A stretch of DNA of 64,000 bases from Hydrolagus colliei. Taxonomy: Eukaryota. The notes under the pieces are model-generated. The model did no database searches, was not told the DNA's origin, and saw only the letters and a list, made by a program, of their open reading frames with translations. The DNA lies in contig CM068758.1 of assembly GCA_035084275.1 (NCBI GenBank), forward strand, positions 3,658,001 to 3,722,000, in the 5' to 3' direction. The translations under genes and the position numbers were made by a program. Numbering within the stretch: position 1 is the first letter of the stretch; every line of letters begins with the position of its first letter. Positions 1-64,000 of the stretch are shown piece by piece.

Positions 1-14
1 TCGTATTCTGGCTC
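1..14 (-). CDS. TTYH3: TTYH3 exon 13, first 14 nt (truncated by the window edge)
   Basis: GCACAG|G AGC CAG AAT ACG completes M-S-Q-N-T, as expected after VTEYM. Phase matches. Confidence 0.85.
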
Positions 15-274
15 CTGTGCAATTAAGAGGGAGAAACTTGAAGATCAGTGCGAGTCTTTGGAAGGTGGTGCTACTGGGATAGCTTTAGATAAAAACAGAA
101 CTAGAACTCCTTAGCTATACATTTTATTAAACTACATGAATTACTGAATTAAGCCAGTTCGTATTGTACAATCCTGGGGATAAAATTAAACATAGTTTTT
201 GCTGCTCACTGCTCACACCCCTAAGTTAGGCTACAGTCTGCAATCAATTAAAAGATGCTGCATCCATTTACATT

Positions 275-422
275 TCCAAGTCCGAGGTGGATATTTGTGA
301 GGTCAGGATATGAAGGGATATGGGACAAGGGGCGGGTAACTGGAGTTGAAATACAGACTAGTTATGATCTTATAGAACGGCAGAACGGGCTCGAGCGGCT
401 AAATGGCCTCTTCCTGTTTCTG
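275..422 (+). mobile_element. CR1-like LINE 3' end
   Basis: GGGATATGGG...GATCTTATAGAACGGCAGAACGGGCTCGAGCGGCTAAATGGCCTCTTCCTG; same family as 55670-55905. Confidence 0.7.
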
Positions 423-611
423 CCCCAATTTGGGGCTCATTGGCCTACAAATCAGTATATCATAACCAAAAGCACACAATTTTGAATACTCCTCACGTAA
501 CTTTTTTTTAATAGATCTGATTTTTAGACTTGTTTTTGGTTGATCGTCTATTGTGTGTGTGTGTGGGGGGTGGGGGAACAAACGAGGAATGAATGCATTA
601 CGGTTGCTTAC

Positions 612-794
612 ATATACTCCGTGACAGGAGCATTGCTGACTGTGTGTGCTGCGGCAGGAATACTGGTTTCGCTGCCAAAACTGCTCCCACAACTGTACAG
701 GCTGGGCATGTGTACTCTGTACAGATTATCATGCTGGTGGCGGCTTCCCTGCGCAGTCCCAATTTCCTCTTCTCCATCGACGTCACCGTGACCC
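612..794 (-). CDS. TTYH3: TTYH3 exon 12 (cytoplasmic tail)
   Basis: GHGDVDGEEEIGTAQGSRHQHDNLYRVHMPSLYSCGSSFGSETSIPAAAHTVSNAPVTEY; AAG acceptor, GTAAGC donor, 183 nt. Confidence 0.94.
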
Positions 795-1993
795 CTTTGC
801 AAACGGGGAGGGAGAGAGAGAGAAAAAAAAACAGGCATCGTTAGGATGAGCTGGAGAGAACTCTTCAGTTAATTAAGCAAATGCATTCTGCTACTGCCAC
901 TTGCCGATTTAGCAAAGGGATTAAGACCATAAGGAAACACCTCGATTGGTAAATCTTGCTGTTTCACCTTGAACAAAAATGTGCTGGAATATTAGCATGG
1001 CAGTGTCTACCTGGTCCTGTGTTACTATAAGGAGAGCAACTGATTTATCATTCCCCATGGGGCTCAGAGGACTATCTCTACTGTGAGAACACGTTCCTTC
1101 AGTTTCCCCCACTGTTTCATTCACCTAATTCCAGTGAAGTGAAAGGGTGCAAAATGCAGAAACATAATAAAAACGATATTTTTATTATCGTTTTATTATC
1201 GAAATGGACAAAAAACTAAATTGTCGTGATTTATTTTCACGACTTTTGTTTCCCAACCGGCTCTTCCAAAATGTTGCACTGATTAAAAAATATGCAAATA
1301 GTTCTTTTGAGGGATTTTTTTTAAAAAATCGTTGAAAACTGTAAAACGAATTGAACCTAAAATCGTTAATGGGAATTGACAAAATGCAATAGCAAATAGC
1401 AGCCACTGGAGGACAGTGCAACACAGCTGTAACCTTGCACTATGGCGAGCATTAGTTTTTTTTTATTTTGCACAGTCTGTTTCCAGCTTTTTAATCACAA
1501 CATGTTTAAGATTGTGTTTCTGAAGCAAAAGCCTTGAAAACCTTCTTCAACTGCCTGATATTCCAGGAAAATTAAACACAGCCTTGAACCAGTTGGGACT
1601 GGTATTCGCCCAACTTCTAGTCGTAAAGTTTCAAGCATTTAAAAAACAGTTTGGTGCAATGTTGGGAGAAAAGTAGGGTGGGTTGTTCTGAAGGGTGAGA
1701 GCAGATGGTCAAAGGGCTTCTTCGTCCAAACCATTTTTATGAGAAACTGCTGGAACACAACCAAGAAGGAGAAAACTTGAATCTCGCCTTTTCTCTGTAA
1801 TCTGGACAGAGGAAAAGATAGCAGCTAACTCACTTCTGCCTAGTTTAGCTATTTCAGTTTCACACCAGGCAGTGAATTTGCACTGTCAGCAGAGTAATTG
1901 TACTTTATGCTGCTTGCAACGGAATGAGTCATGCATTAACTTCACAGTATAAAACAACGCATAATGTGGGGAAAATTTTATTTTATTGTGGAG

Positions 1994-2290
1994 TTCTGTA
2001 GCTTAGTGGTTAGAGCACTCGCCTCACATTCCCAGGCAGGCAAAACGTTGGGGAAGTTTCCTTACACTACATACACCTCAATTTACCCAGCAGTAAGTAG
2101 GAACCTAGTTGTTAGTCGATTGGTGGATGGCTTTTCCAGAGGTAATGATAACGTAAAAAAAAAAAAAAATTTGCTAATTCAATCCACCACTGTATGTGGG
2201 ACACTGCTGCGTGTAATTGGCTGCCGTATTTCACCCACAAAACATAGTCGGTTCACACTATACAGTATATTCTGTGAAGTTCTTTGAGAA
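1994..2290 (+). mobile_element. tRNA-derived SINE (abundant family)
   Basis: CTGTAGCTTAGTGGTTAGAGCACTCGCC head, AAGTTTCCTTAC core and CAGTATATTCTGTGAAG tail. Confidence 0.8.
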
Positions 2291-2325
2291 GTTTCATATA
2301 ATCAAATGTACAGATTTTAATGTAC

Positions 2326-2465
2326 CTTTTGCTGTGTTGCCAGGTGTGAGGAACGCTACACACAATCGAACTGAACATCAGGGCAGTTACGAAGGAGAAC
2401 AAAACCAAATATATTAAACCCTCGACGCCATCATAGCACAATCCAGTCAGAGCCTGCACATAATC
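2326..2465 (-). CDS. TTYH3: TTYH3 exon 11 (TM5)
   Basis: DYVQALTGLCYDGVEGLIYLVLFSFVTALMFSSIVCSVPHTWQHSK; CAG acceptor, GTACA donor, 140 nt. Confidence 0.96.
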
Positions 2466-5104
2466 CTGTGAAAAGTGAGAACAACATTTATTAGCAAGAC
2501 ACAATGGAACACAAAAGAAAATGAGAGAATCAGCAAAAAGACCAAAGTAAAGCAATGTGCCTTAAAGGGCAAAAGCAATTAAATGTGGATGGACACTTGT
2601 GGCAGAAAAAAACCCAATTGAAATTGGGAAACAAAAGAAAGAAAGAGAACAAGAATAAATATGAAATGGATATAATTAAACGTAAAATAAATGCTCAAGT
2701 AGAAAAGCATAGAATGCCATGGGATGATTGCCAGAAATGTCATTGCAAGGTTAGCTATTTTAGAATATGACCATTACAAGAATCCTAAAATTTAAGTTAT
2801 TCCCTTGTGTCCTTTCACAAATATATACTCGAGAAATGGTGGGGGAGTTCCATTCTTTTCCTTTGACATAGCAAATGGTGATAGCCATGACATTCGCACG
2901 CTTGATACACAAGTGAGGTTAATTAGGACTGAAGCAATGTGGGGTTGTGGAGTGATAATCTATACTTCATTGTCAGAAAATAGGTCAGCGTGGATAGAAG
3001 TACTCTGATCAGATTTCCAAACTGTTCCAATTCAGATTGAAACTGTTCAAACTCAGATTGAACCATTTAATGCTGTGCAGTGCGATTTTATCAATAATAT
3101 CACATAAAGATATACGTTTTGCTATTGCCACTCCCTCACCAATAGTCAATTAAAAAATGATTTATCCCTACGCACATCAAATTCACTCTTGTTCCATGGG
3201 CACCTCAAACTAAAAGCATCTCCCTAACTAAGTGGTTGATCAGCAAAATAAATGTTCTTCATTGAATATTGTTTGATTTATGTCATAAATCAAATATTCA
3301 ATCAAGAAACATACTACCTATACACAGTCACTACAGTATATTCTGTGAAGCGCTTTGTGATGTCTCAACAATGTGTTAAGGTGCTACATCAAATGTAATT
3401 TTTATTATGATACAAATGTGAATGTTCGGGGCGGGGGGATTCTTGAGGGTCCCAAAGGCTTGAAGTGGCCCCAGGGGTTGGCCAGCAATGCTCTTACTGG
3501 AGGTAATACTGGCAACCCCCCCAAATTTAATTCCTGAGAGTTTCTACATCGTGTCACCCCAGCTACCTGTCCAGTGCTAGTTACTGACATATCCTTAATA
3601 TTAAAGAATACATATCATTTTCAGCAGTAAAGCGAGGGATTGTGGCGAGAGGGAGATGTGATTGGGAAAAACTATAACTGTACTGTGTTTTAGTAATCAT
3701 ATCATTCAAGCGAAGAATGAAAATATTGCTAGTTCATTACCATTGCCAATTCAATCATAAAATTCCTAAATGCATCTGATTAATTTCAATATACAGAAAT
3801 GCCAATTGAAAATTGGAATGTGGTTACTAGAATTCTGCTCTAAAAGCGCTTTTTAAAAAAAAAACAGCATCTTCATTTGAAGAATTTGCAGTGCTTTCTA
3901 AAAATAGTTCACAAACAGTTATTTGAAGTTACATATTGGGTAGGTTGTTCACTCCCCATGAACAGAAATGAAGTGTAAAATCCGTCAAGAATAAGATTAG
4001 AAGCAAGTCTAAATAAGCACTGCTCTGCTGCCAAAAATTGAAGAATGACAAGATCTTCAAAATATGCATGTGCCAGCGTCATATAATCTGTAACATGCCA
4101 TGAGCCAAGAATATTTACTTACATCAGTGAAAAGAAGGAATGGGCACAAGATTATTCACAAAGCCAAAAAATACAGCCGTCATCCAATTCAAAGTAGCAA
4201 CGTGCGCAGACAGAAAGACCTATTTATTTCAGATAAAATTCTTCCAAATGAAAAAACGCTCGTCTTAAAAGTATTAATAAAAAAAATCTACACCGACAAT
4301 GATTTAGCGCAATGCTCAGTGCTGCCTTTGCTTTTGTCATTTGTGTAGCTCTTCACCAATACAGCAATAATAGACTGATTTCTTTTACTGAACGCTTACA
4401 TAATGCTAGTGGTGATTCCCATGGCAATAAGCTTTCAAGATCTTTTCATCTTGTGATGTCAGTGTTGGGGCATATTCAATGAGTGAGTTGCCTGAGGCTT
4501 TAAGTGGAGTGTGCAATAGGAAGAGCAAGTGCTATTTTCATGCGTCCACCATTCTTGTTTGCAACACTATAAAATTTAGTCACGTCAAACACATTCATGT
4601 ACGCATCATTTTAAAATTATTTCATGGAGAACTGATTTTCTTATGGTTAAGCAGCAAATAGGGTTTGGACATTAATGTTTTGAAAACAGACAGGCCAAAA
4701 GGCTTAAAGTGAATTGGGAGGCTCAATTTGTCTGTAAATTGACTGCAGTTTGCTTTTTTTTCTTTATTCCTCGTGAAACCTTTCAGTTTTGCATTCAATT
4801 GTTTTGAGAAGCTAGTCAAGCTAATTTAACACAATTGTAAAGTCAACGGTGAAGTCAGAAGTAATGGCTTGGGCTGGAGGACAAAAATTAATTTGATGTA
4901 AAAATGGTCAATGTCTAGAACATGCAAAATATGTTGGGCACTGAAACATATTATTTTATAGAATTTTAACACGGTATTTAAATTGTTTTCACTGGGGAGT
5001 GTCACCAAACTGATTCCATTGTCTCAGGGTGCAGGGTTCATTTCTGGCAGATACAATCATTGCAGGAACTCCGCATCAGTCTCACACCAACTCGCAACAC
5101 TCAC

Positions 5105-5197
5105 CATATGCAGACTGCGACAATCCACCAAAGCTGTCAACTGTTGCAAGCTGATCTCCGTTGAGTTTAATACTAATTGAATCCGATCCAAATGCTC
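5105..5197 (-). CDS. TTYH3: TTYH3 exon 10
   Basis: EHLDRIQLVLNSTEISLQQLTALVDCRSLHM; CAG acceptor, GTGAG donor, 93 nt. Confidence 0.95.
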
Positions 5198-5632
5198 CTG
5201 TTAATGATACAAACACTAATTATTTTCACAGATAATGAGAATTCATAGCACAGTTGTGAGTCTCATGAGCTGGGGTTTATGTGGGAAATCCATTGCAATT
5301 GGTGGTAAACAACATTAATACTGAACAGCAACATGTCCAGTACAAATACAATTTCCCCACAACAAAGAAACAAACCAAACTGTACATAGCTTATCTTTGT
5401 TTCTAAAGGTTTATCTTGTTCGTGTTGAATGTTCCCTGCCCTATACCCTTTGCATGTACTGAAAATTCAACAGACAAGCTGGTTTCACTTGGTGCTCATG
5501 GTTTGCTATAGTATACAAAGCAATTTCTCTCAATGCAACACTGCCAAAGTTAGCAGTAAGTATCATAGCTATTTCAGAAACGATACAGTAAAATCCCTGG
5601 GTGAAGAGTTAAGGCAGGCCTACTCTACTTAC

Positions 5633-5725
5633 TTTAGAGTGTGGGAATTGTGGTACAGCTGACTTCAGAAGCTCCATTACATGATCTTGCATCTCCACCA
5701 GAGCTTTATGGCTACTTGAAAGTTT
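5633..5725 (-). CDS. TTYH3: TTYH3 exon 9
   Basis: KLSSSHKALVEMQDHVMELLKSAVPQFPHSK; CAG acceptor, GTAAGT donor, 93 nt. Confidence 0.95.
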
Positions 5726-6298
5726 CTGCAGGAAAGAAAAAAAAATGAATGGGATTAAAGATATTTTGCTTAATGATACAATTACTATTGTAACAACAAA
5801 GGCTCAGGAGCAGTACAGTATTTCACGCTCACAGGATTATTTGCAAAACCAGTTAAGTTTCATAATGTGGTTAGATGGATCTGGATATTGCCGTATGTCA
5901 AGGTTAAAACTAAAGAAAATTAATGAGTAAAGATAAAGAACTCTGTCATACAGAGGAAACTGACAGGTTAAACCAAATATATCAGTTATCTGCCATCTCC
6001 ATCTGCAAATCACCTTAAACAATCAGATTGAAATAAATAGCTCTTTGCCACCAAGAACAAGGAACATCCAACATCATATTCTGCTTCAAAATAGTTATTT
6101 TAGAATGATACAAGGCCGTTTGGCCCATCGTGACTGTCTTTGAAAGAGCAATCCTTTCAAAACTAATATAGAATCCTGCCTCAATCAGTCCTCCCATTTA
6201 CACATCTATTAATCCTCTATATAAAAATACATCTCCTAAAAAGCAATGGATATCCTATAGCCAACACAGTGTAAATTATTACTGTGGCAATGACTCAC

Positions 6299-6354
6299 CT
6301 GTTGAAAAGGATTAGGATACCCAATGTTACAAACCAGGTAGTAATTCAGAGTCT
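6299..6354 (-). CDS. TTYH3: TTYH3 exon 8
   Basis: (E)TLNYYLVCNIGYPNPFQQ; TTGCAG acceptor, GTGAGT donor, 56 nt. Confidence 0.94.
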
Positions 6355-9300
6355 CTGCAAATAAAACAAAATTAAAACCTTTAAATCTTTCACACAATTA
6401 TTTGGTAAACAACTTCCACAAAGTTTAATTGAAACTCCATATTCAAACAGCTCTAAGCTTATTACAGAATGAACACAGGAAACTTTGCCAAATTACAAAT
6501 TTCATTCACAACTAAAAGCCTTTAATGCTTAAAGAAATGTGGAAATAAGGAATATTCAACTATGGTGAAATCTGTATAATCTACACACATCTAAATAAAC
6601 CAACCTATTGTTAAAATACGATCAACATTTTACTCTTGCCTGTTGTGCAATTTTGTATATCACATATGTGCCCAACACCTTGTTCAAAATGTTTTGGTTG
6701 TGTTTATTATGAAACATAATAAAGTATTATAGTTTTGAGATAGTGAAGGGCCTATTGTTCCCAAGAAGTATAGAGCTTAACAATTGCTGAGCAGACATGA
6801 TCCAATTTAAATGCAAAAATCGGATAAAATCAAGGAACAACAATCAAGCAATTGTTCCATCAAGGTCATTGAATTCCTCAATACAATTTGTATCCCATTT
6901 GTTTCCAGAGATGATGTTATGAAACAAGGCACAAGGAATTTTCTCTGGTCGTTAGTAAATTGGCAAATGAACAAATCTGGTTCTCCAGTGTTTGGAATAT
7001 TTCTTGAGATTCTCCTCCTCCCTATTCTAAACTCAGCAAATCTGAGTAATGTACATAGTTTCCGTCATGAACCAAGGCTGAATCTTCAAAGAATACAGTC
7101 CCAAAATGTTCTGGCAACATTTCCCACGAGAACATTATATCCAGAAACCCAAATGAACTCTACACAGAACTCAAATGAATAATCATCACGCCAATCATTC
7201 TGTCACTCCACTACATGAAACACACACAAAAAAACTAAAGCCAGGGCAAAATTCATATTGACCAAAGCGAATCACAGAAAATAAATCAATTGTGACATGA
7301 TCACTCCTGTCACTGGTACAATTTGCACTGTCTTGCTTTACTTGCATTTACATATATATCAACATTCAAAGAATTCTGTGCCATCACTCCTTTTCTCACG
7401 CACCTCCCTTTGACGACAAAAACCTATGCAATTCTATCTTGCTATCCATCCACACAGGCAAAATTTTCACATGTTCATCATCCTACATAAAAGTAATTAA
7501 ACTTAAACTGTCTATTTACTTTATCTATCTCAGTTTGAACCTATAACTTTTTGCTGTGGTGCTGCAGTATACTTCATCATGTGTGAATGTTGTTAAGAAC
7601 TTTGTGCCTGAAACATGAAATCATTTGAACCAGTATCTCCCTATGTTTTTAAACAAGTACTGTAATTTAAAGCATCCTATTTGTCACACTTTAAAATATA
7701 AATTTCAATTCATGTAAATTCTAAACTCTGCAGATGTAATTTCTTCAACGTCATTTCTAAACATGTTATAGCAGAATTATATAAATAGCTGGTGCTTACA
7801 GAATATTTTTAATTTACTGCACTGTACCAAAAAGGGGCTGTGTTTCTTATAATGGAGTAAAATCTGATGTCTCCTCACTATTCACTGAACCAAGATTGTG
7901 GATCCTGTCATCTTAAACACTGCTTTAGGGTCCAACCAGATCAGGCTCGATGATGCACACGATCACAGCATTTGAAGAACAGCAAGGTTATAATTCCGGA
8001 CCACATGCTTGCTGACTAGTTTATAATTCATTAACCTGAGGGTAAGTTTCCTTAAACATCTGTTTTCCCCGGAGATTTACTGACCTGGATGAACAATGTG
8101 ATTTGTTTGTGCTATGCTTTGCACTCAGCCCCGAATCCAAATAATTCATAATCACTTAATTCTTCCTCGAGAAGTGCAAGATTACTACATCAATTTGTTT
8201 TTAAATAATTCAATTTTATTCAAAGCACACAGTGAATATTCCAGGGGTTAGAATATCTTGACAGCACTAGCGCAACCTTACAGAAATCATTTTGGGAATC
8301 TTTCAATATTTGCCAAAACCACACAATTCTTAAGTCATTTAAGCTTCACAAGATGAATACTTTATAAACACCTCTGTATAGTAAATCTATAAAACACTTT
8401 CCAGAGTTAACATTTATATAAATACAAGACTTATGCCCTATGGTATGTATATCCGTGAATGTTTGCAGACACACATAATGTAAAGGTTTGGCATTGCATG
8501 ATTTTTTTTCCCAGATAAATAATTGACATGCAGGAGACAGCATTCTGCCTCACTGCAGCTGAAGCAAATTTCTATGTGGTACATTTGTATCAAATATAAG
8601 GGTGGGGTATTATGCAAGCTTGATGAATGTAGCTCACACATTAGTGCAAAACAAAGGGTTCGACTCTGAACTTAGGAACAAGCATAAAAGGATGTGGATA
8701 TTTATTAAGTCACACATGAACAGACTTAATTTGGGGAGGAAAATGTAAACATTCCATTATTAATGGATTCTTTTCAAACGCTATTGGTACATAAGCAAAT
8801 AAATTACTGTATATGTGATTGAATTGTCTCTGGCACTGTTTTACTGGAGGCAGGACTACTTGGTTTAAGTCTCACAATGGGAGAAACTCCTGCCATAAAT
8901 GATTATCTTTGCTGTCTGATATTGCCACGCTACTATTAATAGCATCAAACAAAAATCTGCAAATGCAGCCCTTGCAAAAATTTAAGCTCAAAAGTTAGCT
9001 CTTTGAAAGCAGGAGTTAAATAACTGTACCAAATAGCTTACTTTTGTAAAAACTAGTCAATACATTTTCCGGTGAATCATGTGAAATACCTTGGGACATT
9101 CTCCGGACATGAAAGGAGCTATATCAAATGCAAGGATCATTATTATATAATACACCTGACAATTCAACCTCACTAAAAAAATGATTTGCAACAAACACTG
9201 AATATCTGAGTTATTGGATTGATTACCTCATAAGTGCTGGAAATTACAATTAGCAGTTGGCTGCATGCCAAAGAAACTACTGCATATTAATTTTAATGGA

Positions 9301-9464
9301 GCCCATCACTGCCAAATGGCCTGGGGACCTCCCAGAATACCCTCCCCCAGAGAGAATGGAAGGTCTCCAGATGCTACAAAGCTTCTCCCCAAAGCTAATT
9401 TGGGTTGAGAAGGTCTAACACCTCCAGTTCCATTTTTTTCTCTCCATATTCAAGCACATCTTAC

Positions 9465-9540
9465 CTTTAAAAATAACCTCATTCTCCTCTGCCATTTTGG
9501 ATACGTATACATCAGGAGAGACGCAGAAATCACTGGAACC
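9465..9540 (-). CDS. TTYH3: TTYH3 exon 7
   Basis: GSSDFCVSPDVYVSKMAEENEVIFK (tweety SDFC motif); CAG acceptor, GTAAG donor, 76 nt. Confidence 0.95.
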
Positions 9541-10948
9541 CTGATCAAAAGATGTAAAAACACAATTAATAAATTGTGGATTTAAGCAATAGACAACAAG
9601 ACTGTGCACCAGTAGGAAAGGAATGATGGCTAATCAATTTGTATCAAAAAGACAAGTCAAGTCTGATCAACTGATCCATCCAACATTGGCCTTCGATATA
9701 AAGGCAATGTTCTACAACAGTGATCCTGCAATAATACAATGATGTGGTTATCCCAGCTGTCTGCCTATCTTTTCATATTAACTGAAGGGAAGAGTGTTTC
9801 AGTAACTGTCATCATTTCTATTGTGAACCATGTCAGACTACATGTACAGTCTCCAAAAATACACCAAACATGTCGCCTGGACAAACTAACTTTTTTAAAT
9901 AAAAAGGTTTAAATAATAAATTTATTTTAATTATTATTATTATTATTTTCCCATTGGTTTTCTCTTGAAGTGACGACTCTTGGTGCAGCTCGGTTTCAAA
10001 GGCTGCCAGCCCTATATTATCCTGCCAGAGAGCAGCCATACCTTGCAAATTGAAACTAGTCTTACGCAATCTGATTGAAAATTCTTCCAGCAATCATAAT
10101 TATGTTGACTGTCTCGCCTCCACCTTATTCCATTAAGTGCATTAGTAAGAACAACCAATGACATGGAGGGATAAATAAACTGGCAGTTACATCTGTGAGA
10201 CAAGATTCTCTACTACATGGGAACAGATGGGGTCAAGTGAAAGACAGACATTGTTGCTTATGTTTTCCCCACATCCAACCTGACAGCAGGGAATCTCTAC
10301 AATGGAACAAGGAGGATGCAGATGACAAAAGACAGATGGTAGAATCCATTCAATTTTAATCAAAATATCTGTCATGCTTTAATACTGGTACAACTCTTTA
10401 GAATGCCGTTGGCTGGGTCCAATATCCCACCAACCGAGTAAAGTGAGGCGTTGAGAAATGGTCAACTTCCAGCTGCTACAATGGCACACATAGCAAATAG
10501 GAAGTCACATCAGTACTAACCAGACCCACCAGACATTTGGCAATTTTTTGGCACAGTAAACCAACTGGTGAGTCCTGGAAGCTGAGTGTAACATTCTTTC
10601 AGTTAGCGCTAAGCCAGATAATACTGTATTGAATGAAGGGCACTGTTGTTTGTGTGTGTGTGTGGGGGGGGGGGGGGGAGTTCCCTTGTATAAGTCATCA
10701 ACAATCTACCATTGGATACAGATTTCAAATCAATGTAAAATAAGGAGACATTTGAATGTTACCTGTAAACGTGTCACAATTAATAGGATTGAATGAATCA
10801 CAGACAGTCAAAGGAAGGGGGTGGATGTGGGGGGGGGAGGGGGGGGGGAAGAACATCTGAAAATTCCATTCTCTTGAGTATTTTCCATTCTGGTAGTTAT
10901 ATTCAATCTGCTGCTGTTATCTGCAGCAGGTAGGTGTAAATAACTCAC

Positions 10949-11021
10949 CGCTGAAACTGCTAGTTCCAGACCCAGTGATGTCCAACTGATAATCAAAGTC
11001 ATCACTCCCAGGAGAGCCGCA
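10949..11021 (-). CDS. TTYH3: TTYH3 exon 6
   Basis: AALLGVMTLIISWTSLGLELAVSA; TAG acceptor, GTGAGT donor, 73 nt. Confidence 0.95.
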
Positions 11022-12316
11022 CTATTCACAAAGAGAAGAGACGATCAGCACAGGTGCATGAAAAGAAAGCCATCCTTCATGAAAGGCTGTACAATAACTG
11101 ACTCTACAGTGGAACATCTACAACCAGTGGCACATCTACACAACAATGGGATGCTTTGTCATCATTTTCACAATGCAAATCCAACCACTAATAATTGAGC
11201 TTTTGTAAAAAGTTATTTGCAAGGTTGCAACAAAAAACACTTGCAATACAAATCTGCTTCTAAATAAGCTTCTAATAGCTTGTTATATGGAGCCATTGCT
11301 AGGATTCCACAGCAACTCAAATTTTTCAGAATGCCATATTTTTCCACAGGTACACTTCATAAAAACAGGATCCAAAGAAAGGCAATTCAGTCGCAGGTCT
11401 GGTCTTGATGCTACTGTTCTTTCTGCTCTCAGTAAATTCATTTCAGACTTTCCATTCAACCTCTCAAACGTGATATTAATGAAAGTACAAGTTTATTATT
11501 GCTTGAATTATTGATTCAACCCAAGTTATTGTGGAATCACAAAGCTTTCAATCTCAAGAGTGGAGGAAAACACAAACAAAATGCCAAGTTTGCAGCTTTG
11601 CAATCAATATACAACAAGCTTTATCAAAAATAAATCTGTACTTGTGAAATAATTTCAGTTCTGTGAATTGCAATCTATTTAAAATTCATATTATAGGTAT
11701 ATGGTATATCAACCAATTCTCAATATCATACTACCCTAATCCTAAATTAAGATGGTCAAAAATAAGGCACCTGCATCTTACTGGTTCAAATAAGATACAT
11801 AAATAAACTTGAAACTAATTTATTGGCAGATCCAATACTGTAGAAAATGCAAGTCAATACATCATAAGAGTGGAGGGCGCTATATAATTACAAGTTATTG
11901 TTATTTTTGACGACAGATACTGTAGTAATACTGATACACTGAAATCATTGGGAAAAAAATGAAAAAAGACAGTGTTGAACAAGTAAAATGACTTGAAAGG
12001 GGGCAACTAAATAAATCTAAAATACATTTCTCTTCAAAGTTCTGACGATCATGCACCACCGATCATACCCTGACTGTGCAAGGAAACAAATGAGCTGCAC
12101 TGTAACCAACAGTAGGCAAAGAGTGACCCAGCAATAAGGATCAAAACAATTTCCTCTCCTGGCCTGAGCAACTCTCAACCCATGAGAATATTCCCACTCA
12201 ACGTCTTAACACATTGATATACTGTACTAAGCAACTGTTCCAGAATCCCAAGAGTACATTTATTCCATCATCAAGGAAGTTTATCTAAAGTGTATAAAAA
12301 GCAGTGGTACACTTAC

Positions 12317-12412
12317 CAAATAAGGATTCCCTTTGAATTTCGGATCAGTCCAAACAGCACCAGAAGACAGATAAGAACATCGAAGAGTAGTAGGCCAAGG
12401 TACCCTAGCCAC
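12317..12412 (-). CDS. TTYH3: TTYH3 exon 5
   Basis: WLGYLGLLLFDVLICLLVLFGLIRNSKGILI; TAG acceptor, GTAAGT donor, 96 nt. Confidence 0.95.
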
Positions 12413-13779
12413 CTACATTAAAAAAAAATCAAAGGATTCAGCTTTACTGCCTTTATCAATCTCCCTTTTAAACACCTCAATGAATTCTGCAGTAATGGCC
12501 TTCCGAAGCAGTGCATTCTAAATTTTCAGTGCTTTCCATAATGAAACATTCTCAGGCATTACTTTTAGCCACCCTAGGCTCTAATGAATGGCGGGGGTCA
12601 TTCATCTTGAGTAATGTGTTAAAAACGATTGTGCTTTGTTCGAGCATTTCGGTAGCATCTCTTCATCAATAGAATAGAATGTATAACAAGTAAAATTCAG
12701 AACTTGGATTCAATTGGCAAATTTACAGAATTTATACATTTCTATTTCACAATTATGAAAAAAATTAAAGAGACAGTAAATGAACATTCAAAGGGTTTAC
12801 TTGAATGTTATAATGAAAGGACAAAGGCACAAAATAACTAGAGTCCATTCACACTCAACAGCATCTGATAAAATTTGCAATAAGTTATTTAACAATTGCC
12901 ACTTAACTGTATTAATTAAAACATTTTATTTTTTGCTGTGATTGAAACAGAGTAATATTTATAACCAGTCATCTTCAGCCACTCTTTGTTGCCAGTTTTT
13001 GCTGACCTTAAGTTTCAAGAGCTGAAAATGCTAAAGAATGAAACCATTCAGATAAGACCATCTGCTAGAATAAAAAGCTACATCATCCTTTCCTTGAAAC
13101 ACTCAGCACAGTATTGAAATCTGCCTACCTTCATGTACAAACAAGAAGGCACAAAGGCTACACTGTACCAGTATTGAAAAGAAGACCTAGACTGATGATT
13201 AAATGTCCCTTTCAGTATTTGGTGAAAACACCACGAAGAGTTCGCAAGTTACCCTAATGACATTTTAGTATTTATGGAAGTGCCAGATAATTTTCGAAGC
13301 AGCCAAGATTCTGACAAGAGCAGTCTCATTAAGGTTTGGTGCAATCCTAACACATTACACAAATTATTGGAGTGATGATTTACTGCACAAAGAAAAGGCT
13401 GTTTGCAAATTTCCATTCTGGATTGAAAGCTGATGTCAGATTACAATAAACATTTGTTTTTAATGAAAATGACAAGGTTTTAACCTTTCAAAGTTATGCT
13501 AGTGTTTTCAGACACTTCAGCGTTGCAGATCACAGATAGCATGTCCTCTTTAAAAGCTCATCACAGAAATGTCCTGCCTGAATCACTGACAATTAGCAAA
13601 AAGAGGAGAGATAGTGAGTTCAGCATTAGTCACAGAGAGGAACATTGTGCTGAATCATTTCACTTCCAGCTTGACATTCAGCAATGGGAGAATGCATATA
13701 AAAATCACAGCAAGCGAAGAACAAGCCAAGATTGAAACAAATGAGTTGAAAAGTAAGAAACGCATCTTAAATAATAATC

Positions 13780-14048
13780 CTTGATATAACACTTTTCATG
13801 TCTTCTAGCTATCTCAAAGCGCTTCACAGAATATACCGCAAAGTGAATTCACTGAATATGTGGGCAAAACACGGCAGCCAATTGCGCACGGCAGTGTCCC
13901 ACAAGCATGCGTGGATTGAAATTTATTATTGTTTTTTTGAGGGATTAGTATTAGGCATATGGAGCAAGGAAACTTGCCCAAGGTTTCACGCTGCCTGGAA
14001 TTGAACCCAGGGCTCTTGCTTGTAAGGTTCCAACCACTGAGCTACAGG
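13780..14048 (-). mobile_element. tRNA-derived SINE (abundant family)
   Basis: Reverse complement of the consensus, ending CCACTGAGCTACAGG. Confidence 0.85.
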
Positions 14049-14239
14049 AAGAAACAATTAGAAAGAATTTAGCAAGGGTAGACAGGTAGAAACAATCAAA
14101 ATAAAAAACGCCTGTTAAAATTCAATTGTGCTAGTTGTGGTGTTCAACTTGCAGTAAAATCATCAAGATAAACCCCTCCACCAAAAAAGCAGACACTGTA
14201 TTATTGTCAGCAACAATCAAGACTTTAAATGATGCATAC

Positions 14240-14460
14240 CTGTAATAGTCATACAGCTCTGTGCGGACAGCTAGATCTTCCAAAGATAGGTCACTGTTTT
14301 CCCAAAATGGAATTTCGGTCAGCTGTCTGACTAGCTCACTAAGCCGACCCTTTGACTTTCGTACTTTTTCCAGATAATCCGGCTTTTTGATGAATATTAT
14401 CTCCAATTGCTGGAGGTTCACATCGACTGTACGATTCAGATCTTGAGTGCTCTCCGACAC
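14240..14460 (-). CDS. TTYH3: TTYH3 exon 4
   Basis: VSESTQDLNRTVDVNLQQLE...IPFWENSDLSLEDLAVRTELYDYYR; TAG acceptor, GTATGC donor, 221 nt. Confidence 0.95.
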
Positions 14461-16587
14461 CTAACAGCAAGCAGAAAGCACTGTGTTAATGTCTTGTTCT
14501 CAAACTTTTGCATGTACAGTAGACTGTATGACAAAAAGGAGTCAGCACACAAAGCCACAAGAAGGGGTGGGGGGCAGGGGGGTAGGGGAGGGGGGAGAAA
14601 GCGGAATAATATATATTGACACAAAGCAAAAACTCTAATAATGACTTACAGGATTACAAATAAAAATTGGGTTTAATTAGATTTATTGCATTTTCCTCTG
14701 CAAATAGTATACATGGGCAGGACGCCAAATTTTGTTTACTTCTATTGTATTAAACTTGTTATTATTGCGCATTATTTCTTCCCCTCTCCCAAAAAGGCAA
14801 CGTTTCAGAGCAGTCAAAAGATATTTTAAAGGCGGTATAAAAATTGGTTCTAAACTACTTTGGAATCAGAACCATGACATCAGTGCTAGGAAGCGGATGC
14901 ACCCTGTGCGGAATTTCTTTGGCTACAATCATTGGAATGCACCCGCTTCACTATTTCACAGCCAAAGATTTAACTCCGGGGCTCTGTGGTGAAGTCTGTA
15001 GAAAGGCTTTTGTTTTTAAAAATACAAATTGTTAAGAGTAACACTGATCCTTTTCTTCCTTCAAGTCTGGCTGCTGGCTCATGCTTGCTTCTTGAAACCA
15101 AACAGTTTGTGAACATTTTAATGAGTTTTATTCCGAATAAAGATCTTGAGATGCGTTCATCTGCCCACTCATCACCGGAAAAACATGCTAGGGTGTTCCC
15201 TTCATGATAAACACTGACAAGATCAAATTTAAATTTACAGATTGCAATATTTCAGATTACAATTTAATTATCTTGCAAACGCATTTGAGGGTTGTTTTGA
15301 AGATTAAAGGATATATTGTAAGAGAACAACAACAATAAAATTACATTTGTACACCCGGGAGGACGTCCCAAGGCGCTGAACAGTCAGGGCAACATTCAAC
15401 CCATCCTGACTGTGTTATACTTATCACCCAACGGAGAATGAACTTCAATTTACTGCTCTTTTCCTTATGACCTTTTAGATAATTAATCTTCCCACCTTTT
15501 TAAAATTCCCTACCATATTGAACTAGCTCTGATTTCCATTTGCAGGAATGGGAATATAGCCTTGCAAAATTCACATGTTATGGAAAAATGTTTGGAGCAT
15601 GCATGCACATACAAATAATTTCCTAAAGTTGCAGTTGGAAAATGCTATTCTGTTGAATAGAAGCCTCACTAAAAAATACTTATACTGTGCAAGAGAATCT
15701 ACTCTAAAAAGAGTAGGGGAAAAAATGCTTAGTTATTAGAGCCGTCACAAACATGGTACAGTACAGAGGGCAATAAGGAAACCAACTTTTTAAAAGATGC
15801 AAACGTTCTCAAGACAGAAAAGATGCCACAAAACTGCTGAATGTTCATTTTAACTGCAGTCAAATACAAAAGAAATGGGTTGGCTGGTGGGAAGTCATTC
15901 ACAACATCTTATTCCATGCTAAGTAACACTCTGAACTACCCACAAGATACTTCAAAGGAGCAAAAATGAACTTATGCATGAATGAGAAATATCCAATGAC
16001 CCAGAAAACCCTCAATACTTTCTGCATTACTTCCATTTTTTCCTATCTTGGTACTTTTATTATCCACTAGTGCTCTATACTTTCTCTTTCTCCCTCTCAA
16101 CCACTCGAATAAAAGAGATTTCAGACAATTGTATAAAATCTATTTCAGACATTGGTATAAAAATCACATAGATTAACCACTGCTGCAAAACATTTTATAA
16201 CTGATTTATTGCCATTGCTGCACACAAAATAAGACCACAACATTTCTTCGGGTGAAGAAGGTTCTTTGGCCCATCTGGTCTCACGTTTTTAGAACCTCTC
16301 CTGTATCTAGAACATAACAGGTAGGTAGGTAACCATAATCCCAAACCTCTCTCATGTAATATCAGCTCACTTCACAAATCATTACAAGATTGCTGAATGT
16401 TAACTATTTAGGTTTCTATTAACACAGAAAAATATGAGCTCTTTAATTTCTATTAATCCAGCAGACAATATTTGACATTGTCTATTGAGTTGGTGGAAAC
16501 ATTTTTTTGGGGGGGGGGGTGGGTGTAAACTGAATTCTGGAAAGTCAAGTTTCCTGAAAAGGACAACTATTACAAATCTACACTCAC

Positions 16588-16699
16588 CAGGTACTCAACT
16601 CCTGCGATAGTGCGATTCGCATGTCGCATTGAATACGTTAGCCTGAAGATTCCATCACTGGTCTCACCATTCCCATAGAAACCAACAGCAATCCCCGCA
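16588..16699 (-). CDS. TTYH3: TTYH3 exon 3
   Basis: (S)AGIAVGFYGNGETSDGIFRLTYSMRHANRTIAGVEYL; TTTCAG acceptor, GTGAGT donor, 112 nt, in phase. Confidence 0.96.
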
Positions 16700-16857
16700 C
16701 TGAAAGAAAAAAAGAGATCCATTAGATTGAATCAATCTGTAACATCAGGTTTGATTTGAGAAGCAGAGACTGTTTGGAAGTTCCACAGTTTGGATCAGAT
16801 AAACCATGGAGAATGCCAACTCCACTCTGCTCTCTTAGTCAGACATGATATTGTGGA

Positions 16858-17148
16858 TCCTGTAGCTCAGTGGGTAGAGCACTTGCCTTGCACACCGAGA
16901 GACCCGAGTTCAATTCCAGGCAGGGCGAAACCTTGGGCAAGTTTCCTTACTCCACATACCTGATAATAATCCCTCAAATATAAAACAATAATAAATTCTT
17001 AATTTCAATCCACGACTGTTTGTGAGACTGCTCTGCGCAATCCGCTGCTGCGCTTCACCCACAAATATACAGTACATTCACTTTACAGTATATTCTGTGA
17101 AGTGCTTTGAGATGTCTAGAAGACATCAGATGCAAGGATGATTATTAT
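16858..17148 (+). mobile_element. tRNA-derived SINE (abundant family)
   Basis: CCTGTAGCTCAGTGGGTAGAGC (A box), GAGTTCAATTCC (B box), then the family tail and (ATT)n. Confidence 0.88.
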
Positions 17149-19869
17149 GCCACCTTGGAGACAGTCAGTCTCCAGCGAGACCTAGTTTACCTCCTTCCTC
17201 TATTGGCGGGCATCTTGACAAGTGCGAGATTTTCATTTCCATCACCATGCTTGATTATGTCTCTCTAGAGTGAGATTGTAAATTTATGCCAATTTGAGGG
17301 GGATGGGTACCTTGAGATTGTGTCACTGAGATCTTGTGACTTAGTATAAAATATTTTAAAATACTTTAACCCGTGTTAGAAACATTAAAGTCCAAATATT
17401 TCAAACTGGCTTCTGATCCACATCCTGAGACCTGCTTACCTGGTATCTGGCTATTTTACCTCTTTAAATGTGTCAAATCTATATATTATGGTGATATAAT
17501 GTCATAATGTCACCAGTGTCAGCTGACATTTTACGACCCCCCCCCCCACCCACCAACCCAATAACAAATTTTAAATCATGATTCTTTTCAATTAGATTCA
17601 AAATTTTGCTGCTTGCACCATTAAATTGCTTTCAGCAATATGTGCAAGTAAAGCAGCTGTGGCTGCCAGACACTCAATTCCACATGGACCAGACATAATG
17701 AGCTTCATTAGTGCCTGCTTGGGGTACAACTACACACAAAGGCTCAAATTTGGAAAGAGTAAGCACAAGCTCCTGCCAGTCTCAAAGGTTTGGAAATACC
17801 AGTTTCCAAAGTTTCCAAACACATGCCAAAACAGAAAACACAGCATGTTATTCAATAAATTGACCATACCAAATATTAATTTTGACTTCAAGGCTTTTCA
17901 TCTAGGGCTACATGACATGTGGCCTTCTAAAAGATTCATAATCTGAGAGCTAGGAGGAAAGCACAGGTCAAAACATATTTAACGTATACTGAACTCATTT
18001 CACTTTCTCTTAACTGCTGCACTTTGTGATAATATTCAGCATAAAGGAAAATGATAGAATTCTGTATGATTTGATTATACACTAGGATCAAAAAGATGAA
18101 CGATAAGACTCTTCTCATGCTGTATTTTGTTTTGAAAGTAATAACTGTTAAAATTGCTTGAATGAGGAGAGAAAAAAAAATCCCCAACAATCCTCCTCGC
18201 CACTTATATATTTGCAGGGTGAATTTTAATTGTCAGTCAATTGCAATTGTTAATCGCATACTGTAATCATTTCTTAATGCCTGCTAAATATTGCACCATC
18301 GATCAAACTATCCCTAGAGAACAGTCAAGTTTAGAGAGCTTTAACACAGCTGCGTCTGGATAAGTACAACATACTAAAGACCAGATCAAGAGAAAACATT
18401 CTTGGATTTACATCACACATGAACTTTAGATGAAGGTGGCGGGAGGCAACAAAGGGCAAACTGATACATTCCAAACCACAGGTGTCTATTTTCATTCCAT
18501 TTGTTTGATTGCCATACTTGGTGGAAAGCGAGGCACAATATTAATTCCATGACTCCAAGCACATCTGACACATACTTTTTTGTATATGGAGTTTAAATGT
18601 TCCTGGAGATTAATAAAAGGATTAGCAGCAGGACTGAACTCATTCTTCACACTCCCCCTTGGTGTAAAATTATTTTGGCTGGATCCAAAATAATAACTTG
18701 GCTGCAGAGAACACATGTGAAAATTGTTCCCAAACCACACTGATCTGCACATACTTCTAGCCACAGGGAGATATTGTGAGCTTGACTCTTAAAAAAATTC
18801 AGAGATGATTATATTTCACCCAATAACATACTGCTGTAGGATACCACATGAGCAGTTGTCAATGTTCTACCAAATGTCATTGTGTACAATCCATGAAATA
18901 TTTACAAGCTTAGCTTCAGCAAAACCACCGAGTGATTCCCAACTAATTCAGAGGAAGGTTTGCTCAGCAGACGCATGTTCACAATTAGAGTTGACAGACA
19001 CAAAGCTGCTCAAAAATATCAGGTTGCTTTGCTTGCAGGACTTCCAAATGTATTTTAACACTTGCTACCAAATACTTCCCAATTAAAGAGGTCCAAAGAA
19101 GAATGCTTCAGTGTTCAATTACAGTACTTTGACTTGTCAATATATTGCATTTCAGTATATAAATAAGTTCAACTAATGGCTTCAGCAGCAGAGTGATCCG
19201 TCAAACTACAGTAAAAAGTTAGACTGATTCTATAATTGCTCAATGCAGTAAGAGTCCTATTATGCCAGCCCAAATATACAGCACAACAGTGTAAGTGACC
19301 ATGTTTGTCAAAAAATATATGTATAGTTTATTTATAGTTTTCTTTTCCAGTGACAATGTTCCGTTTGTTTCAAGTATGGATATCAGCTCAGACTATCGTA
19401 TAATTCCAAAGCTGATTCATGTGGCCTCCTGTGTTGAAGTGTTGATTCAAAAATTTATCTTTTTCTTCCAAAAAGTTCCACATCACTTCACAAGAGGATG
19501 GATAGCTAACATTCACCAATTTGCAGCCAGTATAAATGTACTCCTCATAAGTACAAGGTGGCTGTCTGAGAGTTTTCAATCCCAGATCCCTCCCTCCCTC
19601 CCTCCACCCCCACACATCAGAAATTATGTGGATTTAATTGCTTCCCCTCAATAAATGTGGCCAAAATTAGGAACTTGTTCAGAAAAATAACAGCATCAAA
19701 ATAGATTTGTACCACACTTGGTGAAGGATTTAAGAACAAATGCACCATGCAGTCATATGACCTCAAATAAAAGACATTCATTGTTGATCAGACCCAGAAT
19801 AATCTTCAAATCCTTAGCACATCTTCTCACAAAGAAACAATGATTCTGTACAGAATTAATGAACCTCAC

Positions 19870-20036
19870 CTGCAAACAAGTGTTGCGATGATGACACACC
19901 ATGCTGTACAACAACAGTCTGCATTTGGCTGATCTTCACTCTTTCGTCGGCAGCACAGCCAGAAGGAATAGAATAGGAGGAAGAGGAGGTTGAGTGCAAG
20001 GCAAGCCAGAGCAACGCCACCGATCAGCAAGAGTGA
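19870..20036 (-). CDS. TTYH3: TTYH3 exon 2 (TM1, Cys cluster, start of TM2)
   Basis: SLLLIGGVALACLALNLLFLLFYSFWLCCRRKSEDQPNADCCCTAWCVIIATLVC; the LFYSFWLCCRR and DCCCTAWCVIIATLVC motifs are TTYH3-type. CAG acceptor, GTGAG donor, 167 nt. Confidence 0.96.
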
Positions 20037-21139
20037 CTGGGGGGGAAAAGGAAGAAAAAACATTATCACCCACAACATTTAATTTGGAATACTTCACTTA
20101 TCCTTTTTAGCAATATCTTGATAGGAATAACATTTACAATGTATAACAAAAATACTAGCCATGAAAATACTCAGTGACTTGCTTGAATCTATCAGAATCA
20201 ATGATAGATTAGAAGTGCGATAGATTCTGCATTAAGTAAAGTGTTTGGGGCTAGAAAATTGCCTAATTACTGTAGTATGATTAGCTTGTTCTTGATCATT
20301 TTAAGAATCAACCATGATTAAATTGAATAGCAGCAGAAGAACTTAGAAGTGAATGCTGCAGTCGAGACCAAGTCAGCAAAGAAATCTGGTCACCTGCAGC
20401 TAGGAAACTTAGCGTAAATGAAGGATGTTATTTCTCCTCCACTTCTTAACCGACAGTAAGAAAAGGTTTAAGTGGGTAAGCAGACTGTTTCCTGAAGGAG
20501 CAGTGCAAAAAAAAGGCATATGGTAACTCAACCCGAGAACCAAAGGTAAGTGAAAATAGCAAGATGTGCAAAAAACTCAGGCAGCTTCAGTGAATATGCA
20601 CTTTTAAGATGTTAATCCATTTTGGTGATACTGCATTTATGTGACATTAACTCAGAAAGTGCACAATATATAAGGTGGTCCCTTTTCTTCTCCAAGATCT
20701 ATAAGACAAGCAATTTTCAACAGTACCTGGTCAATATGACTGTTGCAGTGAAGCCATCTTTTCTGTCCAATATAAAAAAACTGTGGTTTCAACCAACTGT
20801 ACTGTCCAGAATATGAAAGTGCCCTTTCCCCCACATTTAGATCATTATCCAGGAGTATTATATTTAAAAAATTGCCAGCATACAAGATTCTTGTGAATAA
20901 AATATTTATGAGGTGGGACTTATATCTGACATCAACTAAATAGGGGTAACTTTAAGATGTTCAATCTGTACACAGAACTTTCTCTGTAGCTACATACAGT
21001 TTTTTACCGCAGGTTGTTCCTTAATTAGTTCAGTAAACATTCAGTAGTAGTGCAAACAAGTCGTCCTCAACTCAGGCTGCTTCAGTGAATGTCAGCCTAA
21101 TGTTGTGGTGACTGACAAGAATGCCTAGGTTTACGTGCA

Positions 21140-21340
21140 ATAACAACAACTTGCATTTATGTAGCGCTCATTATACCAGACAGAGTCTCAGAGCGCTTCA
21201 CAATAGCGGAGCCCGGGCCCAAGCCTTGGGGGAGGGGGAAGGTGACCATAGGCGCGGTCGAATAGAAAGGTCTTCAAGCGCGACCCGAAGATAGATGGAA
21301 AAGGAGATGAGTCAAAGGGTTTGAGGGAGTTCCAGAGTGA
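21140..21340 (-). mobile_element. L2-like LINE 3' end
   Basis: (AAC)n, TTGCATTTATGTAGCGC and AGAGCGCTTCACAA, similar to the 3' end at 29790. Related tails at ~15330, 23655, 36645, 45820-45970, 47055, 48410-48670 and 62575. Confidence 0.65.
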
Positions 21341-22599
21341 ACAAATGTTAAAGACTGCGTCATCACTTCAATATATAGGGCAAGACTTGTGGTCACACTG
21401 TAGACTCTAAAGACAGACTGTTCCTGGCACAGCTGTGACCACCTTCATGCTGCCAGGTGGTCACATTGACTCACTACAGCTGCCATACTGCAAACTTCTG
21501 CAGCTTCGCTAAAATATTCTCAGCATCTTTGGTGCAATTAAAGTCATTATATTACTAAATTATAGATGCAATTAACTCTTTGTTGACATGGATCTCAAAG
21601 CACTTGACAGAAGTTACTGCTAAAGTGCAGTGACTTTTTCTGGCCTAATGTAGCAGTCATTTTTGAGAACTGTAACATTCCACAAGAACAACCAATTAAT
21701 TTGGAGGATTATTAGCCAGAACATGTGAGCCACGCTGCCCTTTTTGAATTGTCATTAAGAGTAGGTCAAAAAGCCTTGGAAAATACATAAAATATCAAGA
21801 GTGACACTGAAAGAAGATGAAGGAAATAAACAATTTCTCGGAAAAGACACTCCTTTCAAATAATGTCAAAGAATCTTTAATATGCACCTGACTAGGCCGT
21901 CAAAACTTTGTTAAGTCTCATACGAAGGCCAGCATCTCAAGACAATGCAACCCTTCCCAGTATAGCTTCTAGAGTGTCAGCATAGACTGAGCTTAAAGCC
22001 CAAACCTGAGGCTTGAACCCACAACCTTCTACCGAAGTGCAACTAACAGCCAGGCTGTGACTTTAAGACTCTTCAAAAAAGGGCTGATTCCAAATTCTAA
22101 TTCTAAACATTAAAATTAGAAATTAGTTCAGTGGATAAAACAATCGCAGGAAACACTGGAACTTGGTCTCACCAAATAGAAACACAGCCTTGAAGTAGAA
22201 ATAAACCATTGTGTTACTGGTTACTACTAATATGCTTCCAGGAAAGGAAATGAAGAAGCATGATCACCTATGTAAATGCACCATTTGTGCAATATCATCT
22301 GTCAAATGTGAACAAAAACCTTGAATTATGTAAAAGACCCAACACAAATACAGCTTTCCTGCCAAATTCCATTGAGCTTAACACAGCAGTAAAATAAACA
22401 AACATTTATTAGATTATTAATAATATTATGTTCAACGCAAGGACCACTTGGCAGTAATAAAATTCATATCATGGGAGTTTCTGCAGTCCTTCAGTAGTTA
22501 CTGTTGGTTGTTCACAGATCCATTGTGAAACTTGGTGTTATTGTTATTGTCACAGTGGAGACATCTGAAAAGTAGCAAATTCACTTTCCTCGCGTTGCT

Positions 22600-22850
22600 C
22601 ACCTCCATACCCATAACAGAAACCCTCAAACAGGGCTATAATCACCTCCAGACTTCCTCCTCTAATGCTCTGCTTTCCAGTCTAACCATTCACATGCTCT
22701 GGAGATGTCCCAGAACTCATAGACCAAATACTTTGCTATACAAAGCTTTAACAAGTCCATCACTCCCATCCTCACGAGACTCTACTGGCTCCCTATGCAC
22801 TAACTCCAATGTTCTCATTCTGATGTTCAAATATTTCCACGTGCACCCGT
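22600..22850 (+). mobile_element. Degenerate L2 LINE ORF2 fragment
   Basis: Frameshifted remnants of the SNALL...ITP.L..LHWLP...ILMFK motifs. Confidence 0.55.
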
Positions 22851-25800
22851 CCCTCTGATATCATGGCTTAATATATTTGCCAGCTTGACAATTTTACTAG
22901 ATTATACATATGAAATCCTGTATACATACACTATTTATGCTGTGGCAGAATATGAATGTTAATTGTACCTCTACATTTGACCAAAAGACACATTGATTTT
23001 GAAAGCTAGAAGGAAAATTTTACAACCTCTCCCGCCAGATGATGACTATATACTGGAGAGGTTTTTGGCTTGATTTCTCAGACTCAATTAAAAAAATGCC
23101 TTGTGTTTGATATTCTATACTGTAGTTTAAATAGGAAATCCCAGTCACTTGGGATTACTCAATTGTGTGCGCACTCAAATAACAGAAACAGATGTCATGT
23201 CTGCCCAATTCTATCTGTAGAAGTGGCCTGGACCAAAATATTATTTCTGCAGCTTGCTACAGTACTAATCCTTTTTCCATCACTAGGATGCTGCATGGCT
23301 TTAATAGTGTACCATCATATTGTTGGAAGAGATTTGAAATTGCTTCCAGCAGTGAATGATTAAGATTAAGAAATTGCATTTAGATTTACTGCTCTAGAAT
23401 TACATATTATTTGCATTTATACTCTAGTACACAAACTGCTTTTTAATTTCATGCTTGCTAACACAAACTATTTGATTCAACAGGATTTTTGTCTGATCAT
23501 ATGTCATCAGAAGAATCATTCTATCTGTCTTTAAAAATCACTCCAGCATGAACAATCATTCCAGAGCCACAGATAATAGCAATGCTGCCCTGATGCACCA
23601 ACCACAAGAATCTTTTCAGCACAGTGGAGACATCTGAAAAGTAGCAAATTCACTACAAACAACAAAATTACATTTATAGAGCGCATTTCACGTCAGGAGG
23701 ATGTCCCAAGGCGCTGAGTACTAAATGAAAACCCGAGAACCAATGGCAAGTGAGAACAGCAAGATGTGCAAATTCTCATAGGTACTAGTTACATAATTAT
23801 CTGTGCCTCAATAGGTATAGGGTAATAAATATACATTTAAGTAACAATTCAGGGTCCTTGAAACCGTTTGAGTATTTTTAGGACTATGGAAGAACTTTTC
23901 AAGACAGTCATGTGTGATTACTGGTAAGCCACATGAGCTGAGCCTTGATAACAACTGATGCAGAACCATCAACCATATCTGTCTTTAAAAATCACCTTCC
24001 AGCAAGACATGAGCAATAATTCCCAAGTTTTCAGAAAAAGTTACAGTAACTGTCCAAACCCATGGCAGATGAAAGACTCAAGGATAATGACATGCATCCC
24101 TTCGAATTAGAATTTTTTTAAGCTTCTGGTACAGAAGTTTGCTTCTGGCAGAAAACATCCATACAAGATCATTTTAAAATCACCTGGGTCAAGAAACAAG
24201 TAACCTTACGGCTGATGTACATTGATGACTGTCACAGGGTTAAGGTCATTTGAACTGTAACAGAATTAGAAATAATCAAAGGATCATTGCTGAGAGTTGA
24301 CTTTATTTAACTGAATCTGTGCTTTGCTTCAGCTACTAATTGAGAGTCGCTCGACTATTTTAGTGAGCCTCTTATATAGAAAACTCAGTTCTATAAATTG
24401 TTCTTTATCTGTATGTTGGTGGAATAGTTCCTGTTAACAAGATGGGGGCGTATAAACAGAGCTCTGAGAAATGCAACACCTCACAGGAGGCTTGGATAAT
24501 GGAAAACAGATGACTGGATAAAACATGGGATATTGTTTTTCTTGTAAGTGTACTTTTCACATGTTGATCCAAAGCATGCAAAATGGAAAGCAAATGGTAG
24601 ACTATTTTAGTTTCACAATCCATCAATAATCTATCACCATCAAATGAAGTAGAAGTTATGACTTGATTTCATTCCTTTCACCCCCACTCCCCTTCCCCCA
24701 CCCAATCCCAGACCCTGACTTTGATGTACAGTCTGGGTTATAATCCTGCATCAAAACAGAACAAAGTAGTTATTCTTTATAAACCCAGACTGATGTGTGA
24801 TACAGTCTATGAACAATGGGACCTCTGTATATTTAGAAGCAAAGCAACTGTAGCTTGGTAGCTACATTAGGAGCATTGGCTCTCAAAGACAGTCAGAGAC
24901 CAGAGGTCAAATCCCAGCTTTAAATCCACATTTGTAAATGATCTCCATCAGGTTGCCAGGGAGAACGAAGGAAAAAATAGCAGTGGGGTTTCTTTCTGCA
25001 CCAGTCAAGTATGTTCCTAGTGGATTGGCCAAGCAGTGACATTGGTGAACAATATGACAACCAGACAACTGTGCAATGAATTTTAAAAGCTTGTAAAGAT
25101 GCAGAGAAACCAAGAAATGTTTTTTCAAACCTACAATTAATTGGAGTTTCATGTTTCAATTGAACATAAGAACTAAATATATATTCCTGACCTTTGTGAT
25201 CACAAATGTTAAACATTGTGATTCTCTAAACAAACACATATGTCTTCTATGAATGAAGGGAATTGAACTGGCCCAAGGATTATCATTACAAATAATGATA
25301 GCATTGTCAATCAAGACTATTGAAACTCATAACAAGAGTAGACACTGCTTGAAGGAGTTTGGGATCCATCACAGAGAATATGTTCATTCGCATTCCACCC
25401 TTGCTTCAAACTCAGAATGACCCAGAAGTGGAAAGGTCAGTTCACTAAAACAGAACAGTCTCAGACTTTTAACAACAGGATCCCACTACCTCTGTGGAAC
25501 TTTTATAAAATATATATTAAATCCTAACCTCCATATTCAGTATGGTTATTAGTTATCTTGTCATTGCCATTTCTAAACATCATCACCATCAAATCTAGCA
25601 TCAAGATCCTCAAATCAAATCTAGCATCAAGATTATTATAAGATCCTCAAGATATGATCATTAAATCAGCAATTTATAGTACAGTATACAAGAGTTTTTC
25701 CAAAAGCCAGAATTATTTGACAAACCATATCAAAGAGAATGTAATGCAGCCAAGGAACTTTACAGGAACTAACTGAAGAGTTGATGTTAAGCTGCTTTCA

Positions 25801-28800
25801 TTAATGGCACCCACACACAAAAAAGATGGGGGGAAGTTTTATATAATAATTAACAGAGTTTCACAGACTATGTTGGAAAGCTCAAAGTACAATACTACCT
25901 ACTAGTTACCCAACAAGCTTGCCTGCATAACCATGAAAGTAAGTTTTCAGTATCAAAGCATCCTCTCAAAAATATGAATCAGATCATCACTATTCCTATA
26001 TTCCACCCCTAGGCAAATTTGCCTGAAAAAAAGATAGCGTAAATTAAATAAATGAATAGCATAAATTACCAGTTAGAAAGCACTGTTAAAAAGCATTCAG
26101 GTAACATGTGGAAGCTGTTCATTATCTGAGTTGTTTATTGATTACTGCTTTGTAAAATCAATCCTGCCTTTAGGCATGATTATTCTTAGTAAATCCAGAT
26201 ATTTGGGTCATAATATCTACCTGTCTAACAGGTTTAGGAACAATTTCTAAAGAAAGCATAAACTTTCTCAACTAGCTTTTAAGGTATAATAGCTCCACGT
26301 TTGTAAAGAAAAAGTAAAAAGTGGGAATTTTATATTTTTGGCTTACAAAAGCTTTCATCAGTTTCATCAACTCTCCCCCATACTCAAATATTATGCATTT
26401 CTTGGAACTTATTCCATCCTAATAAGGTATTTATGCTCTGCCTTGGTTCGATAATGTCAGCTGGGCACAATTTGAATTTTGATTGGGAATATTTAACGAA
26501 GTAAGTTTATAAAGGTCCATCAATTACCTGCATTTCTATTCATAAGGCCTAGGTTCGCACATTGTACACACTGGTTCTTTGTATGTTCTATTTGATTGTA
26601 GCTGGTCAGAATCTGAGTCAGCAGATAGTTCAAGAGGGAAGCTGGAGTGGAAATGTATATGATCGGGCTATAAAGATTTGGGTTCAGTTTGTTATCAGTT
26701 TGCACCACATCTAAACCAAACACTTATGTTCCTGTTTTCACCAGAAAAAAAATGTGGTCAATTTCTACATCATGCTGAACATCAATTTAAGTACTAGATC
26801 CTTTTCCCTTGCTGCTCACTTATATATGCATCATGCCATTTAAGAATATACAAACAAGCTCCACCATAAACCACTATGCAATTATCAAACATTGCTATAA
26901 AAAATCTATACAGCAGTACTATACTAGACTATGTGCAACTATAGATGCATCAAGTTTTGTGAACTTCAGAATAGTCAAGTTAGCAAATTGTCACTTTGAC
27001 TCGTGTTATTTTCATGTTTATTTTTTTTAAAAAGTATTTTGCCCTACATTGTTAGTTTGTAAGTCATAAATAATCATGCTTATTTATATAATTGCATAAA
27101 CAGTATTATATACATGGTGCTACTCAAAGTGCTGAAGGCACAACACCATCTCACAGGCACGTAAGCTGGCATGGTTCGAGGAAAGGATCTACAAACAGAT
27201 GGTGTGCTTATGGAAATGGCTTTTAGCTGCTCTACATTACTGCTCCAATTCCCAAACTGCCTGCAGAACAATATACAGTCTTTAAAAACGAAACCAGGGC
27301 GTGTCACGTCTTCTCAATCATTTTCATCAACAGATACAATTAGGGTGGAGGCCAGTCAAAAAAAATACAGCAAAGATCTTAGATTCAAAATACAGTTTAT
27401 GTTCATCTCAAACTTGACTACAAACTCAGCTTTAGTCTAACAAACATCCAGCTTGTTTATCCCCCAATGCAGGCGAGTCAGAGTAAATGTTTGATAGCAA
27501 AACTGTACTTTGTTTTAAAAAATGCATGCAGCATACACAAACAAAAGTGCATCATCTGTTACTAATCAGTGTACCTTTCTCTGAACCCCCTGCCACAGAG
27601 AGGAATGCAATGAAACAGACAAGAACCAAACAAACTGAGAGCTTTCCATGAACAAATCATTCAAGCAGGGTACTGGAATCCCCTTCTCCTTCCTGAGGTT
27701 ACTTTTCCCTAACCTGGTTTTATTAAAAGTTCTTCTCCCTGTACATTCTACTGAATGTAATTCAGCATCCTTTTACAATACGACACCATCTTACAGATCC
27801 TAGACTAATTATAGTTAAATATCTGCTACAAAAGCAGCGCAATGAATACTCAGATCCCACAATACTCAATAAGGTCAACTTTTCAAAACATAGCCATTGC
27901 CTGGATAACCGAATGCTAGATTTAATTTAAACACTATTCAGATGAATAATTGAGGAGTTCAAAATGCATCGATTTGATTCATAAAAAAGCGAGTTGCTCC
28001 ACTCCTCCAGCCAGGAAGATCCCTTAAGATCACAGTTAGGAACTGTGAGGTATTCAATATGCTGTGATCCCTTGGCCAACATCAACAAAACACTTTAGTT
28101 TCACTTAATCAATATAATGGATTTATTACAGTCATTACAGAGGGACCTTCAATTAATCTTTTTTCGGATAATGAAAGACACAGTGTAGGGTAAAAACAAC
28201 AGCAAATTACACTTGCATAGCACCCTTCTGGTCAGCTAAAGACAAAATAAAACTACATAAAACACTGGGCACTATATGGACACTATTAGAAATTAGAAAT
28301 CATGCACAATATAGTTGATGGATCTCAGGAAATTATATATTTAAAATCAACAACAACAAAATGCATTTGTACAGCACCTTTCACATGAGAACAGTGGTTA
28401 TTCTTAATCACTATAACAAATGCTTCTTGATCTTACAAACCAACAAGATTTTACTAAACGGGGCTGCATAACACTAGACAAATTATGCTGATTTTACCAG
28501 TAAGGAGGGAGCCCACTTCAAGATTTGGCCATAATCCATTTTCTATTAGCATGCAATCCTCGGAAATACTTAATCCTACTAGTGTAGGATTTTAAATCGG
28601 ATTACTTGGGAGGCTTTAACCCATAAACATTTAAATACTTCTCAGCTGGAAAACAGGGTATCCCTCATACTACAGGGTTAACTTGAGATTTTTAAATAAA
28701 TTTTTTACATTGTTACACAATACAACAAAATCAAATCTTAAGTTGCAATAACAACATAGCTTCTACAGATATTTACTTTAAATGTTACAGTGAGCCTCTG

Positions 28801-29789
28801 CATTAAGTCCAAGGGTTATGAGAATCTAATTGACTTATTAATCATCAGTTTAAACTGACAATGTACACAGATTACAGAGAAAACCAAAAACATAGCTTCA
28901 CAGAAATACACAAAAAACTGGGTTTTGTTCAAAACCAAGATAGAGCAGAATGACATCCCAAAGTCACTCCAAAATCCTTATTCCCACAGGCCTTGTGGTT
29001 GCCTGGCAACAGAGATATTAGAAGATTATGTCTAATACATTGTTAGAATCCTTCAATTCATTGTTTTATGGGCAAGTATACATCATCCCTAATGTCGCTA
29101 TCACCAGAGGAAGACACTGGCTATAAATGTAATGGAGCTAATGAGTCAATGTCATATCTTGGGTCGATAAGTTCATAAAGATAACTCAGAAATAGAGAAT
29201 CTAGCATAAGCTGTTCAGTCAAGCCAGATCGAACTCCAACTCCACATCCCTTCATCATCTATCCATTACTTTCTTCTGTGCTGTAACCAAACATCTATGC
29301 CCCAATGAGTCATATAAAACCTTTTATCAAGAACAAAAGGATACAAGAAGGGAGAAATAATGGACCATTTGCTAAAGAATTTGCAGCACACTTTTGACAT
29401 GGAAAGAAGGAGAGGATTGTTTTGTTGACTCTTAACCTCTTTTTTTAAACCTATCCATTGCATTACTTAAAATGGGCAATAATATATTAGCTTCCATCAT
29501 GGCATGCCTGTTAATTTACCTCAAAGATTGTCACAAAATTTGCTACAGAATAGAACTGTGTTATTGAATAACATAACATTGTCAGAAATTATACTCAGAT
29601 TATGTCTGTCCAGTTTTTGTTGTTTGGAACACTACTCTTCCTGATTTGCACACACAACACATGCATCCTTCAGCAGCAAAGTAGACAACAATCAGTTTAC
29701 TTCCCCCTTAATTTGGCAAATAGAAGGATCACAGAATCGTGCACACCTCTGCTCTGGTCATTTGTATCCTGTCTGAAGCCAACAACAAC

Positions 29790-30232
29790 AATTTGGATTT
29801 ATATAGTGTCCTCCACATCAGAGCGCTTCACAAAGGGGAAGAGGGAGAAAGGTGACCAAAGAGATGGTCAAACAGAAAAGTCTTCAGGCGTGACCTGAAA
29901 ATGGGAGGAGCAGGGAGTGAGTTCCAGAGCTTTGGGGTGTAATGGCTGAAGGCACAGCTGCAGACGGTGGAACGGAGGATTCGGGGGACAAGGAAGAGGC
30001 CAGACCCAATAGAGCGGAGGCAAAGTGTACTGTTGTGAGGAGAGGAGGTTACAGGGAGGGGTGCAGAGGAGTGGAGGGATTTCAACACAAGAGTGAGGAT
30101 CTTGAAGTCAATCCGCTCTGAGAAAGGGAGCCAGTGAAGTCTGGCAAGGACTGGGGTAATCAGGGAGCGAAGTTTCGTTCGGATGAGAATGCAGGCAGCG
30201 GAATTTTGAATGAGCTGGATAAACAAGCCAGT
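29790..30232 (-). mobile_element. L2-clade LINE 3' end
   Basis: Translates QLIQNSAACILIRTK...ITPVLARLHWLPFSERIDFKILTLVLKSLH...FRSRLKTFLF, the L2 ORF2 C-terminus, followed by a (TTG)n tail. Confidence 0.85.
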
Positions 30233-30809
30233 TTCCTTGTTGCAACCATGCCAATAAACACTAAAAATATTTTTTGATTGTTTCAGATTGTTAGCTGAAC
30301 ATGAGTCCTCTCTATTAAGTGAAAATCTCATCCAAATGCCCTGGGGTGAATTCAGGATAATGTTCAAACTCCAGTATGCTACTGAGGAAAAGTCAGTCAG
30401 TTAGAGCAGCTTTGGGAATATGCTACTTGCCTGCAGGAGAGGAACACTGCCAAACTTGAGTGAAGGGAAAACAAAGTGTAGATGCATTTAAAGTGGAAGA
30501 AAAATATAGAATAGAGTAAGTCTCAGTAAAAATTAAACACATTATAGAACCTTATAAGTTTGTTCAGTCCTAAATATTTCAGACTGGATCTCTTATCTCC
30601 TGAGCCTTAATTGTATTTAATGCTGTCTTACGGTTAAAGATTACATTAGTCTGGATGAGACCCAACAAAAACTAGCCTCACATCCTGTAGATAACTTGGA
30701 TACCAAAGCAATACTTCTGTTAATCACAATAGCATTCTTTGCTAGGCAATTTCACTAGTTCTGCATGTTTCACTACAATCACAATTTACATTGATATAGT
30801 GCTTTTTGT

Positions 30810-31245
30810 GAGCCAGCCTGGCTCAGTGGCAGCACTCTCGCCTCTCGAGTGAAACAATTGTGGGTTCAAGCCCCATAATAGGACTTATAGGACTTGATTG
30901 CTAAACTGACATTCTGATGCAGTTCTGGAGGTAGCCCTGCATTGTCGGAAATACAGTCCTTCAGATGAGACATTAAACCGAGGAGGTAACGTCTGCCTGT
31001 TCAGGTGAACGTTAAAGATCCCATGGACACTACTTGAAAGGGGAAGAAGGGTCTTTCTTCCAGTGTTCTGACCAACAATGCCCCCAAATAAAATTGCTTA
31101 TTCATTTCACAACTGTTTGTGGTACATTGTCATGCACAATCAGACTGCCATGGTCACCGAGAAATCCAGTCACTCTATTACACAGTTACATCCTGTGAAG
31201 CACTTCGGGACATCCTCCCATGGTGAAATGCAAGGATTATTATTA
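30810..31245 (+). mobile_element. Old tRNA-derived SINE with Deu-like central domain (SacSINE1/AmnSINE-like), near full length
   Basis: tRNA head (GGCTCAGTGG...GGGTTCAAGCCCC), core CAGATGAGACATTAAACCGAGG...AAAGATCCCATGG, and a LINE-like tail with (ATT)n. Fragments also at ~21590-22050(-), 33290-33600(+), 37040-37115(-) and 37610-37925(-). Confidence 0.7.
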
Positions 31246-34200
31246 TGTTTCACGGGGATGCCTCAATAATACTTGACACTGCTAGCTGAACACCCATGCT
31301 GGGAATAGGAGCCAAAAGCTGGTGAGGAGAGTAGATGACCGAAAACACGGTTACAAAAGTACATCTTGAGATGAGCCCTGACTAAGGGGAGGCAAAAGCA
31401 AACATAGTAACGGGAAAGTAGTCACCAAGTATCTTGAAACAAACAGCACCCTTGCAAAGACTATCACTTTGTAGCATTAATATCTAACTTCACTGACACA
31501 AAACAGATTAAAACATAGTATTCATGTTAGGTGGATTCAGGAAACTCCAGTATTAAAACGAAAGAGGCTTAGTGCTGACATTAGGCCTCCTTTTCCCGAT
31601 ATCCTGTAAAGAGGCATTGACATAACTGATGAATTCCTGTACAGTTATGATTAAGGATCATGTAACAAGTTGTAACAAATACACCAAATTATAGGTTCAA
31701 GGATATAAATGCAAAATAAACAGTACGGAAAACAGACTGAACACTAAAACAGTGTAAAGGGTCAAAGATTCCAAAAAAATCTCTACTAGAATATTGTTGT
31801 AGGTTATTATTACGAGAACAAAATGATCATATCTGTTACCATGATACAATAAAAGGAACAAATCTATATGTTCTTTAATGGTTGAGGCTGAGTAAACAGA
31901 ACAGGAAATAAAATGAAAGCACATCAATCAAACGTTGTTTCTCCCGGACATGGTTGAAACCTTAAGTCATTTCAGAAGCACTGCCCTCCAATGTGGCTAA
32001 TCACCCTCAAGAATGAGTCTCAGCAATACAACAATTTGCACTTATATAGCATCCTCCCAGGGTACAGGCTCAGAAGTGCTAGGTTGACCGCAGTGAGTTC
32101 CGAATTAAGCATCTACAGCATTAAATATGGCCATGAATAACTGGAATAAATCGGGTAGAGTTCTCATTCCCGATCGCCTCCTGAAATATTATGCCATGTG
32201 TGCAACAATCAGGTATGGATAGAAATGGGATTGGATGTAATGCATCGGTTTCAAATGGTTGTCAACACCTACTGTCTAGCATTACATAATAAATGGCCAA
32301 TCGGGCCAAGAACATTAGCATTTCAGAAACAGTCACCAAAACACTAGAGGCAACCAAGCACTAAAGTGTCATCTGGCCTGCCTATTAAAGTACAGGGTCT
32401 AGGTTTCATCTCCGCATATTGCAAAAATCACTTCACCGTAAGAAGATATCAATAATTTAGCTGGAAGAGCAGAGATAAGTCATGACAGACACATCCCACC
32501 AGCACTTCATATTCCTTCCCCACCCCAGCAAATATACTAGAAGTGGACATGTGGGTGGAAATGGGAATGTTTACACGTGCTAGTTAAAACAAGGGCGAAA
32601 TATTACATTCATTTGTACTAGCCAGGCATTATATAACCTCACTTGCTACTTCACCACTAAGTTATTAGCTATCATCACTTGTGCAATCATGAACTGTATT
32701 TTAGAATCCATTATCAATTCTTTTGTGTAAAAATCAATATCAACAATTACCTTATATTCTAATCTAATTACCTTGAATATATCGTGATGCATGCAACGTT
32801 TTTAACACATCACTTGAACCCCACTACTAAACATTATTGAAGTAACAAACTGGAAATAGGACAATACACTATTGCTATATAAACACATCTGGTATACAAC
32901 TGCTTCATTTTCAGCAATATAATCCAGTGTCAGCTACTGCAGTTTCAGAAGTTTAATTTATTCCCAAATATTTATTTTTCTGTATAATAGTTTGTGCCAA
33001 AATGTCACACATTTATAAAATAAACCAGCAGGCAAATGTTGATGCATCAAATCACAACAGAGTAACATTTGCTAGAAAAAAATTCCTCTTACCCTCCCCG
33101 TTAGCTATACACCCCAAGATCATGTTTACCACAAAGTATATAGTTTCTTCTTGAATATGACAGGGAGGTTGGCAGGGTGAGATAAACTGGTTACGAATCA
33201 TAATGCAAAGTCTATAGTCAACACATCCTTAGCAACAAGATTTGTACAAGTGGAAGAAAGCATTCAAAAGAAAATCCCCCAAACTAAACAACACTTCAAT
33301 GCAGTGCTGACAGTTGCTGCATTGCCGGGATTCCTATCCTCCAGGTGAGGTGTTAAACTAAGTTCCCATCTGCCTGTTCTTAGCAACGTTAAAGCTCCCA
33401 CGGCACTGTTCAAAAAGAGAAGCGAGTTTCCTGGTGTCCTGGCCAACAGATTAAATTGGTCATTTACTTCATGGCTGTTTGTGGGGCACCCTGTACAAAT
33501 TGGCTGCCAAAACACACTCTTCAGTCAATCCTGTGGAAAGCTGCCTTTCATGTCCTCGCAACATGAAGGGTAATAATATCAAATCCAAGGATTACTATTT
33601 TATTATTCCAAGGGTTCAGAAATCAAATAATGGACTTTAAAATGTTACAACAGTATGGAATGCTTCAATTTCCTGTTTATTTCATGTGGAGTGATTCGTG
33701 TCATATTCTACGCCACCATTACCTGTGTAATGACCGACGTTCCCTTTTCTAAAATCATTTTCACCCGTGTGTATAGCTATTTTTTTTTAAAAAAAGGACA
33801 TGTTCCAACAATTAGTTGTAATGCACAGATCACGGTCGGTAACGCTATACATACCGCGATTCTTGTAGGAAATCAAAACAGACCTGCACAAAGATTAACT
33901 GGTTGAGAAATAATAATAATAACAGCATATACGGGGATGACCGGTGAGGGGGGTGGGGTAGAGGGGCGGTCGGTTGGTCAATGGGGCAGACAGCGGAATC
34001 GAGCCAGAAATAAAAACCACGCTGCTAAATCATTTCACCCACAAATATATAATCAATTCACTATCCTTCCTGTGAAGCGCTTTGAGACACAGTCTAGAAG
34101 ACGTGATAAGGCAGGCGCTGTATCAAATAACAGGATTATTGTTATTATTAGATTTTTTTTATATAACAGGAAAAAAAAACGCATTGACCCAACCAACTCA

Positions 34201-34392
34201 CTCACTCACAGTCAATCAGGTCTTATGAACTTCCACACGCCTAATGATCAGATTAAACCCACTGAACTGGATGTGTAAAGGCGCTGAGGGAACACATAAA
34301 AAGAGACACACAATTCCTAACCACAATAACAAGCTGAGTTATAAACCACACTGGGATAGGAATCTCTGTGTGTGTGTGTCTGTCTCTCCTAC

Positions 34393-34515
34393 CTCCTGGT
34401 ACTGGCTGTCCTCAGGCTGGAAGTCGCTGCTGATGGTTTCCAGCTGGATAGTGAAATGCGGGAGACGGTGGAGGAGTTTGACCCACCAGGGAGGGGAGTA
34501 ATTCACCGCCGCCAT
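34393..34515 (-). CDS. TTYH3: Tweety homolog 3, coding exon 1 (start codon)
   Basis: Translates MAAVNYSPPWWVKLLHRLPHFTIQLETISSDFQPEDSQYQE, matching the tweety N-terminus. 123 nt, donor GAG|GTAGGA. Confidence 0.95.
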
Positions 34516-35123
34516 CGGGAGTCACCGGCTTGAACCTTGGAGGGGATGGGAACGGGAGAGAAGGGAGAGAGGAGAGGAGGGAAGAGAGAGGAGGGATGGA
34601 GGGAGATTAAGCGATCCTCACACCATCACGCTACCAAGTGTGTGTGTGGGTGAGGTGGTGGAGGAGGGGGAGGGGGAGAGGGGTTTTCGTTCACAATGTC
34701 ATCTCCCCCACTCCCTACCCTCACAGCCACACACTCTCTCCTCAAATGGAAACCAGTGGCGGCGATTGATTGAAAGACAGACAGAGTCAGACAGACAGTC
34801 AGTATTTTTGTAGGATGGATGGATAGATGGGATGAAAGGATGAATGGATGGATGAATAACTCCCAGGCTTTCCTTCCTCCTCGGGGTTTGTTATGATGTC
34901 TGTCTTCTGTATCTGAGTGTGTGTGAGGGAGGGAGGGAGAGAGAGGGAGGGATAAAGGGGGAGGAGGAGGAGGAGGAGGGCGTGGGTAGGATGTGATGAT
35001 GGTGGGCAAGGAAAGGAAGGAAGAAGGTGGGTTTTTTTGCCCTCTTTTCCCAGTCACAGTGAAATGTGAAAATAATGAAATCCACGGGATATGGCGGACT
35101 CTCTCCCTCTTCTCGATTGTATG

Positions 35124-35156
<33 letters not shown>

Positions 35157-35419
35157 CAAATATATATATAAAATTTTCCTTTCTTTCTTCGTCTTGTTTG
35201 TTTTTTGCGAGTATGTATTTCTCTCCTCTTCTTCGCTTCTCCTCCTCCTCGTCGCCGTCTCCTCCTTTCCCTTTCTAATTTCTTTCTTTCTTTCTCTCTT
35301 CTATCTCTCTCTCCTTCCTCTCTTCCCTTTCCCGGATTTTTTTGGGGGAAAAAAAATCCCTTTTTCTTCGTCTTCTTCCGTCCGTCTGGCCAAAGTCACC
35401 CGAACGAACGATAATTTAC

Positions 35420-35900
35420 CTCAAAAAAAAACATGGAGGAAGGAAGGAAGGAAAGGAGGGAGGGAAGGAGGGAGTGTGTGTATTTTAAGGGGGGGGGGTT
35501 AAGAAAAAGAGGATTTGTGAGGAGAATTTTCTCTCTGTGTGTGTGTTGAGTTTCACTTCTTTCTTTTTCTTCCTTTATTTATTTCTTCCTCGTTCGTCGG
35601 TGGGTTTTTTTCTTTCAATCCCTGGCGACGAGATGCAACCGTCGGTCTGTCGGCCGGTAACTCATTGTAAATTTTCTCTCGGCTTCTCCTCCCGCCGCCT
35701 GACTGACTGACTGGAATCTCCTCCCGCTGGCGGACAGCTCTCTCCCTCGCTCTCCCTTTGCGCTCACCGAGCAACGGACACAGCAGCTAAAGAACAGCCA
35801 CTAGATAGGGACTGACTGAGTGAGTGAGTGTGCGGGGGCAAGAGGGTCCCCACTCCCTTTCTCCCCCCACTCTCTTTCGCTTCAATGGCTCAATAGCGCC
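35420..35900 (-). promoter_or_regulatory. Candidate TTYH3 promoter and untranslated first exon
   Basis: Locally CpG-rich (35590-35900). Minus-strand donor GAG|GTAAAT at 35420/35419 pairs with a long pyrimidine tract and AAG acceptor at 34536, 20 nt before the ATG. Confidence 0.45.
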
Positions 35901-35929
35901 ACCCTTTCCTTCCCAGGCGCTGAGCTGCA

Positions 35930-36455
35930 CATACATGTATATACACATACTGTATACTGTACACATATACTATATACAGTACTGAATGTACAGTATATAT
36001 CGTGTGAATATAGTACAGTATATTCTGTCCATACACATACACAGACATCCACACACATACATCCACACACACATATATATAATACATCTATATATAATAT
36101 ATATTATACTATATATGTATTATATATGTATATTATATGTAATATACTTTTCACATCGAGAGGATGTCCCAAGGCAAATACTCCATACACATAGATAGAT
36201 ACACACATCCACACACATATACACAGACAGAAACACCCACCCAAACACACATACACATCCACACACACACATAAACATACAGAAACACACACATAGATGT
36301 ACACCCACCCACATAGTATGCATATACGTATACATCTACACACAAACACACATACACACAAACATACACACAAACATAAAGAAATACACACACAAACACC
36401 CACCCACATATGCATATACACATCCACACACATACACACGCACAGACACACACAG
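35930..36455. repeat. Degenerate (TA/CA)n low-complexity tract
   Basis: About 520 bp of alternating purine-pyrimidine ACAC/ATAT repeats. Confidence 0.9.
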
Positions 36456-39400
36456 GATTCAATTCAAGATCCTGGTCCTCACCTTATAATAATCCTTGCA
36501 TTTGATGCAGCTCCTCATCACTTGGGTGTTGACTTTAAGAAGGAAAGACGATCTTATTGTAATAACGCTAAATTATAATAACTGTGCAGGGAGAGAATTT
36601 GCAATCCTATTACTGTACAGTATTTGCCTTAATGTTCATTATCACAACAACAACAACTTGCATTTATCGAGCAGTCTTCCTCCAGGTTAGCATCCCAGAG
36701 CGCTCGACAGTCACAATAATATTAATAATGCTGACATTCGCATTTTCTTTTTTTTTTACCTTTTGGCGTCCAACACATCTGGGAGACATCGCCGCTCTCT
36801 TGAGCGTATCCAAACCCAAAGTGAGAGTGAGTGAGTGAGTGAGTTGCGTGCATCCCACATACAGGTGAAATTCCGGTGTCTGGGAATGGAATATGCTCTC
36901 TCTGCAGTGAGCTGATAGAATTTTTTTAAATCTCTCATAAAAAATATCAAGTGTGGTAACAGTGCCACTGCTTTATAGGTCGAATGACATTAATAACACT
37001 TGGCCAGTTGACCAGAAGAAACTCCCTCCTATATCATACTGTCACAGGATCTTTTATGTGCCCCTGAACAGACAGTTGGAGATCTCAGTTAAATGTCTCA
37101 TCTGAAGGACATTGCAGTTATGCAGCACTCTACATATACACACACACACACACACACTCACACGCACACCAGCTACACTGGAGCCAATACCAAATTCTTT
37201 CCAAATTTCACATTTCTGGTTTAAAAGCATGAACTGTTTTGATGCATCTTCAAGCTGTGTGGGCAAGACACACAAACACACACAAACACACATTCATACT
37301 GGGTTTTTGAATTGGTTGATGATCTGTGTTGATAGCTATGTCTGTCTCCATAAATACTCCATAATGAATCTCCCAACAGGCTGCCCTAATTACTGGCTTA
37401 AACAGTCGGGTTCCAGCAGAAGATACAAAAACTCCTCCCTGTCTCCTATCTGACAGTGAATTAGTTTCAATTTTAAAAACATTATGGAACTTATCCTCCA
37501 CAGAGAACATTTTTAAATATTCATATACAGTACAGTATATATATATATATATATATACACATTGACAAACACACACACCCAACAGTGAATTTCATAAAGC
37601 GAACATAATAATCCTTCGATCCAGTGCCTTTAACACATTTTTGAGAGCGTCTCAAGGCACTTAAATGAGATTTTTTTACTTTACTGTGAAATCTATATTT
37701 TCTTTAGGCCAGAGCGGCAGCCAATCGGCAACCCAGCAACTGTCCACAAAACAGCCTTTTCGAGTACAGCCACCCGAGGGGGACGTTCAACATTTCAACG
37801 TCCGCCCGATGGGGACGTTCGGTTTGACCTCGGATCCAAAGGACGACACTTCCAACAGTGCAACAGCTCCCCACCCCCCCCGTCATCGCATTGGAGATTC
37901 AGCCCAGACTGTGGTAGCTCAAAGGCCTCGATGCATAGCACAAAACCCGCACAGCCTTCCGAGCTAGCCGCCCAAACAGTAAAAGGCAACGTCGGGGGGG
38001 GGGGGGGGGGGGGGGAAGGGGGAAACAGTGGCTCGGAAACGGGTGAAAAAAGCTAATCGCTGGCCGATGGCGGTGGGACAAAACTACAAAGCAAGATCGT
38101 ATCCACCACAAACACAAAACAAAAGATTACAAGGGAGAAATGCAGCCACTTTAATCGATGTGTCGTTCAATGGCGGAACTCGCAGTGAAGCTGCATGAAG
38201 GTTATCAGCCGCAGTATTTGGTATATTTTCATGAAGTACAGCACAGCTTTACTGCTGTTTGAAATTGTAAGTCTGCGCTACCCATTCGCATTCTTTTCAG
38301 AGAGGTGTGACAGGCAGAGAATTATTGTAACTGTTTTTAATTTTAAAAACATTATGGAACTTATCCTCAACAGAGAATGATTTACAATATATATATATTG
38401 ATATAAATCTATATATATATACACACACACACACCTAAAAGTGAATTTTGAAAGTGAACATGATAACGAGCTCCTGTTAAAAAAAACAGTTGGTAAGAAT
38501 ATTTAATGCATTATTCTATACGGCAGTGGCAACATTGCTCTTCTAAACGATTATTTTTGTGCTATACGAGCAAAGTTATGAGTTGGTTTGGTAAGTATGA
38601 TTGACAGATCAGGGTCAGGATCGGTAGGCTAGGCTAGTCAAAGAAAACCCATTATAATTTTAGTGATTAGTTGGGTGGGAGTGGGGGGGGGAGGGGGGCG
38701 AAACTGAATGGAAGAACAGCACTTCATAACCAGTTCTTTTCTGTTCCTTTCACTACAAATGGAGACATTTCACGGGTCAACGGTTTCGACAGAAGAGGTT
38801 TAACCTGATTGCAGTCGTGATGACTACAAAATGCGGTTCTTTTGCTGCGATTAAATCTAAAGGCTCAGCATAAATAAAACCAGATGTGTGTCTGTGTGTG
38901 TGTGTGTGTGTGTGTTCTTTCTGAAAGGCTACAACGGGAAGATTTAAAAGATCTTTTTCTCCGGGCAAGAAGAAACAAGTCGACAAATAATGTTTCGGAA
39001 AGCTGCTGGTGTGCGTCCGTACGATAACGAGGTGTGTGTGTGTGTGTATGTGTGCGTGTGTCTCGCTGCCAGTTCAGTAAACTCGGGAGAAGATTAGTGA
39101 AAAGCTTATCAATTTAGGAGCGAATTGACATTGCAACAGGCTCTTCTGGGGAATGGAGGGGGGGGGGTGGGTGGACGGACAAAAAAAGAGAGATATCAGC
39201 CAGTGTAGGCGTGACGCAGGACCAATAGGGGGTTGCTCAGCAATACACCAGGGTGCAGGAGTATTGTGGATGATGAATGGATGAAACCAGTTTGGTTCAG
39301 GCCAAGACACTGGACTCATTTAAAAAGTGATGCTGTGATGGGAGAGGGGGCAAGGTGGGAGTGCCCAAGAGGGTGAGGTCGGATGGGCTAAAAGGGCTAA

Positions 39401-41160
39401 TCCTTTATCCGGACCGATCTCGCGATCCGGTGAAGCCACGCAGTGAAAATATATCCACGTAGACCGAGAGTGAGTCGCAGAGCCACGTCTGATCTCTCTT
39501 TTGACGTTGTAAAATCCGGGGGGAATAGAGGGCGGAAGATGACGGTGTTTCTTCACTGACCGGACGCGACCGCTTTAACACATTTTGCCCATTTGCCAAA
39601 GCAGCCACTGCGCTTGTCCGTGATTAACCTGCGAAGCGCTTTGAGACATTATGACACTTTTGGCCGACAAATATACAGTCAATTTACCGTACAGTTTATT
39701 CTGTGAAGCGCTTTGAGACGTCTGGGAGATGCGAAAAGCACTATAATCAAACGCAAGGACTAATTATTATTATTATATTATTCAGACAAGTTCCTCTTTT
39801 TTCTTTCTCCCACACAGGATCTATGTTCCCAGGCCATCATCGGTAAGTTTATATAAAACTCTACAGGGACACTCATACCAGCCTAATAGCAGATATAACT
39901 TAACACTCCCACGTAACTTGGTACTAAATGTTTTTACACAGCACTATTAATAGTATTATACTTAGAATTCTCAGTTGCCAACAAACCAGATGAAATCTGC
40001 AACATCAGCCTCTTTCCTCTTCTCTCTGCAAACTGAATGCCATCAGAAGTTCAAACATACACAACAAAAGGTATCTGTTAATCATAGATGATCTCTTATG
40101 ACTGCTCCAGGTCTCTTAAAGGCTTGTAGCTCAGTGGCTAGAGCACTCACTCACTCGCTTTACAAGCGTGAGAGACCTGTGTTCGAATCCAGGCAGGTCA
40201 AGAAACCTTGGGCAAGTTTCCTTACTCCACACACACATACATGGCTAACAATAATCCCTCTAACAAATCACAATAATATAAATTGTTCATTTTCAATCCA
40301 CGACTGTTTGTGTGGGGGACGCTGCTGTGCACAATTGGCTGCCACGTTTCGCCCACAAATATATATACAGTCAATTCACTTTACAGTATATTCCGTGAAG
40401 CGCTTTGAGACGACAATAAGATGTGAAAAGCCACGATATCAAATGCCAGGGTTATTATTATAGATTGTAAACTATCATTTCTAAAATAACAAATGGCAAA
40501 TAGTTTTGTACAGTTCTTTAATTCTGCAAGTACAGTACTTGCGATATTTAGAAATTTACAAAATACAGTATACCAGACAGCGACTATCTGATACAAATGT
40601 GCATAATGTAGAAAGCTGTCAATATCGGACTCGCTTCCAGCCCGATCTCACCGAGTTCTTTCTGTCCGCCGCCTTTTTTTTTGTTGGTTCCTCCCTTCCT
40701 GCTCTCAAAAGAAACCGAGCGTTTTAACGAACCAGTAAGTTTGTAATGCACTGTGCTGTTACAGTACTGTCATCGAAAAAAGTCCTCAAAGCCAAGATGA
40801 TCTCTTATGGCTGCTCCAGGTCTTTTAAAGGCTTGTGGTATTGCTTGTTGCATTCGAGAGCTCAGCCAATAGCCCCAGCAACGCTAAATTCCCTTTTAAT
40901 AGCAACCGGAGAGAATGAAGTTTGTGCAAGTGAAAAACGGAACGGATATTTTTGCTACCCTTTGGCTTTCGCTGACATGCGTTGGTTTGGTGGGGAGGGG
41001 GGGTTGTGTGAGAGGGGCGGAGGGGAGGGCTAGAGAATGAGAGCGGCTTGCGAGCGAGGTCCTTCCTGTATTCCGGGAGCTTATCGTCCGCGATACTTTT
41101 TCGTCTCGTTTCAAATGTGGCCCGGGAGAGCAGTCAAACCCAGTGATTTGCACCCTGCGC

Positions 41161-41342
41161 TCACTTCCTGTACCTGACATCTCCCTTCATCGTCGTCGCC
41201 GTCGTGGCGGCTGCGGTGGTGGTGATGGTCTTGTGTGAGTTTGTCCCAGTTGTCCCACGTGTCCGGATGCCCAAGGCAAGTCCCTTCTTGAAGTTGCCGG
41301 GATGTGCCACGAGCTGCTGTGTGTGTGTCCCGTCACCTGGGC
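41161..41342 (-). CDS. KIF19: KIF19-like last coding exon with stop
   Basis: (G)PGDGTHTQQLVAHPGNFKKG...MKGDVRYRK*; the GPGD start matches KIF19; phase 1 fits. Confidence 0.8.
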
Positions 41343-43878
41343 CTGTCATCGTCAGTATTGTTACAAACGTAATAATAATACTATAATAATAATCCTTGCG
41401 TTTTGATATAGATACCTTATCGACGTCTCAAAAGCGCTTCACAGAATAGACTATCAAGTGAACTGATTGTGTATATTTTGCGGGCGAAACGCGGCAGCCA
41501 ATTGCGCACAGCAGCAACCCCCACACAAACAGTCGTGGATTGAAAATGACCAATTTTTATTCTTATGGGTTTTTTTGGACAGATTATCAGATTATTTGGA
41601 CCAGGCGCGTGTGTGTTGAGTAAGGAAACTTGCTCAAGATTTCACCCTGATCTGCCTGGATTCGAACACAGATCTCTCAACGCTTATAAGGCGAGTGAGT
41701 GAGTGCTCTAACCCACTGAGCTAAAAGGAGGTCCAATAACTACAACCGCAACAATCTGTTATATCTATAGTTCCAGCTGTAGCATCCCACCAGACAAGCA
41801 GTAGATCCATTCTGCCGGCAGTAAATGTCAATAGGTGTGACACCGACAGTCCATTTAACCCTCAGATACCTTCTGCTGCTTGAAAGGCGATGCATTTATC
41901 GCTCGGAAAGGCCTCTGGAAATTCGGGTCATTAAAAGGATTCGACACTTCAACGCCAGCCAGCCGAGCTGAGCCAAGACCATCAATAAATAACACTCCAG
42001 CCATTCTCTGCACTGGCTCTCTCTCTCGCTCTCTCTCTCCCCACGCTTCTCACGTTGAAAATCAAATAAAATCAAAAGATTTCACCCATAAATCTACCGC
42101 CATCCAAACATGAATCAGACTTTCCCAGGTTTTTTCCCCCCAAAGAGGTTAGCGGTGTATCGTTGCCAGTTGTTTGACTTGCCAGCGTACCTGTCTTTCT
42201 CACTTAATATCTCATTAACCGCGGGGAAAAGGATTACCCCCCCACCCCCCCCAAAAACAAACGTGTGTGTGTCTCTGCAGAGACAATAAATATGCCTGGG
42301 ACAATTATTTACAAGGGTCTTGTAATAAATTTCAGTGCGCGGCTTATAAAAGGCCAATTTGCTACAGTTATGATTCAGGCTGTTTAAATGAATGATTCCG
42401 CAGCTGAATCTCACTCACAGCTGAAATTGCCCAGTTCCTCAGCTGCCAAGCCTTGACAGCACAAGGCTGTCTGAAAATAACTCACTGAGTCGCATGAGTG
42501 AACACACTGCACGCAGAGGTTTCATTGAAATTCAACCGTGTTCCGACGAGGGACTTGTTACATATGGAGTCCTGCAGTGTACCGGTTAGAGCGCTCGCCC
42601 GGGCCAACGAGAAGACCCAGGTTCGATTCCCAGCCCGAAGCCAGGCCGAAACCATACAGACAGGTTTCCTTATATTGTACTCCCAGGGATAATAATTCCT
42701 CCAAAATTAAAACGCCTTCACTCAATCCACGAATGTTCGAGGGAACGGGTTGTTCGTCGATTATTGCGCGGGATTGCGTATCCGGGGGACTAATAACCCC
42801 TTCGAATTAAATTTAACAATAATACGTTGGACACTGCTGCCTGACTGCAATTGGCTGCCGCATTTTGCTGGCAAAACAAGTCAATTCACTTTTGCAGTAT
42901 ATCCCGCTTTGAGGCGTCTCAAATAAGTGAATAAGGTGCTATATCCTGTAGCTCAGTGGTTATTAGAGCCGCTCACTCACTCGCCTTACTAGCGTGAGAG
43001 ACCTGTGTTTAGAAGCCAGGCAGGTCAGAGCAAAACCTTGGACAAGTTTCCTTACTCCATACACACACACACTCACCCACCTACGCCTAATAGTAATATG
43101 TCAATAGAAAAACACAATAATTTTTTTTAATTGGTCATTTCAATCCACGACTGTTTGTGTATGTGTGTGTGGGGGGGGTGGGGGAAACTCTACTGTGCGC
43201 GTTTCGCTCTCCCACAAAAAAACACAGTCAATTCACTTGACAGTATATATGCTGAGAAGCGCTTTTGAGACGTCGATAAGATGTGAAAAGCCGCGATATC
43301 AAACGCCAGGATTATTATTATTATTATTATTAATATTGTATCAAATGCCAGGATTATGATTACGCTGGGTTATTATATTTAAACGTTGAACCCTGACCTT
43401 TGATTTGTTTGTGTAAGACCAGCCCCTTCCCCTCAGAGTGTCTCTGCTGGACTGTGCTCGGGGGAGTATTACACACCTCCAGCTTCTGCAATGGACTCTC
43501 ACCTGTGAATAAATCAAACGGCCGTCAGCAGATTGGATCGACGCTTATTTTACGAGTCCTGGACTCCCGTAGCAAGAGACCTGGGTTCAATTCCAAGCAA
43601 GTCATAGCGAAACCTTGGGCAAGGTTCCTTACACCACACACACACACACACACACAGCCTAATAATAGTCCCTCAAACAAAATACAACAATAAATTGGTC
43701 ATTTCAATACCTGTGGGAGAGCGAAATGCGACAGCCAATTGTGCACAGCAGCGTCTCCCCCACCCCCCCACACACACAAACAGTCGTGAACTGAAAATGA
43801 CCAATTTTTATTACTATTATAGATTTTGTTTCGTGACGGATTTTTATTACAGCGCGAAACAAAGGAAACCCCGGTTAC

Positions 43879-44080
43879 CTGAATGGTGGTTGAGTGGGAA
43901 CCTGACTTTGGTGGGCGGAGGGATGGTCCTGTCGGAGACCTTGCCGGCAATCCGGGCTCCGATCTTGGGCTGCGCGTAGTGGTTGGAATTCTGGAAGAGG
44001 CGGGGAGCGACCGTAAACCTGTGGTCGGAAATACTCTTGAGGTTTTGAGGCCGGGAGGGGTTCTGCCTGAGCCTGGGAAG
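43879..44080 (-). CDS. KIF19: KIF19-like exon 18
   Basis: LPRLRQNPSRPQNLKSISDHRFTV...IAGKVSDRTIPPPTKVRFPLNHHS (ISDHR and GKV as in KIF19); TAG/GTAAC, 202 nt. Confidence 0.85.
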
Positions 44081-44592
44081 CTACGAGAAGGGCGCGGATT
44101 TTTAATGACACAAGTTAGAATGATACTCATCCCGGCATTCGATACAGCCCCCGATCACATCTTCGAGACGTCTCAAAGCGCTTCACAAACTGTACTGCAA
44201 AGTGAATTGACTGTACGTTTGTGGGCGAAACGCGGCATGATGTCTCCAAGCACTTCACAGGTTAATTACGGACAAGCGCAGGATACACTGTAAAGTGTGA
44301 TGTGAATTGACTGTGTATTTTTGGTATATTGTAGATACCAGATTGACTGAATTGACTGTGTTTCTTTGGTACAGTATTTTGAGAATGACGTCTAGCAGCT
44401 ACAGCTCATCAATGTCCCCCTTTCTCCCCAACAATAATACGGTAATAATAATGATAAATATAATAATAACAGCAACAACAACACAGCGCCTTATCAGGTT
44501 GTTGAGACGTCTCAAAGCGCTTCCCAGAACATACCTGGGAAAGGCTATGTGACGGTGTACATGTGCGCGTGGCGTGTACCAGCCTCACTCAC

Positions 44593-45168
44593 CCCCTGAG
44601 AGTGAACCTCGAAAGATCGCGATCGTTTCTTCCTCAGCCTGTTCTCGGTGGGCTCCTCCCTCGGGTCGTATCTCCTCAGGGGCTTCGTGTTGGCCCGGCC
44701 TCCGCGGGGGGTCAGGGGTCGGCCGGAACCCTGGCGCGGGCCCCGCTCGAAGACCCCGGCCTCCGCCGAGAGCTCCGCCAGATTGGCCGCGGACGAGAGC
44801 TCAGAGTTCACGGCCGCGAAGTCCCTCTTCTTCAGGAGGACCGCCAGCCCCTGATTCTCCTTCTCGGTCTCCTCCTCCTCTTCCTCTTCCTCCTCCTCCT
44901 CCTCCTCGAGGGAATGGACAGACGCGGTATTCCTCTCCCTCTCTCTCAAGGACATCACTGTAGCCTTGAGGGGCAGGACCTGGGCTTTGGATCGGCGTTT
45001 GGCCGCGATGACAGAGATACTTTTGGTGCCTGTGACTATCTCCTCCAGGCGGCCAGAGCTCCACGGTTTGCTCGGGCCGTGAGGGATCTCGGACTTGCTG
45101 CTGTCCGTCTCCGAGGGAGTGCTGGACAGGCGACTGCGGCTGCGGTCCTTCAGGCTTAGCAGGTTCTG
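44593..45168 (-). CDS. KIF19: KIF19-like exon 17 (tail; poly-Glu)
   Basis: Contains EIVTGTKSISVIAAKRRSKA and RKKRSRSFEVHSQG, which are KIF19 tail motifs. AAG-CAG tandem acceptor (45168 or 45165), GTGAGT donor. Confidence 0.9.
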
Positions 45169-45333
45169 CTTCAGGGACACACACACACACACACACACCA
45201 AAGAGATTCAATCAAAATTCACCGGACTGGACAGCAAACATTCAACCCTCTCTGGGTGCGAAAAATGAAACACACACACCAGGTCAAAAACTAGATTGTT
45301 CCTTTGTGTTTCCGCCCACGAAACCTCACTAAC

Positions 45334-45439
45334 CTGCAGTAACAGAGGGCCGGGCAGACGGATGGGAGATGGCGTCAGCGTTGGCAACTGCTTCATGTAG
45401 CGCGACTGGGCAGTGGTGTTGAAGACTTTGATGGTGTCA
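45334..45439 (-). CDS. KIF19: KIF19-like exon 16
   Basis: DTIKVFNTTAQSRYMKQLPTLTPSPIRLPGPLLLQ (cf. KIF19 VFK...TPPPIQL); 106 nt. Confidence 0.82.
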
Positions 45440-46109
45440 CTGGGGGGGGGGGGGGGAAGCACACAATTCACACGTTACTGTACTTCGTTCCACCGTTCCG
45501 TCTTAAACCCATCTTTTATTTTAATATAAACGCTGTGACCCCAAAAAATGTCTTCAGTTGGAAGCCGCTGTCTCCTAACAAAAGGATCAGCCGTCCAATT
45601 TCAATTGGAAAGGGGTTTGAAGGGTTTCGCACGATCCTATGCTTTTATATTAAGATATAAAATGAGGTACTGTACTTTCGATATATCGAAACAGGCCATT
45701 CAGCAATAAAGGTGTGAAAATAATCTTTATTTCCTCTTGGAAAAAAAAATACCCCCAATCTTGTCACCAATGACCCCAATTTTCAAACCCAACTAATTCT
45801 CTCCGCTCAGCTAAAGACCTTGCTTTCAACTGTGCCTTCGGTCACCCCCCCCCACTCTCTCTCTCCCCCCTGGCTCGGGCCCCGGGATCCGTTATTGTGA
45901 AGCGCTCTGAGACGCCATCCGGCGTAGAGTGAGGGAGTGAGGGCGCGATATAAATCCAAGTTGTTGTTGCTCTCCGAGTTAACGGCCGACTTGACCATTT
46001 GGTCAACTCCCATCCCAACTGTTTCATGTCAGACACAATTATCACCAGAAAGGTTTTTTTTTAAAAAGTTTTGGGAAAAGGTTTATTATTTTGAAGCTGA
46101 AATACCCAC

Positions 46110-46282
46110 CCTTCGTGTTCAGAGAGGATGGGAGGCAGCGAGGAGTCCTTGGCCCTCGGATGAAGCAGTTTCTTACTCTCGTGGACAGCCATCCTCGGCC
46201 TCAGGTCGTCTTTACCGGGGTCCGTCGCCGCCACATACTCGCCCAGGTTTAGCTGGCGAGCGATGTTCAGGATGGTGCCATC
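46110..46282 (-). CDS. KIF19: KIF19-like exon 15
   Basis: DGTILNIARQLNLGEYVAATDPGKDDLRPRMAVHESKKLLHPRAKDSSLPPILSEHE; open frame, TAG/GTGGGT, 173 nt. Phases fit both neighbours. Confidence 0.8.
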
Positions 46283-46881
46283 CTAGTCAGACACACGGCA
46301 GTTAACACCCTGGGACTCTTCGGGAACTGGGAACAGCCATTAAACTCCCTTACAACAACAACAACAACATTTACAATGTATAAGCCGCGCCTTTCATGTC
46401 AGGGAGACGGTCCCGACCTCTCCTTCCTAAGCGAGAAACTTGGGATCATTTTTCCGGGGGAAATTGGCTCCCGCGTTTCGCCCACAAAAAATAGTCAATT
46501 CACTTGACAGTATACTACTGTGAAGCACTTTGAGACACAGTCTAGAAGACGTGAAAAGCCGCTGAATCAAATGCAAGTATTATTATTATTATTATTACCC
46601 TTTGGTACTCTCTCCCTAAACTCCTCTGCCCCCACTGCCTCACACCCTCTCCCCCTCCCCACAAAAACACTCCCTCTCTCCACCTTTAAAAGATTCCTGA
46701 AGGCGTTCGTCTTTGACTGAGCCTCCCTTCACTGGGAGGATATACTGTCAAGTGAATTGACTGTATATTTGTGGGCGAAACGCAGCAGCCCAATTGACTC
46801 GAGAGAGGGGATGGACTGTTGGGTTAACAGGCGAGGTGGAGGCTGTGTGTGTGTGTGTGTGTGCGTGTGCGTGTGCTTTAC

Positions 46882-47003
46882 CCTCAGTGTGTTTGCGGTG
46901 ATGGTGTGGAGGGTAGACAGACTTTCCAGCGTCCCCCCTTCCATCTCCTCAAAGTAGATAGCATAGAGCTCCTGCAGCTGCTTGGGAACCTGTAAGTTGT
47001 GGT
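46882..47003 (-). CDS. KIF19: KIF19-like exon 14
   Basis: (D)HNLQVPKQLQELYAIYFEEMEGGTLESLSTLHTITANTLR; 122 nt. Confidence 0.9.
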
Positions 47004-47100
47004 CTGGAGGGAGACAGGAACACAAGAAATCAGCAGCCAGACTCGCTCACTAAATACAACAACAACAACAAAATTGCACTTATATAGCGCCTTTCACGTC

Positions 47101-47180
47101 GGGAGGGGGGGAGGGAGGGAGGGAGGGGGGGAGGGAGGGAGGGAGGGAGGGAGGGGGGGAGGGAGGGAGGGAAAGGGAAA
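47101..47180 (+). repeat. (GGGA)n purine tract, G-quadruplex/triplex-prone
   Basis: More than 12 consecutive G3+ runs; a similar (GGGT)n tract lies at 57767-57860. Confidence 0.85.
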
Positions 47181-49078
47181 GACATTTGGACAATTCAATC
47201 GATGGCTGGAATTCTCAGTGACATTTTATCCGTTGATGATGTGGTCGCGCGGGGAGCCTCCAAGTGCCTGAGCGAATACGAATGATAAGAATGGCAAACT
47301 ATTCACGAGGGCTCACTTTAATTACAGCAGTAAGCCATCTCCCGAGTCTCACACAAGGGAAGGCTTCAGATATTACCAAACCAAATCACATTAAAGGCGT
47401 ACAGAACTGCGTCTGTGGGGCACACGCCGTGAGGGTAGAAGGAATCCTGAGTGTACAATTAAGATCCATTAAAATTCAATGAAAACCCAGAAAACACCGA
47501 GAGGCAAAAACAAAAATCGGCGAGGCTGAGGCTGAGACTGTCTAGCGCAATGTCTGACGAACGATTGTATTTCCCAGCGTTAAATGCCGGCCCAGAGCAC
47601 TGAACGAGATCACTTTACGGCGGATTTTACCTGTAGCTCAGTGGGTTAGAGACACTCGCTCGCCTTACAAGCGTGAGAGAGAACCTGTGTTTCGAATCCA
47701 GGCAGGTCAGGTTCGAGCCAAACCTTGGGCAAGTTTCCTTACTCCACACACACAGACACACACCTAATAATAATCCATCGATCCCTCCCTCTGCCTCGCC
47801 CCCTCCCGCTGCCTCTCCTCCTCCCTCCCTTCCCATCCTCAAATCCTGCCTGTGATTTTTTATTTATTATTAAAGACCTTCCTTTTTGATCGCGCTTACA
47901 GTCACGTCTCCCCCACCGCAACCTCCCCCTCTCCCCTCCCACCCTCTGCCACCCACCGCACCCCCCCCCCCCCCCCCCCCCACCAGCCTCTCCCCAGCTC
48001 AGAGTTCAGTCTCCCCCACTGTCGAGGTCTCTGGGAAGCCTTGTCACCTGATTGCCACTCGTGTAAACGCCACTTGAAGCATTTAATGGTGCCTTACAGG
48101 AAAAACCTGAAGTAGTTTCTCTCGCTTCTCTCTCTCTGGCTTTCTCTAGTTCTCTGTGTCTCCCTCTCCTGGTCTACATACAGGCCAACAAATGCATGTA
48201 TATAATATATATGTATCAAATAATAACCCTCTCGGTGTCTCCCATCGCGTGGCTGTGTGCAGGGAGATTGCCGTGAGCAAACTAAGGCGCGAGATGGGCG
48301 TGACACACACACACGCGCGTGCGCGCACGCACACACGACCACAACACTTTATAGGAAACCCAGGCCGAAGGATTCGAGGGGGTTCCACTGGGGTTGTGAA
48401 ACAACAATAACAACAACAACAAAATGACACTTGTACAGATAGAGCCTTTCACGTCAGGAGGACGTCCCGAGGCGCTGGACAGTCACTGCGTCAGACCCGA
48501 GCTGAGGAGAGGGGGAGAGAGGGAAGGGAAATGGGGCGGGGGGGGGGGATTAGGAGTTGCTGATGGGTCCATCGAAGAGGAGAGTCTTGAGGTGAGACTT
48601 GAAGGCGGCCAGGGAGGGGGGAGCGAGGCGGGGAGGGACTGCGGGATGGAATTCCAGAGGTTGGGGGAAGGCAGAGTGGCTGAGCCGAGGGAGGGAGGGA
48701 GGGAGGGTCGGTGGGTTGCAGGTTGGTAAGGGGATGGTATAATAGTATTATTATACTAATAATAATCCCTACTAAAAAAAGACAATAGAATTGGTCATTT
48801 TCAATCGATGACTGTTTGTGGGGGGGACGCTGCTGTGCGCAATTAATCGGCTGCCGCGTTTCGCCCACATGTACACAGTCAATTCACTTTACAGCATATT
48901 CTGTGAAGCGCTTTGAGACACAGTCTGGAAGACCTGAAAAGTCTCTGTATCAAATGCAAGGATTATTATCATCAATAATAGATCACGGACGTAGAGGGGT
49001 GGGGTGGGAGGGGAGGGACGAGACGAGACGAGGTTGTGGAGGGCTTTAAACGCCAGGGCTCTGGGGGCAGCCGCGTAC

Positions 49079-49337
49079 CCTCTATGAGCTGCCTCTGTTG
49101 CTGGATCACCTCATCGCAGAGGGTTCTGTGCTGCTCGTATCGTTGGATGACAAAGTCCTTCTGCTGGTGGAGATCCTCTTTGCGCAGGGCTGCCGACTGT
49201 ATCTCCGTGTTCTCCACCTCCAGCTCGTGTACCTTACACAGCAAGCTCAGGACCTCCTGCTGGTCCTCGCTGCTCAGGCATTTGGGCAACACCTCCTCCA
49301 TCTTGCAGACCTTCACCTTGGTGTCTCCTAGTTTCTG
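49079..49337 (-). CDS. KIF19: KIF19-like exon 13 (5' end in assembly gap)
   Basis: QKLGDTKVKVCKMEEVLPKCLSSEDQQEVLSLLCKVHELEVENTEIQS...HRTLCDEVIQQQRQLIE; donor G|GTACGC. Confidence 0.92.
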
Positions 49338-49590
49338 NNNNNNNNNNNNNNNNNNNNNNNNNNNNNNNNNNNNNNNNNNNNNNNNNNNNNNNNNNNNNNN
49401 NNNNNNNNNNNNNNNNNNNNNNNNNNNNNNNNNNNNNNNNNNNNNNNNNNNNNNNNNNNNNNNNNNNNNNNNNNNNNNNNNNNNNNNNNNNNNNNNNNNN
49501 NNNNNNNNNNNNNNNNNNNNNNNNNNNNNNNNNNNNNNNNNNNNNNNNNNNNNNNNNNNNNNNNNNNNNNNNNNNNNNNNNNNNNNNNNN
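49338..49590. other. Assembly gap (253 N)
   Basis: Run of N that probably hides the acceptor and about 4 codons of KIF19-like exon 13. Confidence 1.
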
Positions 49591-50044
49591 NATGATAACA
49601 ATATTAATAATGTTCGTAAATCAGTCACTTTTAACCCACGACTGTTTTTTTGTGGTGGGGACGCTGCTGTGCATAATTGACTGTCGCGTTTCTCCCACAA
49701 AACATGCAGTCAGTTCGCTTTACACTACGTTCAGGTGAAGCGCTTTGAGACGTCTCGGAGACGTGATGCGGCTCTACGTGAAATGCAAGGATTATGATTA
49801 TATTATTAACATTTCTCCTTCCCCCACCACTCCCCCCCCCCCCCCCTCCCTCCCCCACCCCCCACCCCACAAAGTAGAGCCTAGTGCGGAGTGGGAGAGA
49901 GAGAGAGAACGGGTGTTGGGTTACAGGGAACATCTTTTGATCTGTCTCAGAAATAAAATCTCTTTCGCCGGGAGTCCGAAAGTCAGTAATGGTTCCCAGC
50001 CACCGAAAAATGTTTGCCAACCGACGCTCTGAGGTTTGTCTCAC

Positions 50045-50297
50045 CTTAAGGACAGCCGTTTTCCTTTGTTCGGCTAAAAGCATGGTGATCTCCTCCCGAG
50101 CCATAGTGACTTCAACAGGCTCGCTCGTGTCCGAGTCTCCGCCTGTCCCGGATTGCTTTCCTCCACCTCTTCCTCCCACTCTCCCTCCTCCTTCTCCTCC
50201 CCCTCCCCCTCCGCCAGACTCCTTCCTCTGACCCGCTTTCTCCCTCCATTGCTCTTCCCTCCACCTCCGAGCCCGGTCGGCTTTCTCCCGTTCCCAG
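50045..50297 (-). CDS. KIF19: KIF19-like exon 12 (Gly-rich insert)
   Basis: WEREKADRARRWREEQW...DTSEPVEVTMAREEITMLLAEQRKTAVLK; 253 nt, in phase. Confidence 0.9.
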
Positions 50298-50952
50298 CTG
50301 AAAGAAAACATGAGCTCAGGTCGACCCTTCCACCCGAGAACTTTCCGAACCCGAAACAATTACGGTGGAGAAACAAATGCGAGTTGTGGGAAAGGTGCGT
50401 GTACTAGGTGGGGGGGGGGGGAGGTAGGAGTGGGGGTGTTTGTGGTGGGGGGGTGAGCTGCTGTGATAGAATCTGAGAGCGAAGGAGGAGTCCGCGTCTG
50501 TGCTTTGAAAGAACCGCTAACCCACCACCCACCCACCTCCGCACCCCCCTCCACCCTGCTCTCTCCCAAATGCCCGGCACATCTTAATCTCTCCGCGCAA
50601 CTATCCCAATCCCTATCGAAAGGGAGTATTTAACGCCGAAGCGCAAAGACAAGGAATTCTATATTTGCCAGATAAATATATCATTAAATTGGTCATTTCG
50701 ATCCGCGGCTGTTTCTGTGTGTGTTGGGGGTGTGGGGGGGGAACGTGCGTAAACGGCTGCCCGCGTTTCGCTCTCCCACAAAAATATATATATATATATA
50801 CACAGTCAATTCACTTGACAGTATAAACAACAACAACAACAACTCGCACGTAGGTGTACAGCGCCCCCTTCAGGCAGGGGTAGCTCCCTCTCACCCACCC
50901 ACCCAGACACACACACACAGTTCCCGCCCTCCCTCCCTCCCGGGTTACTCAC

Positions 50953-51127
50953 TCGGCTATGGTGAGCAGGTGCCTGGAGGTGTTGATGTGAAGCTCGATG
51001 TTGGTGTTCTCCAGCTCCATCAGGCTGCGGCGTATCTCCATCTGTTGCCGGAACGCACTCCTCAGCTGCTCCCGGACTCTGCCCATCTCTCCCCGGTTAC
51101 ACCGCACTGAGTGTTGCTGGACCTCCG
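50953..51127 (-). CDS. KIF19: KIF19-like exon 11
   Basis: (A)EVQQHSVRCNRGEMGRVREQLRSAFRQQMEIRRSLMELENTNIELHINTSRHLLTIA; 175 nt, GTGAGT donor. Confidence 0.94.
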
Positions 51128-52612
51128 CTGGAAGTGCGCAGACAAGACGATACATACAGTCATATACAATAATAACAATAATAATAATAATAATAATCCT
51201 TGTCATTTGATACAGCGGCTTTTCACATCTTATCGACTGTGTCCCAAAGCGCTTCACAGAATATACTGTAAAGTGAATTGACTGTACATATATAATATAT
51301 ATTTGTGGGTGAAACGCGGCAGCCGATTGCGCACAGCAGCGTTTCTTCCCCCCCACCCCCCCCCCCGCACACACACACACACACACAAACAGTCATGGGT
51401 TGAAAATGACTAATTTGATTATTGTGCTTATTTTTTTGGGGGGGGGGGAACGGATTATCATTAGGCGCGTGTGTGTGTGTGTGTGTGTGTGTGTGGAGAG
51501 TAAGGAAACTTGCCCAAGGTTTCGCCCTTGACCTGACCTGTCTGGATTCGAACACAGGTCTCTCTCACGCTTGTAAGGCGAGTGAGTGAGCGCTCTAACC
51601 CACTGAGCTCCAGGAGCTCCACACATCCAAGATATCTACAGCCGTGAAGGAGTTTGGAACAAGAGCATTTGTTCTCTCTGGTTCCCCCAGCTTATTCCCC
51701 CCTTTTTTTTCTCTTCCCCCCCACTTCTCCCCTCTTCCCAATTGGGAATTCTGATCATGGAGTCCCCTGTAGTTCAGTGGGTTAGAGCGCTCGCCTTACA
51801 AGCGTGAGACCTGTGTTCGAATCCAGGCAGGTCAGGTCAGGGTGAAACCTTGGGCAAATTCAAACCGTCAAATCCTTCTCTCATTTTTTTCTCTCAAAGC
51901 AGCCAGTTTCCAGAAAGACAGACAGACACACACACACACACACACCCTGCACACGTATAACAGAACCTCCCACGTGTTGTGTTTCTGACAGGCCGAGGTC
52001 GGGACTGCGCTCGATCGATTCCGTAAGCGAATGATCCAAACTAAATATGGCTGGAGGACATATGAACTGTTGTCCAGCAGTGGGCAATGTCACTTAGCAA
52101 ATAGCTCCAGCTTCCTGTGCTGCAGTGTGTTTAGTCTGTACACGTCTCTCTCTCTCTGTTTATAATAATAATACTGTAATAATAAGCCTTACATTTTGAG
52201 ATAGCAGCTTTACACATCTTATCGACGTCTCAAAAGCGCTTCACGGAATGCACTGTAAAGTACTGTACTGTATATATTTGTATATATTCTTTAAAAAACA
52301 ATACTAAAATTGTCAATTTTATTCCGTTCATTTTCAATCCACGACTGTTTGTGTGTGAGGGAACGGATGCTGCTGTGCGTAATCGGCAGCCGAGTTTCGC
52401 CCACAAATATATATATATATATATACAGTCAATTCACTTTACAGTATATATTCTGTGAAGCGCTTTGAGACATCGATGAGATGTGAAAAGCCGCGATATC
52501 AAATGCAAGGATTATTATAATAATAATAATTATTATTATTATTATTATTATGTTCCTCCGGATTTTCAATCCCCGGGTCTCTCTGGCTTGCGAGGCCGAG
52601 CACTTCACCTAC

Positions 52613-52768
52613 CCTGAATGTCTCTATATTGGCCTTTTCCAATCTCCGTCGCTCGGGACCCTGCTCATCGATCTTGGATTAGAGCCGGTCGATTTCCTTC
52701 CTGAGATCGGTGATGATGTTGGTGTACTGGGTGATGTGATACGAGATGTTCAACAGGTTGCGTTTCAC
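52613..52768 (-). CDS. KIF19: KIF19-like exon 10 (neck/coiled coil), disrupted as assembled
   Basis: VKRNLLNISYHITQYTNIITDLRKEIDRL*SKIDEQG...; TAA at 52681-52679. The exon is 156 nt to the homologous donor but needs 3n+1. Confidence 0.88.
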
Positions 52769-52845
52769 CTGAAGAAGTCCAAAGGGGGTGGGTGGGGGGG
52801 GAATGAGAAAAACCAAGAGAAAGGTTTATAAAAAATACTCCCATA

Positions 52846-53698
52846 TGTTGGAAACTGATGGGTATGGGCACCATAGACTGGACAGTACCAGTTTATGACT
52901 CTCGATTTGCGGAGTATGAGAGATAAGGGCCATCTGGACACAAGGAAAAGCTTTGAAGCGTGGATTGGGAGAATGGAATGCTTGTCTAATGTCTTCGAGT
53001 GTAAACGAACCACTCTTGTAGGGACAGCAGAGTAGTGTAAACATGACTCCCTCCTGTCCCAGGTTGGACAGGACAAAGAAAGGGACAAATGATGGATCAC
53101 AAATCTTGGTACTAGCCAGGAAGGATGTCAGCTAAGGAGGTTGGCATCAACAGAGTGTTCTTCTCTGATTGGAACTGAGATAAGGAAGCTACTGTGTCTA
53201 CATTACTCTGCAACTCCCATTAATATCATTAGACAAGACAAAGAAGATGTTAGAACATCAGAGATGAGGGTAAGGTTGGGACTGGTCAGGGTCAGGAGGA
53301 TTTCTGGGTATAAAGATAGGAGAGAAAGAGTGTCTCATTACAACAGTTGGGGAGTGTCTCAGAGTAAACTGAGATCTCCAGCCTGACACTGTTGTCCAGA
53401 ACTACTGTAACAGGTCATGGTTCAGTTGTTTTGTTTTACAGGCAGTTAGATCAGTTCGACCCGTAGACTTGCAGGACCAGTCCAGATAAAGCATCAGTAT
53501 AGCAGCCGACAGAATGAACACCATCTTGAGACCAACCCACGTTCGATTCAGCTGAATCCTGTTTTAACCGATAGTATACCTCTGTATTTTAACCAGTCTG
53601 TATTTCACACTGTGTGAGTTTATATATATTAAAAACTATACCTTTTATTAAGGATTGTTGGGTCATCATTTGAACTCTCGGGATCGGAAATTCCAACA
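52846..53698 (+). mobile_element. Solo LTR (ERV class I- or gypsy-like), 853 bp
   Basis: Termini TGTTGGAA...TTCCAACA form a perfect 8-bp inverted repeat (TG...CA). Flanked by a CATA duplication (52842-52845 and 53699-53702). TATAAA at ~53309, ATTAAA at ~53628. Confidence 0.85.
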
Positions 53699-54919
53699 CA
53701 TATCTCTCTCTCCAATTTTAGTCTACTGTATCACATGAAGCGCTTTGAGACGTCTCAACAAAGTGATCACAAAGCGATTTGCGTTTGATACAGCGGCTTT
53801 TCACGTCTTCTTGACTGCGTCTCAAAGCGCTTCACAGAATACACTGTAAATTGAATTGACTGCACGTATATTTTGTGGGCGAATACGCAGGCAGCCAATT
53901 ACGCACACAAGCAGCAACCCCCACAAACAGTCGCGGGTTGAGTGACCAAATTATTATTGGGGGGTTTCATGAGGTTTTATTATCAGGTGTGTGTGTGGAG
54001 TAAGGAAACTTTGCGCAAAGTTTCGCCCTGACTTCCAGACGTGCCTGGAATCAAACCCAGGTCTCTCTCTCAAGCTCGCTTGCTGAGTGGTCTAACCACC
54101 GAGCTACAGGACTCACGAGTTAAATCACTCATACACCACACAGTATTCTTGTTTTTAATTTACGCTTTCAAAATGATCGATGTTTTTGCAGTGTGCGGAG
54201 ATTTCAAGAGAGACTGGCAGTTTCTGCGGCTGCTACCAACCGTGCTGAAATATGTCCTGTCTGAATGATGGATTCCCTTCCCTTCCCTACCACTCCTCTG
54301 ATACGCAGTATACAACCAAGAAGCTTTTGTCTCCACTTAGAGTTAATAGCCAAACCTGAAGCTGGATTGTAATGGAATTATTGGGCAGGAGGAGTAATAA
54401 TAATAATAATAATAATACAATCCCTCCCCCCCCAAAAAAAACTCACAATAATAAAATTGGTCATTTCAATTCACGACTGTTTGTGTATCAAACGCAATCC
54501 TTGCATTTGATAGCGCGGCTTTTCGCATCTTATCGATGTCTCAAAGCGCTTCGCAGAATAGACTGTAAAGTGAATTGACTGTATATTTTGTGGGTGAAAC
54601 GCGGCAGCCAATTGCGCACAGCAGCATCCCCCTCCCCACACAAACAGTCGTGGATTGAAAATGACCAAGTTTTATTCTTGTGGTTTTTGGGGGGACGGAT
54701 TATTATTAGGTGTGTGTGTGTGTAGTAAGGAAACTTGCCCAAGGTTTCGCCCTGATCTGTCTGGATTCGAACACAGGTCTCTCCCACGTCTGTAAGGAGG
54801 CGAGTGAGTGGCTCTAACCACTGAGCTAATAGTAGAGTCCACATTAGTTACAGTAACTGCACCTTAAGCCGGACTGAGAGAGCGCCCACAGCTCACCTCC
54901 ACAGGCGAAACCCGCTTAC

Positions 54920-55042
54920 CCTGGTTTTAATGTTCTTGGCACGGTCAGCGTAGATCAGGGTGTTCCTGGATTCCTCAAACGAGGGGCTGGCGGGGCTGAT
55001 GTGAGCGATCATGACTGTCCTGCTGTTTCCGCCCAGCGAGTC
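54920..55042 (-). CDS. KIF19: KIF19-like exon 9 (end of motor domain)
   Basis: [41 protein letters not shown]; 123 nt, GTAAGC donor. Confidence 0.96.
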
Positions 55043-55353
55043 CTGAAGCAGAACAAAAAAAAACAACCAAAGTCACAGAAACTCGATGCAAAAACAACAG
55101 CCGTTTCGGGAGACAATTAAACAGCCATTAATAATAATAAATCATCAGAGTAATCATAATAACCATTGTATTTGATATAGCGCCTTATCACATCTTATCG
55201 ACGTCTCAAAGCGCTTCACAGAATATACTGTAAAGTGAATTGACTCTGTATATATTTGTGGGCGAAACGCGGCAGCCGATTGCGCACAGCAGCGTGTGTC
55301 CCCCCAACTGTGGGGAGGGGGAGGGAAGGGGGTGGGGATTGGGAGTCAGATAC

Positions 55354-55506
55354 CTTGAGCAGGCGGGTGAGTTTGCTGTCTCTGTAGTTGACGTACTGCG
55401 TGCGGTTTGCCCCCTTCTCACTCAGCGCGTTGATGCAGTTGCCGAGAGCCAGCAGGGAGCGGTTGATGTGAGCGCCTTCTTTCATTCGCTTGCCCGTGTT
55501 CTGTGT
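55354..55506 (-). CDS. KIF19: KIF19-like exon 8
   Basis: [51 protein letters not shown]; 153 nt. Confidence 0.96.
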
Positions 55507-55564
55507 CTGTCCATCGATTGATTAAAACAGAAGAAAGAAAAAAAAGGAAAAAAGATTTTCTATC

Positions 55565-56010
55565 AAAATATAGAAATGTAGGAACAAGGAGGAGGAGGAG
55601 GCCATAATTCAGCCCCTCGAGCCAGTTCCACCATTCTATTATTATCAGGGCTGATCAGTAACTTAAATTGTTTATGGAATTCTCTGCCTGGAAGGGCTGT
55701 TCGATGCTCAGTCAGTCCTTGAAACATAATCAAGACTGAGACTGATAAGATTTCTTATGGATAAAGGGATTAGGGGGATATGGGGATAAAGCGGAGGCAG
55801 GTGGGAGTTAGATTAGAAGATCAGCCGTGATCTTATTGAATGGCGGGGGTAGGGGGTGGGGGGGGGCAGGCTCGAGGGGCTGAATGGCCTACTCCCCTGC
55901 TCCTAATTTTTACTGTTCTTATGTAAAGGCAGGTAATGTGGAGGTTGAGGTACAGACAGACCAGCTATGGTCCAATAGAATGGCAGAACAGGCTGGAGGG
56001 GCTGAAGGGA
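55565..56010. mobile_element. Cluster of CR1-like 3' ends in opposite orientations
   Basis: A minus copy at ~55565-55660, then a plus copy at ~55670-55905 ending GGCTCGAGGGGCTGAATGGCCTACTCC, plus a short remnant at ~55960-56010. Confidence 0.7.
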
Positions 56011-56030
56011 GGGAGGGAGGGATAGGAAGA

Positions 56031-56158
56031 TTTGATTGATTGATTGATTGATTGATTGCTCGATTGATTGATTGATTGCTCGATTGATTGATTGCTCGAT
56101 TGATTGATTGCTCGATTGATTAATTGCTCGATTGATCGATTGATTGATCGATTGATTG
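56031..56158. repeat. (GATT)n microsatellite with interspersed GCTC units
   Basis: TTGATTGATTGATT...GCTCGATTGATTGATTGCTCGA visible directly. Confidence 0.95.
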
Positions 56159-56241
56159 CATGTGGGGAGGAGGTGAGGGGGTGAGTGAGGGGCTGGGTGA
56201 GGGAGAGAGGTGAGAGATGGGAGGAGGTTGGGGTGAGGAAC

Positions 56242-56436
56242 CTGCGAGGCCCTCTCTGATCCCGCGAGGTCGATCATAAAAAGCCGTCCGACCCGGATCT
56301 CCTCCATGATGCTCTTCACTCTGCTCTTCTGTTTGACGGTAACCTGGAGGACGGCGTGAGAGCGAGAGGAAGTCCTGTTGGCCGCGGTGGGCTCCTGGGT
56401 TCGCTGACGGTTTCCTTTAGTCAGGAGCTGCATAAT
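56242..56436 (-). CDS. KIF19: KIF19-like exon 7 (switch I SSRSH, switch II DLAGSE)
   Basis: IMQLLTKGNRQRTQEPTAANRTSSRSHAVLQV...GRLFMIDLAGSERASQ; 195 nt. Confidence 0.96.
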
Positions 56437-57137
56437 CTGAGGCCAACAGAAATCCCGCGGAGAGTAGGGCAGTCACTAACCACACAACAAACTCACCCGT
56501 TTTTTTAAAGAAAAAACAACCCTCGTATCTCAGTGGGTTAGAGCCACTCCACTTCACCTTACAAGCCAGAGGACCTGGGTTCAATTCCAAGCAGGACAAG
56601 TCAGGTCAAGTCAGGTCGAAACCTTGGGCAAGTTTCGCTTACTCCACAGTTCACACACACAGGCGCTTCACACAAACACCACACACGCCTGTTAATAATT
56701 CCTCCAAAATAAAAAAAAGCAATAATAAATTAGTCGTTTCAACCCACGGCTGTCTGTGTGTGTGGCGGGGGGGACACTGCTGTGCGCAATTGGCTCCCAC
56801 GTTTCACTCACAAAATATATACAGTCAATTCACTTGACGGCATATCCTGTGAAGCGCTTTCAGACACAGTCTTTGAGACGTCTCGGAGTCGCGATCGGGC
56901 GCTGTATCAAATGCCAGGATTATTATTGGCATCGTTTTGTTCTTCTTATTATTATTATTTCACCCATAAATATATATACAGTCAATTCACTTTACAGTAT
57001 ATTCCCGTGAAGCCCTTTGAGACACAGTCTAGAAGACGTGAAAAGCAGTTTATATCAAATGCAAGGATTATTTCTTATTATTATTTTTACTATTATGATC
57101 ACTGGTTGTTCTGGTTATTGTTAGTCGGGCGTTGTAC

Positions 57138-57263
57138 CTCCATGGCGTTGCTGGTTGAGAATTCCGTGATCCCCGCTATCTGGATCCCGCCCTTGGAATC
57201 TTCCCGCAGATCCAGAAATCCCGAACACGGATTCAAGAGGTCGCGGATCATTTCATTGTAAAT
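57138..57263 (-). CDS. KIF19: KIF19-like exon 6
   Basis: IYNEMIRDLLNPCSGFLDLREDSKGGIQIAGITEFSTSNAME; 126 nt. Confidence 0.95.
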
Positions 57264-57576
57264 CTGAAACAAGTGAAAAGGTGTGGCTGCGGAATGCAGT
57301 CGATGCTTGGGCAAGTTTCCTGACTCCACACACACACACACACACACTCATACAGAAACACACAGAAATACCCACACAGAAATACACACACACACACTTG
57401 ATAATAATCCCTCAAAAAAACCACAATAGCAGCATGAGTGAGTGAGTGAGTTTGCTCGCTCTCTCGCTCGCTCGTTCGCTCGCTCATTCGCTCGTTGAGT
57501 GAGTGAGTTTGCTCGTTCGTTCATTAATTCGTTTGTTCGCTCACTCGTTGACTGAGTGAGTGGGTTTGGGGTTTAC

Positions 57577-57713
57577 CTCTAAGTAGGACATTGAGACGTT
57601 GTACTGCATGCTCTCACTGGTGGCTTCAATGGCGCGGAACAGGTCGTTGAGTGTGCGGATGTAGATGCCAGGCTCACAGTGCATCCCCAGCATAGTGTAG
57701 GTCTTCCCAGCCC
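57577..57713 (-). CDS. KIF19: KIF19-like exon 5 (P-loop GPTGAGKT)
   Basis: (G)AGKTYTMLGMHCEPGIYIRTLNDLFRAIEATSESMQYNVSMSYLE; 137 nt. Confidence 0.95.
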
Positions 57714-58207
57714 CTGAGCTCAACAGAACAATGGCGTCAACTTCCACCTTCAGTTGGCAGAGAGCCTGGGTGGGTGGGGTGGATGGGTGTGTGGGTGGGT
57801 GAGTGGGTGTGTGGCTGGGTGGGGTGTGTGGGTGGGTGTGTATATGGGTGGGTGAGTGGGCGATAGCGGGAGGGACAGTTTCACGCGCACCTCTCTGACT
57901 CGTTCGTTTCTCTCCTTAATGGGGCAGAGGTGGGGGACGATTGGAGTACAGAGTCAAGTAGAGTCGAGTAGAGTAGAGTAGAGGACAGGCTCAAAGGGGG
58001 TGAATGGCCTCCCTCCTGCTTTTCCCCATTATCCAAAGAAGGGAAAGGGGAAACGGAACAGAAACGGGGTTTAAAGCGTTTTTTTTAAAAGGGAAAGTGA
58101 ACGGTTTGTGTCGGGGAGGGGATGAATGTTACATAAAACATCATGTGGGCAAATCGATTTGATTAATGTATCCCCAACCCACCCACCCACCCACCTACCC
58201 ACACTAC

Positions 58208-58295
58208 CTGTGGGTCCATAGGCAAAGACAGTGGCATTATATCCCGAAATGACACCTTCTATCAGGTCCTTGGTGGTGGCCATGTAAACATCTTC
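58208..58295 (-). CDS. KIF19: KIF19-like exon 4
   Basis: EDVYMATTKDLIEGVISGYNATVFAYGPT; 88 nt, AG/GT. Confidence 0.94.
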
Positions 58296-58429
58296 CTGGA
58301 AACACAGTACAAATGGCTTTAGTTTACAGGGAGTTTGACGGTGGGAGAGTTTACTGACTCCACACACACACACACACACACACACCCATACCCACAAACA
58401 CATACCCACACACACACACCACCACCCCC

Positions 58430-58642
58430 CCTCATTCCACTTGTATTCTATGACCAAGCTTTTCTTATATGACAAAATAACTAGCGACATACACAACCAG
58501 GGGAATAACAATTAAATGTACAATTTGGAAGCCTATAAAACGCTTAATAAGAGAGCTCAATAAATCAATGTACCGCCACCTGTACCCCCTGGAAGTCATT
58601 TTTACCCCCTGGGGTACGTGTACCTCTGGTTGAGAACCGCTG
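58430..58642. mobile_element. hAT/Charlie-like DNA transposon terminal fragment
   Basis: Ends ...GTACCTCTGGTTGAGAACCGCTG (Charlie-type TIR) with subterminal TACCCCCTGG repeats, followed by TTCTAGAA. The left boundary is uncertain. Confidence 0.65.
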
Positions 58643-58754
58643 TTCTAGAAGACGTGAAAAGCCGCCATAGCAAATGCAAGGATTATTCTAGTTATGTATT
58701 CCTATCATCTCAAAGGTCTTCACACAAGGTTCACGCCAATACCCAGGCTCCCAC

Positions 58755-58865
58755 CTGCGAGGCCGTGTGATCAAACACTACATCGAATATGAAGGTCCGC
58801 TCGCGAGATCGATTGGCTCGGAGGATGTCATCAGGGTCTTCGGTTGGATCCATCAAAACCACCAT
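58755..58865 (-). CDS. KIF19: KIF19-like exon 3
   Basis: MVVLMDPTEDPDDILRANRSRERTFIFDVVFDHTASQ; 111 nt, AG/GT. Confidence 0.94.
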
Positions 58866-61635
58866 CTGCCCATCCAGAGAGAGAAGACAATAGAGGAACC
58901 AATTTACATCGATATCAACAACAGCAGCCAACAACAACAACAAAATTACATTGATAGAAACGCCTCTCATGTCAGGGAGGACGTCTCAAAGCGCTTGACG
59001 CAATATATTGTGAAGAGAATTGACCAAATATTTGTGAGAGAAACACGGCAGTGAAATGCGCACAGCAGCATCCCTCCTTCCACCCCCCCCCACCCACCCC
59101 CACAAACAGTCGTGGATTGGAATGGCCAATTTTATTATAGTTGGTTTTTTGAGGGATTATTATTATTATTATTATTATCAGGCGTATGGAGTAAGATTTC
59201 ACCCTGCCTGGAATTGAACCCAGGTCTCTCACCTGTAAGGAAAGAGTGCTCCAACCACCGAGGTGTATTATAGGAGATGATCGCGTCCTTCACGCCTGGC
59301 AGCTACACATAATATACTGTTGGAAGGAGGGGGGTTGATTGTGTATTTCGTGGGGCGAAATTGTGCAGTAGACAGCCACTGAGGCACCGCAGTTATATAC
59401 TCATATATAGTCTTTACTATGAGAGACGTAAACTGATAACACAAGTCTAACAGCAGCCGTATCGAGGTTAGCATCCAGACATTCCAATAATAATAATACT
59501 AATATTAATCCTTGCAGTTCATGTAGTGATCTGTCACTTCTTGGAGACGCCTCAAAGCATTTATACTATTCATAATAATCCCTAAGAACAAAACCACAAT
59601 AACAAAAATTGGTCATTTCAACCCACGACTATTTGTGTGTGGGGGGGAGGGAACGGGGGGGGGAAACGCCGCCGCTGTGCGCAATTGGCTGCCTGCCGCG
59701 TTTCGCCCTCCCACAAATATACATACAGTCAGTTCACTTTACAGTATATATTCTGTGAAGCGCTTTGAGACACAGTCGACAAGATGTGAAAAAGCCGCGA
59801 TATAAAAATGCAAGGATTATTATTAGTAGTATTAGTATTATTATTGGCTCATTGGCCAAACACTCACTGGGATCCTGGGGCCCCACAGTGAAAGTCGACC
59901 TTCTTTTTTTTAATTTATTACTATTATTATTGTCCAATTGCCAGACACGAGTTTTGAAACTCGCAGAGCAAACGCACGCACAGCAGATTAAACCGCAACC
60001 ACCCACCACCGAGTTGAACAACAAGTTTGCGACTCCTATTGTGTCCAAAAGGCCATGTTTCTTCCTAAGCCACCTGCCCGAGCAAGCATCTTACAAGTAA
60101 TTTATTAACCAATTAATTTTGCGCTGAATTATTTCGATCAATAAAAACGCAAGAAAGACACATGGGAGGGCATGTTTAAACCTGTCTGAAAACAGACTAA
60201 TCAAACCTGAAAACAGACTAATCAAATATATGAAGGCAGCAGGCACTGGCAGCTCACTAAAAATCCATTCCATTTAGGAGGCAAAGGGGGGAACTATTAG
60301 ATGACTTAACAGCTGTATGAAACACAACAGTGAGTTAATAGACCAATGAGCGTGCTGAGAAAAATATCTCGTTGATTTATTTTAGCACCAATAAATCTCT
60401 CTAATGTGCACAGCAAACCCCACTGGCTCTCAGGCTAACTTCACATTACAGTCACTTCAATAGGTTTAGATGCCCTACCCTCCCACCTCCTCTCTCTCTC
60501 TCCCTCTGCCCTGCCAACTCATACCAGCTTCAAATCCCCCCTGTGCGTGCGTGCGTGCAGTAAACTTGCCCAAGGTGTCGTCACCCTGTATAATATATTT
60601 GTGGGTGAAACGTGGCAGCCAATCGCGAAAAGCAGCAAAGTCCCCCCACAAACAGTCGTGGATTGAAAATGACCAATTTATTATAGGTTTTATAAAAAAA
60701 TTCCTGAGGGATTATTATCAGGCATGTGTGTGTGTGTGTGCGCGCGTGTGTGTAGTAAGGAAACTTGCCCAAGGTTTCGCCCTGACCTAACCTGACCTGC
60801 TGGGAATCGAACCCAGGTCCTCTGACTTGTGAGGTGCGTGCTCTAACCCACTGAGCTACAATATCCTCCGCTGTCTATAAAAAGCACACCACGGCCTCGG
60901 GCCTCGTTCAACCCAATGGGGTCCTGAAAACAGCCAAAGTCAATAATTACAAACTAACGTAGTTTTCATCTGTACTGGGAGCGGTGAATGGGAAACAAAC
61001 CCATTTGTATTTTTTTTCTCCCCCTGACTTGTGTTGCCAAGGAAATGACTTCCATTCTACAACATTCCTCAATCCAGCCGAGCTCATTTCTGTTTGGACG
61101 CAGGACAGAGGCTTCAGCTATTTCCGAACATCTAGGGTTCCCTCAGGGGAGCTCCTGTAGCTCTCAGTGGGTTAGAGCACTCGCTCACTCACTCCCTCCC
61201 TCCCTCCCTCACTCACTCACTCACCTTTACAGGTGTGAGAGTGACCTGCGTTCAAATCCAGGCAGTTTCAGGGCGAAACCTAGGACAAGTTTCCTTACTA
61301 CACACACACACACAGACACACACTTGCCCTTAATAATAATCCATAAAAAAAACCTCACAATAATAAAATTGGTCTTTTCAATCCACGACTGTTCGTGTGT
61401 GGGGGGACGCTGCTGTGCACCATTGGCTGCCGCGTTTCTCCCACAAATATACATAGTCAATTCACTTTACAGTATATTCCGTGAAGCGCTTTGAGACGTC
61501 GATAAGGTGTGAAAAGCCGTGATATCAAATGCCAAGATTATTATTATCATTATTATTATCGTGGAGTTCCTTCAAACAAAGAGAGTCTGTCCTCAATTAA
61601 ACCGTCCTCTGATTTCTGAGGCGGAAACGACATGC

Positions 61636-61667
<32 letters not shown>

Positions 61668-62413
61668 TAAACCGCAGGCAAGGTTCCTAATGCAATGTGC
61701 AGATGAACTGATTAGCAACAAAAAAACTGGCCTGGGGTGGGGTGGGGCGGGAGGAGTGGGGTGGGGGTGCAAGGCATTGTCTGACACTGTCATTTTGGTG
61801 CCAGTAAAACATCTTGAGAGCTCAGGCCGTCACTATGCCTCACGTCAGATGTTTTATGGAGCGCCTATCCTTGTTCTATGACGCCTACAATACTCTGTCT
61901 GTCCTGCTCACTGGGGCGTTCCTACACTCCTCCCTGTTCCTACACTCCTGGCCTTCCCTGTGACCCTCGCTACTGAACCCTCTACAGGTTGGTCACCACC
62001 AACAAGGCCTTGGACCAACACGGACATCCCCAGCCTCCTCAATGCTCGCCCTTTGGATGCAGTTTTTTTTCTGAAAGGCTTTCTAATCAATCTCTGGTGT
62101 AGCCCCCCCATCCCCACCACCACCCACCCACCCACCCTCCCCTCTACCTCTACCTTCCCTTCCAACCTATTTTATTGACCTCAAAAGGTTTGAATGGACT
62201 TTTTTGAGCATCAAAACCAAAATGTTAAAAATCCATTCACTGCCGATCGAATGAGTGAAACTCTGGAACTTTCTTCTTCCTCCCCTCCGTCTTGTTCCCT
62301 CCCTCCCTCCCTGGTGGTGGTATGAACAGACTAAACCAGTCCTTCAAATTGGAGCACAGCGTCCAATGGCGTCAGCGCCATGTGGCTCCAGCAAACAGTA
62401 GGAGCCACGTTAC

Positions 62414-62494
62414 CTGATCGTCCACCTTGTGAGCGATGATGATGGCTCCTTCATCAAGCTCCGGCTCATTGATGGGCCTGATCCGCAAAGCCAC
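62414..62494 (-). CDS. KIF19: KIF19-family kinesin-8, exon 2 (motor start)
   Basis: VALRIRPINEPELDEGAIIIAHKVDDQ; CAG acceptor, GTAAC donor, 81 nt. Confidence 0.93.
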
Positions 62495-64000
62495 CTGAGA
62501 ACAAGGCAAACCAAAGCTCGTTCGTGCCTTACACAATACAACACAACAACACAATACACAACCAGCAAACACAACAAAATGACACTCGTACAGTGCCTTT
62601 CACGTGGGGAGGACGTCCCAAAGAGGCTGGACAATCACTTGAGAGTCAGAGGTGAATAATAATAATAAGAAGAACCGTAATAAAAAAGATCAGAATCCTG
62701 GCCAGTTGAGAAGAGAGTCTTGTCACGTGGTCGAAACATCTCAGTTGCCCTCTGCGGAATATAGATATATTTTAAAAAATCGTTTGTAACATTTTGTGGG
62801 CGAAACGCGGCAGCCGATTGCGCACAGCAATATGTGTGTGTGTGTCTGTGTCCCACCCCCCTCCCCCGCACACAACAACACAGATTACATTTGTACAAAG
62901 CGCCTTTCACGTCGGGAGGACGACCCAAAACGGCGCTGGCTGGCGTCCCACAACAAACAGCCATGGACTTTTTTTTTGCATGTGATGAAAATCTCTGGCT
63001 TCCTGCAGAGAGGAGAGAGAAGGGAAGGGAAGGGAACAGATGGATCCTGGCCTAAAGGCTCTTTATAAACGCGCAATACGGGGGTTATTGAAACGAATAT
63101 TCTGTCATTCCAGTTGTGTTGACAGCGGAAGGAGAAGTGCAAGATGAGGAAGGAGAGAGCTCGCTTTTAATAACAGGGAGAAAAGTTGCAATTAGCCAGT
63201 CCTCTCTCTCTCTCTCTCCGCTCAGAAGGGAAGAACAATACCATTGGACCTATTCACGCTGAGCACAGTAATTACAGGCTGACTCCCAGATGACAGTATC
63301 AGGATATAGTAATAACAGTAATAATAATCCTTGATATATTTGATATAGTGGCTTTTCATGTCTTATCGACTGTCTCTCCAAGCGCTTGACAGAATATACT
63401 GTAAAGTGAATCGACTGCATAAATATATATATATTTGTGGGCGAAACGCAGCAGCCAATCGCGCACAGCAGCGTTCCCCCCCCCCACACACACAAACAGT
63501 CGTGAGTTGAAATGTCCAATTTTTATTATCTTAAAAACCTCTTCCCTTTGCCCATTCCCCCTCTCTCGGACCTAACCCTACGTTTTGCCCACAAAATATA
63601 TACAGTCAATTCACTTTACAGTCTATTCCGTGAAGCGCTTTGAGACGTCGATAAGATGTGAAAAGCCGCTATATCAAATGCAAGGACTATTTTTATTAAT
63701 TATTATTTCATTTCCAGTATATTCTGTCCAGTGAGCGCTTCGAGAGGCCTCGAAGACTTGATAAAGCACAATATCAAATGCAAGGATTATTATTATTTCT
63801 ATTAAATGATCTCCCTGCTCTGTCTTCCATATTCCCTGTAAATTATTCTTCTGTACAGATATCTACGTCATTCCCTCTTGAAATCTGATATTGAAATCTC
63901 AATTGCATTTGTTCGATCACGAGATAAACAAACGCTTAAGATTTTTCCACTAAATCTTAACCTACCTTCACTTTCGGACAATGAATCACGCTGTACATTG

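What the first reader, a model, noticed from the sequence alone, without database searches (positions are those of the whole stretch)
52609..52768. KIF19-like gene has a stop codon and a frameshift in exon 10 only, with a nearby frame-restoring donor
Seen: exon 10 reads ...EIDRL-TAA-SKIDEQ, where KIF19 has RL-K-RKIDEQ, so AAA>TAA is a single change. Later, ATAGAGACATTCAG appears one base short of I-R-D-I-Q, leaving the exon 156 nt when 3n+1 is required. A second donor 4 nt downstream (GTAG|GTGAAG, exon end 52609, 160 nt) would restore the frame. All other visible exons are open, with intact motor motifs and splice sites. Inference, three options: a very recent pseudogenisation or polymorphic null allele; a truncated motor-plus-neck product (about 380 aa, likely an NMD target); or two base-call errors in a draft assembly.
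Basis: partly seen in the sequence, partly recalled or inferred. Interest (0 to 1): 0.7.

Follow-up and report, generated by a model that had tools for sequence, protein, structure and literature searches.

The report
Probable assembly error in KIF19 paralogue
The stop codon and missing base in this chimaera-type fish's kinesin gene are in the assembled genome but absent from all three independent DNA data sets that cover the spot, so they are most likely an assembly error and the gene is likely an ordinary intact one.

Summary
Exon 10 (52768-52613, minus strand) has TAA at 52681-52679 and is 156 nt where 157 is needed. With those two letters, exon 10 is 157 nt and the 20-exon gene gives one open frame of 1,123 aa. 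That protein is orthologous to Callorhinchus milii KIF19 P0002 and belongs to the TTYH3-linked paralogue clade (KIF19B type), not to human KIF19. The 'rescuing donor' is only the GT at +5/+6 of an ordinary donor (6 of 19 donors here have one) and lies downstream of the stop, so it rescues nothing. The gene is not lost in the species. A local consensus error is most likely (about 0.78). A real rare null haplotype in the assembled animal stays possible (about 0.17), because contigs hide minor alleles, the assembly is otherwise clean, and no run is known to be that animal. RNA gave no test. The scan's index showed no earlier KIF19 finding.

The parts
41161..62494 (-). KIF19-family (kinesin-8) gene of the TTYH3-linked paralogue clade, exons 2-20. 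Exon 1 (36 nt, ATG) lies about 2.7 kb beyond the window end, in L007.
   Evidence: tblastn of C. milii P0002 and exon model; tree
52613..52768 (-). Exon 10: 156 nt as assembled, 157 nt in runs X1, X2 and X7
52679..52681 (-). In-frame TAA in the assembly. Runs X1, X2 and X7 read + strand T at 52681, i.e. AAA (Lys), as in the C. milii orthologue.
52625..52626 (-). One base missing in the assembly. Runs X1, X2 and X7 carry + strand G behind 52625, giving N-I-R-D-I-Q as in the orthologue.
52607..52612 (-).
   Evidence: sequence; 6 of 19 donors have GT at +5/+6; local PWM score 8.8 vs 4.4 bits
52605..52606 (-). Third difference, in the intron. X1 has one more base here. X7 shows a substitution at 52605 plus an insertion behind 52602. 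X2 does not cover it.
54920..62494 (-). Exons 2-9: intact motor domain (GPTGAGKT, SSRSHA, DLAGSE); 97.6% identical to C. milii over the 379 residues before the stop
41161..51127 (-). Exons 11-20 (stalk and tail): open to the natural TGA; 88% (stalk) and 78% (tail) identical to C. milii
566..34515 (-). Neighbouring TTYH3 gene (12 matched exon pieces in the window, continuing beyond its left end); synteny marker and local quality control

Best explanation
The TAA and the one-base deletion are in this assembly but not in three independent DNA data sets, so they are most likely a local consensus error in a gene that is likely an intact kinesin-8 of the KIF19B type. Shown: three differences from run X1 lie within 77 bp (52605-52681), with none in the rest of its 509-bp piece. 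With the letters shown by the runs, exon 10 is 157 nt, uses the normal GTAGGT donor and gives a 1,123-aa open frame. Inferred: a short patch of poorly supported consensus produced two one-base deletions and one substitution. By family knowledge the protein would be a microtubule-depolymerising plus-end motor, like mouse KIF19A, which limits cilium length; this was not tested here.
For:: 3 of 3 runs covering the sites (X1 depth 24.9, X2 2.75, X7 5.1; three samples, three studies) show both corrections; no laid contig carries either lesion. X1 matches the window at every other base of a 509-bp piece and X2 of a 354-bp piece, while X6 (organism B) has 6 substitutions and 3 gaps in 338 bp and X7 has 5 and 5 in 295 bp. 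Organism A is therefore likely the window's species or very close to it, and X7 is likely a relative (it shares 52806 and 52781 with X6), which makes the intact state ancestral; the C. milii orthologue reads RLKSKIDEQ...ANIRDIQAEVQ, and the shark and ray orthologues listed keep Lys at the stop position and ANIRDIQAEVQ; the other 19 exons are open with canonical donors, and the excess of lineage-specific changes is no greater after the stop than before (5:1 vs 55:18, Fisher p=1.0; 4 of 4 outgroups not significant); lesion clustering p about 0.03 within the CDS. Weak hint: relative to repeat depth, X2 covers this locus 4-7 times less than X1, so the spot may sequence poorly in some libraries. 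False stops and frameshifts from assembly are a described class (PMC9516821, passages).
Against: The assembly is generally clean. 143 of 148 GPCR matches have no stop and 124 span nearly the whole domain, 1 of these with a stop (counted by eye; biased because only the best 147 of 2,019 candidates were scored). TTYH3 and the C27 paralogue show no clear exonic stop (stops seen lie at match edges or in intron read-through). Logan contigs collapse heterozygous sites, so a minor null allele would be invisible. No run is known to come from the assembled animal. X2's contig is below the depth-5 caution level and X7's only just above it. Clustering of all three differences is only p about 0.06. A random substitution in this exon gives a stop only 22 of 468 times (4.7%). 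The protein evolves faster than in C. milii (about 3:1 by alignment, 4-8:1 by the HSP method), perhaps more so than the controls.
Confidence: 0.78

Rival explanations
1. The assembled animal really carries a rare or heterozygous null haplotype: one complex mutation event, or a second hit on an already dead allele. The assembler emitted it, while other individuals carry the intact allele. Its mRNA would be degraded by NMD (stop 66 nt before the exon end, ten introns downstream).
For: The assembly looks clean elsewhere. Contigs hide minor alleles (tool caveat). An intact paralogue on C27 could buffer the loss. One rate test hints at extra acceleration of this gene: 40:5 vs 41:19 in the paralogue, Fisher p=0.018; p=0.13 vs TTYH3. 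A human symbol KIF19BP exists (PMC12388004, appendix list); that it marks a pseudogene of this paralogue is recalled.
Against: 0 of 3 covering runs show either lesion. An old dead allele should have lesions spread along the gene, yet both sit within 56 nt (p about 0.03) and 432 flanking bases equal X1. The rate excess is lineage-wide (paralogue 2-3:1, TTYH3 about 3:1) and depends on the method (60:19 by alignment).
Confidence: 0.17
2. The gene is a recent unitary pseudogene, fixed in a species that is not among the laid runs.
For: Organism names are coded, so identity of organism A with the window's species is inferred, not shown. The best holder shares only 0.52 of words.
Against: X1 and X2 equal the window at every other base, including intron, unlike X6 and X7. 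The 0.52 share fits a 509-bp piece of an 841-bp, repeat-rich query. There are no other lesions and no extra decay after the stop.
Confidence: 0.03
3. The locus makes a functional variant: a 379-aa motor-plus-neck protein, or a full-length protein by way of the donor at 52608 (with stop read-through).
For: The 160-nt exon does restore the frame.
Against: The stop precedes both donors. The second GT is the +5/+6 of the normal donor (6 of 19 donors) and scores 4.4 vs 8.8 bits. GYNNGY donors are the commonest tandem 5' sites and mostly noise (PMC4267661, abstract and introduction). The runs do not carry the lesions.
Confidence: 0.02

Closest known systems
Callorhinchus milii kinesin-like protein KIF19 (P0002/P0001; same record length as its TTYH3, P0121)
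   Same: Orthologue: sister to the window gene in the tree; all 20 exons match in order; 97.6% identical before the stop; identical RLKSKIDEQ and ANIRDIQAEVQ once the run letters are used.
   Different: No stop or frameshift. It has an N-terminal MKE that the window gene lacks, and shorter Gly-rich (exon 12), Glu-rich (exon 17) and Thr/Ala-rich (exon 20) tracts.
KIF19A (human KIF19, P0106; mouse Kif19a, ciliary length control, Niwa 2012 as tabulated in PMC9083010, passage)
   Same: Same family; kinesin-8 motor motifs present; exon 10 position and length shared with this genome's C27 copy.
   Different: Separate clade (support 0.99 vs 1.0). This genome's KIF19A-type copy is on C27 and shows no clear lesion. 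The window gene is the other paralogue, whose function is untested.
False gene loss from assembly error (premature stop and frameshift classes, Kim et al. 2022, PMC9516821, passages)
   Same: An in-frame stop and a small indel in an otherwise intact gene that other sequence data contradict.
   Different: That study judged errors with mapped reads at each site. Here only contigs of samples not known to be the assembled animal were available.
GYNNGY tandem 5' splice sites (Wang et al. 2014, PMC4267661, abstract and introduction)
   Same: GTAGGT is a GYNNGY motif with two GTs 4 nt apart.
   Different: No evidence that the distal GT is used here.

Membership tests
KIF19 / kinesin-8 | N-terminal kinesin motor with P-loop, switch I and switch II | tested here: met
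   PF00225 on exon 7 and on the orthologue; GPTGAGKT, SSRSHA and DLAGSE in the model (motif names recalled)
KIF19 / kinesin-8 | Best relatives are KIF19 proteins | tested here: met
   Top named hits are KIF19 or kinesin-like; best is C. milii at 97%
KIF19 / kinesin-8 | Plus-end motility and microtubule depolymerisation at ciliary tips | not testable with these tools
   Needs an assay
KIF19A orthologues (human KIF19) | Groups with human KIF19 in a tree | tested here: not met
   Human KIF19 groups with the C27 paralogue; the window gene falls in the other clade (46 of 120 listed proteins chosen for length and taxon spread, plus 2 own; midpoint root, no outgroup)
TTYH3-linked KIF19 paralogue (KIF19B type) | Separate clade and linkage to TTYH3 | tested here: met
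   Clade of 21, support 1.0. TTYH3 is adjacent in the window.
TTYH3-linked KIF19 paralogue (KIF19B type) | Orthology to mouse Kif19b / human KIF19BP | not tested
   No such sequence was identified among the hits. The names appear in PMC12439720 and PMC12388004 (passages); their position beside TTYH3 is recalled.
Unitary pseudogene (fixed loss) | Lesions shared by independent individuals | tested here: not met
   0 of 3 covering runs
Unitary pseudogene (fixed loss) | Further lesions or relaxed selection | tested here: inconclusive
   No other lesion. Protein rate excess is similar before and after the stop and largely lineage-wide. dN/dS was not computed because no orthologous CDS was at hand.
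Polymorphic pseudogene (segregating null) | Null allele seen in raw reads of at least one individual | tested here: inconclusive
   Only contigs were available for DNA; minor alleles are hidden
Assembly error (false loss) | Reads of the assembled individual disagree with the consensus | tested here: inconclusive
   Three runs disagree, but none is known to be the assembled individual
Alternatively used GYNNGY donor | RNA reads use the distal GT | tested here: inconclusive
   X14 gave 0 reads, so no test

The most novel reading that the evidence does not exclude
A real double-hit null haplotype of the little-studied KIF19B-type paralogue segregates in a chimaera, catching the loss of a dispensable kinesin-8 duplicate while it is still polymorphic.
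Probability: 0.17. Interest if true: 0.4.

Novelty: not a real feature. Interest (0 to 1): 0.08.

Why it matters
As an artefact it matters only for annotation: pipelines would mark this gene as a pseudogene, and gene-loss screens would count a false loss in chimaeras. It also shows that a generally clean chromosome-scale assembly may hold isolated error clusters, so other single-exon 'lesions' in this genome need a read check. If the allele were real, it would be a natural knockout of a paralogue for which the searches here listed no paper with the name in title or abstract, apart from one Gm4869 abstract hit that I did not read.

Tried and rejected
(1) RNA: no RNA holder listed. X14, a single-cell RNA run of organism B with about 27% read, laid 0 reads, which is no test. 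(2) X6 does not cover 52560-52704, so it gives no test of either lesion. (3) The Pfam kinesin search of the own genome was useless as an error rate, because matches run exon by exon and stops can come from introns; they were not inspected one by one. (4) One search had off-by-one exon ends for exons 1, 11, 14, 16 and 20; its translation and rate figures are void and were replaced. (5) Skipping exon 10 does not restore the frame. (6) Two compensating frameshifts in the G-rich exon 12 were suspected and rejected: the exon is open in the frame matching both ends, and one C. milii model has a similar Gly run. (7) A weak IL17 Pfam hit at 37524-37703 (E 0.004, below cut-off) was rejected: it lies on what looks like repeat-derived sequence running into a microsatellite. 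The IL-17N paper search (listing only) was not pursued. (8) Scan look-ups for KIF19 words and for nearby notes returned nothing. (9) No structure prediction was run, as it would not decide the question. No supplements were consulted.

Full report
Observation. The window's minus strand shows exon 10 at 52768-52613 with TAA at 52681-52679 and a GTAGGT donor, giving 156 nt. The own genome (1.003 Gb, 532 contigs) holds the same letters on C25, plus one 81% match on C27. That paralogue's exon 10 is open and 157 nt (read from the L002 sequence). As assembled, the frame stops after 379 aa. The normal donor then runs out of frame into exon 11, the GT at 52608 gives 160 nt and restores the frame, and skipping exon 10 does not.

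What the gene is. Exon 7 finds C. milii KIF19 at 97%, so the organism is likely a holocephalan. tblastn places all 20 exons of C. milii P0002, with exon 1 about 2.7 kb beyond the window. All 19 donors are GT; the start of exon 13 lies under N and is untested. The downstream neighbour is TTYH3. The tree used 48 sequences: 46 of the 120 proteins listed, chosen by me for length and taxon spread, plus the window model and the C27 copy (first 700 aa, 682 columns, midpoint root). The window gene is sister to P0002 in a clade of 21 (support 1.0). Human KIF19 and the C27 copy fall in the other clade of 27 (0.99). In 7 of 8 species of the first clade listed in both searches, the KIF19 and TTYH3 records share a contig length; 0 of 3 in the second clade do (by eye). 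I call it KIF19B type. The names KIF19B and KIF19BP occur in print (PMC12439720, PMC12388004, PMC9083010, PMC4559828; passages), but their link to TTYH3 is recalled.

Decisive test. 15 runs were listed and 5 were laid. X1 and X2 (organism A, two samples, two studies) and X7 (a third study) cover both sites. All three read T at + 52681 (AAA, Lys) and have G put in behind 52625. X6 does not reach the sites, and the RNA run X14 laid no reads. With those two letters exon 10 is 157 nt, reads RLKSKIDEQ...ANIRDIQ|AEVQ exactly as C. milii, and the gene gives 1,123 aa with only the terminal stop (four masked codons as X). X1 also has one more base at 52605, in the intron. All three X1 differences lie within 77 bp; the rest of its 509-bp piece, and of X2's 354-bp piece, equal the window. 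X6 and X7 differ at several intron sites and share two of them. Organism A is thus likely the window's species or very close, X7 a relative, and the intact state ancestral (inferred). The gene is therefore not lost in the species.

The second donor. It is the GT at +5/+6 of the ordinary donor; 6 of 19 donors of this gene have one. It scores 4.4 against 8.8 bits on a small matrix built from the gene's other 18 donors. GYNNGY is the commonest tandem donor form and mostly noise (PMC4267661, abstract and introduction). It lies downstream of the stop and cannot rescue the protein.

Error or rare allele. For error: no covering run has the lesions. The two lesions are 56 nt apart in 3,372 nt (p about 0.03), and three differences in 77 of 509 bp has p about 0.06. 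There is no other lesion, and the rate excess over C. milii is the same before and after the stop (5:1 vs 55:18, p=1.0). X2 seems to cover this locus 4-7 times less than X1 relative to repeats, a weak hint since summed depth is a poor measure. False stops and frameshifts are known assembly faults (PMC9516821, passages).

Against error: the assembly looks clean, with 143 of 148 GPCR matches stop-free (a selected best set) and TTYH3 and the paralogue without clear exonic stops. Contigs hide minor alleles, no run is known to be the assembled animal, and only 4.7% of substitutions in this exon give a stop. One method hints at faster change in this gene than in controls (40:5 vs 41:19, p=0.018; p=0.13 vs TTYH3). 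However, the controls are also 2-3.5 times faster than C. milii, and the alignment method gives about 3:1 for this gene. An earlier scan note reports a frameshift in another gene of this genome (untested lead), which could be a second such error.

Verdict. Most likely a local consensus error in an ordinary intact kinesin-8 paralogue (0.78); rare real null haplotype 0.17; fixed loss 0.03; functional variant 0.02. Shown: the lesions in the assembly, their absence in three runs, the open frame with the run letters, and the clade. Inferred: species identity of organism A, the cause of the discrepancy, and the protein's ciliary role. Interest 0.08.

Noticed in passing
L007, about 2.7 kb beyond the window end (exon 1): The first Met of C. 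milii (MKEMGG) is absent. The frame reads RTEMGG with no upstream in-frame ATG before a stop, so the second Met would be the start; a short out-of-frame upstream ORF ends shortly before it. Not checked in reads.
   Followed up: partly
window 50045-50297 (-), exon 12: A G-rich expansion encodes a Gly run where sharks have a short acidic linker. The two C. milii gene models disagree here.
   Followed up: partly
window 45165-45170 (-), exon 17 acceptor: The acceptor reads AAG|CAG (NAGNAG-like). The Lys present in C. milii and sharks is missing if the first AG is used, and both choices stay in frame.
   Followed up: no
window about 44870-44910 and 41190-41225 (-): Poly-Glu (GAG repeat) and Thr/Ala expansions of about 11 residues each in the tail, absent from C. 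milii.
   Followed up: no
tree: The TTYH3-linked KIF19 paralogue is present in sharks, rays, bichir, basal teleosts, caecilians, turtles and platypus, all annotated simply as KIF19. No therian, squamate or crocodilian sequence in my selection fell in this clade; the selection was partial, so this is no proof of loss.
   Followed up: partly
G000:C21:10991575-10992357 (+): A full-length GPCR match with one internal TAA: a pseudogene or another isolated error.
   Followed up: no
window 37524-37703 (-): Weak IL17 Pfam hit, judged spurious.
   Followed up: yes
window 52850-53400 and most introns: Intron 9 holds high-copy repeat fragments (depth in the thousands). Nearly every intron carries copies of one SINE-like element with a TAA-repeat end (seen by eye).
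   Followed up: no
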